DNA of 59,822 nt from IMG/VR virus record IMGVR_UViG_3300021959_000041, positions 1 to 59,822 of that record; one strand, 5' to 3'. Below are positions 1-59,822 of this stretch, one piece after another. The translations under genes were made by a program, and so were the position numbers. Numbering within the stretch: position 1 is the first letter of the stretch; each line of letters opens with the position of its first letter. The notes beneath the pieces were generated by a model, which worked only from the letters and a program-made list of their open reading frames with translations, was not told the DNA's origin and ran no database searches. The DNA comes from a virus. Taxonomy: Duplodnaviria > Caudoviricetes.

Positions 1-50
1 CCGAACTTTGTTTTTTTACCTTTACGGTACTTTTTATTCATCTTACTCAT
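1..50 (-). CDS. small basic protein, truncated by window edge (MSKMNKKYRKGKKTKF...)
   Basis: Read manually; its ATG overlaps the TGA of the upstream small ORF (ATGA coupling). Confidence 0.5.
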   Translation of the reverse strand, partial: MSKMNKKYRKGKKTKF

Positions 51-202
51 TTCTTACTTTTTTTTGCGTAGTTAGGGTCTTTACAATATTTACTAGCTGC
101 CATGTTTGCATAGGCAGACGGATACGTATCGAACGTTCTCTTTGCCCAAGCGATACCTGCTGGACAGATTTTGTTTTTACGACCTGTTTTTTTCTTAGCC
201 AT
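47..202 (-). CDS. 51-aa basic phage protein (MAKKKTGRKNKICPAGIAWAKRTFDTYPSAYAN...)
   Basis: Read manually, below ORF-track cutoff; translationally coupled at both ends; YPSAYAN motif familiar from aquatic phage proteins. Confidence 0.75.
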   Translation of the reverse strand: MAKKKTGRKNKICPAGIAWAKRTFDTYPSAYANMAASKYCKDPNYAKKSKK

Positions 203-306
203 TAATACTTAGACTTAACTTTTTTACCAGTTTTTTTTGCATGCTTTTTTGCAGCTGCTTTTCCTTTTTTTGTGTAACTAAACTTTTTACTTCCTACTGT
301 TGGCAT
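202..306 (-). CDS. 34-aa Lys-rich peptide (MPTVGSKKFSYTKKGKAAAKKHAKKTGKKVKSKY)
   Basis: Read manually; A-rich leader; TAATG coupling to next gene. Confidence 0.7.
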   Translation of the reverse strand: MPTVGSKKFSYTKKGKAAAKKHAKKTGKKVKSKY

Positions 307-405
307 AATTTGTTTTTTTATAAATTAACATATTAGGGTAGTCTTTCGTGTTACCCTTTGGACACGTGTAATTGTATTTGTTTTTATCTAAAGAACTCTT
401 CTCCA

Positions 406-654
406 TTATTTTTTATTCATGTGATTTTTTGTTCTCATAGTAGCGTGAAGAATTTTTTCTTCTCTCGAACCCTTTGGTGCGTATACCATTTTAGATTTAC
501 CTGTCGAAGGGTTGTAAATCTCTACATCCCCTGGTGTTGAATTTATTCTTTTGATTGCTGAGTTACGAAATCCCACTGAGTCGTAATTGTCCATTTTACG
601 GATTCCTACTGACTTGGAATTATTTTTCTTACTAGGTCTTATTCCTTTTGGCAT
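406..654 (-). CDS. basic hypothetical protein, 82 aa
   Basis: ORF track; TATCTTTG promoter element on minus strand at 671-678. Confidence 0.7.
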   Translation of the reverse strand: MPKGIRPSKKNNSKSVGIRKMDNYDSVGFRNSAIKRINSTPGDVEIYNPSTGKSKMVYAPKGSREEKILHATMRTKNHMNKK

Positions 655-692
655 AATATTGTTATTTTTACAAAGATAAGAAATCTAATATA

Positions 693-1136
693 ATGAAATT
701 AAAAGTTAATGACTGCCTAAAGTACTGGCGAGTCATACGCTATTTTATCAAACAAAAGTATGGTCTGACTACCGGCGATTTAGATATGCTTTTATTTCTT
801 TACAGTGAAGATATATTCTCAAAAGAAAAGTTTGAAGAGTTTGACAACCTACTCTCATGGGACGAAGATAGATTTGATAGACTGCTTAGAGATGGTTGGA
901 TAGAAGTATTTCGCCGTAGGCGAAAAAAATTCAAGACACTGTATGGCCTCACGTTTAAAACTCAAAGAGTCATTAGCGGTATCTATAAGAAGCTTAGTGG
1001 GGAAGAAATACCTACAGACATGAGCAACAACCCTATCTTTGCAAAGAATGTAAAATTTTCAGACAAGGTTTACAAGAAGATGATTATAGAGATGAACGCT
1101 TCTATAAGACAACAACGACGTCTTTCTCCTGAATAA
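693..1136 (+). CDS. putative winged-helix DNA-binding protein
   Basis: YGLTTGDLDMLLFL ... FDRLLRDGWIEVF ... LYGLT pattern resembles MarR-type wHTH; 147 aa. Confidence 0.55.
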   Translation: MKLKVNDCLKYWRVIRYFIKQKYGLTTGDLDMLLFLYSEDIFSKEKFEEFDNLLSWDEDRFDRLLRDGWIEVFRRRRKKFKTLYGLTFKTQRVISGIYKKLSGEEIPTDMSNNPIFAKNVKFSDKVYKKMIIEMNASIRQQRRLSPE

Positions 1137-1359
1137 TTGTGAAAGGTTCATCGTTTATTATCATAGAGTATCCTGAGCGCTTGTCATAAAAAATAAAGTC
1201 ACCCTCATCTAAAACAGCTACTTCTGTACCTGATTTTATTATCACTCCTTTTTTGTATCTTAGCTGGTTGGCATCTTCTGAACTTAGAAGAAGTCCTGAT
1301 GAAGTTTTAATCTCTTCATCAATCGTTTTAATAATTATATTCTTACCTATCGGTTTCAT
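1102..1359 (-). CDS. groES: co-chaperonin GroES (Cpn10)
   Basis: MKPIGKNIII...KTSSGLLL...KGVIIKSG...GDFIFY...IIQEKDVVVVL; downstream of groEL. Confidence 0.9.
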   Translation of the reverse strand: MKPIGKNIIIKTIDEEIKTSSGLLLSSEDANQLRYKKGVIIKSGTEVAVLDEGDFIFYDKRSGYSMIINDEPFTIIQEKDVVVVL

Positions 1360-1546
1360 AATACGAACAAAATATTTCAGTTATGTATGTTACTTCACAG
1401 ATTCCATCAACGCACATTATATCTTCCTTCTGATATTGGTCTACTTTGTATGTAATACATCTATCGTCATCTTTAGTACAAGAAGCTGCCATAAAAAACA
1501 AAAGTATCAATAGAAAAAGTATGATGTAATCCAAAATTTTTTTCAT
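1343..1546 (-). CDS. small lipoprotein
   Basis: MKK, hydrophobic stretch, then AASC lipobox-like Cys; further Cys residues follow. Confidence 0.65.
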   Translation of the reverse strand: MKKILDYIILFLLILLFFMAASCTKDDDRCITYKVDQYQKEDIMCVDGICEVTYITEIFCSYYETDR

Positions 1547-1725
1547 TTGCTATTTTTATAATCAAGCACAAACCCAATCGCTACAAGTAAATTCATTCCT
1601 ACTGAAGAGGCTATCTCCACCAAGTCATGAAACGAATGTATCGATAAATGCACATGCCCTACAATCCAAAAAGGTATGGCTAAGTTTTGGCTTATCCAAA
1701 TAAGTGTAAACTTAACTAGCCTCAT
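1543..1725 (-). CDS. small membrane protein (two predicted hydrophobic helices)
   Basis: 60 aa, two hydrophobic segments, overlaps both neighbours. Confidence 0.65.
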   Translation of the reverse strand: MRLVKFTLIWISQNLAIPFWIVGHVHLSIHSFHDLVEIASSVGMNLLVAIGFVLDYKNSK

Positions 1726-3307
1726 AAGTTCTCGCCATTGTTACAATCGCATTAGTAGATAGTATGGTCACCGCAACACTTACAGCGTTTTGTAGTGCCT
1801 GCTTTGTTACCTTCATGGGGTCTATAATTCCAAGCTCTATTAGGTCACCTTCTTTCCCGCTCTTCACATCCAGACCTATGTTCTTCTCGTTATACACTCT
1901 ACTGTTCTGTATCCCTGCGTTCTCTTGTATCTGCTTAAGCGGCTCTAGCAGCGCCCCCCCCAAAATCGCCTTGGCGATTTTTTTTGAGCTACTTTTTGAC
2001 CCTTTTAGTAATAAACCCTCTTGATACAGAGCCAGTCCTGCCCCAGGGAGTATGCCTTCCTCTAGGGCACTACGGACTGCGCACACTGCGTCATCAACTC
2101 TATCGAACAGTTCCTTTTGCTCTAGGTCTGTGTTCCCACCTACGTAAATAACACCAACCCCACCTGTGAGGGATGCTATACGAGAGAGGATAAACTCCTT
2201 GTCCATCTTCTTAACTGTTACGGAATGGGCTTCCCAGAGCTGTGCTACCCTCTTATCGATTAGCTTCTCATCCACATGAGAATCATCTTTGATTATTATA
2301 CTAGAGTCTTTCCCTACGATTATCTTCTTTGCACGACCCAGGTCTTCAAAGGACATAATGCTCATATCGTCTCCAGTTTTTTCTGAAAAATAAGTAGCCC
2401 CTACTGACAGAGCTATGTCTTGCATCAGTTCATGTTGCTTATAGCCAAAGGAGGGTGGAATTATGGCACAAAGCTTCAAGCTGTTCTTCATCACATTCGC
2501 CGCTAGGGTGTTTATGACTTGTTGTGAACAAGGCGCTACTATTAATAATTTTTTTCCTTCATTGATAATTGGTTTTAATATATTCTCAATGACAAGTATG
2601 TTGTTTATCTCTGCATCAGATACAAGGACATGTACATCCTCCATGATACACTCATCCTTTTTTTGATTGTTGATAAACAGAGGCGATGAGTACCCTCTGT
2701 CTATCTTCAATCCGTTTGTGGTTTCAAAGCCGGTCTCAGACCCTTGAGCTTTCTCCACCGTTACTATCCCGTTTTTTCCTATAGATGTGTATGTGTCTGC
2801 TATTATCTTCCCTACATGGGTGTCATTGTTTGCAGATATGGTTGCCACATCTAGTAATTTTTTATCGGACACTTTGCGTGAGCGCTTCTTTAGATTGCTC
2901 ACTACATCCTCGGTCAAAGAAACCATATCACGTAGGACCTGGGTTTTATTGTCTGCATCTTCAAGCTCCTCTATACCTGTGCGAACTAATGCTTCTGTCA
3001 GAACAATAGCCGTAGTCGTTCCATCCCCTGCATTAGCTGCAGTACGAGACGCTGCCTCTCTCATCATCTGAACCGCTAGGTTCTCTACCGGGTCTAATAG
3101 TTGTATGGACTTAGCTACAGTAACCCCATCCTTAGTCACAGTTATCCCATGGGTATGACTAGCTGACTCTATTAGAACAGTATTACCCATAGGCCCAAGC
3201 GTAGACTTTACAGCCTTAGACATTTTCGTTATTCCTTTGATTAGTTTAGACCTAGCCTCTTTAGAAAAGTGCAAGTCTTTCGGTGAGTACCCTCCAGTAG
3301 TTTCCAT
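1712..3307 (-). CDS. groEL: chaperonin GroEL (Cpn60), phage-encoded
   Basis: TLGPMG, VTKDGVTVAK, AGDGTTTA, RVDDAVCAVRSALEEGILPGAG and GIIDPMKV motifs; lacks the GGM tail. Confidence 0.97.
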   Translation of the reverse strand: METTGGYSPKDLHFSKEARSKLIKGITKMSKAVKSTLGPMGNTVLIESASHTHGITVTKDGVTVAKSIQLLDPVENLAVQMMREAASRTAANAGDGTTTAIVLTEALVRTGIEELEDADNKTQVLRDMVSLTEDVVSNLKKRSRKVSDKKLLDVATISANNDTHVGKIIADTYTSIGKNGIVTVEKAQGSETGFETTNGLKIDRGYSSPLFINNQKKDECIMEDVHVLVSDAEINNILVIENILKPIINEGKKLLIVAPCSQQVINTLAANVMKNSLKLCAIIPPSFGYKQHELMQDIALSVGATYFSEKTGDDMSIMSFEDLGRAKKIIVGKDSSIIIKDDSHVDEKLIDKRVAQLWEAHSVTVKKMDKEFILSRIASLTGGVGVIYVGGNTDLEQKELFDRVDDAVCAVRSALEEGILPGAGLALYQEGLLLKGSKSSSKKIAKAILGGALLEPLKQIQENAGIQNSRVYNEKNIGLDVKSGKEGDLIELGIIDPMKVTKQALQNAVSVAVTILSTNAIVTMARTYEAS

Positions 3308-3352
3308 TCGATTTGATTTAATTACTCAAATATATAAAAAGTTTTTTATCCA

Positions 3353-3540
3353 ATGACACTATGACGAAAATTTTCTCCTATATCTCTCTATATAAATTTT
3401 ATATTTTATTTTTTTTCTTATATACGACCCCTTCTCTTTTCGTCATTTCGTCATAAAAAAAAGTAAAGTATTAATAATCAATAAGTTAAAGCATGACGAC
3501 TTTGATTATTTTCGTCATGGATATGACGAACTTCGTCATA
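3353..3540. repeat. cluster of ATGACGAA/TTCGTCAT octamers around an AT-rich tract (iteron-like, candidate origin or operator)
   Basis: Copies at 3361, 3439, 3447, 3493 (one mismatch), 3511, 3523, 3532, degenerate at 3353; both orientations; palindrome 3522-3540; non-coding. Confidence 0.8.
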
Positions 3541-3589
3541 ATTCATATCTATTTAGAATTATTCTAAATTATTTCTAATTAATATTTCT

Positions 3590-3624
3590 TTAAAAATAGA
3601 AAAAGCTACCCCTGAAGGTAGCTT
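3590..3624 (-). terminator. intrinsic terminator
   Basis: AAGCTACC/GGTAGCTT hairpin followed on the minus strand by TTCTATTTTT. Confidence 0.75.
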
Positions 3625-3664
3625 CCCTAAACACTAACTAACTAACAAATATGAACTAATATGA

Positions 3665-3850
3665 TTAATTCATAAACTTTTCGAGCATCTTAGCTCGCTG
3701 AATACCTTCAGCAATCTGCTCACTATTTCTTTGAGCCTTAACCATCTTTCTAAGCTTTGCAGCTTTTTCAATTCCCATCATTCCATCAGGTCGGTCATTA
3801 ATAAGTCTACCATCCTTGACGTATAGACCATCTACAAAATTATCTTTCAT
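3665..3850 (-). CDS. hypothetical protein, 61 aa (MKDNFVDGLYVKDGRLIN...)
   Basis: ORF track 3665..3907; ATG at 3850 preferred because it follows the upstream ORF stop. Confidence 0.7.
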   Translation of the reverse strand: MKDNFVDGLYVKDGRLINDRPDGMMGIEKAAKLRKMVKAQRNSEQIAEGIQRAKMLEKFMN

Positions 3851-3852
3851 AA

Positions 3853-3993
3853 TTAATATTTTATTACTATGCTTATGAGTCCTAGAAAAACTGTCACCTC
3901 GGACCAATCATGTTGCTCGTCCTCTGCATAGTATTGAAAGCCTATTGCAAATCCGATGCGTATACGATTGTGAATTTCTATATCCCACGGCAT
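3853..3993 (-). CDS. hypothetical protein, 46 aa (MPWDIEIHNRIRIGFAIGFQYY...)
   Basis: Read manually; TACCTTTG promoter element 3 nt upstream (3997-4004). Confidence 0.7.
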   Translation of the reverse strand: MPWDIEIHNRIRIGFAIGFQYYAEDEQHDWSEVTVFLGLISIVIKY

Positions 3994-4380
3994 ATACAAA
4001 GGTACAAAAAAATTACATTAGTTATCTAGAGTGTTTGGGTTCTCTACCATCTCACGTTGCATACCCCCAAAAGCAAAGTCGATTTTTTTTTTCGACCAGT
4101 TTTCAATTCATTTTATTTCCTCCAACTTTTTTGGCTTTTTCCCCTGTCAACCCTTGGTATCATTGACCTTCCCTCCAGAAAAACTAGGGAAACTTTCCAG
4201 AAGTTTTGTTTGTCCAACAAAGGTAGACCTTCCCTTTAATATCTCAAAGAATTAAATCCCTCCTCAATAAAAAGAAAGGAAAGAATGTTGATAACTTTTT
4301 GACTACCAGTGTTAATGCGACCTCACAATTCACTTTACTAAATTAATAGTGTATAAAATATAGTATTACAAAAAAATAAA

Positions 4381-4411
4381 TTTGGAATTACAAAATAAAA
4401 GATTACCTTTG
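4381..4411 (+). promoter_or_regulatory. Bacteroidota housekeeping-sigma promoter (early P1)
   Basis: TTTG (4381-4384), 19-nt spacer, TACCTTTG (4404-4411); matches the -33/-7 consensus. Confidence 0.85.
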
Positions 4412-4443
4412 GATTTTAAATAACAAATTAAAACACACAAATT

Positions 4444-4641
4444 ATGAGAAAAATTACATTTAATGAGTCAAAGGAAATAATCGAAGTAATATTAAAATTA
4501 GCAGATGATTATAAAAAAGGAAGATTTGATAAGAAGATACTTGAGGAAGTTATTACAAAAATTTACAAAGATTCAGGTTGCCAGACAGAAAAGGAAATCC
4601 AGAAAATTGTAGACAATTCATTCAGCAAGTTCCTCGGCTAA
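4444..4641 (+). CDS. early hypothetical protein, 65 aa
   Basis: ORF track; first gene after promoter; A-rich leader. Confidence 0.8.
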   Translation: MRKITFNESKEIIEVILKLADDYKKGRFDKKILEEVITKIYKDSGCQTEKEIQKIVDNSFSKFLG

Positions 4642-4699
4642 GCGAGGTTAAAGAGGCATTAGGCTTAGTGCGTTCCAGTCTTCGGACTGGAGGTTGTTT
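4632..4699 (+). ncRNA. pistol self-cleaving ribozyme
   Basis: P1 CCTCG/CGAGG; loop GCTAAG pairs with CTTAGT (pseudoknot); TTAAA linker; P2 AGGCA/TGTTT; TTAGG; GCGT; P3 TCCAGTC-TTCG-GACTGGA; GGT cleavage junction. Colinear with the env25 pistol architecture. Confidence 0.88.
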
Positions 4700-4719
4700 A
4701 ACTTAAAAACTAACAAATT

Positions 4720-4839
4720 ATGAACTTTGAATTTAATTGTGCATACTGCGACAAACCAGTAGCAACGACAACAACACCAGAAGGATTTTTTCAAGTCCTT
4801 GATGGGTGTGAATGTATAACTAATAATAACAAATCATGA
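4720..4839 (+). CDS. 39-aa Cys-rich (CxxC...CxC) peptide
   Basis: Read manually: MNFEFNCAYCDKP...GCEC; ATGA overlap with ardC. Confidence 0.65.
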   Translation: MNFEFNCAYCDKPVATTTTPEGFFQVLDGCECITNNNKS

Positions 4840-5723
4840 AAAACATATACGATAAAATCAATGACCAAGTCCTAGAGGGCTTGGAGAAAGAAGGCTTGAA
4901 CTGGTTCAGACCATGGAAGTCTGGACAGGCTAATCAGCCGATGAACTACTCAACTGGGAAGTTTTACAAAGGCTTTAACATCTTCATGCTCAACTTTGAG
5001 ATGGTCGATAAGGAGTATGAGTATAACCAGTGGATGACCTACAAACAGGCTCAAGCTAAAGGTGGACAGGTCAAGACTGGCTCAAAGTCTACTGATGTTT
5101 ACTTCTACAAAGTTTCTTACCAGAACACTAAAACAGGAGAGTATTCAGATACTCCTACAGGTGACCTTAAAGACTGGAGAAAGACCTTTGCGATTAGATA
5201 CTTCAAAGTATTTAATATCGCCCAGACTGAAGGCTTAGAGCCACTACCAGTGGAGGAGTTTGAGCCAACTGAAGACCAGACTAATGAGATGGCTAAGAAC
5301 CTGTCAACAGGATACTTAGAGAGAGAGTCAATCACTATCAATCCATTTGGTAGGAGTGCATCTTATAGTCCATCCAGAGACCACATTGAGATGCCATCAC
5401 TGGAGACCTTCTGTGACTCGGACTCATACTACAAGACTTTGTTTCATGAGATGGCTCATTCAACTGGTCATGAGACTAGGCTCAAAAGAGCCACTCTAAT
5501 GGATGTTGCACACTGGGGTGACAATACCTACTCCAAGGAGGAGTTAGTCGCTGAGATATCAGCTATGTACCTTGTAGGGATATTGGGACTTGAACCTCAA
5601 GACTCGACCTTCAATTCACAGGCTTATATCAAGGGATGGTGCAAACACCTTAGAGACAAGTCCAGAGAGTGTGTTAATGCGATGCAACAAGCTACCAAGG
5701 TAGTGGAGTTCATCCAAGGATAG
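4836..5723 (+). CDS. ardC: antirestriction protein ArdC (ssDNA-binding domain plus zincin-like domain)
   Basis: WFRPW, YKGFN, WMTYKQAQAKGGQVK, YFKVFN, LFHEMAHSTGH, YSKEELVAE motifs. Confidence 0.92.
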   Translation: MKNIYDKINDQVLEGLEKEGLNWFRPWKSGQANQPMNYSTGKFYKGFNIFMLNFEMVDKEYEYNQWMTYKQAQAKGGQVKTGSKSTDVYFYKVSYQNTKTGEYSDTPTGDLKDWRKTFAIRYFKVFNIAQTEGLEPLPVEEFEPTEDQTNEMAKNLSTGYLERESITINPFGRSASYSPSRDHIEMPSLETFCDSDSYYKTLFHEMAHSTGHETRLKRATLMDVAHWGDNTYSKEELVAEISAMYLVGILGLEPQDSTFNSQAYIKGWCKHLRDKSRECVNAMQQATKVVEFIQG

Positions 5724-5760
5724 CATGGTGCTTGGGGAGGTTCGATTCCTCCCCTATTCA
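5718..5760 (+). ncRNA. miniature tRNA-like element 1
   Basis: GGATA/TATTC stem, GCA-TGG-TGC mini hairpin, GGGGAGG-TTCGATT-CCTCCCC T-arm; overlaps ardC stop. Confidence 0.7.
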
Positions 5761-5804
5761 CGACTTAAATGTCAATAAATAAATAGTAACTAAATAAACA
5801 AATT

Positions 5805-6110
5805 ATGAAAAACGATTTTAAAGATAAAGTTAACTGCTTAAAATTCTCTATCGGAGACAGGTTTGAATTATCAATCTCTGATGTAGGTAGGGGAGGAGGA
5901 GCATGTTGGAAGGAAGTGTTAATATGGGATGCTGAATTTGAGTCTGAATTTTCAGATAAAAAAGGAGGATTTCTAGACAACTTCAACGAAGGGTGCTTAG
6001 GTGTTAATGGTCTGCATGAGGTAATCCTCAAAGCAGTCAAACACTGCAACAATGTACTCATGAATGAGATGATTGAAGAGGGTGATAAAAGGTTCATCAC
6101 TTTAGACTAG
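5805..6110 (+). CDS. early hypothetical protein, 101 aa
   Basis: ORF track; A-rich leader typical of this region. Confidence 0.8.
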   Translation: MKNDFKDKVNCLKFSIGDRFELSISDVGRGGGACWKEVLIWDAEFESEFSDKKGGFLDNFNEGCLGVNGLHEVILKAVKHCNNVLMNEMIEEGDKRFITLD

Positions 6111-6148
6111 CTTGGAGCAGGGGAGGGTTCGACTCCCTCCTTAGTCTC
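6104..6148 (+). ncRNA. miniature tRNA-like element 2
   Basis: AGACTA/TAGTCT stem, GCT-TGG-AGC mini hairpin, GGGAGGG-TTCGACT-CCCTCCT T-arm; overlaps stop codon. Confidence 0.7.
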
Positions 6149-6162
6149 AATGTTTACAGGGC

Positions 6163-6195
6163 TTTAGGAATTGTCAAATATTCTTTGTAGCTTTA
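6163..6195 (+). promoter_or_regulatory. early promoter P2 (variant)
   Basis: TTTAGGAATTGTCA ... TAGCTTTA; shares GGAATT and spacing with P1 and P3. Confidence 0.6.
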
Positions 6196-6235
6196 CAAAC
6201 ATTATACAAACATTTTACTAACTAAATTAAAAATT

Positions 6236-6940
6236 ATGAATACAGAAAATAAACAACACAAATTAAACACTAACGAGTATCAACTGCTTCACGAGTGGTT
6301 GAGGTCACTCAATAAAGTCCAAGAACATAGACCCGATAAAATTACTATATCTGATTATGCTAGCTATGTATTATCACAAAACCCAACCGAGTGGTGGGCC
6401 AATTATGAAAACCATTTAGCAAATTCATTTAAACTATCTGATGGCTCTTATTGGGCTAACAATGGAAAGTATCAAAAGTTTGCTGATAAGGTTGAAAAGC
6501 TAGTGCCTATTAGAGATGCGGTAATAAAACATCTTCCTTACTCTCTTGAGCCTAAGCAATCATTTAAACCTTTGCTTGAATGTTTCAGAGTGTACTCTAA
6601 TATCTACTACGATTTGTACAACAATGGTGGCACAAATAAGTATGATAGAAGAGAAGTACCTAATGAACTTTACGGAGATTATTCTTGGGAGTATTACTGG
6701 AGGGATGATACTGACGAAGAAGTGGTTGATACCATCGACAAGTATTTAAAGTTGCCGGAAAGCAAGAGCCTAAAGTATAACTACCAAGAGGAAGTTGAAG
6801 CTTACTACGATGGGGGTAGGTCGGCCGCCAATAGATACTATATCGAAAGAGTCGGAGACCAACTCCTAGAGAAACTCCAAGAAGCCTACAAGAGTGAAAA
6901 TGCTCATCTCTTAGAAAGGCTTGAAGGAGTCGAGGCATAG
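6236..6940 (+). CDS. early hypothetical protein, 234 aa (YYDLYNNGG motif)
   Basis: ORF track; long ORF with A-rich leader. Confidence 0.85.
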   Translation: MNTENKQHKLNTNEYQLLHEWLRSLNKVQEHRPDKITISDYASYVLSQNPTEWWANYENHLANSFKLSDGSYWANNGKYQKFADKVEKLVPIRDAVIKHLPYSLEPKQSFKPLLECFRVYSNIYYDLYNNGGTNKYDRREVPNELYGDYSWEYYWRDDTDEEVVDTIDKYLKLPESKSLKYNYQEEVEAYYDGGRSAANRYYIERVGDQLLEKLQEAYKSENAHLLERLEGVEA

Positions 6941-6980
6941 GGATGCATGGTGCGAGGGCAGTTCGATTCTGCCCATCCCA
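6940..6980 (+). ncRNA. miniature tRNA-like element 3
   Basis: GGGAT/ATCCC stem, GCA-TGG-TGC mini hairpin, GGGCAG-TTCGATT-CTGCCC T-arm; starts in stop codon. Confidence 0.7.
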
Positions 6981-6986
6981 CAAAGA

Positions 6987-7018
6987 TTTGGAATTGTCAT
7001 TTCAGTTCCATACCTTTA
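6987..7018 (+). promoter_or_regulatory. early promoter P3
   Basis: TTTG (6987-6990), 20-nt spacer, TACCTTTA (7011-7018). Confidence 0.7.
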
Positions 7019-7042
7019 CAAAAGTTTTACAAACACAGAACT

Positions 7043-7591
7043 ATGAAACTAACTTTATATCATGGCACTAGCTCGGTTCATCTGGATAAGATTCTGGAGT
7101 CTGGACTAGTCCCTAGATACAACAATGACTCAGAGTGGGAGTGTGCATCTCGACCAGATATGATTTATCTGACCAGTGCTTACCCTCTTTACTTTGCTGA
7201 GCATAGCATCAACCACAATGGTGGTGAACCTGTTGTCTTTGAAGTCGAGGTGGATACATTGAGACTCTACCCAGATGAAGACTTCTTAGAACAGGCGACA
7301 AGAAGCGAGAAGTATAAAGATTCATACTCCGAGCTTCAAGGTCTAGACATGGAAGCAAGGACTAAGTATTTTAGAGATAGCTTGGAAGAGTATAAGCATC
7401 ACTACGATGATAGTCTGAAGTTCCTAGGGAATTGTTGTCACAAAGGCATTATTAAACCCAAAAGGATTAGAAGGTATGTCATTCCAGATATGAGTATCAG
7501 GAGAAAGTCAGACCCTTCGATTACGACAAACAACTTCAGGTTTATGTCGCACTACTATGCCGAGCTGATACAAGAAATGTTTAACAAATAA
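7043..7591 (+). CDS. ADP-ribosyltransferase-fold protein (Tpt1/KptA-like or polyvalent ART-like)
   Basis: LYHGTS...ILESGL, IYLT, YFA, VVFEV motifs; start moved to ATG 7043, downstream of promoter P3. Confidence 0.65.
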   Translation: MKLTLYHGTSSVHLDKILESGLVPRYNNDSEWECASRPDMIYLTSAYPLYFAEHSINHNGGEPVVFEVEVDTLRLYPDEDFLEQATRSEKYKDSYSELQGLDMEARTKYFRDSLEEYKHHYDDSLKFLGNCCHKGIIKPKRIRRYVIPDMSIRRKSDPSITTNNFRFMSHYYAELIQEMFNK

Positions 7592-7602
7592 ATTACTAAC
7601 TA

Positions 7603-7740
7603 ATGAAACAAATAAATATTACTTGTACTTCTGACAAATCAGGAGTAGAAATACATAAAATCTTAGTGGACATTTTTTATAATAGTGGATACTCTGAAGA
7701 ATTTAAAAGTGCTGACTGGAAAATTAAAGGAGGGAATTAA
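7603..7740 (+). CDS. 45-aa hypothetical protein
   Basis: Read manually; fills the gap and has an A-rich leader. Confidence 0.6.
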   Translation: MKQINITCTSDKSGVEIHKILVDIFYNSGYSEEFKSADWKIKGGN

Positions 7741-7741
7741 A

Positions 7742-7972
7742 ATGCAACTAACAAGTAAACAGATTTTAAAAATGCTAGAGGAGATTGACAACGAGGCTAT
7801 CGATGTCGGTCTTCACTCTACCTGTCCTGTCACTGACAAGAAGGTAGGACTGGGTGTTAAATTAATTAACACGCCTGTGAGGTCTCAAAGACCAGTAGAT
7901 AATCTCTTTGCTATGCAGAACTTTGCAATGCAAGAGATGTTAAAAGCTATAACTAAAAAACCTAGCTTATGA
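7742..7972 (+). CDS. hypothetical protein, 76 aa
   Basis: ORF track 7685..7972; ATG 7742 directly after upstream stop. Confidence 0.7.
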   Translation: MQLTSKQILKMLEEIDNEAIDVGLHSTCPVTDKKVGLGVKLINTPVRSQRPVDNLFAMQNFAMQEMLKAITKKPSL

Positions 7973-8067
7973 TTTCAGAATGTTGTGATGCGATGCCATG
8001 GGTTGATGCAGCTTATGGCATCTGTAGTGATTGCAAAGAGCATTGCGATTTTTATTTAGAAGAGTAA
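7969..8067 (+). CDS. 32-aa Zn-finger-like peptide (MISECCDA...ICSDCKEHC)
   Basis: Read manually; ATGA coupling; CC...CxxCxxHC pattern. Confidence 0.7.
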   Translation: MISECCDAMPWVDAAYGICSDCKEHCDFYLEE

Positions 8068-8073
8068 AAGATT

Positions 8074-8127
8074 TGTCTCCCAATATCAACAATAGATTAT
8101 TATCTTAGTGAGGGGGACATTTTTTTT
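8074..8127 (+). terminator. intrinsic terminator closing the early region (30-nt loop)
   Basis: TGTCTCCC/GGGGGACA stem followed by a T run. Confidence 0.7.
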
Positions 8128-8170
8128 CTTTTGACTTGCATAAGTCAAATCTTTGTATTATCTTTGTCAC

Positions 8171-8356
8171 ATGATTTTAACCTGTAGCAAATGCGATAGC
8201 CAGAACTTAGAAGTTCTTCACGATGATTACCATGGTGAATACACAAGCTTGACTTACATTTGTTCAGATTGTCAAACTAAAACAACTAACTATTATGATG
8301 CAATTTTTACTTTCAATACCAGCCTTCCGAAGATACAGAAGGAAGAGGTTACATAA
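8171..8356 (+). CDS. Zn-ribbon protein
   Basis: CSKC...CSDC; TATCTTTG promoter element at 8159-8166, 4 nt before ATG. Confidence 0.7.
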   Translation: MILTCSKCDSQNLEVLHDDYHGEYTSLTYICSDCQTKTTNYYDAIFTFNTSLPKIQKEEVT

Positions 8357-8579
8357 AGATTATGTATATAGCAATATGCTTCAGCTTAGAAATGAAGCAG
8401 TCAGATTACTTATCTCTGTAAGTAATGGAGATGACATCCAGAAGGTCAGAGATTCAAGACAAAAACCTTATGTGATTTGCAAAATATCTCAAGGTGATTT
8501 ATATTTACTTAAAGAAGCAAAGAGAAAATATTCTTTAGCTTCCAAATATAAACGAAGACTACAACTCCTTAACTTTTAA
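8295..8579 (+). CDS. basic hypothetical protein (start uncertain)
   Basis: ORF track; fits the operon. Confidence 0.55.
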   Translation: MMQFLLSIPAFRRYRRKRLHKDYVYSNMLQLRNEAVRLLISVSNGDDIQKVRDSRQKPYVICKISQGDLYLLKEAKRKYSLASKYKRRLQLLNF

Positions 8580-8581
8580 TT

Positions 8582-8749
8582 ATGCCACAAGAAAAAACAT
8601 TTGAAGAGTTAAGAATTGAAACTATAGTGAATCTAATTAAAGATACTTTAGTAGATTTAGAAATATTACAATCGAGTAGTGGTAACATGTCTTATGACCA
8701 AGACCAACGATTGAAAAAAATAATAACTAATCTTAAAAAAATACAATGA
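8582..8749 (+). CDS. 55-aa hypothetical protein
   Basis: Read manually (MPQEKTFEELRIETIV...); ATGA coupling to next gene. Confidence 0.65.
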   Translation: MPQEKTFEELRIETIVNLIKDTLVDLEILQSSSGNMSYDQDQRLKKIITNLKKIQ

Positions 8750-9048
8750 AAGAATATATCTATCAACAATATTTAAATAACATCTGTTCCCACATGGGGA
8801 TAGAGAGTTCTGATTTGTTTGTTAAGTCAAAGGAGACAGGAGTGGTCGATGGAAGACAACTCCTGTACTACCTTTGTTACAACAATAGCAATATGAAGCT
8901 AACAGAAATCAGTACATACACAAACAACCAAGGATTCCATGAAGACCAAGCTAATATATCTAGGTCAGTAGAATCATTCAGTAAGAAACTTGAGTCTGAT
9001 AAAGACCTTCAAGCAATCGTTGATAAAATTAAAAGGGTTGAAGTGTAA
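8746..9048 (+). CDS. DnaA domain IV-like helix-turn-helix protein
   Basis: DLFVKSKETGVVDGRQLLYYLC...LTEI...DQANISRSV resembles the DnaA C-terminal DNA-binding domain. Confidence 0.65.
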   Translation: MKEYIYQQYLNNICSHMGIESSDLFVKSKETGVVDGRQLLYYLCYNNSNMKLTEISTYTNNQGFHEDQANISRSVESFSKKLESDKDLQAIVDKIKRVEV

Positions 9049-9430
9049 TAATTTACAGGAGGTATTTGACCAAGCTAAGCATACCCATGGGTGTGTAAAT
9101 ATAGATGGGTCTGGATACCAAGCCTATATCTATCTGGGGGTGAAGATTTCCAGAGATGACCTGACCGAAGAGATAATAATATATGACCCACAAAAAAGCA
9201 TACATTATTATGTTGAGATTGAGAAATATTTATATGACTTGTTTCTTGATAAAGGTTGGAGAGATGCAGTCATTCATATAACACTAGAGAAGTACAAATC
9301 AAAACTTGAGAGAATCAAGGAGGGTATTTCAAAAGAGATGAATGGAAGCCAAAGTCCTAAAAGACTAAGAGTTCTCAAAGAGATGCGAGAGCAAATATTA
9401 AAGAAGTATTATAAACTAACACAAAAATAA
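8990..9430 (+). CDS. hypothetical protein (start possibly TTG 9038)
   Basis: ORF track. Confidence 0.7.
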   Translation: MSLIKTFKQSLIKLKGLKCNNLQEVFDQAKHTHGCVNIDGSGYQAYIYLGVKISRDDLTEEIIIYDPQKSIHYYVEIEKYLYDLFLDKGWRDAVIHITLEKYKSKLERIKEGISKEMNGSQSPKRLRVLKEMREQILKKYYKLTQK

Positions 9431-9433
9431 CTA

Positions 9434-10027
9434 ATGAGTAATAAATTAAATACATTCGATATACTTTCTAAAGTAAATGTCAATGACTTTACAAAAAAGA
9501 AAGGTCAACTTACATATTTATCATGGTCACATGCATGGGCAGAAGTTAAAACAAGATTTCCAGATGCATCGTACACCTATTATGTAAATCCAGAAACCAA
9601 TCAACCATATTCTTTTGAAGAAAATGTAGGTGGGTTCTGTCATACATCGGTAACAATATCAGGGGAAACTTTGTCTATGTGGTTACCTATCTTAAACTAT
9701 AGTAACAAGTCGGAAATGAATCCAAAAGCATTTGACATTAACACTTGTCTCATGAGGTGTTTAACTAAAAACTTAGCAATGTTTGGACTAGGTTTTTATA
9801 TATATAAAAGCGAAAGTTTTCCAGTTGATATAGAAGAAGAAAAAGAAAAGCCAGTAACTTCAAAGCTAAAACCTATGAGTGAAGCCAATTATCCAGTTAT
9901 ATTAAAAACTGCTAAAGTCTATCAGAAAGAAAAGATGAAGTGGGATGATATAACTTTAAAAATTAGCAAAAAGTTTGTCTTAGATATTGAGCTTTTACAA
10001 AAACTTGAAAAAGAGCTTTATGGATAG
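9434..10027 (+). CDS. sak: Sak/Rad52-like single-strand annealing protein (DUF1071)
   Basis: LTYLSWSHAW, MWLPILNY, INTCLMRCLTKNLAMFGLGFYIY motifs. Confidence 0.85.
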   Translation: MSNKLNTFDILSKVNVNDFTKKKGQLTYLSWSHAWAEVKTRFPDASYTYYVNPETNQPYSFEENVGGFCHTSVTISGETLSMWLPILNYSNKSEMNPKAFDINTCLMRCLTKNLAMFGLGFYIYKSESFPVDIEEEKEKPVTSKLKPMSEANYPVILKTAKVYQKEKMKWDDITLKISKKFVLDIELLQKLEKELYG

Positions 10028-10841
10028 AGATAAAATTATAGAGCAACTCAAGGATGATGAGTTATACTATGGTGAGTTTGGTAAGCAGTTCTTATCTAAC
10101 TCAGACCTTAAATATCTTAAGACTGAAAGTTCAGCTAAAGAGTTTCGTTCAGTTAAAAAGTTTTCAAACACTGAGCTACTTAATTTAGAGTTAGGTAGAT
10201 ACTTTCATCAGCTAATGCTTGAGCCAGATAAAGCTAAAGACTTTCCGATGGTCGATGTAAAGACTAGAAATGCAAACGAGTACAAGCAATACTTAGAAGA
10301 TAACAATCTGGAGTATGTGCTTAGAACTTCAGAGGCTCAAGATATCAAAGACCTTGCTGACTGGGTGTTAAATCCTAAGTCAGAGTATGGTACTGATAGA
10401 GTCAGAGTTTTACTTAACAACCCAATTGCACTTAAAGAGCAACCAGCAGTAGCTGAGTTACATGGCCACATGTTTAAAGGTAAGGCAGACCTTATTACTT
10501 TAGATTTGGATGGTCAGTATGTTATAATAGATTTAAAAACCACTGGAAGTAATCCATCTGATATTAATATATATAGGATGCGAGATTTCGGATACCATTC
10601 CCAGTGCTACTTATATAAGGAACTTTTCGGTATGGACTTTAAGTTCATCTTCTTTGGAAAGAAACCGAAGGTAAATGAGAGTGGTGAAATCTATTATGAT
10701 ATTGAAGAGATAACTCCATCAGAAGATACTATTGAAAGTGGTAAGATGGCAGTTATGAATGCACTAGCAAACTACGATAAGTTTTTTGGGGAAGGTGCAA
10801 CACACGATGTGCGAAAGTCGTACACGAGAAGAGTAATTTAA
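10020..10841 (+). CDS. PD-(D/E)XK exonuclease (RecE/exonuclease VIII-like)
   Basis: LSNS, GRYFHQLMLEP, KGKADL, IIDLKTT, YHSQCYLY; next to SSAP. Confidence 0.8.
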   Translation: MDRDKIIEQLKDDELYYGEFGKQFLSNSDLKYLKTESSAKEFRSVKKFSNTELLNLELGRYFHQLMLEPDKAKDFPMVDVKTRNANEYKQYLEDNNLEYVLRTSEAQDIKDLADWVLNPKSEYGTDRVRVLLNNPIALKEQPAVAELHGHMFKGKADLITLDLDGQYVIIDLKTTGSNPSDINIYRMRDFGYHSQCYLYKELFGMDFKFIFFGKKPKVNESGEIYYDIEEITPSEDTIESGKMAVMNALANYDKFFGEGATHDVRKSYTRRVI

Positions 10842-10851
10842 ACATATATAT

Positions 10852-11088
10852 ATGAGTGATTATAAACACAAAGATGGTATGGGTTCTTTATTTCCTAATA
10901 AGTATAAGGAGAAAGAAAACCAGCCTGACCATAAGGGTACAATGACAGACCTTAATGGACAAGTTTGGGAGATTGCTGGGTGGAATAGTACTACCCAAGC
11001 AGGTGACCCAAAGATTTCCATCAAGCAAAGCAAACCCTATGTCAAGCCTGAAGATAAGGAAGACAAAAAAGGTGAAGACCTTTTCTAG
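10852..11088 (+). CDS. small SSB-like protein (DUF736-like)
   Basis: GSLFPN...QPDHKG...IAGW; acidic tail ending EDLF. Confidence 0.65.
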   Translation: MSDYKHKDGMGSLFPNKYKEKENQPDHKGTMTDLNGQVWEIAGWNSTTQAGDPKISIKQSKPYVKPEDKEDKKGEDLF

Positions 11089-11110
11089 TTAATTAAATTT
11101 AATTTATAAC

Positions 11111-11167
11111 AGGAGTGAGGAGATTTTTTTCTTTTCATATTAATTGGTTTTCTCCTCCTCCTTTTTT
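11111..11167 (+). terminator. terminator-like hairpin with a 27-nt U-rich loop
   Basis: AGGAG-T-GAGGAGA / TCTCCTC-CTCCT stem followed by a T run. Confidence 0.65.
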
Positions 11168-11181
11168 AACAAACAAACAAA

Positions 11182-13581
11182 TTGAAAACAGAAGTAACAA
11201 TATTTAAAAACATACTGGAGACCGATACGCCTTTTCACAGAGATGTGATGTTCATACTGGACAGGATTAAAGAGGGAAAGAATAGTGAACTGGTTAAAAG
11301 AATTAGAAACGAAAAAAATAAGTCAGAGAGAAACGAGCTTAAGAAAAAGCTTCCATCAATATGTTTCTCTGGAGTATTCAACAAGCGTTCTGACTCAGCA
11401 TTGGTTGAGCATAGTGGTCTTATCTGTTTAGACTTTGATGGATATGAAAAGAAGAAAGACCTAACAGATGACAGAGCAAAGTTTGAAAAGAATAAGTTTG
11501 TCTTTGCAGTTTTTGTTTCACCCTCTGGTAATGGACTAAAGGTTTTAGTTAGGATACCTAAAGACCCAGAGAACCACACAAAGTATTTCAATGCCCTTAA
11601 AAAACATTTTGCATCATCTTACTTTGATACTACATCAAAAAATATTTCAAGAGTATGCTATGAAAGTTTTGATAAACAAATCTATGTCAATCAGAAAAGT
11701 AAACTATGGGAAAAATTAGAAGAAGAAGAGTACCAAGAAAAGCATTTAGCACAAGGTCAACCACTGCTAAAAATTACAGACGAAAGAAAGATAGTAGAGA
11801 TTCTACTCAAGTGGTGGCAATCTAAGTACCCTATGACCGAGGGTCAGAGGAATCACAATGTCTATGTGATAGCTCAGGCTTTGAATGAGTTTGGTATCAA
11901 TAAGACTACTGCATCTATTATATGTAATAATTATGCAACAAAAGACTTTCCATCCAGAGAGATAGATAGTACAATCGACTCAGCGTATAGCAAGACTCAT
12001 CTGTTTAACACAAAGTATTATGAGAACACTGAGATAATAGATAATGTAAAGCAAAGACTTAAAAGGGGTGAGCCAAAGAAAGAGGTTAAGAAAGACCTGC
12101 AGAGGAGTGAATTACCTGACCATACAATTGAGGCAGTTATAAAGAAAGCTGAAGAGGGAAAGGATGAGGAGTTTTGGACAAAGAATGAGAAGGGTGTGAT
12201 AAAGATAGTGCCATTATACTTCAAGAAGTTCTTAGAGGATTGTGGATTTTATAAATATACTCCAGAGGGAAGCAATAGTTTTGTGTTTGTAAGAGTGACC
12301 AACAATCTTATAGACCATTCAAGTGAAAAGCAAATAAAAGATTTCGTATTAGACTATCTGTATCAGATTGAAGATGTGTCGATTTATAATTACTTTGCAG
12401 AGCAAACCAGATACTTTAAAGAAGAGTTTCTTACATTAATAAACACAATCGATGTATATTTTATAGAAGATACTAAGGATACATCTTATCTATATTTTAA
12501 AAATTGTGCTGTACAAATTAAAAAATACGAGGTCTCAGCTATAGATTATGTAGACCTTGATGGGTATGTATGGAAAGACCAAGTAATCGACAGGGCGTTT
12601 CGTGAGTGCCTGATTACAGAGTGTGACTACAAAACATTCATACATAATGTGTGTGGACAGAATGAAAAGAGAACTCTTTCGATGGAGTCAACCATTGGAT
12701 TCTTAATGCATGGTCATAAGAACTTATCTTATTGTCCAGCAGTTATACTAAACGATGAGGTTATCTCTGACAATCCAGAGGGAGGAACAGGTAAGGGTAT
12801 ATTCATGAATGCTCTGAGTCACATGAAAAAACTTGTTACTATTGATGGTAAAGCTTTTGCTTTTGAGAAATCATTTGCCTATCAACTGGTCTCGGTGGAT
12901 ACTCAGATACTCTGCTTTGATGATGTCAAGAAGTATTTCAATTTTGAAAGACTCTTCAGTGTAGTAACAGAAGGTTTGACTCTGGAGAAGAAAAACAAGG
13001 ATGCTATTAAGATACCATTTAGCAAGAGCCCTAAGATAGCTATCACCACAAACTATGCCATAAAGGGTACAGGTAATTCTTTTCAAAGAAGGAAGTGGGA
13101 GCTTGAACTTTACCAACACTATACTAAATCTTATACACCACAAGATGAGTTCGGAAAACTATTCTTTGGAGACTGGGATGATGATGAGTGGTGTGTGTTT
13201 GATAACTATATGATTGAATGTCTTCAGTTGTATTTAAAAGAAGGGTTAATTGAAAGTGAGTTTGTTAATCTTAAAATCAGACAACTCTCAGCCTCAACAT
13301 CTCATGACTTTATTGAGTGGTGTGGATTGTTAGCTGACTCAAATGAAAATGATAAGTTAGGGGTGGGCTTAAAAATATATAAGAATGAATTGTACTTTGA
13401 CTTCATTAATGAATACCCGGACTACGGACCGAAGTCCAAGATGACTATAAGTAGACAAGTCTTTTATAAGTGGCTGCATTTTTATGCGGAATATGCGACA
13501 GGTCATCCACCTGTAGAAGGGAAGGACATGACAGGTCGATGGATAGAATTGACAGAGCCAGACATTGAACCAGCTTTTTAA
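11182..13581 (+). CDS. primase-helicase fusion (BT4734/VirE-N-like primase, PriCT-like domain, SF3-type P-loop helicase)
   Basis: KKKLPSICFSG, SGLICLDFD, FVSPSGNGLK, SRVCYES; EGQRNH; Walker A GGTGKG, Walker B LCFDD, ITTN. Confidence 0.85.
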   Translation: MKTEVTIFKNILETDTPFHRDVMFILDRIKEGKNSELVKRIRNEKNKSERNELKKKLPSICFSGVFNKRSDSALVEHSGLICLDFDGYEKKKDLTDDRAKFEKNKFVFAVFVSPSGNGLKVLVRIPKDPENHTKYFNALKKHFASSYFDTTSKNISRVCYESFDKQIYVNQKSKLWEKLEEEEYQEKHLAQGQPLLKITDERKIVEILLKWWQSKYPMTEGQRNHNVYVIAQALNEFGINKTTASIICNNYATKDFPSREIDSTIDSAYSKTHLFNTKYYENTEIIDNVKQRLKRGEPKKEVKKDLQRSELPDHTIEAVIKKAEEGKDEEFWTKNEKGVIKIVPLYFKKFLEDCGFYKYTPEGSNSFVFVRVTNNLIDHSSEKQIKDFVLDYLYQIEDVSIYNYFAEQTRYFKEEFLTLINTIDVYFIEDTKDTSYLYFKNCAVQIKKYEVSAIDYVDLDGYVWKDQVIDRAFRECLITECDYKTFIHNVCGQNEKRTLSMESTIGFLMHGHKNLSYCPAVILNDEVISDNPEGGTGKGIFMNALSHMKKLVTIDGKAFAFEKSFAYQLVSVDTQILCFDDVKKYFNFERLFSVVTEGLTLEKKNKDAIKIPFSKSPKIAITTNYAIKGTGNSFQRRKWELELYQHYTKSYTPQDEFGKLFFGDWDDDEWCVFDNYMIECLQLYLKEGLIESEFVNLKIRQLSASTSHDFIEWCGLLADSNENDKLGVGLKIYKNELYFDFINEYPDYGPKSKMTISRQVFYKWLHFYAEYATGHPPVEGKDMTGRWIELTEPDIEPAF

Positions 13582-13582
13582 A

Positions 13583-14827
13583 ATGAAATTTAGAGATTAC
13601 CAAATACAGATAATTGAAAAAGCGAAGGGTGTGCTTCAGGCACACCGCTTCGTTTATCTTTCAATGGAGGTGAGAACAGGAAAGACTCTGACTGCTTTGG
13701 GAGTGGCAGATAGACTGGGCATAAAGAACCTTTTGTTTGTCACTAAGAAGAAAGCTATTAGTTCAATCGAGGCTGACTATAATAAGTTGAAGCCAAGTTA
13801 TAGCATAACTATAATAAACTATGAAAGCCTTCATAAGGTTAGAATCAATCAACCTAACAGTGTTGATTTAATTGTACTTGATGAGGCGCATACCTTAGGT
13901 GCATACCCAAAGCCAAGCAAGAGGACTAAGCTAGTCAAAGAAATAATTTTAAGACAGAACCCTTATGTAATCCTTATGTCTGGAACTCCTACTCCAGAAT
14001 CATTCAGTCAGATATATCATCAAGTGTATGCTTGTCCTAAGAATCCATTTATTGAGTATAAAAGCTTTTATAAATTTGCTAAAGATTATGTTAATGTTGT
14101 TCAAAAAGTAATCAACTCCTTTCACATAAACAACTACGATGATGGTAAACCTGTGATACTGGACAGGATGAAACCATACATGATAAGTTATACTCAGAAG
14201 GAAGCGGGGTTTAAATCAGAGATAAAAGAACATGTATTGAAAGTAGAAATGAGTAAACTCACATACGACTTTGTAAAAGAAATGAGAGAGCATGGAATAA
14301 TAACAGGAAAGAAAACGAAGGAAGTAATCCTAGGAGATACAGGAGTAAAGAAGATGTCAAAAATACACCAGCTTTTTTCTGGAACTGTGAAGTTAGAAAA
14401 TGGAAAGCGTATGGTAACTGACTTATCAAAAGCTAGGTTTATAGGCGCTGAATTTAAAAGCAGGAAGATAGGTATATTCTATAAGTTTAAAGCAGAGTAT
14501 GATGCTTTAAAACAAGTCTATGGAGATAACCTGACTGATGACTTGCAGGAGTTCAAGACAACCAATAAAAATATAGCCCTTCAGATTGTTAGTGGGCGTG
14601 AAGGAATAAGTTTAAAGGAGGCTGATTGTCTTGTGTACTACAATATAGATTTCTCGGCTCTGAGTTACTGGCAGTCTCGTGACAGGATGACAACTAAAGA
14701 TTCTAAGGTAAGTGATGTTTATTGGATATTTGCAGAGAGAGGGATTGAAACTAAAATATATAAAACTGTAACCAATAAAAAAGATTACACCCTCAGACAT
14801 TTCAAAAAAGATTTACTAAGTTTATAA
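13583..14827 (+). CDS. SF2 (SNF2-like) helicase
   Basis: RDYQ, RTGKT, INYESL, LDEAH, MSGTP, SGREGISL, QSRDR motifs. Confidence 0.88.
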   Translation: MKFRDYQIQIIEKAKGVLQAHRFVYLSMEVRTGKTLTALGVADRLGIKNLLFVTKKKAISSIEADYNKLKPSYSITIINYESLHKVRINQPNSVDLIVLDEAHTLGAYPKPSKRTKLVKEIILRQNPYVILMSGTPTPESFSQIYHQVYACPKNPFIEYKSFYKFAKDYVNVVQKVINSFHINNYDDGKPVILDRMKPYMISYTQKEAGFKSEIKEHVLKVEMSKLTYDFVKEMREHGIITGKKTKEVILGDTGVKKMSKIHQLFSGTVKLENGKRMVTDLSKARFIGAEFKSRKIGIFYKFKAEYDALKQVYGDNLTDDLQEFKTTNKNIALQIVSGREGISLKEADCLVYYNIDFSALSYWQSRDRMTTKDSKVSDVYWIFAERGIETKIYKTVTNKKDYTLRHFKKDLLSL

Positions 14828-14829
14828 TT

Positions 14830-15048
14830 ATGAAAGAACAAAAATTAATAGAGATGATGAACAAGCTAGACAAGCTTGACAACATCATGCAAGAAGTCAT
14901 CAAAGAGATGATGAATATCAGAAGCCTATCGGTTGGAACACTTGAAGCTCTCAAGAGAATGAAAGGATACGACAAAGCTATCGAGCAACTTAAAAAAGAT
15001 GCAGCTAAAGATAAAGAGAAAGCTGAAAATGAAGGACAGAAAAACTAA
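14830..15048 (+). CDS. coiled-coil hypothetical protein
   Basis: ORF track. Confidence 0.75.
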   Translation: MKEQKLIEMMNKLDKLDNIMQEVIKEMMNIRSLSVGTLEALKRMKGYDKAIEQLKKDAAKDKEKAENEGQKN

Positions 15049-15427
15049 TTTCGATTACGATTTAATTATTGGTCAACAAGGAGAAAAATTGGTTGACCAT
15101 ATTTTTAAAAATTCAACCATTGAAGTTAAAAGAGACTTTTGGACAGGAACGACAGGTAATATTGCAGTTGAGTTCGAGAGCAGAGGTAAACCTTCTGGGA
15201 TTGCTAAAACTAAATCAGATTATTACGCATTTGTTTTAGCTGAACAATTCAGAGATGAGGTAATAATTATAATTAAAACAAGTAGATTAAAACAGATTGC
15301 TAGAAAGTACTATTTAAAAGGACGTGTTAAGGAAATGGGTGACGACAAAACATCTCTATCGGTTTTAATACCAATAAAAGATTTAAGTAACTTTGCATAT
15401 AATGACAGAGCAACAGATACAAACTAA
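15029..15427 (+). CDS. PD-(D/E)XK-type nuclease
   Basis: GE...IEVKRD...TGNIAVE...GKPSGI...SDYY. Confidence 0.6.
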   Translation: MKDRKTNFDYDLIIGQQGEKLVDHIFKNSTIEVKRDFWTGTTGNIAVEFESRGKPSGIAKTKSDYYAFVLAEQFRDEVIIIIKTSRLKQIARKYYLKGRVKEMGDDKTSLSVLIPIKDLSNFAYNDRATDTN

Positions 15428-15641
15428 AAAGATTAAAGAGCTGGAGGCTGATGGTTATTTTGTTATTAAATTAATCAAGACTAATAAGAATGGTATACCA
15501 GATGTATTAGCATTACACCCAGATTATGGTATTGAGTTTTATGAAATCAAAACCAAGAAGGGTAAAGTGTCTAAGCTTCAGGAGTACCGCATGAAAGAAC
15601 TAAAAGAATATGGATTTACCGCAGAGGTTTACAGGGGATGA
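15402..15641 (+). CDS. VRR-NUC nuclease (Holliday junction resolvase-like)
   Basis: EQQIQ...GIPDVL...FYEIK...GKVSKLQ; TAACTTTG promoter element at 15388-15395. Confidence 0.85.
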   Translation: MTEQQIQTKKIKELEADGYFVIKLIKTNKNGIPDVLALHPDYGIEFYEIKTKKGKVSKLQEYRMKELKEYGFTAEVYRG

Positions 15642-15954
15642 ACATTTTTACGAAATGGAAGAAAACTTTTTAGAGGAGCTTGAGACTTTACCTCCACTAT
15701 ATAGTGCTGGAATTATAATGCAGTTAGATAAGTTGGCAAGTGAAATGCATGAAGAAAAAAAATACGCTGATGAACCAAGAAGGTTTGGCATGGTTGCAGG
15801 TGTTGTTGCTATGCAAGAACCATTGTTTTTTAGTGTAGAATATCTTAACTCAAGAAGTATGTTTCCTTTGTTTTATAAATTTAATATTATAACTTCGGAT
15901 GAATACTTAGACTACTTAAACCTAAACAAAACTATTGACTATGAAAACAATTGA
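15610..15954 (+). CDS. hypothetical protein
   Basis: ORF track; start uncertain. Confidence 0.7.
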   Translation: MDLPQRFTGDEHFYEMEENFLEELETLPPLYSAGIIMQLDKLASEMHEEKKYADEPRRFGMVAGVVAMQEPLFFSVEYLNSRSMFPLFYKFNIITSDEYLDYLNLNKTIDYENN

Positions 15955-16471
15955 AATAAAAGAATCCTCAAAACTAAAAGCAATAAGAAATGAAGTCGTT
16001 AACAAATTTAACGCAGATATAACAAAGAAAAACAGAAACCGAGAACTTGTGTATGGAAGAGCTGTTTACTATAAGCTATGCAAAAACCTAACCAGTCATT
16101 CTCTGACTGACATTGGCTCATTTATATGTAAAGACCACGCCACTGTGCTTCATGGCTTAAAAGTTTTTGAAACTTTTGAATTAAACAACGATTATTACTA
16201 CCTCAATGCTTATGAAGAAATGTTTAATAAATTAAAATTAAACTATGCCATTAACATAAAAAACCCTAGGGATTTAAAAACAAAATATTACAAGTATATA
16301 AATGAAAACATTAATTTAAAAGAGAAAAACAAATTAATGCGTGTTCTAATTCAAAAAGAGTTTAAAGATATATTTAATGAGTGTAGAAAAGAGTTTGGGT
16401 ATGTTCCACAAACTGCATACTTGAAGCAAAGATTTGCAAAAATTAACGAAATGTTGAAAAAAATTTCATAA
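15935..16471 (+). CDS. DnaA domain IV-like protein with C-terminal extension
   Basis: KNRNRELVYGRAVYYKLCKNLTSHSLTDIGSFICKDHATVLHG matches the DnaA signature region. Confidence 0.8.
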   Translation: MTMKTIEIKESSKLKAIRNEVVNKFNADITKKNRNRELVYGRAVYYKLCKNLTSHSLTDIGSFICKDHATVLHGLKVFETFELNNDYYYLNAYEEMFNKLKLNYAINIKNPRDLKTKYYKYINENINLKEKNKLMRVLIQKEFKDIFNECRKEFGYVPQTAYLKQRFAKINEMLKKIS

Positions 16472-16483
16472 CTTTAAGTTGTA

Positions 16484-16720
16484 TTGATACTTATGTCTTA
16501 TAACATAGATGACATTGAAAAGATTCTAAACTTCACGAGCTGGAGTAATAAAAGGAAAATAGATACTCTTTTTGAAATTGACGCAGACCTTTATTGTAAT
16601 TTAGGCAGCGACTCTAATAAGACTGAAGTTGAAAAAGTAAAGAAACAGTCTCGTAAAATTTACAAGGCTATAAAAAGAATCGATGAGTACACAGGAAGGT
16701 TATTGTTAAGAGAACAGTAA
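16484..16720 (+). CDS. hypothetical protein
   Basis: ORF track. Confidence 0.75.
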   Translation: MILMSYNIDDIEKILNFTSWSNKRKIDTLFEIDADLYCNLGSDSNKTEVEKVKKQSRKIYKAIKRIDEYTGRLLLREQ

Positions 16721-16730
16721 ACCTTAAAAA

Positions 16731-16919
16731 ATGAATATAACACCGCTAGAACAAAAGCGTCTTCAAAACATTAACTTTATAATGGAAGATATTCATGACT
16801 CAGTAAATCAAATATACGAAACATTGGTAGACCAAGAGTATGATGAAACTCGTAAGTCTATACTGACTCTTAATAGTAAATTAAAAACTATTAACGAATC
16901 AATAAACGATGAGCTATAA
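16731..16919 (+). CDS. hypothetical protein
   Basis: ORF track. Confidence 0.7.
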   Translation: MNITPLEQKRLQNINFIMEDIHDSVNQIYETLVDQEYDETRKSILTLNSKLKTINESINDEL

Positions 16920-17625
16920 AGATTTCAGACCACGATTAAAAGGAGATAAAAAAATTGCATACGATAACCTAACTAAAAACGAGAGAAGGATTCTGGTTGT
17001 AGGAGATTTGCATGCACCATTTGAACTTGATGGATACTTAGATTTCTGTCAAGAAACTTACGCAAAGTATTTATGTAATCAAGTAATATTCATTGGAGAT
17101 ATTATAGATAACCATTACAGTTCTTATCACGAGACTTCCTCTGATGCACTTGGTGGTGCTGACGAGTTAGATTACGCTATACAAACTGTTAGTCATTGGA
17201 ACAGAGTTTTTCCAGAAGCTGATGTGATTATAGGAAACCACGACAGAATGGTGATGCGGAAAGCTCAGACCTCAGCCATACCAACTATGTGGATTAAATC
17301 TTACAACGAGGTGCTGGGAACTAAATGGAACTGGGTGGAAAGAGTAGTGTATGATGACGTACAGTACATACATGGTGAGGGTGGAACGGCTAGAACAAAA
17401 GCCAAGAATGATATGATGTCTACTGTTCAAGGACACATACACACGCAAGCCTACATCGAATGGATGGTAGGCAGGAACTTTAGAGTCTTTGGTATGCAGG
17501 TAGGCTGTGGTATAGATACTACATCATACGCAGCTGCTTACGCAAAGCATTTTAAAAAACAAGCTATTGGCTGTGGCGTAGTTCTAGGTGGACACACAGC
17601 TATTAATTGTCTTATGAATCTATAA
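16909..17625 (+). CDS. calcineurin-like metallophosphoesterase
   Basis: GDLH, GDIID, GNHD, HG and GHIH motifs. Confidence 0.9.
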   Translation: MSYKDFRPRLKGDKKIAYDNLTKNERRILVVGDLHAPFELDGYLDFCQETYAKYLCNQVIFIGDIIDNHYSSYHETSSDALGGADELDYAIQTVSHWNRVFPEADVIIGNHDRMVMRKAQTSAIPTMWIKSYNEVLGTKWNWVERVVYDDVQYIHGEGGTARTKAKNDMMSTVQGHIHTQAYIEWMVGRNFRVFGMQVGCGIDTTSYAAAYAKHFKKQAIGCGVVLGGHTAINCLMNL

Positions 17626-17711
17626 TGAATAAAAAACCTTTGATAGAGTTTGTGGTAGTGATAGTAATTAACTTACTTATCTTTTACTCTATCTTCCAAT
17701 TCGTCTTCTAG
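17625..17711 (+). CDS. 28-aa single-pass membrane peptide
   Basis: Read manually (MNKKPLIEFVVVIVINLLIFYSIFQFVF); TAATG coupling. Confidence 0.5.
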   Translation: MNKKPLIEFVVVIVINLLIFYSIFQFVF

Positions 17712-17865
17712 CTCTACGTTGAGTAAGTCTTCTACGAGTATTAGTTCTAGGGTGTAATCTATTTGGAAGAGAAGCTGAGTCAGAAGTTTCTTTTTCAAAC
17801 TCTTTAGCCATCTCCGGCTTATTAGCGTACATCCATCTACGTTGTGCTTTACTTTTAAATGGCAT
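17689..17865 (-). CDS. 58-aa Arg-rich protein (MPFKSKAQRRWMYANKPEMAKEFE...)
   Basis: Read manually; N-terminus familiar from phage small proteins; follows the giant ORF stop by 2 nt. Confidence 0.75.
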   Translation of the reverse strand: MPFKSKAQRRWMYANKPEMAKEFEKETSDSASLPNRLHPRTNTRRRLTQRRARRRIGR

Positions 17866-17867
17866 AA

Positions 17868-20800
17868 TTAATCTGTATCAAAATCTGTTTTTAAATCAAG
17901 GTCAAGGCTAGTATCTAAATCAATATCTAAACCTTTACTTTTTTTACCAGAAGAACCGAATTTTAATTTCTTAGCTTTTTTTTGTGGCCCACTAATAGCA
18001 TACTCACTAAAGTTAAATATTCTAAGCACGTCTTCACCTGCGCCATCAGTCTCACCATTGATAACTTTCTGTAAATTTTTAACCCACCTTTCTATTATGC
18101 TATATGGTAATCCATTCTTATTTATAAACTCAAACATTTCTTTATTTACCTCGTCATAATCCTCTTGAGTTTTAGCTTTACCAAGTTTATTTATAATTAC
18201 AGCTATATCAGTTGCTGTTTCAAAAACAGGAAAAGATGTTGTCTGTCTATACCATGGCTTATCTTGATAAGCATCAGCAAATTGCTGTATAACTAACCCC
18301 CAAACGAACAACCCATTTAAATTACCCATAAAAGCTGCCCTCATTAATGTATCATCATCATCATCTCTTCTGTCTCTAGCAAGTCCAGGGAATCCGAGAG
18401 ATGTATATGCAAATAAAACAGGCATAAAAGCATGATAAAATGCTAATTGAGATAATGCTTGAGCTATATTAGGAGCGTTTTTGTTTTTATCGCCTTTAGC
18501 AAATCTTTTTGCAGCTCTTGTCATTTGCCTCCATCCTGTAATCTCTCTTCTTAAATACTGCTTAGGCGTTGTCAAGAACATATTTATACCACGTGAAAAG
18601 GGGTCTCTGTTTTGATGAATGTCCCTATCCTGCAAATCGTAAGATTGTTGAGTAGACTTTACATCTTTTTCAAACTTTCTTATAGCATAATCTATCGCTT
18701 GTTGTTCGGTGGCGTTTGGATTTTCATTTTGATATTTAGCCTTATAAAAAGAATAGTTTGGAAGACCTCCTAATAATATTGCACTTCTATCAGCTACTTT
18801 AATGAACCCCATTAACAAATCTATAGCAAAGTTTTGAGTTGGTTTTGGAATAAAACTTTGAAATCTTTCTGGGTTATATGTTTCAATACTACGCAATATA
18901 CTTCGAGCTGCCCTATCTTTTAAATAAACAGAATTTTCTAAAACTTCATTATAAACTTGAAGTTGTTGAGTTTTATTTTTAACTGAATATTTAATCCAAT
19001 TAGCAGGTCCAACCTCTGGTTCTAAAGCAAACGTAGGAATAGAAGTAAGCTGTTTAATTGCTATTGCAGGTGAAAGCATTAGTCTTGATATTTGAAAAAC
19101 ATTATTAAAAAAGTTTAAAACATTAGCGCTTAACATATTAGTTTTAGACTTTCCTGCCATAGCTAAATTGTTAATCATGTTGTCTATTAAATTATAAAAT
19201 TCTTCACCATGAATACTTTCAATAATAATTTTTGCATCTTTGTTTGTGAACAATCGTGATATGGTCTGTAGATTTTCCGCATACGCATCAAAGTACTCCA
19301 TGTCTTGTGTATACTCCTGCATTGCATCTACTAGAGTGCTGTTTTTGATTTTGTCAGTGCTATTAACTCTTAGTTTTGTATAGTTTGAGCCTACCGTAGC
19401 ATTGTATTTACTAGCTCCTTGAAGTAAATGAAACTCTTCTGTTTTTTCGCCTTCTCTTCTAATAGGCCCTGCATAGTATTTGTTATAAGGCATATCAGTG
19501 TAATAAATTCTTTTATATGTTTCATTAAACCTTTGATGCATAATAGGATAAAACTCCTTGACCTGCCACTCACCAAATGCTCTAACTCTATCATCTAATT
19601 TTTCATTCATTTCTCGCATTACTCTTTGATAATCATCACCATACATGTTTTTAAATGTTGGGTGTAAAGCAGGGTCGTTATACTGAAAAACCATGTAACC
19701 TATTTGTTCTTGAGATAATATAATTTCATTTCTTGCAAGAACATCTCTTAATTCATTCTTAGTATCATCGTTTCTATTCTTATCATACTTTGCTTGTGCT
19801 GCCTCAACCTCCTTAATGTTTTTATAAAAAATATTATCAGTTTGATTTAATTCTCTTAAGGTGTATTGATAATTTTTTCCGTAATATTTTATTAAATTTT
19901 CTTCTAACAAGTAAGAAAAATCTAGCATTCTGCTTTTGTATTGCCTTGTTGATTCATTTACTTTATCAGTAACTATTTCTTGTAGTTGACCTCCAAACAC
20001 CACCCCAGGAAACTCGGCTAATTGGTCAATTAGACCTGTTAAATCTTGAGCAGCACCAAATCCCATAGTATTACTAAACCTCCTCATCATTTTTTTAAAT
20101 TTGGTAATTAAATTACCATTTACTCTTTCCTTTTCTGCTATACCTTCTCTGGTTTCTGAAACAGTTTCTACTTCTTTTTTAAAATTTTCTTCATCTGGAT
20201 TTAATTCTTGCTTTGTTGTTTCTTTAATAAGTATAGATAGGTTTTGCATATACTGTTTATGCTTCTCTTGTAGTATGCCTGCCTGTATGTCTCTACCTCT
20301 TACTACTATGTTTTCCAGTTGTGCGTATGCTCTTGTTAAGTTTTCAAGTCTTGAGATATCAGTAGGGTCTTGTAGCATCGCCTCATTATAATTCAGTGCG
20401 GTTGTAATGTCAGCAATCCTCATTAAAGTTTCTGGGGTCAGCTCTTGGTTTTCTGTATCATTATTGCTTTCTAATAAACTTTCTAATTCAGCTCTTAATT
20501 TATCCTGTGTCTTCTCTATAACTTCAACATCAGTACTTGTTACTAGTAAAGATGCAATGGTTTTTAATCTCTTTTTTGTATCAACATCTATCTTAACTCC
20601 TTTAGGTTTTCCAGAAACAACAACCTCATATTTACCATTCAATAATTTTTTAATTCTACTAAGTACGTTTTTATTGTTAAGCTTAGTTACAATTCCTTCT
20701 ATCTCATCTACAATGTTTTCTAAGTTGTTCCCTTTTAAATCTACTGTGCTTAGGTCCTGAATTTCTCTAACTATATCTATTACCTCTGATTTAGTAAACA

Positions 20801-23800
20801 AAGACTTAGGAAGATTTCTTCTTAATAAATTAATAAGTATCTGCTGTTGGCTTTTAACAGTTGTAGCCCCTTTCTTTTTATCTCTAAGACTTTGTCTAGC
20901 TTTTACTATTTGTGCTGTAACTGTTTGAGATGGTCTTGCTTCGAGTATACTTGTAAGGTCACTAAGCATTTGTGCTTGTAAGGAAGACAAACCTTTTTTA
21001 GTTTTGGTCTCCCCTTTTACTTTATAAGTTTCAGCTAAAGCTTTGAACTGCGGCCTTTCCATTAAATAATTAATAACTGAATCTGCTTCAGCAGTTTTAC
21101 TTAAAGGTTTTTTCTTGTTAGCTTTTCTTTGTTTTAAAATAAAAGTTTCTAATTGTAAAAATAGTTTTGTTCCAGCAGCATCTCCAATCTTTTTAAAACT
21201 ATCAGGCACTCCTCCTAATGTCAGAGACTGGATGTTTAATATATCTTTAATCTTTGTTTCAGAAAGTTTGTATTGTCTTCTTAATGTATCTACTATTAAT
21301 TCTTCTCTTACCTTTCTATCTCTTAACTGGCTAGCAATGTCTACATAAAAGTCATCACTTCTTTGTGCTCTTCCTGTTATATATGGGTTTATAAACTTAC
21401 CGTTTTTAGTTAGATAAAGCGAACCGCTTCTAGCTCTTGCCACTCCATACCCTAGTTCTTCTGCAGCCTTTCTAAATTGAAACTCATCTACCATTGGATT
21501 AGCAAATCCTGCTGTATCTACATTATAAAACTGTGCAACCTCTTGTATTGTTTTCTCTCTTTGCTCTCTAGGTGTAATTTTTTCTGGAATTTTACCTACA
21601 AACTGTCCACCCATTGCAGATTTCGCAGCAAATCTTTTTGGTCTTTTACCAATAGGAACAGGTGATGCGTCTTTACCTTTGCCCACTGCTTTTGGGAACA
21701 CAGACCTTACATCGACTGCTTTATTAAATACCATCAAAGGCTTACCTGATATAGTAAACGGATAGGATGGATGATAATTTGGGTCACCCTCTCTCACCTC
21801 TACTATGTCAGAATTTTTATCAAACTGTATAGCAGAAACAATATCACCAAATTCTGTTTCTGTCAGGTTAGGGTCATTAACATAATCAAGTACCCCTATA
21901 TCGCTTTTAGCTGTAGGCTTTAATGGTGGTATTCCAAAATCTTGGAATGAGGTGGCAGAAAAAAACTTTTCTGTAAATAATCTTCTTTCTCCATAACTTA
22001 ATTTTTTATTACTACCTATAGTTTCAATAGGCATTAATGTATTAAGTTGTTCTAAATTTGTTATTTGTAAAGGCTTTCCTTTTCCTTTTAAAACTTTTTG
22101 AAGAGCGTCATTGCTTAATATTTTATTTACATAATTTAAAAGCTCATTAGGATTTGCACCTTTATTAATTGCATGGGCTATTTCAGCGTTTAAATATTGA
22201 TAAAAATTTCTACTTCCTGTTATTCCAGTATCACCTTGTATCATCACTAATCCAACACCATCGCTTTCTTTTACTTTGTTTAAAACTTTTTGAGCATTAC
22301 TTTTATCTGTAAATGCCCATCCTTTTCCTGAGCCATACGGATATAAATAGCCTCCATAAAAATTAAACTCTAACCCGCTAGGGCTTTTAATTAATCCATA
22401 GGTTGCTTTATCTGCTGCATACACAAACGCAGTTGCTCCGCTTAGTTCGTTAATACTTCCGTATTTAATAGAACTCATATCTATACCACCCCTGTTTAGC
22501 TGATAAGAAGTTTTTTGTTCTCTTCCTATTGTTCTATCAGACTCTTTAATGTTTGATGGGATTTTCCCTTCTGCATTTGGTATTAATGTTCCTGGTTCTA
22601 ATATTTCTATATCAGTCTCTGTTATAGCTTCACCAGTTGCAACCTTGCCAGCTAATGTGTTAAATAAATCTACTACATCAGAGTCTTGCTGTGTGAACTC
22701 AGAGAAGTTTATATTTAAACCAATCTTATTGGCAAGCTCTTGTAGGAATTTAATTATTTTGTTTTTCTGCGGCTTAGTAAGTGTTGCATACTCTGAAGAC
22801 ATAATACCCATAAGCTCAGCTAACCTTTCTTCATTCTGTAGTTCAGGGGTATTATCATATTTTGCAGCAAACTCATCTATTCTTCTAGCAAGAGGACTGT
22901 TTTTAGGTAATGCTTTTCTAACTGACCTCATCATGTTCTCAGCTAGCTTAGCTGCTTCAGCATTTGTTTTAATTTTACTCAGTAAAGTTGCATGAAATAT
23001 TTCGTGGGGCACTGTTGTTGCAACAGCTTTATTTAAATCAACATGTATAACATTCTCATTAGTGTCATAAAAACCTCTGTTGCCTGCTGGAGCAAATCTT
23101 TCAAACTCAACTGTACTCTCGTGTAATATTATTTTAGTTTCAGGGAAAAGTTTTTGTATAGCTTGTGCTCCTGTCTTAGCTAAACCTTTCACTACATTAC
23201 GAAGTGTTACTTGGTTTGGTTTTAAATTTTCTGGTTGCTCGTTAGTGTTAATAATTAAATTATCAGAAATCTCTTCAACATTTTTAGTTTTCTTTTTACC
23301 AAAGAAAGTTTCTGTAGCACTCTCTTTTGTTTCTTGTACTGGTGGCGCTGCTGATTCAGCTTGCTCTACCACTTCAGTAATATCTTTAGACTCTTGTTGT
23401 GTTGCACCTTCAACCTGTGTATCAGTTGTAGTTTCTTTTACCTGTGCTAACCTTTCATTAATCTGTTGAATTTCAAGTAAATCTTGTTTAACTGAGCCAA
23501 GGTTTTGGTCTATTGGAGGTGCGGTTCTATCTTCAAGAACTTTCTTTCTAATTTTTAAATCCATAGCCTCAGCAAAAGCTGGGTTGTCAATACCTCCTGG
23601 CAATTCATTTGCTAACCCTATTGCTAACTCATAGTCTGCTTTGATTTGTTTACCCTGCTCTGCAGTAATCTCTCCACCATTTATATCCATTTTAATTTTG
23701 TTAGTCAATGCTTTCTGAGATATAGTAGGGTTGTTTTTTATCTCTCTGAATATTTGTATCTGTTGCTCTGTAAGATTTGCAAACTTGTTTTCATTGACAG

Positions 23801-25976
23801 CTGCTGATACTGCTGGCATTGTACCAAGTACTAAACCTCCTACAGCTTCTTGCGCTGCAGAGTATGCTACTTGTCCTATAATTTCTGTAAAACCTTTAGG
23901 AGTTGAGAATAACTCTTTATCTTTTATTTGATTATATAATTTCTTACTATATATATCACTAAATTCTTGCGCTGCACCAGTTTCAGCTTCAGCTAATGTA
24001 GCTCCACCTAGCACTAACCCACCTCTTGTAGCCGCATCTTTTACTTCTCGGTCTACAAACTCTTTAAAAGTTTGACTTCCACCACTTTTAGGCATTTTAC
24101 GCATAACTTTAGTTAATATGTTAGCTACCAATCCACCCTTATCCAACACATTTCTGAAACCATAATTTTCTAATGTAGCCGCAATAAAAGCTACTGGCAT
24201 TTTAAATACAGCTTTTTCATTTTCACTTATACCTGCAAACTCTGGATTGTTCATCATCTCTTCGTCAAGTTTACCAGAGGTAAGTAAAAATAAACTTGCA
24301 AGTCTTGCTGGCCCAAGAGCTAAAGAAGGTATAGATTCTGCAAGTCCTGCTAACGCACCAATCCAAAAGTTTTCTTGTTGCACTGCAGCGTATTGTTCGG
24401 TTATAGATTTACCAGCCACCTCTTCAAGCAAGTCTTCTCTTATCATAGTTACAACACCCCCTTCTCTTTTTCCGTCCACCATCTTACCGTACTTTAAATC
24501 TTTAGCATATACATCTCTAACCTCGTCTACTAATTTGTCGTAATCAGTTAATTGAATAGTTGTTCCAGGTGCGCCTACTCCTGCAGCGATTGTTTTAGTT
24601 CCAGCATCACCTCTATAAAAGTTTTTTAATTCATCTATTGTTATGCCTTCTACATCTTCATCTAATGGAATCGGTAAACCTTGTTGTTCTGCAGCTTTTA
24701 TTATTTCATTTTTATATCTTTCCTCTCCCATCTGTTTTTGCAAATCAATAGGCAATAAATTTACTCCTGATTGAATACCATAACCAACTAATTCAGCAAT
24801 AGGCCCAAGGACACCACTAGCTCCTTTATATTTCATTAAAAGACCGAAGCTACCTTGTTGTTCTTGCATGTCATAATACTTTCCAACCGCTTCATTAAGT
24901 TGAGTTTGTCTTGCTTTCAGATTTTTTTCTTCTTCTAAAAGTTTTGCGCCTGCAGCATTGTGTATTGCTATTCTGTTATTTAAATCATTTACTTGTTCTG
25001 GAGTCATAGACTCAATGTCATTGATTTCCTGTTCAAACTTCAAAGAGTTAGCTGAATAAAGTTGAGCTCCTTTATTAAAACGGTCTTCTCTTTTAGAAAA
25101 AGCAGACATCGAATCATCCATAGCTTTATCATTCCTAAATTTAATTTCGTTTGCTTCATAACCTACAACAGTTTTAGCCAAAGCTTGACTTGCCTCTTTG
25201 TTTTTTTCTATAAACTCAAGTAATTGTAAAGCACGCTTCTCTTCATTTTGTCCTATCCCTATATTAACTCTTTGTTTCTCTCCGTTTTTTGCAGTGACTT
25301 TTATTTTTTGTCCAAGTATATCTGCTTCTTCAAATTTAAATCCTTGGTCACCATATAAATAATTTAGTTTTGGAACAACAAAACTTTCACTTCTATCTAA
25401 AAGTTCTACCATGTCTTTGTACTCAGGAGAAGATGTGTTCACTCTTGACAACTCCATATCTGTAGAAACTATTTCTCCTTCTCTTTTTTTCTGTTCCTCT
25501 ATGTTTGTGTTATCAAAACCTTCAACAGGTTTTATAAGAGCATCTCTTTGCTCTTTTAAAGCTTCTAGCTCTATCATTGCAGGGGTTTCTTCTGCAGGTT
25601 TACCTAGAGGATACAATTTTTCTTCTTGTTCAGATAAAGGAGTTTCAGCTTCTGTTTGAATTTGTTTTTCAAGGTCAGCTATTTGAATAGAAAGGGTATC
25701 TATTTTACGACCAGTTTGTAGCTCTTGGTCTTCTGATAAATCCGAACCACCATCTCCCGAAGGAGAATCCATAGGTTCGTCTTCGATTTTTTTTTTTGAA
25801 GAATACTGATTGTTAAAAGTTTCTTTGTCTTTTGAATAGAGCTTTCTATCGGTGACCACATTGTAAACTTTATCTACATATTCAGGGTCAGAAAACTGCT
25901 CTTCAAATTCTTCTAAAGATTTTGAATAAAGTTTCTTATCTATTAATACGTTATATAATTTTTCAATTTCTTCCAT
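17868..25976 (-). CDS. giant internal virion/ejection protein with a zincin-like HExxH domain, 2702 aa
   Basis: Last and largest of three genes after the tail genes; RGFYD...VIHVDL...VPHEIFH...EERLAE. Confidence 0.7.
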   Translation of the reverse strand: MEEIEKLYNVLIDKKLYSKSLEEFEEQFSDPEYVDKVYNVVTDRKLYSKDKETFNNQYSSKKKIEDEPMDSPSGDGGSDLSEDQELQTGRKIDTLSIQIADLEKQIQTEAETPLSEQEEKLYPLGKPAEETPAMIELEALKEQRDALIKPVEGFDNTNIEEQKKREGEIVSTDMELSRVNTSSPEYKDMVELLDRSESFVVPKLNYLYGDQGFKFEEADILGQKIKVTAKNGEKQRVNIGIGQNEEKRALQLLEFIEKNKEASQALAKTVVGYEANEIKFRNDKAMDDSMSAFSKREDRFNKGAQLYSANSLKFEQEINDIESMTPEQVNDLNNRIAIHNAAGAKLLEEEKNLKARQTQLNEAVGKYYDMQEQQGSFGLLMKYKGASGVLGPIAELVGYGIQSGVNLLPIDLQKQMGEERYKNEIIKAAEQQGLPIPLDEDVEGITIDELKNFYRGDAGTKTIAAGVGAPGTTIQLTDYDKLVDEVRDVYAKDLKYGKMVDGKREGGVVTMIREDLLEEVAGKSITEQYAAVQQENFWIGALAGLAESIPSLALGPARLASLFLLTSGKLDEEMMNNPEFAGISENEKAVFKMPVAFIAATLENYGFRNVLDKGGLVANILTKVMRKMPKSGGSQTFKEFVDREVKDAATRGGLVLGGATLAEAETGAAQEFSDIYSKKLYNQIKDKELFSTPKGFTEIIGQVAYSAAQEAVGGLVLGTMPAVSAAVNENKFANLTEQQIQIFREIKNNPTISQKALTNKIKMDINGGEITAEQGKQIKADYELAIGLANELPGGIDNPAFAEAMDLKIRKKVLEDRTAPPIDQNLGSVKQDLLEIQQINERLAQVKETTTDTQVEGATQQESKDITEVVEQAESAAPPVQETKESATETFFGKKKTKNVEEISDNLIINTNEQPENLKPNQVTLRNVVKGLAKTGAQAIQKLFPETKIILHESTVEFERFAPAGNRGFYDTNENVIHVDLNKAVATTVPHEIFHATLLSKIKTNAEAAKLAENMMRSVRKALPKNSPLARRIDEFAAKYDNTPELQNEERLAELMGIMSSEYATLTKPQKNKIIKFLQELANKIGLNINFSEFTQQDSDVVDLFNTLAGKVATGEAITETDIEILEPGTLIPNAEGKIPSNIKESDRTIGREQKTSYQLNRGGIDMSSIKYGSINELSGATAFVYAADKATYGLIKSPSGLEFNFYGGYLYPYGSGKGWAFTDKSNAQKVLNKVKESDGVGLVMIQGDTGITGSRNFYQYLNAEIAHAINKGANPNELLNYVNKILSNDALQKVLKGKGKPLQITNLEQLNTLMPIETIGSNKKLSYGERRLFTEKFFSATSFQDFGIPPLKPTAKSDIGVLDYVNDPNLTETEFGDIVSAIQFDKNSDIVEVREGDPNYHPSYPFTISGKPLMVFNKAVDVRSVFPKAVGKGKDASPVPIGKRPKRFAAKSAMGGQFVGKIPEKITPREQREKTIQEVAQFYNVDTAGFANPMVDEFQFRKAAEELGYGVARARSGSLYLTKNGKFINPYITGRAQRSDDFYVDIASQLRDRKVREELIVDTLRRQYKLSETKIKDILNIQSLTLGGVPDSFKKIGDAAGTKLFLQLETFILKQRKANKKKPLSKTAEADSVINYLMERPQFKALAETYKVKGETKTKKGLSSLQAQMLSDLTSILEARPSQTVTAQIVKARQSLRDKKKGATTVKSQQQILINLLRRNLPKSLFTKSEVIDIVREIQDLSTVDLKGNNLENIVDEIEGIVTKLNNKNVLSRIKKLLNGKYEVVVSGKPKGVKIDVDTKKRLKTIASLLVTSTDVEVIEKTQDKLRAELESLLESNNDTENQELTPETLMRIADITTALNYNEAMLQDPTDISRLENLTRAYAQLENIVVRGRDIQAGILQEKHKQYMQNLSILIKETTKQELNPDEENFKKEVETVSETREGIAEKERVNGNLITKFKKMMRRFSNTMGFGAAQDLTGLIDQLAEFPGVVFGGQLQEIVTDKVNESTRQYKSRMLDFSYLLEENLIKYYGKNYQYTLRELNQTDNIFYKNIKEVEAAQAKYDKNRNDDTKNELRDVLARNEIILSQEQIGYMVFQYNDPALHPTFKNMYGDDYQRVMREMNEKLDDRVRAFGEWQVKEFYPIMHQRFNETYKRIYYTDMPYNKYYAGPIRREGEKTEEFHLLQGASKYNATVGSNYTKLRVNSTDKIKNSTLVDAMQEYTQDMEYFDAYAENLQTISRLFTNKDAKIIIESIHGEEFYNLIDNMINNLAMAGKSKTNMLSANVLNFFNNVFQISRLMLSPAIAIKQLTSIPTFALEPEVGPANWIKYSVKNKTQQLQVYNEVLENSVYLKDRAARSILRSIETYNPERFQSFIPKPTQNFAIDLLMGFIKVADRSAILLGGLPNYSFYKAKYQNENPNATEQQAIDYAIRKFEKDVKSTQQSYDLQDRDIHQNRDPFSRGINMFLTTPKQYLRREITGWRQMTRAAKRFAKGDKNKNAPNIAQALSQLAFYHAFMPVLFAYTSLGFPGLARDRRDDDDDTLMRAAFMGNLNGLFVWGLVIQQFADAYQDKPWYRQTTSFPVFETATDIAVIINKLGKAKTQEDYDEVNKEMFEFINKNGLPYSIIERWVKNLQKVINGETDGAGEDVLRIFNFSEYAISGPQKKAKKLKFGSSGKKSKGLDIDLDTSLDLDLKTDFDTD

Positions 25977-25977
25977 A

Positions 25978-27600
25978 TTAATCTGTTGGGTCTAATATAT
26001 ATGTTGGGGGAACATCGCCTTCGTATGTATACTCTGGGTTGCTTCTTCTAAATATAGAATAAATCATATCTTCACTTCCAGCTATCAATGCTGTCTTTAA
26101 CAACTCCATTCTTTCTTTCGTTACTTCTGTGCTTAAATTTAATACAGCAGTGTTGCCATCATAAATAATTAGATTACCCAAATCATCTTTTTGCATATTT
26201 AAACCAAGGGGTGTAACTAATGTTTCAATTTCAGCATCAGTATATACATCACCATCCGCAGGATTTACCAATCCTCCTTCAACTGTAAATAAATTCTCTT
26301 TTAAATAAGCTTTTGCCTCATCTATTTTAATAGCATCCCTCAAAGCTTTTTCTCTTTCCTGTTGTTCTTTCAATTCAGTAGCAGATATTTTTACAGGAAC
26401 ATCTGTAAACATTCCACTACCTAATGCAGATGACAATGCTTCAAAATCTACATTACCTTTAGCACCAGCTAATAAGAGACCTAGTGTTTCTTTATTTATT
26501 ACTTGTCCACTTCTCTGTGCTATTAAAGTTAAGTCTAATATTGTTTTTATATTATCATCAAAATTATTTGTAACTGTTGGTTCAACTTTCGTATAATCAG
26601 CAGCACCCTTAAGCATCTCCTCTGCATTTTTTAATATAACTTCTTTAGCTTTATCACTTTCATAAAATCTACCAGACTTGTCTTGGTAAAATATGTAAGG
26701 GTTTTTATCTTGTAACTCTTTTAATTTTTCTTCTGTTAATATACCACCGATTTCATAGTATTCCATAGGCACTGAAGCATACTCAAAGTTAACAGTGTCT
26801 TCGCCATCTTTTATTGTATTCGCCATAGCAAACCCTCTTAATGCTGTTGGCTGAGATAGCATTGCTTCTGATGCATTTGTTAAAGCTTCTTTGCCTTCAT
26901 TAGTTGAAATAAATCTTCCAACTTCTTGTTTACCACTAGCAGTAGTTATGTCCTGTACTCCTGTTAAATTTTTAAGAGTTGATGTTATTGCACCCGCAGT
27001 ATCATACTGACCTTGAAACTTCATATTAACACCATTAAAGTATTGATTTATTGACATAATATCATATCCACCCTTGAGTCCTTCACCTACCTTAATTAAA
27101 TTTGCTTGATATGACTCTGGGTCAAAAGCTATACTTACATTACCTAAATCAGAAAACTCTTGTAGCTGGCTAAGTTTAAATAAGTCTTCATCACTTAATT
27201 CGCCCGCTGATTTTTTTTCTTCTATGTCATTAATCATTGTTGCGTACTTAGTCATAGAATCTACAGTCATAGAAACCTGAGAGTTTAAGTTAGCCATAAG
27301 GATATCATAAGTTCTCTTATCTATATCTCCGTTATTAAATTGTTGATTTACTTTAGATGCAGATTGCATTGCAGCTTGAGATGTGTCCCCAAAAAATCTA
27401 TTGTATTCCTGGTTAAAACTTGTAGGCATTTTACCTAAAAGCTCTGCAAACTCACGGCTGGTTGTTGCTACACCTGCAGCATCATCAGCTTTCTTTTGCT
27501 CGTATGCTTTTAAATCGTCACTAAGACTCTTAGTAACTGTAGCCATATCTATGCCTAAAGCATCCCCTGGTCTTAATCTTTCGTATCCGTAATATGACAT
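25978..27600 (-). CDS. putative internal virion/ejection protein, 540 aa
   Basis: Position and helical composition. Confidence 0.55.
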   Translation of the reverse strand: MSYYGYERLRPGDALGIDMATVTKSLSDDLKAYEQKKADDAAGVATTSREFAELLGKMPTSFNQEYNRFFGDTSQAAMQSASKVNQQFNNGDIDKRTYDILMANLNSQVSMTVDSMTKYATMINDIEEKKSAGELSDEDLFKLSQLQEFSDLGNVSIAFDPESYQANLIKVGEGLKGGYDIMSINQYFNGVNMKFQGQYDTAGAITSTLKNLTGVQDITTASGKQEVGRFISTNEGKEALTNASEAMLSQPTALRGFAMANTIKDGEDTVNFEYASVPMEYYEIGGILTEEKLKELQDKNPYIFYQDKSGRFYESDKAKEVILKNAEEMLKGAADYTKVEPTVTNNFDDNIKTILDLTLIAQRSGQVINKETLGLLLAGAKGNVDFEALSSALGSGMFTDVPVKISATELKEQQEREKALRDAIKIDEAKAYLKENLFTVEGGLVNPADGDVYTDAEIETLVTPLGLNMQKDDLGNLIIYDGNTAVLNLSTEVTKERMELLKTALIAGSEDMIYSIFRRSNPEYTYEGDVPPTYILDPTD

Positions 27601-27604
27601 AAAA

Positions 27605-28336
27605 TTAACTTGTTTCTGATTGTCCTCTAAACATCGATGTATAATCTATTGAAGGCTGTGGTGCTAATGATGAAACTCCGTCAAGTAATTCAAAACCTGA
27701 TGGCATATTTATATCTACGCCTAAACCAGGTGCTTGTCCTCCTATAAAACCACTAAATGGGTCAACTGGTGTTTCACCGCCTCCTTTTTTACCGTCTAGT
27801 AAACCTGATGTTGCTAGTCCTGAAAGACCTCCACTTAATTGACTAAACCCTTGCTGCATATTATAAGTACGCATCTTCATAGCATCTTGTGCTGCTTTTT
27901 GAGCTCCTGCTGCTTCAGCTAAATCTACAGAGGCTCTTGCTGAACCAAGTCTTGATTCTTCTTGAGCTACTAGCCTATCTAATTGTGACATCTCTTGCGC
28001 CATAGCTGCTCGTTGTCTAGCTAAGCCCGCTTGTTGTGCTTGTACAACTCTACCAGCTGTAGCTGCTGCGCCTCTTGGGTCTCCCTCAACTCCGGCTTGT
28101 AATGCACTTGCTCCTGCCTGTGCTAAAGCTTCTCTTTCTAATTCATAAGGTTCTTTTGCAATTGATAAACCTTTCATATAATTTACTGATAATTCTTTTT
28201 TAGCCTGAGCTGCCGCTACTGCCGCTGCATTTTGAGCTTTCTTCATTGCATCTCTCTGTTTCTTTGCTTCACCGAAACTAAATATAGAGCCAACAATTTG
28301 AACACCTGCCGCTGCTAATAATAAAGGGTTTGCCAT
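27605..28336 (-). CDS. putative small ejection (pilot) protein
   Basis: Hydrophobic Gly/Ala N-terminus followed by Ala/Gln coiled coil, typical of podovirus ejection proteins. Confidence 0.6.
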   Translation of the reverse strand: MANPLLLAAAGVQIVGSIFSFGEAKKQRDAMKKAQNAAAVAAAQAKKELSVNYMKGLSIAKEPYELEREALAQAGASALQAGVEGDPRGAAATAGRVVQAQQAGLARQRAAMAQEMSQLDRLVAQEESRLGSARASVDLAEAAGAQKAAQDAMKMRTYNMQQGFSQLSGGLSGLATSGLLDGKKGGGETPVDPFSGFIGGQAPGLGVDINMPSGFELLDGVSSLAPQPSIDYTSMFRGQSETS

Positions 28337-28369
28337 AATAAATTTTTATAATTACAAAGATACTAATTT

Positions 28370-30157
28370 TTACGGATAGCTTTTCATTACATCGCTCTCT
28401 ACTGCAAACAGTTCCGTAGCCTGAGTGTTGTAGTTTGTTATAGTAAATATACAATAATGTCCTAGTAAACCATGAGATTCAGCTTCAGAACTTTTTATAA
28501 ACATAATGTATGGGTCATTTAATGGAAAAGCTACAGTGTTTGCAGAGGTTGTACTTACAATTAATTCATTGATTCCGTTTTGTAAATCTACATTTATCTG
28601 AGTTACAATTCCACCATAAGAAACCTCAGTGTATTGAGGTAGAGAATGGTATACATAATCACCTATGCTTATAAAATTACCTATCGATACAAGTGGGTTT
28701 GTAGAAAAACTAAGAGTTGTTGTCCCTTGTGTGATAGCTACATTAGATGTTTTTCCGATACCATTAGCAGACCTCAGTGCATATTGCCCTTCAAGTGCTG
28801 GAACTTCTCCGCTTTGTCTAAGATATGCAAACCAAGCTCCTTCTTTTTTTTCAAACCAACCATCTTCCATAAAGCCATTTATTTGTATATCTGTTTCTAA
28901 ATAAGATTCCCAAGCATCATTAGATTCTAAGTTCAGTGTTTTAAATATTTTATTTTCCAGTGGGTTTTGATTAAACACACTTGTTATTTGTGAGTTATAT
29001 TGTTCTCCATAATAATTGTTTCTTTTTTCATTTACATTGTGCTGGTATAAATTACCTCCTTGAAATGTGTAAAAGAAATTATTCATCCCTATCATATACT
29101 CTGGTATATAAGAATAAAATGATGGCCAACCTTTAGAGTTTTCACTATAACTAACCGTCCATTCTGTTTTAACTGGAGATGGTATAGGAGGAACTACACT
29201 AGGTGGAGCTGGAGTTGGTGTTACAGGAGTTGGTGTGCCGGGTTCAGATGGGTTACAATCAGTGCTAAATCTTAAATTATTTTCTCCTAAAAAATATTGT
29301 CCGTTTGTAGACTCGGGATATAATGTTTGATAGCTTATTACTCCAAAATCTTGATTTACATTTAAGGTTATTGTTCCTGAATAAAAATCATAAGTGTTCC
29401 CATCTAATGCTGTAGCATTTCTTTCTAATTTTGTTCCAGTATAAGATATTTGATTTTCTTTTCCATTATTTAAAAAAGCTATAGGCCACTCTGAACTTAC
29501 ACCAGTTATTTGATATATTCCGGTGTTAACCTCATAATTACCCCACTCTCCATTTATAACATAATATCGTATTGTAACGTTTTCGAATTCTCCTATGGTT
29601 GCAGTACTACTAATAACCGTTAGAGAGTTTGTAAAACTTAAACAATACTGACCAGTTCCTGGAGATGGTGTTGGTGTCGGACTGGGTGATGGTGGTGGTG
29701 CTATAGCAGCATTACAAGTTGCACAATCTGCATACGTCGGTATGTTAGCAATATCTAAATAAGATATGTTAGTAGTGCTTACACCGTTTGTCCAACATAT
29801 AGATTGATATGCTAAATTGGATGGCCATGCTGTAAAACTTGAAGGCGCTCTAAATATTTGTTTTTGACTTGCTGCATTACAGTTTTCATATTCATAATAA
29901 CTATATCCTTCTATAGGTGTTGGGTCAGCCTCACCACACTTTGTTGAACAGTTTTTATTAAAATCATTTACAATACCATAAACAGATGTTTTTCTAATTT
30001 CAGAACCACGCTCTAAACAATATACGTGAATTTCATTTGCAGGAACTTTTATATTTATTTTATCACCACTATAACAAGTGACTACCCACGTACATTGACC
30101 ATTCTCGTCACCTATTTCGTCAATAGGACATGTAAAATTAAATTCAGCACCAGCCAT
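28370..30157 (-). CDS. tail protein: Cys-rich and Pro-rich N-terminus fused to a nozzle/stabilization C-terminal-like region
   Basis: PPPSPSPTPTPSP linkers; TVSYSENSKGWPSFYSY...GNLYQHN...KIFKTLNLES...EKKEGAWF...ELFAVES. Confidence 0.65.
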   Translation of the reverse strand: MAGAEFNFTCPIDEIGDENGQCTWVVTCYSGDKINIKVPANEIHVYCLERGSEIRKTSVYGIVNDFNKNCSTKCGEADPTPIEGYSYYEYENCNAASQKQIFRAPSSFTAWPSNLAYQSICWTNGVSTTNISYLDIANIPTYADCATCNAAIAPPPSPSPTPTPSPGTGQYCLSFTNSLTVISSTATIGEFENVTIRYYVINGEWGNYEVNTGIYQITGVSSEWPIAFLNNGKENQISYTGTKLERNATALDGNTYDFYSGTITLNVNQDFGVISYQTLYPESTNGQYFLGENNLRFSTDCNPSEPGTPTPVTPTPAPPSVVPPIPSPVKTEWTVSYSENSKGWPSFYSYIPEYMIGMNNFFYTFQGGNLYQHNVNEKRNNYYGEQYNSQITSVFNQNPLENKIFKTLNLESNDAWESYLETDIQINGFMEDGWFEKKEGAWFAYLRQSGEVPALEGQYALRSANGIGKTSNVAITQGTTTLSFSTNPLVSIGNFISIGDYVYHSLPQYTEVSYGGIVTQINVDLQNGINELIVSTTSANTVAFPLNDPYIMFIKSSEAESHGLLGHYCIFTITNYNTQATELFAVESDVMKSYP

Positions 30158-30200
30158 AAAGAGATTATTTGTTTACAAATTTACGAATTATTTAGCTTTG

Positions 30201-31040
30201 TTATTTTATATAGGTATTTATAAAAGCATTATAATCTTTAATCCAATTTTCAGCTGACCTTTTAGAACAATTTAAATTTTTAGCATCTGGCCAAAAGTTT
30301 TGTTTAATTTTTTTTGGTCTATTTAATTCTCTATAATTATCTACTCCAGAAACAAAATATTTATGCCATATTAAATTTTCACTAGGAGCATATATGTCTA
30401 CGCCACATTGATATAGAAGTAAACTATAAAGTTCTTGCTCGCATGTACCATAATATTTATAATCATCTACAGTTAAATGTTTTACTATATCACCTTTACA
30501 AAACATGTTACCTCCAGATATATTCATAATTTTTTCATTTTTATTTTGTGCTAATTTTTGGTGGTGTGGACCTATAAAATTTCCAACAAATGGAATTTCA
30601 TTAGGTATATAAATAGAAGATAAATTTCTTTTACTATAAACTTCATAAAGTTCATTGAAGTGATACTCTCTTGGAAAACCGCTAATTACGCTTTTATTTG
30701 GCGTTTCTTTCAACATATTTATATACTCAACGTCCCAACCATTTTTAAATCTACTATGACTATCAACTAATAAAAAATAATCTTGATTATTATATAATTC
30801 TTTCATTATAATATTTCTAGCCCAGCCGCATCCTTCTGCATATTCAGGAAGCACATGTTTTATTGAAATATTTTTGATGTTAAACTGTGATAAAAAACTA
30901 TTAAAAACTAAATATGAATCCTGAATTAAAACCCCTACGTAAACCTGATTTGGACTAGTAGCTCTTTTATATAAATCAGTTACAGTGGGAAATAATTCAG
31001 AATCTTTAAATGAAGCTATGCTTACAAATATTGATTCCAT
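30201..31040 (-). CDS. Gnt1/GT60-like (Skp1-hydroxyproline GlcNAc transferase-like) glycosyltransferase
   Basis: IFVSIASFKDSEL, VYVGVLIQ, AEGCGWAR, YFLLVDSHSRF..GWD, EQ...SL, IWHKY. Confidence 0.78.
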   Translation of the reverse strand: MESIFVSIASFKDSELFPTVTDLYKRATSPNQVYVGVLIQDSYLVFNSFLSQFNIKNISIKHVLPEYAEGCGWARNIIMKELYNNQDYFLLVDSHSRFKNGWDVEYINMLKETPNKSVISGFPREYHFNELYEVYSKRNLSSIYIPNEIPFVGNFIGPHHQKLAQNKNEKIMNISGGNMFCKGDIVKHLTVDDYKYYGTCEQELYSLLLYQCGVDIYAPSENLIWHKYFVSGVDNYRELNRPKKIKQNFWPDAKNLNCSKRSAENWIKDYNAFINTYIK

Positions 31041-31041
31041 G

Positions 31042-31944
31042 TTATTTTATAATTGCAGAAGAGCACTCTTTACATATAGAATTGAATGCTTTTTTATTAA
31101 CTAAATCTCTTTCTTTTGAGAACCATATTTCTTTTATTGTCTTATGTTTTAAGTTACCATAGCTATACTCCATATAATAATCATTACAACATAAAAAAAC
31201 ATCACCTTTTGGAGATATATGCAACCACTCTGTATCCCTTTTAACACTACAACCAATTACTTCTCCTTCAGGTATATTATTAAGCATGACATCTTTTAAC
31301 AAACCTGCTCTATCTATTAAGTTCCATTGCTCATATATTTTAATTGATGGAAATAATTTTTTGGCAATAGCAACCTGGTTTTGCATTTCATTTTTTTCTA
31401 AATCTGGAAAATTTTTTAGTTTAATTATATTTGAATGTTCGTTTATACCGTTTATATGTAGTAATAACAAATTAGGGTTATATAAATTATTTGAAGCATA
31501 ATCTATGTTTCTAATTAGTTTGTCAAACATAACCTCTTTCATTCCAGTTCTTTTTTCAAATAATCTTTTTTCATAAACAGGAGCATTGATTGCTATCATA
31601 CTAACAGCAGGTTGATGTTTGTTAATTAAGTCAATTTTTTTAGGCGTGAGAGGAACTCCATTTGTTAATATACATATTGTCAATTTGTTTTTATTTAATA
31701 TTTTAAGCATAGACTCGAAGTGTTTGTACAACAATACTTCATTATAATGAGAACAATAAATAAAATGCAGGTTTGGGTTTATTAAATCTCCTTTTAAATT
31801 TACAATTTCAGATATAATTTTATCAAACAAATTTATATCCATTTGATTAATTTGATTTTTAGGATTCCCTAAAGTGCTTACTGGACAAAACCAACAGCCT
31901 GCATTACATAAACCATTTGGGTCTAACTGTATGAAATTTATCAT
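31042..31944 (-). CDS. radical SAM enzyme with SPASM/Twitch domain
   Basis: CNAGCWFC (CX3CX2C), LTNG; C-terminal GC...LHISPKGDVFLCCND...GNL...IKEIW...CKEC. Confidence 0.9.
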   Translation of the reverse strand: MINFIQLDPNGLCNAGCWFCPVSTLGNPKNQINQMDINLFDKIISEIVNLKGDLINPNLHFIYCSHYNEVLLYKHFESMLKILNKNKLTICILTNGVPLTPKKIDLINKHQPAVSMIAINAPVYEKRLFEKRTGMKEVMFDKLIRNIDYASNNLYNPNLLLLHINGINEHSNIIKLKNFPDLEKNEMQNQVAIAKKLFPSIKIYEQWNLIDRAGLLKDVMLNNIPEGEVIGCSVKRDTEWLHISPKGDVFLCCNDYYMEYSYGNLKHKTIKEIWFSKERDLVNKKAFNSICKECSSAIIK

Positions 31945-31946
31945 TG

Positions 31947-33179
31947 TTAATTGTACTTATAATGAACATCAAGAGTTCTGTAAGAATTACCTTCTAAAGG
32001 TTCTTTTCTACCGTGTTCACAAATTGCAGATTCATATATTATCATGTCACCAGGTTCTGCATATATTTTATACCATTCACCGTCATGACCCATTATATCT
32101 AAAGGCCAATCGTTTCCATATTTTTTATTTTGACATCCACATTTTAAATTTTTATCTACAATTATTATAGAGCTTACGTGATTAGATTTAAAATCTTCAT
32201 AAGTAGGAGTTATTGTTTCTCCTTTTTGATATGAATTTATACCTTGTATTAATGAAGGTTTTATTGGTTGATTGTTTATCCATTCTTTATGGACTAATAG
32301 TAATTGAGTTTGTATTAATTTTTTTATTGAAGGTAAAACGTCAAGTGAAAACATATTTACGCTTTCTTCTTTTTCTTTTAATAATTTATATGTGTCATTA
32401 ATTATATTCCACGTTTCAGGCGGACATTTTTGCAATGCAAAACCAAGGTCAGTGTGTTTGGGAATTTGCTCTTTAGATGTAAAAACTTTTGGCTCTAATT
32501 TAGAGACAGGTTTTTTTTCTTGTTTTATTAATTCTGATGCTTTTACAACATAAGATTTATTAATAAATTCTCCTTCTTCTTTTTGTTGTTTTTGAGAATC
32601 ATAATACAATTGTGCATCCCCTGCTCCATCCCAAGATTTTTCTCTCCACCATGATGTAACAACATATTTTTTACCCTCATCTACTGTAACGCCTTCATGC
32701 AAATATTGTTCTTGAACTTTTCCGTCTTTTAGATTATGCCACCATAAAGCTTTACCTGTCTCAGGCTCTATTGTTTTTTGTAGTGTTGGAAAATATGTGC
32801 CCCCACCTTTGTACCCCTCGTTTAAATAAATCATTAAAGTGTGTGTTCTATTACCTGATGCTTTACAGTGCATGTCGTAAGCAGGCCCACTAAAAAAATC
32901 ATTGTGTGGTTTGAAGTATTGACCTGGTTCATAGAGCTGTCCCTGTATAGCTTCTCCTTTATTTAATTCTAATCCTAAAGTTTCAGATATTCTTTTTTTT
33001 AAATTTAACAAAATTGGGTTTGTCATATCTAAATTAGAAGTGCTTGAAGTTCTGTGGTCAGTAACATCAGTTCTATCTGTACCTCCAACAACAACAGATG
33101 AACGAGTATGATTGGCGTCAATCATTTTAATTAATTCTTGACATTCCTCAGGTGTGATATAATTATGTATTTCCTCCAT
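31947..33179 (-). CDS. prolyl 4-hydroxylase (2OG-Fe(II)) fused to a second, degenerate 2OG-Fe(II)-like domain
   Basis: RTSS, YEPGQYFKPHNDFF (HxD), TLMIYLN, GGGTYFP, LHEG, GKKY (2OG-binding Lys); second domain PGDMIIYES...HGR. Confidence 0.88.
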   Translation of the reverse strand: MEEIHNYITPEECQELIKMIDANHTRSSVVVGGTDRTDVTDHRTSSTSNLDMTNPILLNLKKRISETLGLELNKGEAIQGQLYEPGQYFKPHNDFFSGPAYDMHCKASGNRTHTLMIYLNEGYKGGGTYFPTLQKTIEPETGKALWWHNLKDGKVQEQYLHEGVTVDEGKKYVVTSWWREKSWDGAGDAQLYYDSQKQQKEEGEFINKSYVVKASELIKQEKKPVSKLEPKVFTSKEQIPKHTDLGFALQKCPPETWNIINDTYKLLKEKEESVNMFSLDVLPSIKKLIQTQLLLVHKEWINNQPIKPSLIQGINSYQKGETITPTYEDFKSNHVSSIIIVDKNLKCGCQNKKYGNDWPLDIMGHDGEWYKIYAEPGDMIIYESAICEHGRKEPLEGNSYRTLDVHYKYN

Positions 33180-33232
33180 TTGATTTGATTTAATTTCAAA
33201 TAAAGTTAATCATAATTATTTAAAATGAAAAA

Positions 33233-35836
33233 CTATGGACAATTAGTAACAGTACACGATAATGTAAATGATGAACCATTCCAGTATCTATAGAAACTTC
33301 CGTTGTTATAATAACCTGCTAATGCAGCTCTATCACAATTTGGAGTTCTGTATAAAAGTGTTGCAGTACAGAAATCAGTTGTATTCATAAAGTATCCAAT
33401 GCTCAAACTACAAGTAAAGCTTGGAACAGGCGATGGACCACTCTGACTTATATACTCTAAGCTTACCGCATTACACGCAGGTGTTGGAGTCGGTGTTGGA
33501 GTAGGCGTTGGTGTTGGACTCGGTGTAGCTTGACAATCAAAACATAGATTAAATGACGCATACGCTAAGTACGAACCATCAGTACCACTTCCAGCGTTTG
33601 TGTCAAATTCAAAACATATCGACCCACTTTTTAACACATTAGGGAATGTAGTGCCAAATGGTGCGCTTACGTCTAATAAGTTACTAGGGTCGTTACAATC
33701 TAAATACCTTCCATATATTGTGCTCGGAGGAGTCGGTGTTGGACTCGGTGTTGGAGTCGGTGTTGGAGTAGGCGTTCCAGAACATCCAGATAACCCCGAA
33801 CAACTATTACTTACTACATCAAGTACACCTTGACAATTGTGATATCCTATATTAACAGCCGTAACTTCATAACATTGAGATGTATCAAACGTTGGACATC
33901 CACCAGTTGTACCACCAGAACTTATTTTAATACCTAATCCTATAACCAAACTATTGCTTCCTGTTATCTCAACGTGATATGTAGGGCTTGTTGTACCACA
34001 AGCAACTATCGATATTTCTTGAGTCGCAGGTGCTGGAGTAGGCGTTGGACTTGGGCTAGGCGTTGTTGCACAAGTCGTTATAGCCTGGACAGCACCGGTA
34101 GAAAGAATTAAATATTTATCATTTGAAGGTTGAGGTAAATATCCTAATTGATTAGAAATACTATACCATTCTAACCCTCCATTAAATACTGTTGTTTTAG
34201 AAGAGTTAGCGTATAAAGTGTCTCCAACAATAATTTGACCTACAGTTGCTCTATTAGAGAACACAAAGTTATTAGTTCTATGGTTACAAGCATCTGCTTC
34301 AATATATCCTTGTTGTGGCAATGCATTAATAAAGAATGAAGGGTTTTCACAATCATAACAATTATTAAAGCTTGATAAAGACTCTACGCTTATAGTTGAT
34401 GTTGCAGTTGTTGATACTGGGTTTGAGTAACAAATATTGTTATGTTTTATAAAGCCAGGGAAACTTGCTGTTGTGCTAAGTTTTCTAAATACTGCTGTAG
34501 TTGATGTTTGACATTCCGTATAAGTTGCATAATTATAAGTTGGAACTGCTCCACAGCCCGAACAACTACTAAATGTAGAATTTAATACAACAGACGAATC
34601 ATAGGATGTTGCTGCGTTATCTATAATTTCCCAACAAGTTGTACCAGTAAACTCTGGGTTTGGTGCGCTAGCTGCGCCCGTTATTTGTATTACAATACCA
34701 TTAGCTAAAGTTGGCGCTGTTAAACCTGTTACTCTTACTTTGTAAGTTGGAGTCGTAGTGAAACATTGTCTTATTTCAACATCTTGGAATGTAGGAGCTG
34801 GGCTAGGTGTTGGGCTAGGTGTTGGAGGCATACAGTCTATAATTGTATCAACAACACCAAGTGAGCTAATAAGTAAAGCATATCCACTATCTAAGTTTGG
34901 ATAATGACTATTTACGTTTGTTACACCATAAAAACTTAATCCTCCATTCCAAACATTAGTTAGACCTGAATTAGTGTAAATTATATCGTTTACCTGTATC
35001 GAAGCTACATCAGCTCTTGATGTGTACATGCTGTTAGTAGCTTGTGCGGCACACGCAGTAGATGAGTTTCCGACTCCATTACCTACTGTATACGTAGAGA
35101 ATATTTGTGTTCCAGGAGCTGGAGTTGGACTAGGCGTTGGACTTGGAGTTGGACTTGGAGTTGGACTTGGGCTAGGCGTTGTACCTAGACATGTAGCACA
35201 ATCTACATAAGAAGCAGTAATATCATTAGTGCTGGTAGAGCCAGTTGCAGAAGGAGAAGAGTAACAAAGATTGTTATCTTTTACAACCGCTGGGAACGAG
35301 CCACCAGAGACTAATCTAAATATTTTAGGAGTTGAACCACCACATAAAACATACTCTCTATAGTCATAACTAATAGGTGTCGGTGTTGGCGATGGACTAG
35401 GAGTTGGACTTGGAGATGGAGTAGGCGTAGGGGTAGAGCCACACTCAGTACAATTATTATAACTTACTAAACCATTTACATTTATAGTAGATGTTGAACC
35501 TGTAGCTTGTGGATTATCATAACAAATTGAATTATAAGATACAGTTTGTGGAAAAGTTCCTCCTTGAACTATTCTAAATACTTCATTAGGACTTACACCA
35601 TCACAAGCTGTATAAACTCTATAGTCATAAGCAATAGGTGTTGGAGAAGGGGTAGGTGTTCCACAATTTGGACAATCATCTTCAGCAAACAACACACCAG
35701 AAGCTTGCTGCCTTACAATTGACTGGTCAGAATACCATCCATCAGGAGCAAAAGAAGATAGGTCAGCATCCGTGAACAATGCAGTAGCAGTTGAAAAACT
35801 TGCTGAGCTATAATAATATGTTCCTGTTGTTGCCAT
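33233..35836 (-). CDS. modular Cys-rich virion protein with (Thr/Ser-Pro)n linkers, 867 aa
   Basis: Repeated Y..C...ICY...C..C modules separated by PTPSPTP runs; lies in the tail gene block. Confidence 0.75.
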   Translation of the reverse strand: MATTGTYYYSSASFSTATALFTDADLSSFAPDGWYSDQSIVRQQASGVLFAEDDCPNCGTPTPSPTPIAYDYRVYTACDGVSPNEVFRIVQGGTFPQTVSYNSICYDNPQATGSTSTINVNGLVSYNNCTECGSTPTPTPSPSPTPSPSPTPTPISYDYREYVLCGGSTPKIFRLVSGGSFPAVVKDNNLCYSSPSATGSTSTNDITASYVDCATCLGTTPSPSPTPSPTPSPTPSPTPAPGTQIFSTYTVGNGVGNSSTACAAQATNSMYTSRADVASIQVNDIIYTNSGLTNVWNGGLSFYGVTNVNSHYPNLDSGYALLISSLGVVDTIIDCMPPTPSPTPSPAPTFQDVEIRQCFTTTPTYKVRVTGLTAPTLANGIVIQITGAASAPNPEFTGTTCWEIIDNAATSYDSSVVLNSTFSSCSGCGAVPTYNYATYTECQTSTTAVFRKLSTTASFPGFIKHNNICYSNPVSTTATSTISVESLSSFNNCYDCENPSFFINALPQQGYIEADACNHRTNNFVFSNRATVGQIIVGDTLYANSSKTTVFNGGLEWYSISNQLGYLPQPSNDKYLILSTGAVQAITTCATTPSPSPTPTPAPATQEISIVACGTTSPTYHVEITGSNSLVIGLGIKISSGGTTGGCPTFDTSQCYEVTAVNIGYHNCQGVLDVVSNSCSGLSGCSGTPTPTPTPTPSPTPTPPSTIYGRYLDCNDPSNLLDVSAPFGTTFPNVLKSGSICFEFDTNAGSGTDGSYLAYASFNLCFDCQATPSPTPTPTPTPTPTPACNAVSLEYISQSGPSPVPSFTCSLSIGYFMNTTDFCTATLLYRTPNCDRAALAGYYNNGSFYRYWNGSSFTLSCTVTNCP

Positions 35837-35860
35837 TTATAATTTTACAAAGTTAACCAT

Positions 35861-38800
35861 TTATGTTGAACATCTTGAATCTCCACATCCTGCTACTTGA
35901 ACAATTACTTCACCGTTTTGTCCACTGCCTCCTACATCATATAAAGATACACATCCTATTATTGAGCCAAATTGATATTGAACCTCATCTCCAACAACAA
36001 TACCTAGTGTTTGGTTTGCTTTCACATACACTGCTTGCAGACTAACACAATCAATTCCTAAGAAATAATCATATACCGGTGCTGGACTTGGAGTTGGACT
36101 TGGAGTTGGACTTGGAGTTGGACTTGGTGTAAACGTACAATTACAACACGCATCTAATAAACTTGTTGAAGAATAACACAATTCTTGACCTACTGCATTT
36201 CTTAAATCATATATCAAATATAATTTGTTTCCGTTGGCCGGTAAACCAAATTCAGCGCTATATAAATTAGGAGCGCCAGTAGTGTTTATTGGAGTAGCTT
36301 TTATTGACGCCGCTAATAAAATACTTATATCAGTTGGATTATTTTCATATAAAGCATCAGTTCTTAAATATCTAAACTCATTTTCTATTGGGTCGAATTG
36401 GAAATCATCAAAATTAATTTTGTTAGACCTCATTATAATGGTTGAACCATCAGGCGGTATAACACCTAAAGCTTGAGGGCCTTCAAGCTCTCTATATTGT
36501 GAAACTATTGGGTCACTAGGGCTAGCTAAAAAAGTAACTAAATCTGATTGTGTTGGTGAGGTAACAGTTAAATTTGTCCAACTAAATTCAGTGTGTGAAA
36601 ACTGGCCAGAGTTAGCGTTTGTAGTAAGCGTAACACTATAAACACTAAACACTTCTTCTTCTGGACACTTTACAGTAACTTGAATTGTATCATTTACTAT
36701 TGCATCCGAAGAAATAATCATAACAACTTCTGTAGGCGTTGGATTTGGTTTTGGAAACCTTAAAGTTCCACTTTGATAAACAATACCTGTAGTGTATGTA
36801 ACACCATCATATATTGCTTGAACTATATACCCTGTACCCGTCACTTGACCTTCCGTTTCTAAATCTAATCCTGCTTCTGAAACCATTTGCTGTTCCGTCC
36901 CTTCTGTTACAATTAAATCTGTGTTCTCAAAAGGAATTACATAATCTATCTCTACATAATTAAGATTTGATGGAGGGCCTACAGTTTCACCTAACTCCAC
37001 ACAATAAACAAATTCTTGTCCAGCAACAATAGTTATATTTTTAGTAACACCACATGCAGTACATAACTCTGTTTCCGGCTTTACAATTGTATTAGTTGTA
37101 AAAACATACTCTTGCATATAAGGGTCATATCCACCTAATTTTTGTGTTGATGAAGCCTCAGCAAATAAATCTCTAAACCAACTTCTCATACCTTCATTAG
37201 ATATAACCGTCAGAATTTCATTTTGAGCTGAACTACCAGTTAATTTAATAACCACATTTCTTTTAGCATCTGTAAAAAATTTGTTTTGTCCAAAAGTTGC
37301 AAAACTTTCTGGGTGATTACTTATACCATACTCTTCAATCCTAGCTATTTGTGTTCCTAAAACTTGAGGCACTGAGGTTACAACCCCGCCCCCTGTAGAA
37401 TCTGAGAGTAAGTTTTTCCCCGCTAACACATAAGATATTTTATCTTCTTGAAGTACAAGAATATCTGTTTCTCTTGCAAACAATATTTCTACATCTCCAT
37501 ACGTTTCTTCTAATGGTTTAAAGTTAGCAAGACCTAAATTAAATTCATTTAACCTATTTACATTTGATTCATCATTAAACACTCCACTATAAGTAATATC
37601 AGCAAATCTGTGAGCAGCTTTAAACTCTTCATTAGATGTTGTAAAAACTCTGTTCCCTAAATTAAAAGACTTACCTTTTATTGAATCTCTAATTCTATAA
37701 CTTTCTACACCATTACCAAAACTATAACAGTTTGTAAAACCAGGTTTTATAAGAGCTGGCTGACTAGAGGTTTGGTTTTGAACGTTTCCTAAATGCAGAC
37801 CATTACTAATATTGAATGATTTACTATTTTCATACCATGCGTCTGGTAACGCATCTTGAGGCTCTGTTTCAAAAACATAAGTTGCACCATCACCTCTGTA
37901 TACGGTAAATGAAACTTCAAGCATAGATTCTTCGTTTTCTGTTTTACCCGCAGAGTAAGAACCTGATACTAAAAGAAAAATTAAATTGTTTCCATTTGAA
38001 TCTTGAGTACTTGTGTCTTCGTAAATTCTATAATAAAAATTATCATTAAAATCTAATGATGAAGGTGTACCTCCTCCAAATAAATTATTTCCTCTTAAAT
38101 CAGAATCTTGTTTACAAGCGCTATGTATAATTTCATTAGCTGCAACGCCTAAAGGAGCAGCTCCATTGTTAACTTGAGGTGAAATAAAAGTATTTTCTAT
38201 CGTTTGAACCTGACCTGGATTTTTAACACCACTATCTAATATACTAGCAACGTTATCTCCAATAAACCAATTAGCCATATTGGTGTAATTAGTAGATGCA
38301 GTAAGCGTTTGTTCTAGTGTATAATTTCTTCTTCCATCTGCTCCTGTTCCAGTACCATTTCTTCTCATCTCAACCCTCATAACTATTCTACTTCCAACTG
38401 GCACATCATACACATCATAAGTAGGAGTTAGTGGAGATGGTCTATTTACAGTTGTAAAAAAAGGAAAAGCTATAGTAGGTATCTCTCCATCTGTTCTACA
38501 GGTTCGTTCCACAGGGTCAACAGCAATAACAGCATTAGGGTCTTGTATAGATGAAAAATTAGATGCGTTTATTTTCATATACACCCCACCTATCACATCT
38601 ACTTGAGTTCCTGATGCGTCATAAATAGATATAAATCCACTTGACTGAGCTTCTTTCTCTAACACCGTAGTTCTTATACACCTAGATGTTGGCCCAGTGT
38701 TATCTGCTTTTACAATTAAAGTGTCTCCCGCTTCTACTTTAGAAGCATTTTCTCCATCTAATAGAAAGTAACTTGAATTTGAAACTGTATCTCTATAAGC

Positions 38801-40828
38801 AACATTACTATAAATTGTTTCATAAGTTTCTTTAGTAGGCTTAATAACAAATTTATATTTTGTTGCCCAGATTGGAGCTATCTGAGTTGTAGGTATTTCT
38901 ACTTGTATATAATTTCTATCAATTGATTTACTACACGGAATATTAATTGAACCTCCATCCTCAATACTACTAACTAAGGCTGTTGAAGCTCTGTTAAAGT
39001 CATCCATATAAACTATACCAACCTCATAACCTCTATTACTATGTAAACTTTCAGCGCTTGTGCTATCTCTAAAAGAAGCAGTTTCGTTTACTATACCCCA
39101 ATATGTAAAACCATATTGAGCTCCCCCATCAGAATATTGTGCCGCTAAGTTTTGTATTTGTAAAATTTTTGAAGATGTACCATTAATAGTTGCTGTTAAA
39201 GCTTGACCAGCGTTTGGAAACGTTGGTGTCGCAGAAGTTATTCCAGTTTGCTGCAAACTGTATGTAGAGTCTAAGTTTTCTGGGACTGTTCTATTAAAAA
39301 CATCTGTTAAAGTGTTACCTAGTCCAGCTTGTGCGTTTGCAACGGTTTGTATTGTTCCGTTTACTCCATCAGTCCCTATCTTTTCTTGAAAGTCAGTGCT
39401 TGTAACAAAACTATATACATTTGTATAATCATCTATTAAAGTATAAGACCATGTAAGTTCAAAAACTGCTGTGGTTGGAGTTGGAGCTGAGCCAAAACCC
39501 TGTTCAAACTCAAAAAAAGTTATACCAAAATTTAATGTTAATCTTGTTCCTTTTTTTAATTGAGACTCACCCTGTACTAAAGAACTTAAATCAATATTTA
39601 ATACTGAATCTGAAGTTGTTTTACTTGATGAAGTAGGCGTATATGTAAATTGTCCAGAACTTGTGTGAGCAGGAATATCAATAATAGATATTGATTCTGA
39701 TTTATAACTTGCTGTAAAATCTAAATTAACATTTACTCCTTCACTTGTTTTTAAATCATAACCTTCCATGTAGTTTCCATACATCAACCTATTACCCATC
39801 AACGTTTGTGCTTTAGCTAATTGAGGAACGTTATCATATAATCTTAAAATTTCTGAATCTGGTAATACAGTAAATATTTCTCTACTTGTAAAATTATACA
39901 CTTCATCATTATTACTTATACCACTCAAATTTTTTCTTTTATTTAAAGTTTTAATAACTTTAATAGAAGTACTATCAGCTTCTTTGAAAAGTAATTGAAC
40001 ATCAGTTACACTAGTACTACCAGTATTAAATGTAATAGAAACAGCATTGTTTTGATTAACCATTCCTTCATTTAAATAACTATTGGTAGTAAAATCAAAA
40101 TTACCAGGTGTAAATGCTGGCTCACTAAACTGAGAAATAGCTGAAAATTCATTATTAGCATACTTATATCTATAAGCAAAACATAAAAACTTATCTTCTA
40201 AATACGCATCAGTTATGCTTGAAACAAAATATGGTAGTATTGTTGGAGCGCTTGTAGGAGGTTTTTTTATTACTAAAATATCGTCTTGATTAAATACATC
40301 AACGTTTACTCCAAGTAATGGGTCTCCATAGTTTTGATTTATATTAATTACTCTAGGAGGATTAGTGTTATCTGTAAAAAATAATAAATTATCTATTTTA
40401 TCTACTCCTGTAATTAAAAAATTTGGATTAAAGTTTAATGTAGTGTTTACGCCATTGCCGTCATTAATACTAATTACGTGGTATATTAACTGTCCAGTTT
40501 CAACATCAAATGAAATTATCAAATCTAATTTACCTGTAGCTCCTTGAGTAAATGCAGGGTCATGAACAAACCAATAAATAACTAAATTAGCCCCGTCTTC
40601 AAATGCACCTATACATCTAGCCTGTGAACTTAATTTAGTTCCATCAACATATTGAATTTCTGTTAAAGGTAAATTTCCTTTAGAGTTTTCAACAGCACCA
40701 ATTTCAGAGTCTTCAGTAGAACCAAGCCTTACATTTACAGCATTTACATACTCTCCATTTGGGACAAGCCTTTCATCAAGGCTTTTATTCATTCGGCCCG
40801 CTATAAAATTTCTTTGAATGTTTGCCAT
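35861..40828 (-). CDS. tail nozzle/stabilization protein (large), with Pro/Cys-rich C-terminus, 1655 aa
   Basis: N-terminal F..GRMNKSLDERLVPNGEY..A.NVR...GAVENSKGN, LLFFTDNTNPPR, FAYRYKY, NRLMYGNY; follows the ring proteins. Confidence 0.75.
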   Translation of the reverse strand: MANIQRNFIAGRMNKSLDERLVPNGEYVNAVNVRLGSTEDSEIGAVENSKGNLPLTEIQYVDGTKLSSQARCIGAFEDGANLVIYWFVHDPAFTQGATGKLDLIISFDVETGQLIYHVISINDGNGVNTTLNFNPNFLITGVDKIDNLLFFTDNTNPPRVININQNYGDPLLGVNVDVFNQDDILVIKKPPTSAPTILPYFVSSITDAYLEDKFLCFAYRYKYANNEFSAISQFSEPAFTPGNFDFTTNSYLNEGMVNQNNAVSITFNTGSTSVTDVQLLFKEADSTSIKVIKTLNKRKNLSGISNNDEVYNFTSREIFTVLPDSEILRLYDNVPQLAKAQTLMGNRLMYGNYMEGYDLKTSEGVNVNLDFTASYKSESISIIDIPAHTSSGQFTYTPTSSSKTTSDSVLNIDLSSLVQGESQLKKGTRLTLNFGITFFEFEQGFGSAPTPTTAVFELTWSYTLIDDYTNVYSFVTSTDFQEKIGTDGVNGTIQTVANAQAGLGNTLTDVFNRTVPENLDSTYSLQQTGITSATPTFPNAGQALTATINGTSSKILQIQNLAAQYSDGGAQYGFTYWGIVNETASFRDSTSAESLHSNRGYEVGIVYMDDFNRASTALVSSIEDGGSINIPCSKSIDRNYIQVEIPTTQIAPIWATKYKFVIKPTKETYETIYSNVAYRDTVSNSSYFLLDGENASKVEAGDTLIVKADNTGPTSRCIRTTVLEKEAQSSGFISIYDASGTQVDVIGGVYMKINASNFSSIQDPNAVIAVDPVERTCRTDGEIPTIAFPFFTTVNRPSPLTPTYDVYDVPVGSRIVMRVEMRRNGTGTGADGRRNYTLEQTLTASTNYTNMANWFIGDNVASILDSGVKNPGQVQTIENTFISPQVNNGAAPLGVAANEIIHSACKQDSDLRGNNLFGGGTPSSLDFNDNFYYRIYEDTSTQDSNGNNLIFLLVSGSYSAGKTENEESMLEVSFTVYRGDGATYVFETEPQDALPDAWYENSKSFNISNGLHLGNVQNQTSSQPALIKPGFTNCYSFGNGVESYRIRDSIKGKSFNLGNRVFTTSNEEFKAAHRFADITYSGVFNDESNVNRLNEFNLGLANFKPLEETYGDVEILFARETDILVLQEDKISYVLAGKNLLSDSTGGGVVTSVPQVLGTQIARIEEYGISNHPESFATFGQNKFFTDAKRNVVIKLTGSSAQNEILTVISNEGMRSWFRDLFAEASSTQKLGGYDPYMQEYVFTTNTIVKPETELCTACGVTKNITIVAGQEFVYCVELGETVGPPSNLNYVEIDYVIPFENTDLIVTEGTEQQMVSEAGLDLETEGQVTGTGYIVQAIYDGVTYTTGIVYQSGTLRFPKPNPTPTEVVMIISSDAIVNDTIQVTVKCPEEEVFSVYSVTLTTNANSGQFSHTEFSWTNLTVTSPTQSDLVTFLASPSDPIVSQYRELEGPQALGVIPPDGSTIIMRSNKINFDDFQFDPIENEFRYLRTDALYENNPTDISILLAASIKATPINTTGAPNLYSAEFGLPANGNKLYLIYDLRNAVGQELCYSSTSLLDACCNCTFTPSPTPSPTPSPTPSPAPVYDYFLGIDCVSLQAVYVKANQTLGIVVGDEVQYQFGSIIGCVSLYDVGGSGQNGEVIVQVAGCGDSRCST
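36083..36127. repeat. 12-bp tandem repeat TGGACTTGGAGT (about 3.75 copies) encoding (TPSP)n on the minus strand
   Basis: Seen directly; similar imperfect 12-bp arrays near 35114-35180 and 33727-33777. Confidence 0.9.
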
Positions 40829-40829
40829 T

Positions 40830-41750
40830 TTATTTTAACCACTTATCTTCACCTCTAAGATTCATAAGCAATCTACTAGGGTGAATGTTACTTAATCTGA
40901 TTTTAGCATTTCTCAATAAAGCTTGTTTGTTTTTTCTTGCTCTATTAATAATATACTCTTGTACTCCAAATTTACTATTTAATATAGCATATTGTATGTA
41001 AGCATATATATAATCTTCAAATAATTTATTTACACTTATTTTAGAGTCATCACCGTTTTCCATCCCATCAGATATATACTGTAGTACACATTGTTGGTTT
41101 GCCATAGTAGAATCAAAATTAATAACACCAGCTTTTTTATCTATAGTAAACGTGGGGTTTATATTAGCTGTTTCAGTATTTAAACCATATCTCGCTCCTA
41201 TTCTATAATTGTATATATCACTATCATAATTATACACATTAGGATTTACATTTTCATCTATTTCATCATTTAAATATATACTCTTTAATGACCCATTTTT
41301 TCTTTCTGTATCTAAAGTTGAATCAACCACAGTTGCGTTACCATCACCATCATAAGTAAATGAAGCTGTAGCCGATTGTATATAAGACACTGCTGATTGA
41401 ACTTGAATGTTTTCTGTTAATTCTCTTAACACATTATCTTTTAACAAATATAACTTTACCCAATTAACATAATCAGGAGGCAAAACAAATCTTAAGTCGT
41501 CATACACTTGAAGCTCTAAATTTTTAATTTCTTTAAAAGCATCATAGTTTAATTCTTGTATACCACGTTTTGCATGAAACAATATTTTAAATCTATTTTC
41601 ATTATTAATTAACTCATGGTTTCCAGCATACATTAACTGAAAATTTTTGACAATATCTTCTAAACCAACATATTGATAAGAACCCCAATTTTCATCCGTA
41701 GGATTTACACCATCATTAGTATAATATTTTCTTTGATTTATATATGCCAT
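40830..41750 (-). CDS. tail ring/tubular (adaptor) protein
   Basis: LPPDYVNWVKL, LQYISDG motifs and position between head and nozzle genes. Confidence 0.6.
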   Translation of the reverse strand: MAYINQRKYYTNDGVNPTDENWGSYQYVGLEDIVKNFQLMYAGNHELINNENRFKILFHAKRGIQELNYDAFKEIKNLELQVYDDLRFVLPPDYVNWVKLYLLKDNVLRELTENIQVQSAVSYIQSATASFTYDGDGNATVVDSTLDTERKNGSLKSIYLNDEIDENVNPNVYNYDSDIYNYRIGARYGLNTETANINPTFTIDKKAGVINFDSTMANQQCVLQYISDGMENGDDSKISVNKLFEDYIYAYIQYAILNSKFGVQEYIINRARKNKQALLRNAKIRLSNIHPSRLLMNLRGEDKWLK

Positions 41751-41752
41751 AA

Positions 41753-42484
41753 TTATAAATTAGTTTGATTTTGTTGTTGGTCTTCTATTTGTCCAAATTG
41801 AAACACGTCAGCTTCTCTAATTGATATTCCTGCGTATTGTAATATCTTAGCTACTAAATTATTTGAATCATCTATTGGTAATTCAAAGTCTTGGTAATCC
41901 GCTTGTGTTTGGTCAAACAGTGGTTCACCTCCGTATAACGTTACATACGTCCATTTAGGGTCTAAAGGGTATCTTATATATTGAGCTTGAACATCATTTA
42001 CACCATTAAATGTATCAGGGTATATAACAACTCCATCAGCTTCTTGTGTATAGGCTGGAAATATAGTAGATGGTGATGTAAGCAGTGAGCTGTTTAACAT
42101 AGTAATCTTACTATTAGTCACCTTTTCAGCTTCTCCTTTTAAGACACCTCCCGAAAAACATAATACTTTATTCAATAAATAATAATCAGAACCCGTAGTA
42201 GAAGTTGATGGTAAAAAATAAACGTTTTGATTTTTTTGAGTTAAGAATGATGTAACTGAAAAAGTATCAATTACTTCTTCATATCCTTTTTTAATATCAG
42301 CATATCCCGTTCCAGATATTCTTGCATTCTCTTCATTAATTTGCTGATTATATCTTATGAAATATTCGTCAAATATATCTAACTGAGCTTGTTTAGCAAA
42401 TAAATTAAAATCACCAGGAGATATATATCCGTAGTTATTTTTATTGATAATAGCAAGGACAGTATTTCTTACAGAATTTATCAT
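41753..42484 (-). CDS. head-tail connector/ring protein
   Basis: NKNNYGYISPGDFNLFAKQAQ...YIRYP...DFELP; position. Confidence 0.6.
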   Translation of the reverse strand: MINSVRNTVLAIINKNNYGYISPGDFNLFAKQAQLDIFDEYFIRYNQQINEENARISGTGYADIKKGYEEVIDTFSVTSFLTQKNQNVYFLPSTSTTGSDYYLLNKVLCFSGGVLKGEAEKVTNSKITMLNSSLLTSPSTIFPAYTQEADGVVIYPDTFNGVNDVQAQYIRYPLDPKWTYVTLYGGEPLFDQTQADYQDFELPIDDSNNLVAKILQYAGISIREADVFQFGQIEDQQQNQTNL

Positions 42485-42515
42485 TTGAAAATCTTTTTAC
42501 AAAGATACATAAAAT

Positions 42516-42545
42516 AAAAAAGCACCTAGGATTTAGGTGCTTTCT
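42516..42545 (-). terminator. intrinsic terminator
   Basis: AAAGCACCTA/TAGGTGCTTT hairpin with T run on the minus strand. Confidence 0.8.
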
Positions 42546-42568
42546 CGCTGTCGATAGTAAAGGAAGGA

Positions 42569-42853
42569 TTATATTGTTCCTACTGCTACACTAGTAAACA
42601 CTAGTCCACCAGTTTTAGCTACTGGTATTGCTGCGTTTGTCCAAGATGTTTCTGCTGCAGTAACTAATGCTGCATTTACATTTGCACTAAAGCCTGAAGT
42701 TAATCCAGTTCCAGTAACTGTCATTTTGTGTGTTCCATTAGTCAGATAAATTTCTCCTGCAGTTGAACTTGCTGTTTCTGCATAAAGAATTGAATCTGTG
42801 TTGATGTGAACATTACCGTCACTTGCTGTATCTAAAGTTATATATTTTGCCAT
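42569..42853 (-). CDS. small structural protein (possible capsid decoration)
   Basis: Ala/Thr/Gly-rich 94 aa with own promoter element (42883-42890) and terminator. Confidence 0.55.
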   Translation of the reverse strand: MAKYITLDTASDGNVHINTDSILYAETASSTAGEIYLTNGTHKMTVTGTGLTSGFSANVNAALVTAAETSWTNAAIPVAKTGGLVFTSVAVGTI

Positions 42854-42887
42854 GTTAAAAATTTTATGGGTTAAACAAAAAGCAAAG

Positions 42888-43691
42888 TTACGAATTTTTT
42901 GCTAACGCTTTTAAATGCTTAAAAGAGTCAAGACCTTCATCACTTTGAAAGTAAGAACCTATTATGAATAAAGGGTCTTCACCGTATGGTATATTACACA
43001 TTTTCTTTTTATTTGAATCTGTGTTAAACCACACCTCTTTCTTATTGTTTCTTAACTGTATTAGATTTTTATCTAAAATGTTTTGTATGTCAGCATTAAA
43101 TTTAAGAGCCGGGTCTTTTAATAAATTCATAAAACCACCAGGGTTTTGTTTTGCAAATATTAATATATCCCTTCTTAATTCAGCTGTTGTAACTTTTGAT
43201 ACATCATTCTGAAATAAAACTCTAGCTACGTTTTCAACTTGTTCAACTGTTAGCTGTCTTGCTTCAATTAAAGCATCAACTTCTAAGTTTAAGTCTTCAA
43301 CTAATTCAGCAGCTTCTTTTGCTTTATTAACTTCCACAAATATTCTTCCTTTCCCTGGATGTAAATCCATGAACTTTTGAAGTACCTGATTATTCTTTGG
43401 TACATGTAAGAATCCATCTTCAAATACAATTGGCTCAACAATAGCGTTATCATCTTGCTCATCTTGAAATGGAGAGTTCTGGTTTCTTGCATATCTAAGA
43501 GGCCTATTAAGACCAGTGTCCTCATCAAAGTGTAACAGCGGAAACCTTGTTGTATGCCTTGATGCTAATATCAAAGATAAGGGAGCTGTTTCTCTTGTAA
43601 GTTTATATTGTTTATCTACGAACTTTGGTGTAGATTTTTTGGGAGTAATTTTTACTGTGTCCATTTTAGGACTTGTCTTTTCTTTTTTCAT
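42888..43691 (-). CDS. hypothetical protein downstream of the major capsid gene
   Basis: ORF track, 267 aa; head module position. Confidence 0.75.
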   Translation of the reverse strand: MKKEKTSPKMDTVKITPKKSTPKFVDKQYKLTRETAPLSLILASRHTTRFPLLHFDEDTGLNRPLRYARNQNSPFQDEQDDNAIVEPIVFEDGFLHVPKNNQVLQKFMDLHPGKGRIFVEVNKAKEAAELVEDLNLEVDALIEARQLTVEQVENVARVLFQNDVSKVTTAELRRDILIFAKQNPGGFMNLLKDPALKFNADIQNILDKNLIQLRNNKKEVWFNTDSNKKKMCNIPYGEDPLFIIGSYFQSDEGLDSFKHLKALAKNS

Positions 43692-43715
43692 TTGATTTAA
43701 TTTAATTTAAAATTT

Positions 43716-43743
43716 AAAAAAGGGGCACATTGCTGTACCCCTT
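43716..43743 (-). terminator. intrinsic terminator after the major capsid gene
   Basis: AAGGGGTACA-GCAA-TGTGCCCCTT followed by T run on the minus strand. Confidence 0.85.
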
Positions 43744-43754
43744 GTAATTAAGTA

Positions 43755-45212
43755 TTAGTCTTGGAATAAGAAGAAGTTGTTTGCACCTAGAGTACATACA
43801 GCTCTCTCAGACAAGAAGTTTACTTGCATGTTATCGATATCTGACGTTGCAGCACCACCAGCAGAACCAGTAATCCAAGTCTTATATCTTCTGTCTTCAG
43901 TTTCTGAAGCTCTATATCTAACATGTAAGAAAGGTCTCTTAGCGTTTTTACCAAGAATTTGGTCATAAACACTTGTAGAACCAGCTGGAACTAATAGTCC
44001 ATTGATTTTACCTGAACCTGCACCTGATGGTAAACCACCTCTCATTGTAGGGTCGTTTAAATATTTCCAATCAGTCTTATAGAAATCGTATCCTCTTCTG
44101 AATCCAGAGAATCCTAAGTTCAATGCCATTTCTTCGTCATTGTCAAATAGACCGTAAGAAGTACCACCCGCTCCGTAAGAGTTTTGAGCAGCTAACATAT
44201 CGTCCATATCAAAAATGAATTGTCTGTTTGCAAAAATTACATTTTCTTCAATAGCTCCTTGTTTGTCTAATCTACTAATGATTGAATCGAAGTCTGCTAA
44301 GGTAGTTGGATTACCACCGTCCCAGATGTTTCCTCTTTGAGAAACTGCATAGAAAATACCGTCTGACCCAGCACCTGGGTTAGCAGCACCACCTGCGCTT
44401 CCTAAGATTGCAGCAGCTCCAGAGTTTTGCTCTGCAGGTACAGCTTCAATCATAGCTGTTTCTAAATAGTCATCGAATCTTAATCTTGTTTCGTGCTCAG
44501 ATTTTAAGTACCAAAGGTAACCAGTAGCACCATCTTCAGTAGTAACTTCTACCCATCCGATTTGAGCCATATCAGAACCAGCTACGTTATACGTATCTTT
44601 AATAATGATTGGTTTGTTATCGAAGATAAAGTCATTAGCTTCTAATGAACCTACCATACCTGCTGTTCCTTTTTTAAATTCTGAACCGTAAATAAACACT
44701 GTAACATCTGCGTTACCTGCTCCAGTACCTGAAGTTACTAAACCACCTGCTTCATAAAAGTCAGCTGTGAACTGTCCTTTACCACCACCGGCATTGTTTA
44801 CTGCACTTACAACTGCTTTGTTAAGACCTGAACCATCGTTTTGAACAATCACTACTGTTTGTCCTACTCTGATTACTTGCTCAGCAGTCGCTGGGTCGAT
44901 TGCATCGTTTACCTGAAATATAGCTTGGTCTTGACCTGCTGCTACTGCAGTACCTACTTGTGTATATTTCGTGTGTAACCTACCTTGTTCAGCCCATTTG
45001 ATAAGGTCTGAGTTTGTAGGCATTTCCGCTCCTACCATTCTTAAGAATGAAGAAATCGTTCTATTACCGTATCTTTCAAATTCTTTTTCATACGTATCAG
45101 GAAGATACTGATTTAAGAAATCAAAATTTACAATATAGTTTTGGGCTGTTGGAGTTCTTTCTGAACTCGGAGTCAACGCGAATGTTGGCGTTGCTTTTAC
45201 TTGTCCTGCCAT
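43755..45212 (-). CDS. major capsid protein
   Basis: 485 aa, after portal and scaffold, followed by a strong terminator; composition typical of HK97-fold capsid proteins. Confidence 0.85.
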   Translation of the reverse strand: MAGQVKATPTFALTPSSERTPTAQNYIVNFDFLNQYLPDTYEKEFERYGNRTISSFLRMVGAEMPTNSDLIKWAEQGRLHTKYTQVGTAVAAGQDQAIFQVNDAIDPATAEQVIRVGQTVVIVQNDGSGLNKAVVSAVNNAGGGKGQFTADFYEAGGLVTSGTGAGNADVTVFIYGSEFKKGTAGMVGSLEANDFIFDNKPIIIKDTYNVAGSDMAQIGWVEVTTEDGATGYLWYLKSEHETRLRFDDYLETAMIEAVPAEQNSGAAAILGSAGGAANPGAGSDGIFYAVSQRGNIWDGGNPTTLADFDSIISRLDKQGAIEENVIFANRQFIFDMDDMLAAQNSYGAGGTSYGLFDNDEEMALNLGFSGFRRGYDFYKTDWKYLNDPTMRGGLPSGAGSGKINGLLVPAGSTSVYDQILGKNAKRPFLHVRYRASETEDRRYKTWITGSAGGAATSDIDNMQVNFLSERAVCTLGANNFFLFQD

Positions 45213-45234
45213 GTTATATTATTTTAAATTATTA

Positions 45235-46377
45235 TTACGTTTTTTTTATACTCTTAATTCGCAGTCCTTTGCTTGAAGGCTGAGAAACTGCTTTCACTTG
45301 AAAACCTGATTTGACAGAAACCTCTGGTGCACTACGCTCAGTCATATTGACATTTTTTGTTTTACGTATTACATCGTCAGTTGCCTGTGATTGCCCTTGT
45401 TCATAAAAGAACTGAGCAAACTTTTCAGGATTCATTGCAATAGCTAAAGCACGGTGGTATCCCTCTGCATCTTTCATAAAGCCTTGTGAATCCATATATT
45501 TATTTATAAAATTTAAAGGACTTTCTTGAGCTTTTTTAAGTTCAGAAGCACTACCTGGCGAATACACTAACTCATTTTCTCCTATGTTGAATTTAAAACC
45601 TTTAAATTCGGAGCTGAATACTTCGTCACTTTTTTTAACGAACCATTCTCTTTTCTGAGTTGCTTCTTCTTGATGTGTTTTAGCTGACTCTAAATATTGC
45701 CTATATTCTATTAGTTCATCGTTATTTACAGAGGCAGAACTTTCCCTTGACTCAAGGGGCTGTTTGTATTGTTCCTGTTGTTGACGTAAAAACTTTTTAG
45801 CTTTAGCAATCTCTTTTTTCTTTGCTAGTTTTATTTTTTTAATTTCAGTTGGTTCATGAACATCTTCGTCATAAACAAAATCTTCCATCAATAAATCTAT
45901 ATCTTCTGAATCTAAACCTTCTTCAGTTATAGAGTAATATTCACGTAGCAAAGCATCTGGACTTAAATCAGTGTAATCTCTTTGCAGTTTTGCAAAGTCA
46001 TTAAAACCACGTCCAGTTTCTTTTTTATACTTTAGGTAAGCAGCAACGTCTTTAGGAAGCGGTTCGCTTTCCTCACGCTTGCTAACTAATTCATCAATAG
46101 AATTAATTTCCTTACCGTATCTTTTTCCAATATATGAAAGAACTTCATTTTCGTCTAACTCTTTTGGAGTTAAAGTTTCTTGTTCTACAGGAGCTTCAAC
46201 TTTATCCGTATTATCTTCTGTTGTATTGTCTTGTTCTACAGTTTCTTCTTGTGTTTCAGTAGAATCAACTTGTGCAGTTTCTAACTGCTGTTTCTCCTCA
46301 TGCTTATCAAGGAGTTCTTGTTCTATTTCTTGAGTCGACTTTTCTTCAGCCGTTACTTCTCTTACTTTAATATCCAT
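45235..46377 (-). CDS. putative capsid scaffolding protein
   Basis: Very acidic N-terminus, coiled coil, between portal and capsid genes. Confidence 0.65.
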   Translation of the reverse strand: MDIKVREVTAEEKSTQEIEQELLDKHEEKQQLETAQVDSTETQEETVEQDNTTEDNTDKVEAPVEQETLTPKELDENEVLSYIGKRYGKEINSIDELVSKREESEPLPKDVAAYLKYKKETGRGFNDFAKLQRDYTDLSPDALLREYYSITEEGLDSEDIDLLMEDFVYDEDVHEPTEIKKIKLAKKKEIAKAKKFLRQQQEQYKQPLESRESSASVNNDELIEYRQYLESAKTHQEEATQKREWFVKKSDEVFSSEFKGFKFNIGENELVYSPGSASELKKAQESPLNFINKYMDSQGFMKDAEGYHRALAIAMNPEKFAQFFYEQGQSQATDDVIRKTKNVNMTERSAPEVSVKSGFQVKAVSQPSSKGLRIKSIKKT

Positions 46378-46399
46378 TTGATTTAATTTAATTTAGTTG

Positions 46400-46407
46400 C
46401 AAAGTTA
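46400..46407 (-). promoter_or_regulatory. Bacteroidota -7 promoter element TAACTTTG (representative of a family)
   Basis: Same TAnnTTTG just upstream of minus-strand genes at 671, 3327, 3997, 28355, 30176, 35848, 42500, 42883, 48899, 52162 and 53565. Confidence 0.75.
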
Positions 46408-46422
46408 CGCAAAATTTAAACA

Positions 46423-48858
46423 CTATCTTGGCTCAAATTCTGCAAGGTCAAACCCGTCTAAGGAATCTTCATTAGATTCAAAATTCTTAGGAGGTAAATT
46501 ATTTTTACGTTGATTTATAAGTTCGGACTGTTCAGTGCTTTGTTGACTTATTCTGTCGCTTTTAGCTTTTTCTTTCGCACTTTCTCTCATGCCTAACTGC
46601 TCTTGTGTCATACCTTGAAGCTGCATACTATATTGAAACTCTTTCTGCATTAACTGAGCTTTTAATTCCGCTTCAGCTGCTTGTTTTTGAATTTCAAATT
46701 GTATATCTGCTTGTCTATACTTAATCTTAGCCTCCATTTCCATCTGTACTTTTTGAGCATCCATTTGAGCTTTCATTTGTTGAGACTGAAGTTGTTGTTG
46801 ATTTATCATAGCTTGCTTCTTCATATCTCTTTGCTCATCTTGCTCTTGCTTAGCTTTACGTTTTACTTTAAGCAATTGGTTTGCAAGTTTGAGATTTTTA
46901 ATTTCACGTATATCAATAGCATCTTCAAGATTAATATCATTTTTAGATAATGCCATTTGAATATTTTGCTCAAGCATAGCTTTTTGCTCTTCATCTGGAG
47001 ACAACTCAATAAAGACTCCAAAGTCATATATATATAAATCAGATATCTCTCCAAGTATACCAACATTGTATTTCCCTATTTTATTTATAAAGTCTTCTTT
47101 AAAATCAGAATATTCTAAAATATCCGCTACCCTGTAAGTTAGCGCTTCTGCTAACGTTCTATATATGTAAAGACTTCCATCTAATATATGACGAGTAGCG
47201 GTATTAGAACTTAATGATGCTAGCTTTTGAACACCCACTAAAGCATCGGAGTTGGCAATTGTACCGTCTCTCGCTTCATTTAAGCCTGTTACAGCTCGTA
47301 TCATGTCTAAGTAGTGGTTTAGGTTAGCAATAAGCATTTGTGTCTTAGAAGCTCCTGAATTACTTGTAAGCTGCTGTATAGGAATTTTACCTTGGTTGTA
47401 ATCTCCTTCTTGTGTATAACTTCTACCAATTACCGAACCTGTTTGGAAATAAAGTCTTAATGCATCTTCTGGATTATATGCTGCTCCTGTACCTAAATCA
47501 ACTTCATTTAAACCATCTGCATCTATATATACCCCATCAGGAACTGTTCTAGCTATAACCTGTTGTAGTTTTAAATGAGTCATCTGAATTAAATCAGCAT
47601 AAGGTATCATTCTTCTTACTAAAGATTCAATAACTCCTTTATACATTCTAGGTGCTGCAGCCACATAATTAGGTATTGCGTGTTGAGATGAAGACTTAGG
47701 TCTTACCATGTTTTTAGCAAGCTCCCACTTTAACACTATGTTTGTTCCCATCACCATAACACCGTCATACCACACATCAATAGTTTTTTCTACTTTCTCG
47801 AAATTGTTTTCTTCCATCATGTCTACTGGAGGATTGAAAGTGTCTTCCTTTTCAATCATTTTAATATTACCATTGTCATTAACTTTTTTCTTATAAACCA
47901 TCTTCTTTGTGGTTTTATAATTAAAATACATTAATGTACAAGTGTCACGATAAAAGATATCATTCTCATAAAACTGAGCAACATTAAAATAATCATACCA
48001 GCTCTGGCTGTATTTTGATATTTTTTCTAAATCATCTGTAGTAAGTGTTGGGTCAATTTTCATCAACTCTGCTATAGGAACAGTTTTAATTTCACCCCAA
48101 TAAAAACAATCTTTAAAGTGCGGGTCTTCAGTATAACTGTATACCACATTAGCTGGGTCTACATAAGAAACCTGAACACCACTTCCCTGAAGAAACTCGT
48201 GTTTTGCTACAGCCATACCCGTCACCATCATATCGTAATCTAAACGCTTACGAATGTCATCATAATGATTTTCGGCAAACATTGTATCAATCGCTTCTTC
48301 TTCTGCAATCTCTATGGCTGGTTTATAATTTAAGTTCATATAAAGAGACAACTCTTCATCACTAGCAGGTAAATCGTCTGGATTCATGGTGAAAGGATTG
48401 AAGCCTGTGCCATCCTGTATAATTGTTAACGCTTCTTTAGCATCCATTTGCCCTTGAATCATTTGTTGAAACTTACTTCTTTTTTCCTGTGAAATAGCAT
48501 CTTGTGCGTAAGCTTTTACTTTAAACAATCTATCAGACATTCCATTAACTACAATGTCTACAAACTTTGGAATAATAGGAACTGGAGTCCAATCTAAATT
48601 TAAGTAAGATAAATCACCATCTACCGCTAATTCATTTTTATATTTTGCTATGGATTGTTCCCCTCTTGCGTAAAGGCGTAATCTGTTAAAGTCCCTCCAC
48701 TGACTATAATATCGGCATCCGTTAGAATCTTTACGAAACCATTCATATTGAATAGCCTGCCCTATTTGTAACCCAAACTCATCGGTTGCTTTTTCAGCAT
48801 CAGATACAAACTGACTAGGGAATCCTACAGATGAAATGTTTATGTTTACCTCTTTCAT
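46423..48858 (-). CDS. portal protein
   Basis: 811 aa right after terminase; PIIPKFVDIVVN motif; Gln-rich C-terminal coiled coil (podoviral barrel). Confidence 0.88.
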   Translation of the reverse strand: MKEVNINISSVGFPSQFVSDAEKATDEFGLQIGQAIQYEWFRKDSNGCRYYSQWRDFNRLRLYARGEQSIAKYKNELAVDGDLSYLNLDWTPVPIIPKFVDIVVNGMSDRLFKVKAYAQDAISQEKRSKFQQMIQGQMDAKEALTIIQDGTGFNPFTMNPDDLPASDEELSLYMNLNYKPAIEIAEEEAIDTMFAENHYDDIRKRLDYDMMVTGMAVAKHEFLQGSGVQVSYVDPANVVYSYTEDPHFKDCFYWGEIKTVPIAELMKIDPTLTTDDLEKISKYSQSWYDYFNVAQFYENDIFYRDTCTLMYFNYKTTKKMVYKKKVNDNGNIKMIEKEDTFNPPVDMMEENNFEKVEKTIDVWYDGVMVMGTNIVLKWELAKNMVRPKSSSQHAIPNYVAAAPRMYKGVIESLVRRMIPYADLIQMTHLKLQQVIARTVPDGVYIDADGLNEVDLGTGAAYNPEDALRLYFQTGSVIGRSYTQEGDYNQGKIPIQQLTSNSGASKTQMLIANLNHYLDMIRAVTGLNEARDGTIANSDALVGVQKLASLSSNTATRHILDGSLYIYRTLAEALTYRVADILEYSDFKEDFINKIGKYNVGILGEISDLYIYDFGVFIELSPDEEQKAMLEQNIQMALSKNDINLEDAIDIREIKNLKLANQLLKVKRKAKQEQDEQRDMKKQAMINQQQLQSQQMKAQMDAQKVQMEMEAKIKYRQADIQFEIQKQAAEAELKAQLMQKEFQYSMQLQGMTQEQLGMRESAKEKAKSDRISQQSTEQSELINQRKNNLPPKNFESNEDSLDGFDLAEFEPR

Positions 48859-51101
48859 CTAATTAATTCACTTAATGTTCCTTTATTATTATATGTTGCA
48901 AAGTTAAGACTTATTTTTGATTGTTTTTTCTCAGGAAGATAAACATGCTTTTGATTTGCCATAATTGCAAGCCCTGAACTAATACTAGCATCGAACTTAG
49001 TTCTAGCACTAATATCAAACCTAGCCCAGTCTTCTAAAGTCCTTATGAAATACATACTTCCCATCTCATCTCCAGCTCTATGCTGTCCATCTAAATCTAT
49101 ACCTACATGCTTTTCTATATATGATTCTATAGCTGCTGCGTGTGATTGTTTTACATCCTCAGAAGTATTAGGTATACCACCAAGTTCTTTTTCTGTTTTT
49201 GATAATTTATTATAATGTTTATCGGGCCTGTTCATACTAAATCCTCTGTACCCTCTGTTTTTAAAATGATAGAGTAACCTTGGTTTGTTATTCTCTACAA
49301 GTATAGGCATCCCATAAAACACACATGCCATTAATACTTCTTCAAAAAATATCTCTGCCGTTTGTGGTCTAGCAACATACTCTAAAAAAAACTCATTACT
49401 CGGAGCTTCATCCATATTATATTTAGTTAAACCATGCAGAGCTCCATTAGAACCTCCACCTCCAACAGTTCCAGATATATCATACGAGTCACACCCAAAT
49501 GCTCCTATATGTTCGTTAACAGGAAAATATACTCCATGCTTTTTAACCTTCCTATTATTCAATCCTCTTTTAGGAGTCCAAGATACTTTGAATCTTCCCC
49601 TGGAATCTGGTGTCCATATCACCTCTGAATCTTTCACTCCATCTTTCCAGTAGAATCTACCTCTAGTTATGTGATGCTCCATAATAAGAGAATCATTATA
49701 ATCTATCTGCTGATATATCTTTGTTAAATTAAATAAAGAGGATTTACTTTCATCTCTAAATGCGTGTGACTCTGTTCTTGGAAACTGTCTGTAAAATTCA
49801 TTTAACGCATCTGCATCTTTTTTTAATGATTCTACTTCTGCTTCCCAATAATCTATTGCTCCGTTTGTTATCCACTCATCATCTACCCCTCTAATTTTTT
49901 TCTCAGGCTTTCTAAACACAGGCATACCGTATCTATCAATAAAACCTTCCATGTTCCACTCCATTGGAATAAATAGATTATATAATCCTGATTTAGTCTG
50001 ACCATTTGCATTACGAGTCTTTAAATCTGAATCCTCAAACAAACGCTTGAAGTTCTCACCACCTTTACTAAGTGCATTTGAAGTAGACCCCATCATACAC
50101 TTACCTATTATCTTACTACCTAATCTCAAACAAGTCTTAGTAACACGCCAGTTGTTTTGAATGTTATTTGGTTTTAGCCACTTACCTGATTCATCGTGTA
50201 CTAGAAGTAAAAGTTTCTCACCATCATAAGAGTTATCATCCGTGTTCTTCCAGTCAATTGTTGTGTCTAACCCTGTTAGCTCATCATCCATAACCTCATG
50301 CATATTCTTCTTGGTTATTTTAGAAGCTGGAACTCTGAAAGCTAATTCAGTTTTAGGTTTATCCATACCATCCTGAATAGGTTTAAAAAAGAAAGGAAGT
50401 CTATTAGCAATAGGCACAACCTTATCAGTAAACATTTTTTTAGCATCCGAACCAGTTTTAGAAAGTATACCAACCCTTGAATCACGTGCTAACGTTCCTG
50501 TATTAACACACTCAGACGACCCCATAAAAGAAAATCCTGAACGTCTTATTTTCAAATAATCCATACCAAAACACCTCTTGTCCGCTTTACAAGCTTCCCA
50601 ATATAAAAAGAATATTCTATTAGCTTCTCTATAGTCAGGATACCCAACATCAATACTTGTCCACTGTAGATACATATAATGAGAACCTGTAATGTAAGTT
50701 GGTTTTCCATTATTGTAGAACCAGAAACCTAATTCTCTTCTATCAAACTCCGACTCTATATAATCTACCCATTTGTTTTTAAATGCAGAAGGCCTGTCGT
50801 TCCACTGGAATATAGAATTAATTCTAGATAAATCCTTAGGTAGTTCTTCCCTTTCCCAGTACTGCTCTTCTTTTTTATCAGAACGTTTAAACAATTCCTC
50901 TGGCTCTTTAGGAAGTCCAATTGCTAAACCATTTATGTTTATTATCTGACCTATTGTTCCATTTCTAGATATTACTACTAAGTCATACTTTTCACTATAC
51001 CCATATAACCACGTCTTAGCTCTATTCTTTTTTGTAAGAACAGACTTAGGTATATAATCTTTTATTACCTGATATAATTTATTTTGACCTTCGTTCTGCA
51101 A
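48855..51101 (-). CDS. terL: terminase large subunit
   Basis: Walker A-like LKIRRSGFS, Walker B LVHDESGKW, MGST, nuclease FGCDSYD, VENN. Confidence 0.92.
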   Translation of the reverse strand: MQNEGQNKLYQVIKDYIPKSVLTKKNRAKTWLYGYSEKYDLVVISRNGTIGQIININGLAIGLPKEPEELFKRSDKKEEQYWEREELPKDLSRINSIFQWNDRPSAFKNKWVDYIESEFDRRELGFWFYNNGKPTYITGSHYMYLQWTSIDVGYPDYREANRIFFLYWEACKADKRCFGMDYLKIRRSGFSFMGSSECVNTGTLARDSRVGILSKTGSDAKKMFTDKVVPIANRLPFFFKPIQDGMDKPKTELAFRVPASKITKKNMHEVMDDELTGLDTTIDWKNTDDNSYDGEKLLLLVHDESGKWLKPNNIQNNWRVTKTCLRLGSKIIGKCMMGSTSNALSKGGENFKRLFEDSDLKTRNANGQTKSGLYNLFIPMEWNMEGFIDRYGMPVFRKPEKKIRGVDDEWITNGAIDYWEAEVESLKKDADALNEFYRQFPRTESHAFRDESKSSLFNLTKIYQQIDYNDSLIMEHHITRGRFYWKDGVKDSEVIWTPDSRGRFKVSWTPKRGLNNRKVKKHGVYFPVNEHIGAFGCDSYDISGTVGGGGSNGALHGLTKYNMDEAPSNEFFLEYVARPQTAEIFFEEVLMACVFYGMPILVENNKPRLLYHFKNRGYRGFSMNRPDKHYNKLSKTEKELGGIPNTSEDVKQSHAAAIESYIEKHVGIDLDGQHRAGDEMGSMYFIRTLEDWARFDISARTKFDASISSGLAIMANQKHVYLPEKKQSKISLNFATYNNKGTLSELIR

Positions 51102-51357
51102 ATCCTTGTTTTGTATCTGTTTTATCTACTTGTCCTCCAGAATTAATAACCTCTTCTTCTAAATCTATTTTATTTAATATCTCAAACGCATCGAATATAG
51201 CTAGTTTTTTTGTAGCTGCTGCGTTCTTTAATCTATCAGCTGCTAGCTCATCATCAGGGTCTGGCTTTATGATATCTTCTTTAGCAACTTTTATAAGCTG
51301 CTCTACAGCTCTACGCCCTGCGTGTATAATTTCTTTTTTTAAATCCTCTGACTTCAT
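51079..51357 (-). CDS. possible terminase small subunit
   Basis: Small helical protein overlapping the terL start; positional inference only. Confidence 0.4.
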   Translation of the reverse strand: MKSEDLKKEIIHAGRRAVEQLIKVAKEDIIKPDPDDELAADRLKNAAATKKLAIFDAFEILNKIDLEEEVINSGGQVDKTDTKQGFAERRSK

Positions 51358-51917
51358 AACTTCATTGTTATTTGATGGTCAAACATTCTATATAACTTTT
51401 CATCATCCACTGTAAACTCATATTCACTATTTGGTTTAAATGATATTCTATCTCCACTGTTGACTCCTTGTGAAGATAAATATTTATTTGGGTATTTCAT
51501 AATACCAATCAATGGTTCTTCTTTTCCAAGCTTCATTATAAATGATTCTTCAACAGGCACAGGTTTAACAAAACAATATCTATCATGACAAACCCACTGG
51601 TCATTATGTTTGTACATAAAAAACTGGTCATCCTCTATAAAAAACAAATCATCTTTAAAAAAACTCTTACCGCTTTTTTGCCTACCCTTCATATCATTGT
51701 AAAACTTAAATACATTGTGATGTACTAAAAGTAAGTCTCCCACTTCTATTTCTCCATTATAACCAAGTGGTGTAGCTACAACCACACCCTGTCTGTTTGA
51801 AGCCATGTGGTTTTCTTCAGAGGTGCTTGTTATAAAATCCATACCATCAATATCTTTTGTATTGGTATATCTTTTATCGTTAAGAGGTTTTACAATAAAA
51901 TAAAAAGGTGACCTCAT
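51354..51917 (-). CDS. tandem GroES-like domain protein
   Basis: Two repeats: FIVKP...GVVVATP...IEVGDLLLVHH and CFVKP...GIMKY...GVNSGDRISF...LYRM. Confidence 0.55.
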   Translation of the reverse strand: MRSPFYFIVKPLNDKRYTNTKDIDGMDFITSTSEENHMASNRQGVVVATPLGYNGEIEVGDLLLVHHNVFKFYNDMKGRQKSGKSFFKDDLFFIEDDQFFMYKHNDQWVCHDRYCFVKPVPVEESFIMKLGKEEPLIGIMKYPNKYLSSQGVNSGDRISFKPNSEYEFTVDDEKLYRMFDHQITMKL

Positions 51918-52141
51918 TAAAAGTTTATATTATATTCAATTGAAACTGGCATGTTAGAGTTAAACTCTTTCCAGAGTAATATCTCTCCCTCTTTTTGTAT
52001 CCATATTTTTATACTATCACTTCGCTCAACATACTGTATTAAGTGAATAAAATATTTTCCACCCAACACATCTTGACCTACTATATAATGCATAGCATCA
52101 GACTTATAGTTTGGCCCTATAGAGATTTTACGAATATCCAT
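51917..52141 (-). CDS. hypothetical protein (MDIRKISIG...)
   Basis: ORF track; promoter element 52162-52169. Confidence 0.8.
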   Translation of the reverse strand: MDIRKISIGPNYKSDAMHYIVGQDVLGGKYFIHLIQYVERSDSIKIWIQKEGEILLWKEFNSNMPVSIEYNINF

Positions 52142-52177
52142 TAGATTAAATTTAATTAATACAAAGATATAAATAAA

Positions 52178-52312
52178 TTACCTGCCTTGACCTCTATATT
52201 TTTTCTGGTAATACTTAGATGATTTTACTTTAGATGTTTTAGTTTTAGCATGTACCCCTGGTCTACGAGTTTTAGGTTTCTCGTAAAGGGTTGCTGACAT
52301 TGACTTTGCCAT
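52178..52312 (-). CDS. 44-aa basic peptide ending KKYRGQGR
   Basis: Read manually; C-terminal YRGQG motif familiar from aquatic phages. Confidence 0.75.
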   Translation of the reverse strand: MAKSMSATLYEKPKTRRPGVHAKTKTSKVKSSKYYQKKYRGQGR

Positions 52313-52684
52313 TTAATTAGATTTATTATTTAATTTTTCAAATGTTCTCATACCACCTAGACCTAGCATACCAACAAGAACTGTCATAAGATGTTCCATT
52401 TGAAGAGCAGGTGGAGCTGTTTCTACACCCATATACCACACAAGCATATCTCTTATGATAAAATTATATGCAAGGGCTATCCCGCACACCCAACCTATGA
52501 AGGGACGCCATCCGGCTACAAAAATTGTTCTGTGCTTTGCCTCCATCTCATTGATAGCAGTTTGCATCTCTATAAGTTTTTGTGGGTCTACCTCTTTACC
52601 TTTAATAAGCTCTCTTATTTCAAGACCTAGGCCATCTACACCTGAGTCACTAAATCCTAATAATTTTTTTAATAGTTTAAGCAT
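52313..52684 (-). CDS. holin (GTA-type 3TM holin family)
   Basis: FVAGWRPFIGWVCG...LVGMLGLGGMRTFEK; next to endolysin. Confidence 0.85.
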   Translation of the reverse strand: MLKLLKKLLGFSDSGVDGLGLEIRELIKGKEVDPQKLIEMQTAINEMEAKHRTIFVAGWRPFIGWVCGIALAYNFIIRDMLVWYMGVETAPPALQMEHLMTVLVGMLGLGGMRTFEKLNNKSN

Positions 52685-53033
52685 AAGTCCAAATTACGTC
52701 TTTTGTTTTTATTGGGTCAGCATCAACATGAATAAATGTTTTTGCTATTCCGATGCGATTGAATCCAACTTCGATAAGCGCTGATAATATTTTGAATCTA
52801 TCTGCAGAGGATGTTGCATGTATGTCGGCAGCGAATCCTCTAAGATGCGACGAGTTCTCTGTCCCTCCCACTTTTTCATTATGTTTTGGAGTTCTGAAGC
52901 CGGAATTAATTTTGAATGGTGTCCCTGCAATTTGACGTGCACTGTCGAGCAAGAGTAAAAAAGACTCATCCATATTCCTACCACTATCAGGGAAATCAGG
53001 CGAGTCAAATTCTGCATAGCTAAAGTATTTCAC
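52677..53033 (-). CDS. endolysin, peptidase M15 family
   Basis: INSGFRT..HN..VGG..NSSHL.G.AADI...FIHVD. Confidence 0.9.
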   Translation of the reverse strand: MKYFSYAEFDSPDFPDSGRNMDESFLLLLDSARQIAGTPFKINSGFRTPKHNEKVGGTENSSHLRGFAADIHATSSADRFKILSALIEVGFNRIGIAKTFIHVDADPIKTKDVIWTYA

Positions 53034-53179
53034 TTTTTTTGAAGTAGTTGATAAATTTTAATAATTGTATAAATTATGGTAGCTAGTAAAAGTAAACTTT
53101 GTAAAGCCTCATTAATTTGAGATATACTAAGTACTAAAACTGTAATTCCCAGTATCGTAGGTTCAAAGTCTAAATTCAT
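53030..53179 (-). CDS. 49-aa two-helix membrane protein (holin/antiholin-like)
   Basis: Read manually (MNLDFEPTILGITVLVLSISQINEALQSLLLLATIIYTIIKIYQLLQKK); GTGA overlap with endolysin. Confidence 0.65.
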   Translation of the reverse strand: MNLDFEPTILGITVLVLSISQINEALQSLLLLATIIYTIIKIYQLLQKK

Positions 53180-53180
53180 G

Positions 53181-53558
53181 TTATTCTGTTTCATCAGTTA
53201 TAGGTTCAACTAAATCCCAATTTTGAGTTTCCTCATTCCAGTTATATAGGTTATCATCCTCTGGCATTGGCGTTGGGGGTTGCCAATCAAAGTTATCGTC
53301 TAAAGACCAACTTGGGTATGGCTGAGGCGCAACAAAAACATCACTGTCTGAGTCGTAGGTATAACCTGTGCCAGCAAACTGTTTTCTTATATTGTTGTTA
53401 TAAGATGTTTGCACCCAGTTCGTATGACCAAAAAGCGTAGAACAAAACTCTACTCCTTTAGCTTCGCTTTCTATTTCACCATCAAGCAGTTCATTATTGT
53501 GTACAACAATTACTTGTAATACTGTGTTGTTTTCGTCAAGTTCTGCAAAGTGTGCCAT
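53181..53558 (-). CDS. tail fibre-associated protein (MAHFAELD family)
   Basis: WVQTSYN..IRKQFAG.GYTYD...FVAPQPYPSW; follows a Gly-rich fibre gene; start moved to ATG 53558. Confidence 0.65.
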   Translation of the reverse strand: MAHFAELDENNTVLQVIVVHNNELLDGEIESEAKGVEFCSTLFGHTNWVQTSYNNNIRKQFAGTGYTYDSDSDVFVAPQPYPSWSLDDNFDWQPPTPMPEDDNLYNWNEETQNWDLVEPITDETE

Positions 53559-53584
53559 AAACCACAAAGTTAATTAAATTTTAT

Positions 53585-56545
53585 TTATGAATGAACGTAT
53601 GTTCCACTCCCTGTATATGTTAATATTGTATAATCTCCATCTGTTGTAACTGTTGGTGAACCTGTTGTAGAGCTTGAATATTCAGACGTTAGCAACTTTA
53701 ATATGACTACCCCTGATGCTCCACCAGCACCACTACTAGAGCTTCCTGAACCTTGACCACCATCACCTGTGTTCGCAGTCGATGCGGACGGTGACCCATT
53801 ATTAACGTTACCATTACCCCCAGCTGCATAAGTTACCGCAGAACCTGTAATATCTACGCTTAAACCTGAACCTTGACCGCTAGTACCAAAACCACCAACT
53901 GAAGCAGCACCTCCACCTCCACCACCTTGTGTAGCTGCTGGGTCATAACCACCATCAAACCCCTGATTAGCCGTACCGGCAGCTCCATAATAACCACCTC
54001 CTGAACCTCTACCACCACCAGAACCACCAGTTCTTCCTCCTGAAAGCATCCCACCTCCACCTCCACCTCCAATAGATGTAATTGTGGTTAAACCTGTGGC
54101 AGAAATTGACGAATCGCTACCATCACTTCCGTCTCTATAAAACGCACCAGTATAACTAGCGCCCCCACCTCCACTACCAACAGTAATTGTGTAAGTTCCT
54201 GCCGCTAAAGTTATGTCGCTTTCTGAACCTGAACCCCCGCCTGAAGTTGGTTTATGAGAAGTTCTAAGTCCTCCTGCTCCCCCTCCTGCTGCTGAACCTG
54301 AGCTAGTGCTTGATGCTCCTCCTCCACCTCCTCCAGCAATATTTAAGAACGACATAGTTCCAGCTTTTGGATATTGTGTTTCTTTAAAGGCCATGTAAAT
54401 CCAAGAGGAACCAGCTTCATTAAAGTCCGTTCCATCAAAATCAAAACCTGTTGATGTTAAATTAAAATTAGTATTAGTAAATTGAGCAGCAGAACTATTA
54501 GCCAATAATACGCTTGTATCACCTCTTGCTGTATCAAACATATACCAATCTGAAATACTGTTTGTTCTTTTAATCATTACCCAAGATGGAGTAAATCCTA
54601 CATTTTGAGCATTACCCGCACTCCCCGTTCCAGTATAACTTCCCATCTTGCTAAACCCTGCTGTTGATTTAAAACAATAAGCTACGTAAGTTCTTCCAGT
54701 TGTGTTGGCGTTTCCAAAAGTGTTATTTAAAGTAAAAGTTGTGGCGTTGGAAGCAAACCAATTTGAAAACGTGTCTAAGGCGTTATTTAAATTTAATGTA
54801 AGATAATCGTTAACACCTATTGTTTCATAATAATTTATCCAGTTTGTCGAGCCTGTATTCATACATTTAATAATTATAGCGTCCGGCGCAACAGTCAATC
54901 CATGGCCTACAGTTGCTCCTGATGTAGAATTTCCTGTGTATGTAACTATGCTAAAACCTGCTGCTTGATTTGCAGACACTATAGATTGTATGTCTCCATC
55001 ATTGTTTATAGCTGGAATAGGATTTGCTTTCCAACACCAAGCTACCATATTACTTCCATTTTCATTTGTGTACGGGTCTTGACCTACTGTAAATCCATCA
55101 GTATCAAAACTATTAAAGTCATTAGCAGTTGTGTTAAAATCAGCTGCATCTAAGTTCGTGTAGTTTCCAGGCACAAGCTCTGAACCTAACAATCTAACAT
55201 TATCAAATTCCATATGGTCTCTTGCAGAACTTCTGTTTTTTATCCAAACCCAGCTTGGGCTAAACCCTAAACCGGTGATTGCTCTATTACTAGTAGCGTT
55301 TCCTGTATATAATCTATTAGCAAAACTATCCGATAAAGTTGGCGCAGCTGTTGGGTCTGAAGCAAATGCTATATATAGAAATTGGTCGGCATTAGCGTTC
55401 CAAGAAGAGTCATCATTAGAAATTTTAAATCCTGTGCTTAAAAAATCAACAGCATCGTCTGTAGTGTTTGACTCAGCATTATTTAAATTTGGAAATAAAG
55501 TTCTTTGCCTGTGATTTAATGGGTTTCTTTTATTATCAACCATTCTCCAGTTTGATGTACCAGAAGTGTTTTTTACAATTAAAAGCGCTGGTTCAAATCC
55601 TGTTTCTACAAGTGGGCCGTCCTGACTTGCGTTCCCTTGATATTTTCCTATTTTTGAATATCCTGCTACTGAAGCAAAACAATATGCTATAAAAGTACCT
55701 CCGCTAGCGTTTACATCTCCATAAGTACCTAACGAAAAAACTGAAGAGGTTGGTAGCGTAGAGTTGAAAGGGTTGGTTGGGGTTTGAGTACCACTTGGGT
55801 CGCTTAATTCCATTACCTGATTAGCAGGGTCTGTAGTTTGGTTCGTAAACATTTTCCAGCCGGATATAGCTAGATAATTATTAAATATAATTATTTCAGG
55901 GGCTACTCCTAATCCATGTCCCACAGTGCCATTAGCTCCTGTTCCCGTAAACTTAACCAATGAAAAACCTGCTTTTGTGTTTGCTTGTACATCACTAGTA
56001 ATACTACCTTCTGTATTACTGCTAGTAGTTCCACCTCCTGCTTTCCAACACCAAGCTACGTAAGGGCCTCTTGCTGAATCATTAACAACACCACCCGAGT
56101 CTGTACCTAACGTGAATCCATCACTATCAAAAGAAGTAAAACCAGTTGGCCTATTTGCTTGAGCGTTTACTGAGTTTGATGATAAATCGTTACCTGCGCC
56201 TCTTGTTGAATCGTTCCATATATGTGATTCAGCATTACCTCTGTCTTTTATCCAAACTAAATCAGGTTGAAACCCTACACCTGTAATAGGATGGGTAGCA
56301 CTTGTACCGTCATATAAAACAATATTAAAATGCTCGCTTGGTGTTGGGGGTATTTCCTCTGATTGTAAATCTCTCCATGCTCCTCCATCCCAAAACTCTA
56401 CTAAGTTAGTAGTCGTGTTATATCTCCACTCACCTGTACTTGGACTAGTCGGTCTCTCTGCAGTAGTTCCACTAGGCAACTTTAAAGCAGTGTTTAAACT
56501 TTCTAAGTTAAATAAATCCGGGTTTGTAATTTTTGTTGTTGCCAT
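53585..56545 (-). CDS. tail fibre protein, two GF.PDLVWIK-type repeat domains plus Gly-rich C-terminal domain
   Basis: Internal duplication visible; GGGGG-rich C-terminus; LPSGTTAERP N-terminal motif. Confidence 0.75.
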   Translation of the reverse strand: MATTKITNPDLFNLESLNTALKLPSGTTAERPTSPSTGEWRYNTTTNLVEFWDGGAWRDLQSEEIPPTPSEHFNIVLYDGTSATHPITGVGFQPDLVWIKDRGNAESHIWNDSTRGAGNDLSSNSVNAQANRPTGFTSFDSDGFTLGTDSGGVVNDSARGPYVAWCWKAGGGTTSSNTEGSITSDVQANTKAGFSLVKFTGTGANGTVGHGLGVAPEIIIFNNYLAISGWKMFTNQTTDPANQVMELSDPSGTQTPTNPFNSTLPTSSVFSLGTYGDVNASGGTFIAYCFASVAGYSKIGKYQGNASQDGPLVETGFEPALLIVKNTSGTSNWRMVDNKRNPLNHRQRTLFPNLNNAESNTTDDAVDFLSTGFKISNDDSSWNANADQFLYIAFASDPTAAPTLSDSFANRLYTGNATSNRAITGLGFSPSWVWIKNRSSARDHMEFDNVRLLGSELVPGNYTNLDAADFNTTANDFNSFDTDGFTVGQDPYTNENGSNMVAWCWKANPIPAINNDGDIQSIVSANQAAGFSIVTYTGNSTSGATVGHGLTVAPDAIIIKCMNTGSTNWINYYETIGVNDYLTLNLNNALDTFSNWFASNATTFTLNNTFGNANTTGRTYVAYCFKSTAGFSKMGSYTGTGSAGNAQNVGFTPSWVMIKRTNSISDWYMFDTARGDTSVLLANSSAAQFTNTNFNLTSTGFDFDGTDFNEAGSSWIYMAFKETQYPKAGTMSFLNIAGGGGGGASSTSSGSAAGGGAGGLRTSHKPTSGGGSGSESDITLAAGTYTITVGSGGGGASYTGAFYRDGSDGSDSSISATGLTTITSIGGGGGGGMLSGGRTGGSGGGRGSGGGYYGAAGTANQGFDGGYDPAATQGGGGGGAASVGGFGTSGQGSGLSVDITGSAVTYAAGGNGNVNNGSPSASTANTGDGGQGSGSSSSGAGGASGVVILKLLTSEYSSSTTGSPTVTTDGDYTILTYTGSGTYVHS

Positions 56546-56549
56546 TTAA

Positions 56550-57755
56550 TTAATTTGTTTTAAGAGCCATAAATAAATAATTTCCACCATTTGCATTATA
56601 ATCACCATTTGTATCTCCAATTTGAAACCCTGTGCTAGTGATTGTAAAATTTGAATTATTACCTGTTTCTTCTGCAATACTTTCATTCATTTCTAAAGAA
56701 TTAGCAAACCCTCTAACACTATCTATTATTTTCCAATCTTCTGTAGCATCAGTTCTTTTTATTAGAATCCAATCAGCTTGAAAACCTACAGTTACGATTG
56801 GTCCTGTGGTACTTCCATTTCCTGTATAGCTTCCAATTTTTGAGACGTTATCAGCATCTGCAAAACAATATGCAATATATTCATTGCCATTTCCATTTGA
56901 ATCACCACCTGTTGTAAGTGTAAAAACTGAACTTGTTGGCGCAGTATCTTGCCATACATTTGAAGTTCTGAAACCAGGGCTACCATTTGGCTCTAAATAT
57001 TTTGTCCAATCTAAAGCACCTCCTACCCAATCTGAAGCGCCAGATGTTTTTTTAATCATAATAAATTTTGGGTCTGTTCCCAACCCGTGTCCTACAGAGG
57101 CATTAGCGCCTGTTCCTGTGTATTTCACAATACTGAATCCAGCTTCTGGATATGCTTGTACCGTACTAGTTGTGCTTCCATCAGTGTTACTACTTGTAGT
57201 CCCTCCATTTGCTTTCCAACACCAAGCAACATATTGAGCAGCACTCCCAATACCATAATTCGTATTATCATACGCAGTGTTTGTTAAATAATTTCTGTTT
57301 ACCTGAAAACCATCTGCATCAAAAGAGCCCATTAAATCACCTGCATTTCCACTTTCAGCAGCACTTGTATCAGAAACTAAAAGTTTACCAGCGCCCCTCG
57401 TGCTATCCCACAATCCATTAGGGTTTGTACCACCTCGCTGTTTTATCCAAACTAAATCAGGCTGAAAACCTAGCCCTGTAATTGATTGTGAAGTTCCATT
57501 TCCGTTATAAATTATAGTCTTAAATGCAAGCGGAGGAGGTATAGCTACATTGTTTATTTTTTGCCAAGCCGTACCGTTATAATACTCTTCGCATGAAGCT
57601 GAACCATCCGATGATTCATTGGTATTGTTTCTTACCATACCAGCTACATCTGTAGCAGGTCTGTTTGCATTCGTACCTGTAGGAATCTTTAGTCCGCTCT
57701 CTGAAGTCGCTTCATTTAAATCTACTAGTTCCCCGCTTACTTTTGTTGTTGCCAT
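56550..57755 (-). CDS. tail fibre protein, one GFQPDLVWIK-type domain
   Basis: Clear paralogue of 53585..56545. Confidence 0.75.
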   Translation of the reverse strand: MATTKVSGELVDLNEATSESGLKIPTGTNANRPATDVAGMVRNNTNESSDGSASCEEYYNGTAWQKINNVAIPPPLAFKTIIYNGNGTSQSITGLGFQPDLVWIKQRGGTNPNGLWDSTRGAGKLLVSDTSAAESGNAGDLMGSFDADGFQVNRNYLTNTAYDNTNYGIGSAAQYVAWCWKANGGTTSSNTDGSTTSTVQAYPEAGFSIVKYTGTGANASVGHGLGTDPKFIMIKKTSGASDWVGGALDWTKYLEPNGSPGFRTSNVWQDTAPTSSVFTLTTGGDSNGNGNEYIAYCFADADNVSKIGSYTGNGSTTGPIVTVGFQADWILIKRTDATEDWKIIDSVRGFANSLEMNESIAEETGNNSNFTITSTGFQIGDTNGDYNANGGNYLFMALKTN

Positions 57756-57756
57756 A

Positions 57757-58734
57757 TTACTGTTCTATCCAAGTTAATGTTTCTTCATCCCAAAGATACG
57801 ATTTTCCATCATTTGGTTTATCTACAGGTGCAGCCCAATCGGAATATATAGATGTGCCGTCTTGAAAAACATCAGGGCTCACGTCTATATCTTTTATTAT
57901 CCAACCTAAATAAGGTTTTTTTCTTGTAAGCAAACTTGTTGTCCACTCTTGCGCTTCCTCATTCCAATAATTTTTACCTTCTACTTTTTCTACTGGAGCT
58001 GTCCATCCTGTCTCTGTACTCCACGACCAACTTGGGTAAGGAGCTTCTGAGTTATAAGGCTGAGAGTAATATTCATAATCTACCCACTCGCCAGTATCTT
58101 CTTTCCACCAGTTATTACCTTCTGTTTTTTCTACGGGGGCTTCCCATAAACAAGACTCTTCATTTAAAGTCCAAGACTCAAATGGCTGCGGCGCATAAAA
58201 CGCATCTCTTACAGGGTCGTAAATATATCCTACCCCTGCATAATTTTTTCTAAAAGGTGTGCCTCCGTTTTGGTGAACACCACCTTGTGTATTGTAAGAA
58301 GTTCTTTTGCATAGTCCGCCTTTTCCATAATACGCTTCCCAGTAAATCGTATTGTCTATTTCAGTTGAAGGAATTGGGCCTTTTTCTTCAATTTTTTGTT
58401 TTGCTTCAGCTTCTATTTCTGCAACTTCTTCTGGTGTTTTACCTACTCTTGTGTGGTATAAATCTATCATTTCTTGCTCAAACTCTTCATCCCTGCCAAC
58501 CTCATATTTTATTTCAGATACCCCAGTAATTACTCCAGTAACTACACAAAGACAATTGTCTATTTCTTCTTGCTTGCTATCTATCTCTGCTTGCTTAGCT
58601 TCCATCGCAGCTGTATCTTCTTCTGTAGGCTCTTCGATAGAAGTAAGCGTACCCATCTCACTCCATAATACTGAAAGCTCTTCTTTTAGAGTTTTTGTTG
58701 TGTGGTCGTTATTTAAAAATGCGTAATGTGCCAT
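57757..58734 (-). CDS. tail fibre-associated protein (MAHYAFL family) with W.APVEK repeats
   Basis: KRTSYN...FRKNYAG.GY.YD...APQPFESW; paralogue of 53181..53558. Confidence 0.65.
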   Translation of the reverse strand: MAHYAFLNNDHTTKTLKEELSVLWSEMGTLTSIEEPTEEDTAAMEAKQAEIDSKQEEIDNCLCVVTGVITGVSEIKYEVGRDEEFEQEMIDLYHTRVGKTPEEVAEIEAEAKQKIEEKGPIPSTEIDNTIYWEAYYGKGGLCKRTSYNTQGGVHQNGGTPFRKNYAGVGYIYDPVRDAFYAPQPFESWTLNEESCLWEAPVEKTEGNNWWKEDTGEWVDYEYYSQPYNSEAPYPSWSWSTETGWTAPVEKVEGKNYWNEEAQEWTTSLLTRKKPYLGWIIKDIDVSPDVFQDGTSIYSDWAAPVDKPNDGKSYLWDEETLTWIEQ

Positions 58735-58735
58735 A

Positions 58736-59773
58736 TTAACTAAAACTTATTGAATCTGTTCCTGCTGTGAAACTGGTTATTTTATCACTACCATCCGTAG
58801 TGGTTGAACTTGTTAATCCACTTCCTACTGATATAGTATAGGTGTTTGGATATCTAACGATTACTATTCCACTTGCACCATTTCCACCATTTTGTGAATT
58901 GGCAGCTCCTCCTCCACCAGAACCCGTATTTGTACTTGCATTTCCACCTGCACTTCCATTTCCACCATTTCCACCAATTCCTGAACCACCAGCTCCTGGC
59001 CCTCCAGCTTCACTTCCATATCTTCCTCCACCTCCACCTCCAGCGTAAGTAACAGATGCTCCTGTAATAGAAACAGCTAGACCTACACCACCGTTACCTA
59101 AAGTAGGGACAGTATAGTGACTGTTAGAACCAGCACCTCCAGCTCCTCCTCCACCTCCAGATGATGAACCGCTTAGACAATACCCTCCATCAAATCCTTG
59201 GTTAGCCGTACCAGCTCCACCCGCTCCAGGAGATGGTTGGTATGCTCCACCACCTGAACCCCCAGCTATTCCAGCTGGATTATTAGTTGTTCCTCCTCCC
59301 CCTCCAAGTGATGTTATAGTTGAAAAAACTGAATTACTACCACTTGGCCCTGATGTATCTCCACTTGTAGGGCCGCTAGCTCCCGCCCCAACTGTTACAG
59401 TGTAACTTGATGAAAGAGTAATTCCTACTTTACTTTCATTTGACGAACCACCACCAGATGTAGAACCAAAGGAAGTACGAAGGCCTCCAGCTCCTCCTCC
59501 ACCTCCACCAATTCCACCCGCTCTTCCTCCTGCTCCACCACCAGCTACTACTAAAAAGTCTACTTGAAAATCTACACTTGGTGTTGCTGCTCCTTCAGAG
59601 AATCTCTTCCAGTCTGCGTTGTCCTTGTATTCAAGTCTGCTGTCTGTTGTATTTAAACGTAAGTCTCCAGCAACTCCCGTTGGTCTTTGAGCCGAAGTTC
59701 CCTTTGCCCACACTAGACCTCCAGTGTTACCACTCATGTCAATTACGTTTGTAGTTACTTTGTTTGTTGCCAT
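58736..59773 (-). CDS. Gly-rich tail fibre protein
   Basis: FLVVAGGGAGG...GGGGAGGLRTS...GASGIVIVRY; KGTSAQRP N-terminal motif. Confidence 0.75.
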   Translation of the reverse strand: MATNKVTTNVIDMSGNTGGLVWAKGTSAQRPTGVAGDLRLNTTDSRLEYKDNADWKRFSEGAATPSVDFQVDFLVVAGGGAGGRAGGIGGGGGGAGGLRTSFGSTSGGGSSNESKVGITLSSSYTVTVGAGASGPTSGDTSGPSGSNSVFSTITSLGGGGGTTNNPAGIAGGSGGGAYQPSPGAGGAGTANQGFDGGYCLSGSSSGGGGGAGGAGSNSHYTVPTLGNGGVGLAVSITGASVTYAGGGGGGRYGSEAGGPGAGGSGIGGNGGNGSAGGNASTNTGSGGGGAANSQNGGNGASGIVIVRYPNTYTISVGSGLTSSTTTDGSDKITSFTAGTDSISFS

Positions 59774-59783
59774 GAGCTAAACG

Positions 59784-59822
59784 TTATTGTGTTATTACTA
59801 CTTCTATTCCATTTGCTGCGGT
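59784..59822 (-). CDS. C-terminal fragment of an upstream structural gene (...TAANGIEVVITQ)
   Basis: Open frame from window edge to TAA 10 nt before the next start. Confidence 0.45.
   Translation of the reverse strand, partial: TAANGIEVVITQ

Follow-up and report, generated by a model that had tools for sequence, protein, structure and literature searches.

The analyzed DNA, referred to below as the window, comprises 59,822 bases and represents a whole virus that is approximately 99% complete. A block of genes occupies positions 4444–17625 of its + strand, and nearly all other genes are located on the − strand. The block encodes ArdC, a Sak annealing protein, a PD-(D/E)XK nuclease, a BT4734-type primase-like protein, an SNF2-type helicase, a DnaA-C domain protein, and a phosphoesterase. 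Its first ORF, ORF65 (4444..4641, +, 65 aa), belongs to no Pfam or PHROG family, and its last three sense codons and stop overlap a full-length pistol self-cleaving ribozyme (4632..4698, +; Rfam model RF02679, 67.5 bits). The 5′ part of the message expected after the cut is a 26-nt A/U-rich leader (4694..4719, +), which is followed by the first cistron past the cut, ORF39 (4720..4839, +), encoding a 39-aa CxxC...CxC peptide without a Pfam or PHROG family. Next comes the gene of the ArdC-like anti-restriction protein (4836..5723, +), in which the ArdcN domain (PF08401, 4e-28) and the zincin metallopeptidase domain (PF18818, 9.5e-31) were identified together with phrog_7245 (1.2e-65).

ORF65, the ribozyme, ORF39, and ardC share the + strand and are packed too closely for a promoter to fit between them. 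The start codon of ardC overlaps the stop codon of ORF39 (ATGA), so that ardC would be the second cistron of the processed message. An earlier note on this DNA had spoken of an "ardC message" after the cut; ardC is indeed located downstream, but ORF39 precedes it as the first cistron. The same note called ORF65 the first early gene. It is the first ORF of the + block and the layout fits this description; the early timing of its expression is what we infer. The distance of 26 nt from the cut to the next ATG, also given there, agrees with the sequence, since the ATG is at 4720 and the leader at 4694–4719. The context of this start (..aac.aa..acaaatt ATG) is common to other + strand genes of the phage.

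The unit may begin at two weak matches of TAnnTTTG found in the motif scan (4377–4384 and 4404–4411, +), a motif that we take to be the −7 element consensus of Bacteroidota. The matches at 4377..4411 are the only ones on the + strand between positions 1041 and 8159; over the whole window, the motif shows no enrichment (98 matches vs. 85.9 expected), and a sigma-70 promoter scan of the window found 9 matches vs. 10.3 expected. As for ORF65 itself, an identical protein is encoded on 24 contigs. A homologue of equal length is 74% identical to it, with the last 27 residues almost unchanged, and in another variant the first 44 residues are identical and the following ones are different. No relatives of ORF65 were found among viral contigs.

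The 3′ end of ORF65 (4613–4633) is complementary to the first codons of ORF39 (4722–4739), forming an interrupted duplex of 16 bp (−12.1 kcal/mol, z −2.8) that would close around the ribozyme and mask the start of ORF39. A helix hiding the start of the downstream ORF was rejected as a feature of the family, since 90 panel members among the matches listed gave a mean z of −0.23 and a median of −0.02.

Several other features of the window were recorded. The motif TTCGTCAT has eight copies in the window in both orientations, six of which lie within 180 bp (3361–3539), in a divergent intergenic region adjoining a chaperonin gene. Approximately one copy per window is expected by chance and none of 100 shuffles reached eight; the cluster at 3361–3539 looks like an iteron or operator array. 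The chaperonin is of the GroEL/Cpn60 type (531 aa, 1712–3307, −; PF00118, 7e-53). Paralogous large proteins with DUF7483 and glycine-rich domains are encoded at 53585–59773 (−), and very large ORFs of 2702 aa (17868–25976) and 1655 aa (35861–40828) are present.

According to the analysis of the whole window with Rfam 15, the Pistol model RF02679 matches positions 4632–4698 of the + strand with 67.5 bits against a gathering cut-off of 34.5 (E 3.6e-10). The alignment covers model positions 1–68 of 68 and is not truncated. RF02679 is the sole Rfam family above its gathering score across the 59.8-kb phage genome, and a permissive scan of both strands of the whole window (E ≤ 1) returned, beyond the pistol, only a 14-bit tmRNA fragment. 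In addition, the pistol core pattern has one match in the window and no match in any of 100 shuffled sequences. The earlier note had recognized a pistol ribozyme here and proposed a comparison with the Rfam covariance model; this comparison gave a full-length match far above the cut-off and bears out the identification. Its reading of all pistol elements in order, with P3 capped by UUCG, is the same in the sequence and in the model alignment. Of the span proposed there, 4632–4699, the start holds and the end is one base too far, as the model stops at 4698. Thus, 4632–4698 almost certainly belongs to the pistol family, and the RNA very probably cleaves itself, judging from this analysis. The element is an ordinary member of a known family, which was reportedly discovered by Weinberg et al. 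in 2015, and its kind is not new.

The P1 hairpin (4632..4647, +) is formed by 4632–4635 with 4644–4647 around an 8-nt loop, GGCUAAGC; it is present both in the model alignment and in the minimum free energy (MFE) fold, and its four pairs are all standard. The pseudoknot read from the sequence (4637..4669, +) joins 4637–4642 with 4664–4669, and all six pairs are standard (G.U, C-G, U-A, A-U, A-U, G-C). Since the covariance model does not score the pseudoknot, this pairing is an independent check on the identity of the element. The TAA stop of ORF65 (4639–4641) corresponds to model positions 8–10, and its three bases are all paired in the pseudoknot, in accordance with what had been noted for the stop of 4444..4641. 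In the model alignment, P2 (4655..4658 with 4695–4698, thus 4655..4698, +) consists of A-U, C-G, G.U, and G.U and is short and weak, two of the four pairs being G.U. The 8-bp hairpin P3 (4673..4692, +; 4673–4680 with 4685–4692, loop UUCG) is supported by the alignment and by the MFE fold, and the A-rich linker is present when the alignment is read against the sequence. The two-base G-U linker (4693..4694, +; model positions 63/64) carries the predicted scissile bond G4693/U4694. This is the site predicted in the earlier note, and it coincides with that of the family, in which exactly two bases, usually GU, connect P3 and P2 on the 3′ side and, according to Harris et al. 2015 (PMC4604425), hold the scissile bond. 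The same paper reports that pistols cleave at approximately 10 per min at physiological Mg2+ and that P1 and the pseudoknot are required for activity (mutants M1–M4). The MFE fold of 4632–4699 recovers P1 and P3 (z −2.63); the 201-nt fold around the ribozyme is unexceptional (z −0.72).

For comparison, a panel of phage pistols was collected from IMG/VR with a fixed-spacing core pattern, and it therefore contains only pistols with the exact spacing of that pattern. At least 118 stretches matched. Together with the window, the panel comprises at least 124 matches, of which at least 114 are unique by their flanks, with at least 95 distinct 42-nt cores. The window has all 22 columns that are invariant in the 95 sequences, plus G11, among the matches listed; the invariant T3, C4, G5, and G24 of the listed matches are not forced by the search pattern. 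Only three positions of the window (6, 17, and 38) depart from the capitals of the Rfam consensus, each of them variable in the panel, and the conserved core (A-rich linker, UUA.GC, GCGU) is found in it. The rare pair G6.U38 is of an accepted type, the pairs at this place being UA in 50, AU in 26, GC in 3, and GU in 2 of the matches listed.

P1 covaries in the 95-sequence panel of listed matches. Over the 95 cores listed, P1 and the pseudoknot together are 97.3% paired, with changes on both sides at 7 of 10 pairs; the pseudoknot helix is 97.2% paired, with two-sided changes at five of its six pairs, again among the matches listed. The joint covariation score of both helices in the listed matches was reached by none of 500 shuffles, and when the partners were slid by 1–3 columns, pairing over the 95 listed cores fell to 29–44%. 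A simple rule placed the cut site in 99 of the 124 matches listed, and the linker is GU in 96 of these and AU in 3.

The position of the ribozyme between genes was compared over the 114 unique instances. Among the matches listed, a co-directional ORF of at least 50 aa ends within −200 to +75 of ribozyme position 1 in 106 of 114, and the first base of the upstream stop is at −20 to +31 in 72 of 114, as against 1286 of 11,400 (11%) in a control that drew positions and strands at random from the same loci. The commonest single stop position among the matches listed is 8 (positions 8–10, in the pseudoknot), with 14 of 114 including the window, followed by −1 (9), −4 (7), and −3 (6); at −1 the last base of the stop is the first base of the ribozyme. 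The stop touches the ribozyme (relative position ≥ −1) in 35 of the 114 listed instances, stands 0–20 nt ahead of it in 48, and is more than 20 nt away in 33. A stop triplet is present at positions 8–10 in 46 of the 114 listed matches and serves as a stop in 14. The next ORF starts 23–30 nt past the cut in 31 of 87 listed instances, against 403 of 11,400 (3.5%) at random, and 25–26 nt past it in 17 of 87, where 87 counts the unique listed instances for which the cut could be placed and an ORF of 30 aa or more follows downstream. The 26-nt distance of the window falls on the 25–26 nt mode of the matches listed. The layout of the window, with its stop overlap and start spacing, is typical of phage pistols. 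Since the stop lies in the pseudoknot in 14 of 114 and just ahead of the ribozyme in 48 of 114, the overlap seems to be one consequence of dense packing and not a device that pistols need.

No family is common to the 90 ORFs scanned downstream of pistols in the matches listed; the only recurrent families there are ArdC (two, one of them from the window) and MrpR_N_CB (two). Several contigs carry more than one copy, namely, L075, L082, L125, and L126, with two or three pistols each (three in L126). Pairs of listed panel members that are alike downstream only number 21, vs. 4 alike upstream only; these pairs are not independent and correspond to roughly seven events vs. two. The ribozyme thus tends to travel with the downstream gene.

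Relatives of the phage were taken as 80 IMG/VR records with a primase 63–97% identical to that of the window. A pistol above the cut-off was found in two of the 80, G004 (four copies) and G016 (one), and a sub-threshold one (27.7 bits) in G008. None of the 17 primase relatives that are at least 90% complete has a pistol. Its absence from these 17 and its presence in only 2 of 80 indicate that the ribozyme is dispensable in the lineage. The two closest relatives (97% and 95%) are fragments that stop short of the ribozyme region. The primase of G004 is 85% identical, and this relative is syntenic with the window from 8153 onward, its first ~7 kb being unrelated. Its four pistols (50.6–66.3 bits) lie within 2.3 kb of the early region (L135 1038–3289; contig 2399–4650), between small genes of the hypervariable early region, that is, in the same slot as in the window, and an A/U-rich leader of comparable length separates each of them from the next ATG. 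The stops upstream of the last three are found at positions 8–10 (second pistol), ending just before position 1, and inside the ribozyme; no convincing upstream ORF was found for the first. In G016, the stop is 5 nt before the pistol and the ATG 23 nt past the cut. In the G008 element (L139 283–348), P1, the pseudoknot, and the linker are intact, other bases stand in place of GCGU, and a run of U follows P3. Its sequence suggests a ribozyme that has decayed to an intrinsic terminator.

Other ribozyme classes were not found in 141 kb from seven primase relatives. Eight loci around the nearest ArdC homologues (49–58% identity) contained neither a pistol nor another ribozyme at E ≤ 1; in the phages with the closest ArdC homologues (L002–L004 2145–2218), a tRNA gene lies ~0.8 kb upstream of ardC instead. 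The pistol is likewise absent from four GenBank phages, the uncultured MW202828 and three cultured Flavobacteriaceae phages, and BLASTN of 3400–8400 against GenBank phages gave no match. The exact 24-nt ribozyme core was absent from the metagenome contigs searched, among which near relatives are possibly missing. An unrelated complete 55-kb phage (G001/L077) has one pistol only (65.9 bits), located 38 nt before the gene of an ArdC homologue with 37% identity (L077 1682–2676). In L029, an ArdC-like gene is located 2.3 kb downstream of the pistol. Cultured primase relatives infect Flavobacterium, Nonlabens, Polaribacter, Cellulophaga, and Maribacter, and the DNA runs that contain 80–99% of the words sampled come from marine, seawater, or estuary metagenomes. 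On the basis of these hosts and runs, the bacterial host is probably a marine member of Flavobacteriaceae.

Strain variation was found on both sides of the ribozyme. A contig from an RNA library (X16 record 9) represents a related strain and matches 4633–5155 with 23 differences; the 105 nt that it has ahead of 4633 do not resemble the window. Variant junctions before 4707 and behind 4724 occur in a DNA run, which means that the ribozyme is sometimes parted from the downstream gene. With junctions on both sides, the ribozyme is flanked by mosaic junctions. The RNA-library contig is the only RNA record over the site, and it bridges 4693/4694, so that uncleaved RNA, or DNA carried over into the library, exists. 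Being assembled contigs, such records cannot display RNA ends, and stretches that they leave uncovered carry no information; the bridging contig counts mildly against complete cleavage.

The best explanation of these data, to which we assign a probability of about 60%, is a constitutive ribozyme that cuts the early + strand mRNA between genes. As soon as RNA polymerase completes P3 and the 3′ strand of P2, the RNA would fold and cut between G4693 and U4694. The upstream piece would retain ORF65 with its stop, 52 nt ahead of the new 3′ end, and would end in the folded ribozyme, with P3 at the 3′ terminus and a 2′,3′-cyclic phosphate. The downstream piece would carry a 5′-OH on its first nucleotide and open with the unstructured, A/U-rich leader of 26 nt, ahead of ORF39, ardC, and the later genes. 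In this way, the ribozyme would act as constitutive punctuation, giving the downstream message a defined 5′ end and uncoupling the fate of the anti-restriction message from that of the leader gene. The predicted cleavage and the 5′-OH message follow from the biochemistry of the family as given in Harris et al. 2015 (PMC4604425). For cleavage in vivo, the chemistry of the ends, and any effect on stability or translation, we infer the same behavior. The odds that the main role is mRNA processing between cistrons appear slightly better than even. A 2019 review (PMC6765202) describes polycistronic processing by phage ribozymes as suggested and unproven, and presents no demonstrated benefit of a 5′-OH end or of cistron separation for pistols. 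The close spacing of stop and start could also come from genome compaction alone.

The overlap with ORF65 raises the question of a switch gated by translation, in which a ribosome on the UAA of ORF65 keeps P1 and the pseudoknot unfolded and translation of ORF65 tunes cleavage. The stop is indeed formed by pseudoknot positions 8–10, which are the commonest stop site (14 of 114, with 35 of 114 stops touching the ribozyme, among the matches listed) and recur at the second G004 pistol, and both helices are needed for activity according to Harris et al. 2015 (PMC4604425). In addition, the homologue with the diverged N-terminal part retains the last 27 residues of ORF65 almost unchanged. However, the stop stands 0–20 nt before the ribozyme in 48 of 114 and more than 20 nt away in 33 of 114 listed matches, the triplet at 8–10 is used in just 14 of the 46 listed matches that possess it, and the first G004 pistol has no convincing upstream ORF, so stop overlap is not a requirement of the family. 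Moreover, cleavage is fast and irreversible, and ribosome occupancy could therefore merely delay the cut. Ribosome gating is possible at the window pistol, and as the explanation of the element it seems to us unlikely. The mosaic surroundings would also suit a mobile or neutral boundary of gene cassettes, either hitch-hiking with exchangeable early genes or offering its ~40-nt core as a patch of homology for recombination, with little or no benefit to expression. Such a boundary would account for the uneven occurrence within the lineage (0, 1, or 4 copies), the constant location in the hypervariable stretch that precedes the conserved replication module, the strain junctions at 4632/4633, 4706/4707, and 4724/4725, the ORF65 variant that diverges past residue 44, and the lack of a shared family among the 90 downstream ORFs of the listed matches. 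Against this, the catalytic-core columns and compensatory pairs are kept over the 95 listed sequences, which argues for selection on the fold and not for a homology patch; the fixed spacing to the next start codon points to a function in the message, and mosaic junctions of phages occur at gene borders anyway. We consider this boundary role rather doubtful.

An inactive relic, or a plain hairpin whose P3 and U-rich tail end or pause transcription, is highly improbable. A simple scan flags 4673–4692 with its tail as terminator-like, P2 contains two G.U pairs, and the G008 element (27.7 bits, GCGU lost, U run after P3) indicates that decay into a terminator does happen. The window copy, by contrast, scores 67.5 bits, level with the best phage examples (66.3 and 65.9), and retains all invariant columns and a perfect pseudoknot; the bases past its P3 are the family linker and P2 strand and form no true U-run. 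A more speculative combination, for which we see a small chance, is that pistols punctuate swappable early genes, with a ribosome-timed cut where the stop overlaps. Each pistol may then move with its downstream gene and trim the message to a ~25-nt leader with a 5′-OH, and the folded ribozyme may cap the 3′ end of the upstream message. At pistols with the stop in the pseudoknot, as in the window, the first terminating ribosome may time the cut, and, within minutes of infection, release of the ArdC message may be tied to translation of the leader gene.

Constitutive cutting between early genes, the reading preferred here, can be compared with several known systems. In the glmS ribozyme and in synthetic insulators (RiboJ), the cut leaves a 5′-OH on the downstream RNA and changes the fate of the message or insulates it; glmS depends on a ligand and destabilizes its own message, and RiboJ-type insulators are engineered. 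To our knowledge, no ligand pocket or regulatory role is known for the pistol. The biological role of the pistol and of most phage-borne self-cleaving ribozymes is described as open in the 2019 review (PMC6765202). The literature searched, which did not extend to Weinberg 2015 and supplements, contained no paper that assigns a role to the pistol or gives layout numbers of this kind. The context of phage genes and adjoining anti-restriction functions is already known in outline. The window copy is a clean, high-scoring test case, with a lone ribozyme separating a leader ORF from an anti-restriction operon, and it offers testable numbers: a stop at or within the 5′ end, a start 25–26 nt past the cut, and four copies in a close relative. 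If cleavage sets the stability or translation of the early anti-defence message, the pistol gains a function, which would also explain the clustering of these ribozymes in hypervariable early regions; otherwise, the window adds one more catalogued member.

Hammerhead ribozymes provide two natural parallels, both taken from Perreault et al. 2011 (PMC3088659). In a prophage of Agrobacterium tumefaciens, a trio of hammerheads flanks ardA and cleaves in vivo, and the proposed role is the cutting of long transcripts into gene-length mRNAs (PMC3088659). Like these hammerheads as described there, phage pistols lie between co-directional phage genes, adjoining an anti-restriction gene and sometimes in tandem. 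The window ribozyme is located between co-directional genes of one unit, as are 72 of 114 phage pistols among the matches listed; it is a single copy, with no tandem copies flanking single genes. Unlike the prophage elements described in that paper, the window ribozyme has the pistol class and fold, adjoins ArdC and not ArdA, and its cleavage is predicted only. In the haloviruses HF1/HF2, a 5′ end was mapped within three nucleotides of the cut of the HHphage hammerhead (PMC3088659). This ribozyme, too, precedes the first gene of an early polycistronic transcript by a few nucleotides. As described there, it differs in being a hammerhead of an archaeal virus, with 13 nt to the start (26 nt in the window) and no overlapping upstream ORF.

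The closest comparison is with the RF02679 family itself. The window copy has the same P1, pseudoknot, A-rich linker, P2, and variable P3 as described in Harris et al. 2015 (PMC4604425), the same GU junction with the scissile bond, and the same association with phage genes, with no structural difference. Its own features are its presence in a marine, probably Flavobacteriaceae phage, the G6.U38 pair, two wobble pairs in P2, and the stop codon in the pseudoknot.

What the first reader, a model, noticed from the sequence alone, without database searches (positions are those of the whole stretch)
28370..40828. Candidate phage hydroxyproline-glycosylation system: P4H, radical SAM and Gnt1/GT60-like transferase next to (Ser/Thr-Pro)n tail proteins
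Seen: three tightly spaced enzyme genes (33179 to 30201) lie inside the tail gene block. The three nearest tail genes (35861..40828, 33233..35836, 28370..30157) are the only ones in the window with long PTPSPTP runs. Known: P4Hs with HxD..H..K ligands hydroxylate Pro in (Ser-Pro)n and other Pro-rich repeats in algae, plants and chlorovirus PBCV-1. Gnt1/GT60 enzymes (DSH motif) add GlcNAc to hydroxyproline of Skp1 in Dictyostelium and Toxoplasma after PhyA acts. Inference: the phage hydroxylates and then glycosylates its own tail linkers, making extensin- or mucin-like stalks. This could give protease resistance, rigidity, glycan mimicry or O2-dependent maturation. I do not know of such a pathway described in a bacteriophage.
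Basis: partly seen in the sequence, partly recalled or inferred. Interest (0 to 1): 0.92.

Follow-up and report, generated by a model that had tools for sequence, protein, structure and literature searches.

The report
Phage tail-linker hydroxylation and glycosylation cassette
A marine phage carries a prolyl hydroxylase, a radical SAM enzyme and a GlcNAc-type glycosyltransferase between the only three virion genes with long Thr/Ser-Pro linkers, so it probably coats its own tail linkers with sugars, something not yet described for phages.

Summary
Three back-to-back genes (33179-30201, minus strand) encode a two-domain 2OG oxygenase with a collagen-type prolyl 4-hydroxylase N-domain, a BtrN-like radical SAM enzyme, and a GT60/PF11397 glycosyltransferase. 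All 10 ([S/T/A]-P)>=3 runs in the six frames of the window lie in the three flanking virion genes.

Of 45 related tail loci, 26 carry a P4H-led cassette and all 26 have PT linkers. The other 19 lack the cassette and have none in these genes.

The cassette varies at the same site. P4H is constant, while the transferases and sugar-tailoring genes change (GT60, HPAT-like, O-FucT-like, SDR enzymes, or rSAM). Other phage lineages repeat P4H+GT60, or the full oxygenase-rSAM-GT60 trio, next to extreme Pro-rich "beads-on-a-string" proteins. On the GT60 tree, all P4H-less transferases but one fall in a single clade.

The enzymes track the linkers, not the small 4-Cys modules that the linkers join.

Still unproven: whether the sugar goes on hydroxyproline or on Thr/Ser, what the rSAM does, and any chemistry at all. 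Independent evolutionary events are few. In this phage the second oxygenase domain has lost a predicted iron ligand. I found no published precedent.

The parts
35861..40828 (-). 1655-aa virion structural protein. The core (~1-1500) is shared with cassette-less relatives. The C-terminus carries a PT linker (36077-36130) plus one Cys-containing add-on module.
   Evidence: phrog_14478 virion structural protein, E 3.1e-220. Homologues in Cellulophaga and Flavobacterium podophages are annotated as structural protein. 47% identity to a 1469-aa cassette-less homologue. PT run found.
33233..35836 (-). 867-aa 'beads-on-a-string' tail appendage. It has a 58-aa conserved N-terminal anchor, then about 10 small Cys-containing modules joined by 7 PT/SP linkers. 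Composition: 4.4% Cys, 9.8% Pro, 14.1% Thr.
   Evidence: PT runs at 33479-33526, 33728-33775, 34028-34063, 34793-34822, 35114-35179, 35375-35434 and 35636-35659. Module and linker layout. The N-terminal 58 aa are 47% identical to the N-terminus of the equivalent protein in a cassette-less phage. No Pfam family.
32610..33179 (-). N-domain (residues 1-190) of the 410-aa oxygenase: collagen-type prolyl 4-hydroxylase with H92-x-D94, H161 and K171.
   Evidence: PF13640, E 6.1e-13. PDB 5iax, E 4.7e-25; also 7zsc, 2jig and 5c5t. The ligand residues are nearly invariant in 16 two-domain homologues.
31950..32474 (-). C-domain (residues 236-410) of the same protein: a second double-stranded beta-helix 2OG-oxygenase domain. 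Relatives keep H-x-D...H389...R401. This phage has T326-x-E328, and N333 in place of a conserved His.
   Evidence: AlphaFold2 pLDDT 93.3. Foldseek top hits are 3bvc, Pseudomonas PPHD 4j25, PHD2, Dictyostelium PhyA 6t8m, AviO1/HygX and BesD/HalA, with TM 0.55-0.69. No Pfam hit below E 0.04. Residue mapping.
31042..31944 (-). 300-aa radical SAM enzyme with a single-auxiliary-cluster C-terminal domain (BtrN/Twitch-like).
   Evidence: PF04055, E 2e-10, and PF13186, E 1.2e-10. The best solved relative is BtrN, E 1.6e-7, with C232, C252/253, C291 and C294 aligned to BtrN's auxiliary-cluster Cys region. Invariant Cys listed.
30201..31040 (-). 279-aa GT60-family (PF11397, Gnt1/pp-alphaGlcNAcT family) glycosyltransferase with a D93-S94-H95 motif.
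   Evidence: PF11397, E 2.3e-39. phrog_24687 glycosyltransferase. Invariant DSH and H226-K227-Y228. Falls in a P4H-linked clade of 27 rows with 96% support.
28370..30157 (-). 595-aa virion protein. The C-terminal ~265 aa form the muzzle-type core shared with cassette-less phages. The N-terminal ~330 aa are an add-on with a 4-Cys module and two PT linkers (29660-29689, 29204-29221).
   Evidence: PF25729 crAss_MUZ_C, E 3.7e-19. Cassette-less relatives match only residues ~332-595 and are 265-268 aa long. PT runs found.

Best explanation
The window is a nearly complete ~60-kb podophage genome. It is related to the Pachyviridae Cellulophaga phages and to Flavobacterium 'elemo' phages, so the host is probably a marine Flavobacteriia member.

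Three enzymes sit inside its late virion operon and are co-translated with three tail-appendage proteins. In those proteins, small Cys-containing modules are strung on (Thr/Ser-Pro)n linkers.

Proposed mechanism (all steps inferred):
1. In the host cytoplasm the P4H N-domain hydroxylates prolines in the linkers, using O2 and 2-oxoglutarate.
2. The GT60 enzyme then transfers a HexNAc, most likely GlcNAc from host UDP-GlcNAc, onto the hydroxyproline, as Gnt1 does. It may also modify neighbouring Thr/Ser.
3. The BtrN-like radical SAM enzyme is genetically welded to the GT60 gene. It occupies the slot that sugar-nucleotide dehydratases or epimerases hold in sister cassettes. It most likely tailors the sugar by oxidation or epimerisation.

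The result would be stiff, protease-resistant, extensin- or mucin-like glycosylated stalks displaying the distal modules. Swapping the transferase set between related phages would vary the glycan.

Shown here: gene identities, catalytic motifs, operon position, and co-occurrence of enzymes with linkers. Inferred: substrate, order of steps, acceptor atom, sugar, and the rSAM reaction.
For: **Identity and motifs.**

**All PT runs flank the cassette.** 10 of 10 runs in the window lie in the three flanking genes.

**Within the phage family.** fetched 45 loci related to the 595-aa protein; one search analysed them. 26 have a P4H-led cassette, and 26 of 26 have PT runs in the tail genes. 19 have the same tail genes but no cassette, and 0 of 19 have PT runs in those genes. 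Three of the 19 have one run in an unrelated minus-strand ORF. One complete (100%) 59.8-kb cassette-less relative has no PF13640 match anywhere. The cultured relatives phi46:3 and MW202828 have neither cassette nor PT runs.

**Same site, variable content, P4H constant**.
- P4H-rSAM-GT60.
- P4H-SDR dehydratase-unknown-HPAT-like. The HPAT hit is weak (E 5.5e-4, below cut-off).
- P4H-GT60::GT32-like fusion.
- P4H-O-FucT-like-GT60-SDR epimerase.

**Other lineages.**
- 5 of 5 loci of a second phage lineage (one on a 229-kb contig) have GT60 plus a single-domain P4H directly downstream of proteins with (PPTPA)n, (TPPPP)9 or P11 linkers.
- L024 and L025 are the same, 2 of 2.
- 'Group B' phages place a fusion of O-FucT and GT60 domains (plus HPAT, PF23452, E 3.6e-11, in L047) directly after the two-domain P4H.
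- A related MAG contig adds a PLOD-type GT.

**rSAM relatives.** One search found 149 and kept 80. Of the 64 loci outside this family, 24 have GT60 directly downstream, 10 have a P4H-type oxygenase directly upstream, and 9 have the full trio. In L256, Pfam gives 2OG-FeII_Oxy_3 at 4e-20 and GT60 at 3.2e-35. The upstream proteins there carry (TP)22-type linkers between Cys knots.

**GT60 tree.** 79 rows. All P4H-less enzymes form one clade of 38, plus one row at a contig edge. Two label changes are needed, against 26.8 in shuffles.

**Enzymes follow linkers, not modules.** 7 metagenome loci carry proteins with up to 5 copies of the 4-Cys module joined without PT linkers. 0 of 7 have P4H, GT60 or rSAM. 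Only 2 of the 7 have several kb of flank.
Against: No biochemical or mass-spectrometric data exist for any member.

**Few independent events.** On the tree of the muzzle-type domain, cassette presence needs only 3 changes. Only 3 independent pairs exist and the sign test is not significant (p 0.5). The 26-versus-19 split therefore represents few events.

**GT60 also contains Ser/Thr-directed enzymes** (passages read in PMC6939170 and PMC8724618). In the best 80 of 257 bacterial GT60 loci, only 4 have a P4H nearby. Several Pseudoduganella loci put GT60 directly after a giant Thr/Pro-rich protein with no P4H.

**Missing pieces in some loci.**
- In 6 of 7 group-B loci no Pro-rich protein lies within the fetched flanks on the coding strand.
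- L014 and L020 keep the rSAM, GT60 and PT proteins but lack the P4H N-domain. These records are only 42-44% complete.
- The window's own C-domain lacks a predicted iron ligand.
- 40 of the 64 rSAM-relative loci show no adjacent GT60.

The P4H N-domain is closest to the B. anthracis enzyme, whose natural substrate is, as far as I recall, unsettled.
Confidence: 0.6

Rival explanations
1. Mucin-type reading. The GT60 enzyme puts GlcNAc on the Thr/Ser of the linkers, as protist pp-alphaGlcNAc transferases do. The P4H separately hydroxylates prolines only to stiffen or stabilise the polyproline-II stalks. Both act on the same linkers, but glycosylation does not depend on hydroxyproline.
For: - GT60 holds Ser/Thr-directed enzymes (PMC8724618 passage; PMC6939170 passage).
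- Bacterial GT60 genes lie beside Thr/Pro-rich giant proteins without P4H.
- Every linker found here contains Thr or Ser.
- L014 and L020 keep GT60 and PT linkers without the P4H N-domain.
Against: - All phage GT60 clades except one are strictly P4H-linked.
- P4H is the one constant gene, while the transferases are swapped.
- Alternative cassettes use HPAT-family and PLOD-type domains, families known for hydroxy-amino-acid acceptors.
- One lineage has an almost pure P11 linker with a single Thr.
Confidence: 0.25
2. The enzymes do not act on the virion proteins. They modify a host target (for example EF-Tu-type prolyl hydroxylation, envelope glycans or DNA) or make a small molecule. Their position among tail genes would then be a moron-style insertion.
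For: - GC drops to 0.272 at 30-32 kb against about 0.35 around it, which suggests acquired DNA.
- PHROGs files the GT and oxygenase families under 'moron, auxiliary metabolic gene'.
- The C-domain fold resembles PHD/PPHD enzymes that hydroxylate cellular proteins.
- One clade of 38 phage GT60 genes has no P4H and sits among small non-structural genes.
Against: - The cassette sits inside one terminator-free late operon with 1-2 nt gene gaps.
- Cassette presence matches PT linkers in the neighbouring genes in 26 of 26 loci against 0 of 19.
- The same pairing recurs in unrelated phage backbones.
Confidence: 0.07
3. Sub-rival for the radical SAM only. It acts on the protein, not the sugar. For example, it makes thioether cross-links in the Cys-rich modules as a cytoplasmic substitute for disulfides, or it oxidises or epimerises a linker residue.
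For: - SPASM/Twitch rSAM enzymes are often peptide maturases. Weak NCBIfam hits include DynA, YhhB and ScmF.
- Cys is concentrated in the substrate proteins (4.4%, 2.2% and 1.1%, against 0-0.4% in other virion proteins).
- Trio-bearing phages have Cys-knot beads.
Against: - The same 4-Cys modules occur in many cassettes without any rSAM.
- They also occur in a lineage with no cassette at all.
- The rSAM is coupled to the GT60 gene (24 of 64 outside loci, and all rSAM loci of this family).
- It replaces SDR sugar enzymes in sister cassettes.
- The closest solved enzyme is the carbohydrate-type dehydrogenase BtrN.
Confidence: 0.2

Closest known systems
Skp1 hydroxyproline glycosylation pathway of Dictyostelium and Toxoplasma (PhyA, Gnt1, PgtA, AgtA/Glt1/Gat1)
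   Same: It is cytoplasmic. A prolyl 4-hydroxylase is followed by a GT60 enzyme with the same DxH-type motif, and Gnt1 activity depends on prior hydroxylation (PMC6939170 passage). Some phage cassettes add further GT2, GT32-like and fucosyltransferase-like genes that could extend a chain.
   Different: - The target here would be many prolines in repetitive linkers of virion proteins, not one proline of Skp1.
- The phage N-domain is collagen-type (Lys as 2OG binder; best hit B. anthracis P4H), not a PHD-type PhyA.
- A radical SAM enzyme is part of the unit.
- No oxygen-sensing role is implied.
Plant and algal extensin/AGP Hyp-O-glycosylation (P4H plus HPAT and other arabinosyltransferases), and chlorovirus PBCV-1 P4H
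   Same: A P4H acts on (Ser/Thr-Pro)n or X-Pro4 repeats. A (TPPPP)9 linker in a related phage mimics the extensin SPPPP motif. An HPAT-family domain is present in related cassettes. The window's P4H matches Chlamydomonas and PBCV-1 P4H structures at about 1e-11.
   Different: - No HPAT domain is found in this window. The initiating enzyme here is GT60.
- The process is cytoplasmic, not in the secretory pathway.
- PBCV-1 is a eukaryotic virus. As far as I recall, no glycosylation has been linked to its P4H.
Protist mucin-type O-GlcNAc transferases (GT60 pp-alphaGlcNAcT of Trypanosoma cruzi and Dictyostelium)
   Same: Same CAZy family. The acceptors are Thr/Pro-rich repeats (PMC8724618 passage).
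   Different: Those enzymes are Golgi-resident, act on Thr/Ser, and need no P4H. The phage GT60 clades are P4H-linked, apart from one clade.
Virion glycosylation in mycobacteriophages
   Same: Phage-encoded glycosyltransferases modify the phage's own virion proteins. 'Virion glycosylation' occurs in 24 papers that also mention mycobacteriophage; I saw only the listing, abstract starts and a genome announcement.
   Different: As I recall, those systems glycosylate capsid and tail-tube C-termini on Ser/Thr. They have no hydroxylase, no radical SAM and no Pro-rich linkers. I did not read the primary paper.
BtrN (butirosin 2-deoxy-scyllo-inosamine dehydrogenase), a Twitch-domain radical SAM
   Same: It is the best solved relative of the phage rSAM (E 1.6e-7). 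It is of similar size, has the CxxxCxxC motif, and has a four-Cys C-terminal pattern consistent with one auxiliary cluster.
   Different: Similarity is low. BtrN acts on a free aminocyclitol in antibiotic biosynthesis. The phage enzyme's substrate is unknown. An extra invariant Cys (C91) is present.

Membership tests
GT60 / Pfam PF11397 (Gnt1 and pp-alphaGlcNAcT family) | Profile match above the curated threshold | tested here: met
   E 2.3e-39, 136.3 bits against a cut-off of 21. Confirmed on the DNA.
GT60 / Pfam PF11397 | D-x-H metal/nucleotide motif in place of DxD (the motif's status as a family hallmark is recalled) | tested here: met
   D93-S94-H95 is invariant in 19 sequences.
GT60 / Gnt1 subtype | Transfers alpha-GlcNAc from UDP-GlcNAc to hydroxyproline, dependent on a P4H | not testable with these tools
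   Only indirect evidence: strict genomic linkage to P4H in all but one phage GT60 clade. No solved GT60 structure matched by sequence.
Collagen-type prolyl 4-hydroxylase (PF13640 / P4Hc) | Sequence homology to solved P4Hs, with the H-x-D...H iron triad and the 2OG-binding Lys | tested here: met
   5iax at 4.7e-25, 7zsc at 6e-16, 2jig at 1.3e-11 and 5c5t at 2.7e-11. H92, D94, H161 and K171 are nearly invariant.
Collagen-type prolyl 4-hydroxylase | Hydroxylates peptidyl proline in Pro-rich repeats | not testable with these tools
   Inferred from co-occurrence with PT linkers.
2OG/Fe(II) oxygenase (C-domain, residues 236-410) | Double-stranded beta-helix fold | tested here: met
   pLDDT 93.3. 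297 PDB matches at E<=1e-3; the listed top matches are 2OG oxygenases or uncharacterised proteins.
2OG/Fe(II) oxygenase (C-domain) | Complete H-x-D/E...H iron-binding triad | tested here: not met
   The window has T326 where at least 90% of 17 relatives have His. E328 and H389 are kept. The triad assignment is by alignment position and predicted strand, not by coordinates.
Radical SAM superfamily | CxxxCxxC cluster motif and a PF04055 match | tested here: met
   C13, C17 and C20 are invariant. PF04055 E 2e-10, 41.5 bits against a cut-off of 29.5.
SPASM subgroup (two auxiliary clusters, 7-Cys motif; recalled definition) | Seven conserved C-terminal Cys | tested here: not met
   PF13186 matches (1.2e-10), but only C232, C252, C253, C291 and C294 are conserved. 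This pattern fits a single-cluster Twitch domain like that of BtrN.
Skp1 modification pathway (membership, as distinct from mechanism) | PHD-type PhyA orthologue and a Skp1 substrate | tested here: not met
   The N-domain is collagen-type. Only the probably inactive C-domain resembles PHD/PhyA, and only in fold, at 10-16% identity. There is no Skp1 in phage or bacteria (established knowledge).
Extensin-type Hyp-arabinosylation (HPAT, PF23452) | HPAT-family transferase next to P4H | tested here: not met
   Absent from the window. Present in related phage cassettes: L047 at 3.6e-11, and L087 at 5.5e-4, below cut-off.
crAss-type muzzle protein | PF25729 C-terminal domain | tested here: met
   Residues 378-447 of the 595-aa protein, E 3.7e-19, 69.4 bits against a cut-off of 27.

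The most novel reading that the evidence does not exclude
Many aquatic phages encode a self-contained, cytoplasmic hydroxyproline-O-glycosylation pathway of extensin/mucin type for their own receptor-binding appendages. It would be built from a P4H, a GT60 initiator, exchangeable extending and tailoring enzymes, and a BtrN-like radical SAM. That rSAM would carry out a so-far undescribed radical modification of a protein-bound sugar or of hydroxyproline. The glycosylation islands would be swapped between phages to vary the glycan coat. Such phage or bacterial modules could be the prokaryotic relatives of the eukaryotic PhyA/Gnt1 and P4H/HPAT systems.
Probability: 0.3. Interest if true: 0.92.

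Novelty: new variant of a known kind. Interest (0 to 1): 0.82.

Why it matters
Hydroxyproline O-glycosylation is regarded as a eukaryotic speciality, known from plant cell walls and protist Skp1. Phage virion glycosylation is known only from a few Ser/Thr-type cases.

A phage-encoded, cytoplasmic P4H-plus-transferase system acting on tail linkers would:
- add a new class of virion post-translational modification;
- explain why thousands of 'auxiliary' 2OG oxygenase, GT60 and radical SAM genes sit in phage structural modules;
- give a compact three-gene toolkit for making Hyp-glycosylated polyproline stalks in bacteria;
- bear on host range, protease resistance and particle stickiness of abundant marine Flavobacteriia phages.

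It is directly testable by co-expression and mass spectrometry.

Tried and rejected
- **Megablast of the 12.5-kb region against 50,697 phage records:** no match.
- **tblastn of the GT and the oxygenase against the same records:** only distant hits. The GT hit 2 Xanthomonas jumbo phages. The oxygenase hit 25 records, none covering 80%. No cultured close relative carries the cassette.
- **GT against PDB sequences:** nothing meaningful.
- **NCBIfam:** nothing above cut-off for any of the three enzymes.
- **ESM Atlas for the rSAM:** only unnamed phage rSAM/SPASM clusters.
- **Pfam on the C-domain, 17 members:** nothing below E 0.04.
- **4-Cys module fold:** no PDB match at E<=1e-3, and none in BFVD. 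The weak RbpA-like resemblance (TM ~0.5) is not relied on. The pdb_via_wide library was busy twice, so a wider fold search was not done.
- **rSAM and GT60 complex prediction:** no verdict, score 0.00. This is evidence neither for nor against binding.
- **Viral contigs search with a PT-less multi-module protein:** nothing found. The metagenome scan then found 15 loci.
- **Literature:** searches, plus a passage search in PMC12014285, found no description of hydroxyproline or P4H-dependent glycosylation of phage proteins. Supplements were closed and were not consulted. Subscription journals are not covered.
- **Collagen-like G-X-Y repeats as the P4H substrate:** considered and dropped. None occurs in the window's flanking genes, and they are only occasional in related loci.
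- **PT runs as simple DNA repeats:** considered and dropped. Pro, Thr and Ser codons are mixed within the runs.

Full report
**What the window is.** The window is a whole virus record of 59,822 bases, estimated 99% complete. It has no near-identical record among 50,697 deposited phage genomes. Its 1655-aa virion protein finds homologues in 87 phage records. These are Flavobacterium 'elemo' phages, Cellulophaga phages (for example phi46:3, family Pachyviridae; phi38:1), Tenacibaculum and Maribacter phages, and an uncultured 60.8-kb podovirus at 42% identity. Terminase, portal and several 'virion structural protein' families lie upstream on the same strand. The host is therefore probably a Flavobacteriia member; this is inference.

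**The observation.**
- The six ORFs exist as described, all on the minus strand. The three enzyme genes are separated by 1-2 nt. No minus-strand terminator-like site lies between 42516 and 28640.
- A six-frame scan for ([S/T/A]-P)>=3 found 10 runs in the whole window. All 10 are in the three genes that flank the enzymes.
- Two other tail-fibre genes of the window (phrog_24898) have none.
- Codons within the runs are mixed, so these are not simple DNA repeats.
- Cys is also concentrated in the three proteins: 4.4%, 2.2% and 1.1%, against 0-0.4% in the other virion proteins.

**The enzymes.**

*Glycosyltransferase (279 aa).* It matches Pfam PF11397, the GT60 family of Gnt1, at E 2.3e-39. D93-S94-H95 is invariant across 19 homologues.

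*Oxygenase (410 aa).* It has two domains.
- Residues 1-190 match solved prolyl 4-hydroxylases: B. anthracis 4.7e-25, human C-P4H alpha-2 6e-16, Chlamydomonas 1.3e-11, PBCV-1 2.7e-11. H92-x-D94, H161 and K171 are conserved.
- Residues 236-410 have no significant Pfam match. They fold with pLDDT 93 into a double-stranded beta-helix.
- The nearest solved structures for this second domain are uncharacterised marine 2OG oxygenases, PHD-type prolyl hydroxylases including Dictyostelium PhyA, the sugar-modifying AviO1/HygX, and BesD/HalA.
- Relatives conserve H-x-D...H...R in this domain. The window, and its closest relative L003, have Thr at the first His position and Asn at another conserved His. 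The second domain may therefore be inactive here.

*Radical SAM protein (300 aa).* It has the CxxxCxxC motif and a SPASM-family match. Only five conserved C-terminal Cys are present. Its best solved relative is BtrN (E 1.6e-7), and the four auxiliary-cluster Cys positions align.

**The substrates.**
- The 867-aa protein starts with a 58-aa segment that is 47% identical to the N-terminus of the equivalent protein in cassette-less relatives. It continues as about ten small Cys-containing modules separated by PT linkers.
- The 1655-aa protein aligns at 47% identity, from residue 1 to about 1500, with a 1469-aa cassette-less homologue. It then adds a PT linker and one module.
- The 595-aa protein has a crAss-muzzle-type C-terminal core (PF25729). 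Cassette-less relatives possess this core alone, at 265-268 aa. The N-terminal 330 aa, with a module and two PT linkers, are extra.
- One module type has four invariant Cys and is about 62-66 aa long. It occurs 120 times in the fetched loci, all of them cassette-bearing. It folds confidently (pLDDT 95.6) but matches no solved or predicted viral structure at E<=1e-3.
- The module is rare. It is found in 101 of 1.84 billion representative proteins at E<=1e-3, and 41 of those 101 have PT runs.

**Comparative test 1: the same phage family.** fetched 45 loci related to the 595-aa protein; one search analysed them.
- 26 carry a P4H-led cassette, and all 26 have PT runs in the tail genes.
- 19 have the homologous tail genes but no cassette, and none has a PT run in those genes. 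Three of the 19 have one in an unrelated minus-strand ORF.
- One cassette-less relative is a complete 59.8-kb genome with no PF13640 match at all.
- Two deposited relatives also lack both features.
- The caveat is that on a tree of the shared domain the cassette needs only 3 changes. A paired test has only 3 pairs and is not significant. This is a small number of events, not 45 independent observations.

**Comparative test 2: the cassette is a variable island led by P4H.** At the same position, sister phages carry different sets:
- P4H-rSAM-GT60, as in the window.
- P4H, an SDR sugar-nucleotide dehydratase, an unknown gene, and an HPAT-like gene (weak hit, E 5.5e-4).
- P4H and a GT60::GT32-like fusion.
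- P4H, an O-FucT-like gene, GT60, and an SDR epimerase.

The rSAM thus sits where sugar-tailoring enzymes sit elsewhere.

**Comparative test 3: other phage backbones.**
- The GT profile found 374 viral relatives. Of the best 80 loci, 29 have a P4H-type neighbour at E<1e-10.
- A lineage with one member on a 229-kb contig has GT60 plus a single-domain P4H, and in some members GT2 genes. These lie directly after proteins with (PPTPA)n, (TPPPP)9 or P11 linkers. This holds in 5 of 5 loci.
- L024 and L025 are similar (2 of 2 loci).
- 'Group B' phages fuse O-FucT and GT60 domains, and in L047 also an HPAT domain (PF23452, 3.6e-11), in one protein directly after a two-domain P4H. A similar MAG contig adds a PLOD-type GT and a GT6 domain. 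In group B, however, only 1 of 7 loci shows a Pro-rich protein on the coding strand within the flanks.
- Among 49 loci with GT60 but no P4H, 3 have a Pro-rich coding-strand protein.
- On the GT60 tree, 99 domain sequences collapsed to 79 distinct rows, after domains under 150 aa were dropped. The P4H-less enzymes form one clade of 38, plus one row at a contig edge. Two label changes are needed, against 26.8 in shuffles.

**Comparative test 4: the radical SAM.** Its profile found 149 viral relatives, and 80 were kept. Of the 64 loci outside this family:
- 24 have a GT60 gene directly downstream;
- 10 have a P4H-type oxygenase directly upstream;
- 9 have the full trio (Pfam confirmation for L256).

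In the trio loci examined, the upstream proteins have very long (TP)n or (APTP)n linkers between Cys-rich knots. The other 40 loci have different neighbours, for example cpn60, GT2 or other 2OG oxygenases.

**Comparative test 5: linkers or modules?** A metagenomic lineage has proteins with up to five copies of the 4-Cys module joined without PT linkers. None of its 7 module-bearing loci has P4H, GT60 or rSAM. Only two of them have several kb of flank. The enzymes therefore follow the linkers, which also argues against the rSAM acting on the modules.

**Bacterial genomes.** GT60 relatives are common: 257 were found and the best 80 examined. Only 4 have P4H nearby. Three are Bacteroidota or Saprospiraceae MAG contigs of the group-B type, and one is Polaribacter aquimarinus. 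Several Pseudoduganella loci place a GT60::methyltransferase directly after a giant Thr/Pro-rich protein without P4H. This keeps the Ser/Thr-acceptor rival alive. GT60 is documented to contain both Hyp- and Ser/Thr-directed enzymes (passages in PMC6939170 and PMC8724618).

**Verdict.**
- The most likely reading (0.6) is a phage-encoded, cytoplasmic system. It hydroxylates linker prolines, adds HexNAc to the hydroxyproline, and uses the BtrN-like rSAM to tailor the sugar.
- The main rival (0.25) has GT60 acting on Thr/Ser, independent of hydroxylation.
- A non-virion target is unlikely (0.07).
- My literature searches found no description of such a pathway in phages. Subscription journals and supplements were not covered.
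- I rate it a new variant of a known kind, of high interest, and directly testable by co-expression and mass spectrometry.

Noticed in passing
window 31950-32474 (-), residues T326 and N333 of the 410-aa protein: The second oxygenase domain has Thr and Asn where at least 90% of relatives have His, one of them the predicted first iron ligand. The nearest relative L003 shares this. The domain may be a pseudo-enzyme in this sub-clade.
   Followed up: partly
L014:8525-9091 and L020 (same coordinates): These related phages keep only the second (C-terminal) oxygenase domain, together with rSAM, GT60 and PT-linker proteins. No PF13640 match occurs in their 25-27-kb, 42-44% complete records. The two oxygenase domains may be partly redundant.
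   Followed up: partly
L015:8366-9985, L022:6556-7260, L258:3449-4363 and 4394-5323: Some Pro-rich linker proteins end in what looks like a Hint/intein-type domain (a Cys-led start and a terminal His-Asn). This suggests autoprocessing. In L258 the linker is an odd (PFFPPFFP)n repeat. The domain call is by eye and not tested.
   Followed up: no
window 17868-25976 (-): A 2702-aa ORF with no PHROG match at E<=1e-5 and no Cys at all lies directly downstream of the tail genes. It could be an ejected internal virion protein.
   Followed up: no
window 30001-32000: GC falls to 0.272 over the GT and rSAM genes, against about 0.35 on either side. This is consistent with recent acquisition of that pair.
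   Followed up: no
L148:2634-9536 (Pseudoduganella ginsengisoli) and eight similar loci: A GT60::methyltransferase fusion (514 aa) lies directly after a 1780-aa protein with long Ala/Pro/Thr repeats, with no P4H. This is a likely bacterial GT60 and adhesin glycosylation pair.
   Followed up: partly
L166:7914-11468 (Polaribacter aquimarinus): A chromosomal GT60 (PF11397, 2.8e-58), an unknown 492-aa gene and a P4H-type oxygenase (PF13640, 3e-12) lie in a row in a Flavobacteriia genome. This is a possible cellular counterpart of the phage cassette.
   Followed up: partly
L136:4831-13542: A two-domain P4H is followed by a 1516-aa O-FucT/GT60/GT2 fusion, then a 940-aa protein with a PLOD-type GT domain and a GT6 domain. 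This is a very large multi-transferase island.
   Followed up: partly
L222:5992-8546 and similar loci (L221, L224-L226, L229): Relatives of the rSAM at about 50% identity sit directly upstream of a phage cpn60/GroEL-type chaperonin instead of a GT60.
   Followed up: no
P0029 (1095 aa): Copies of the 4-Cys module are joined by long poly-Thr/Ser stretches instead of PT linkers. This is a mucin-like variant of the same architecture, in unknown genomic context.
   Followed up: no
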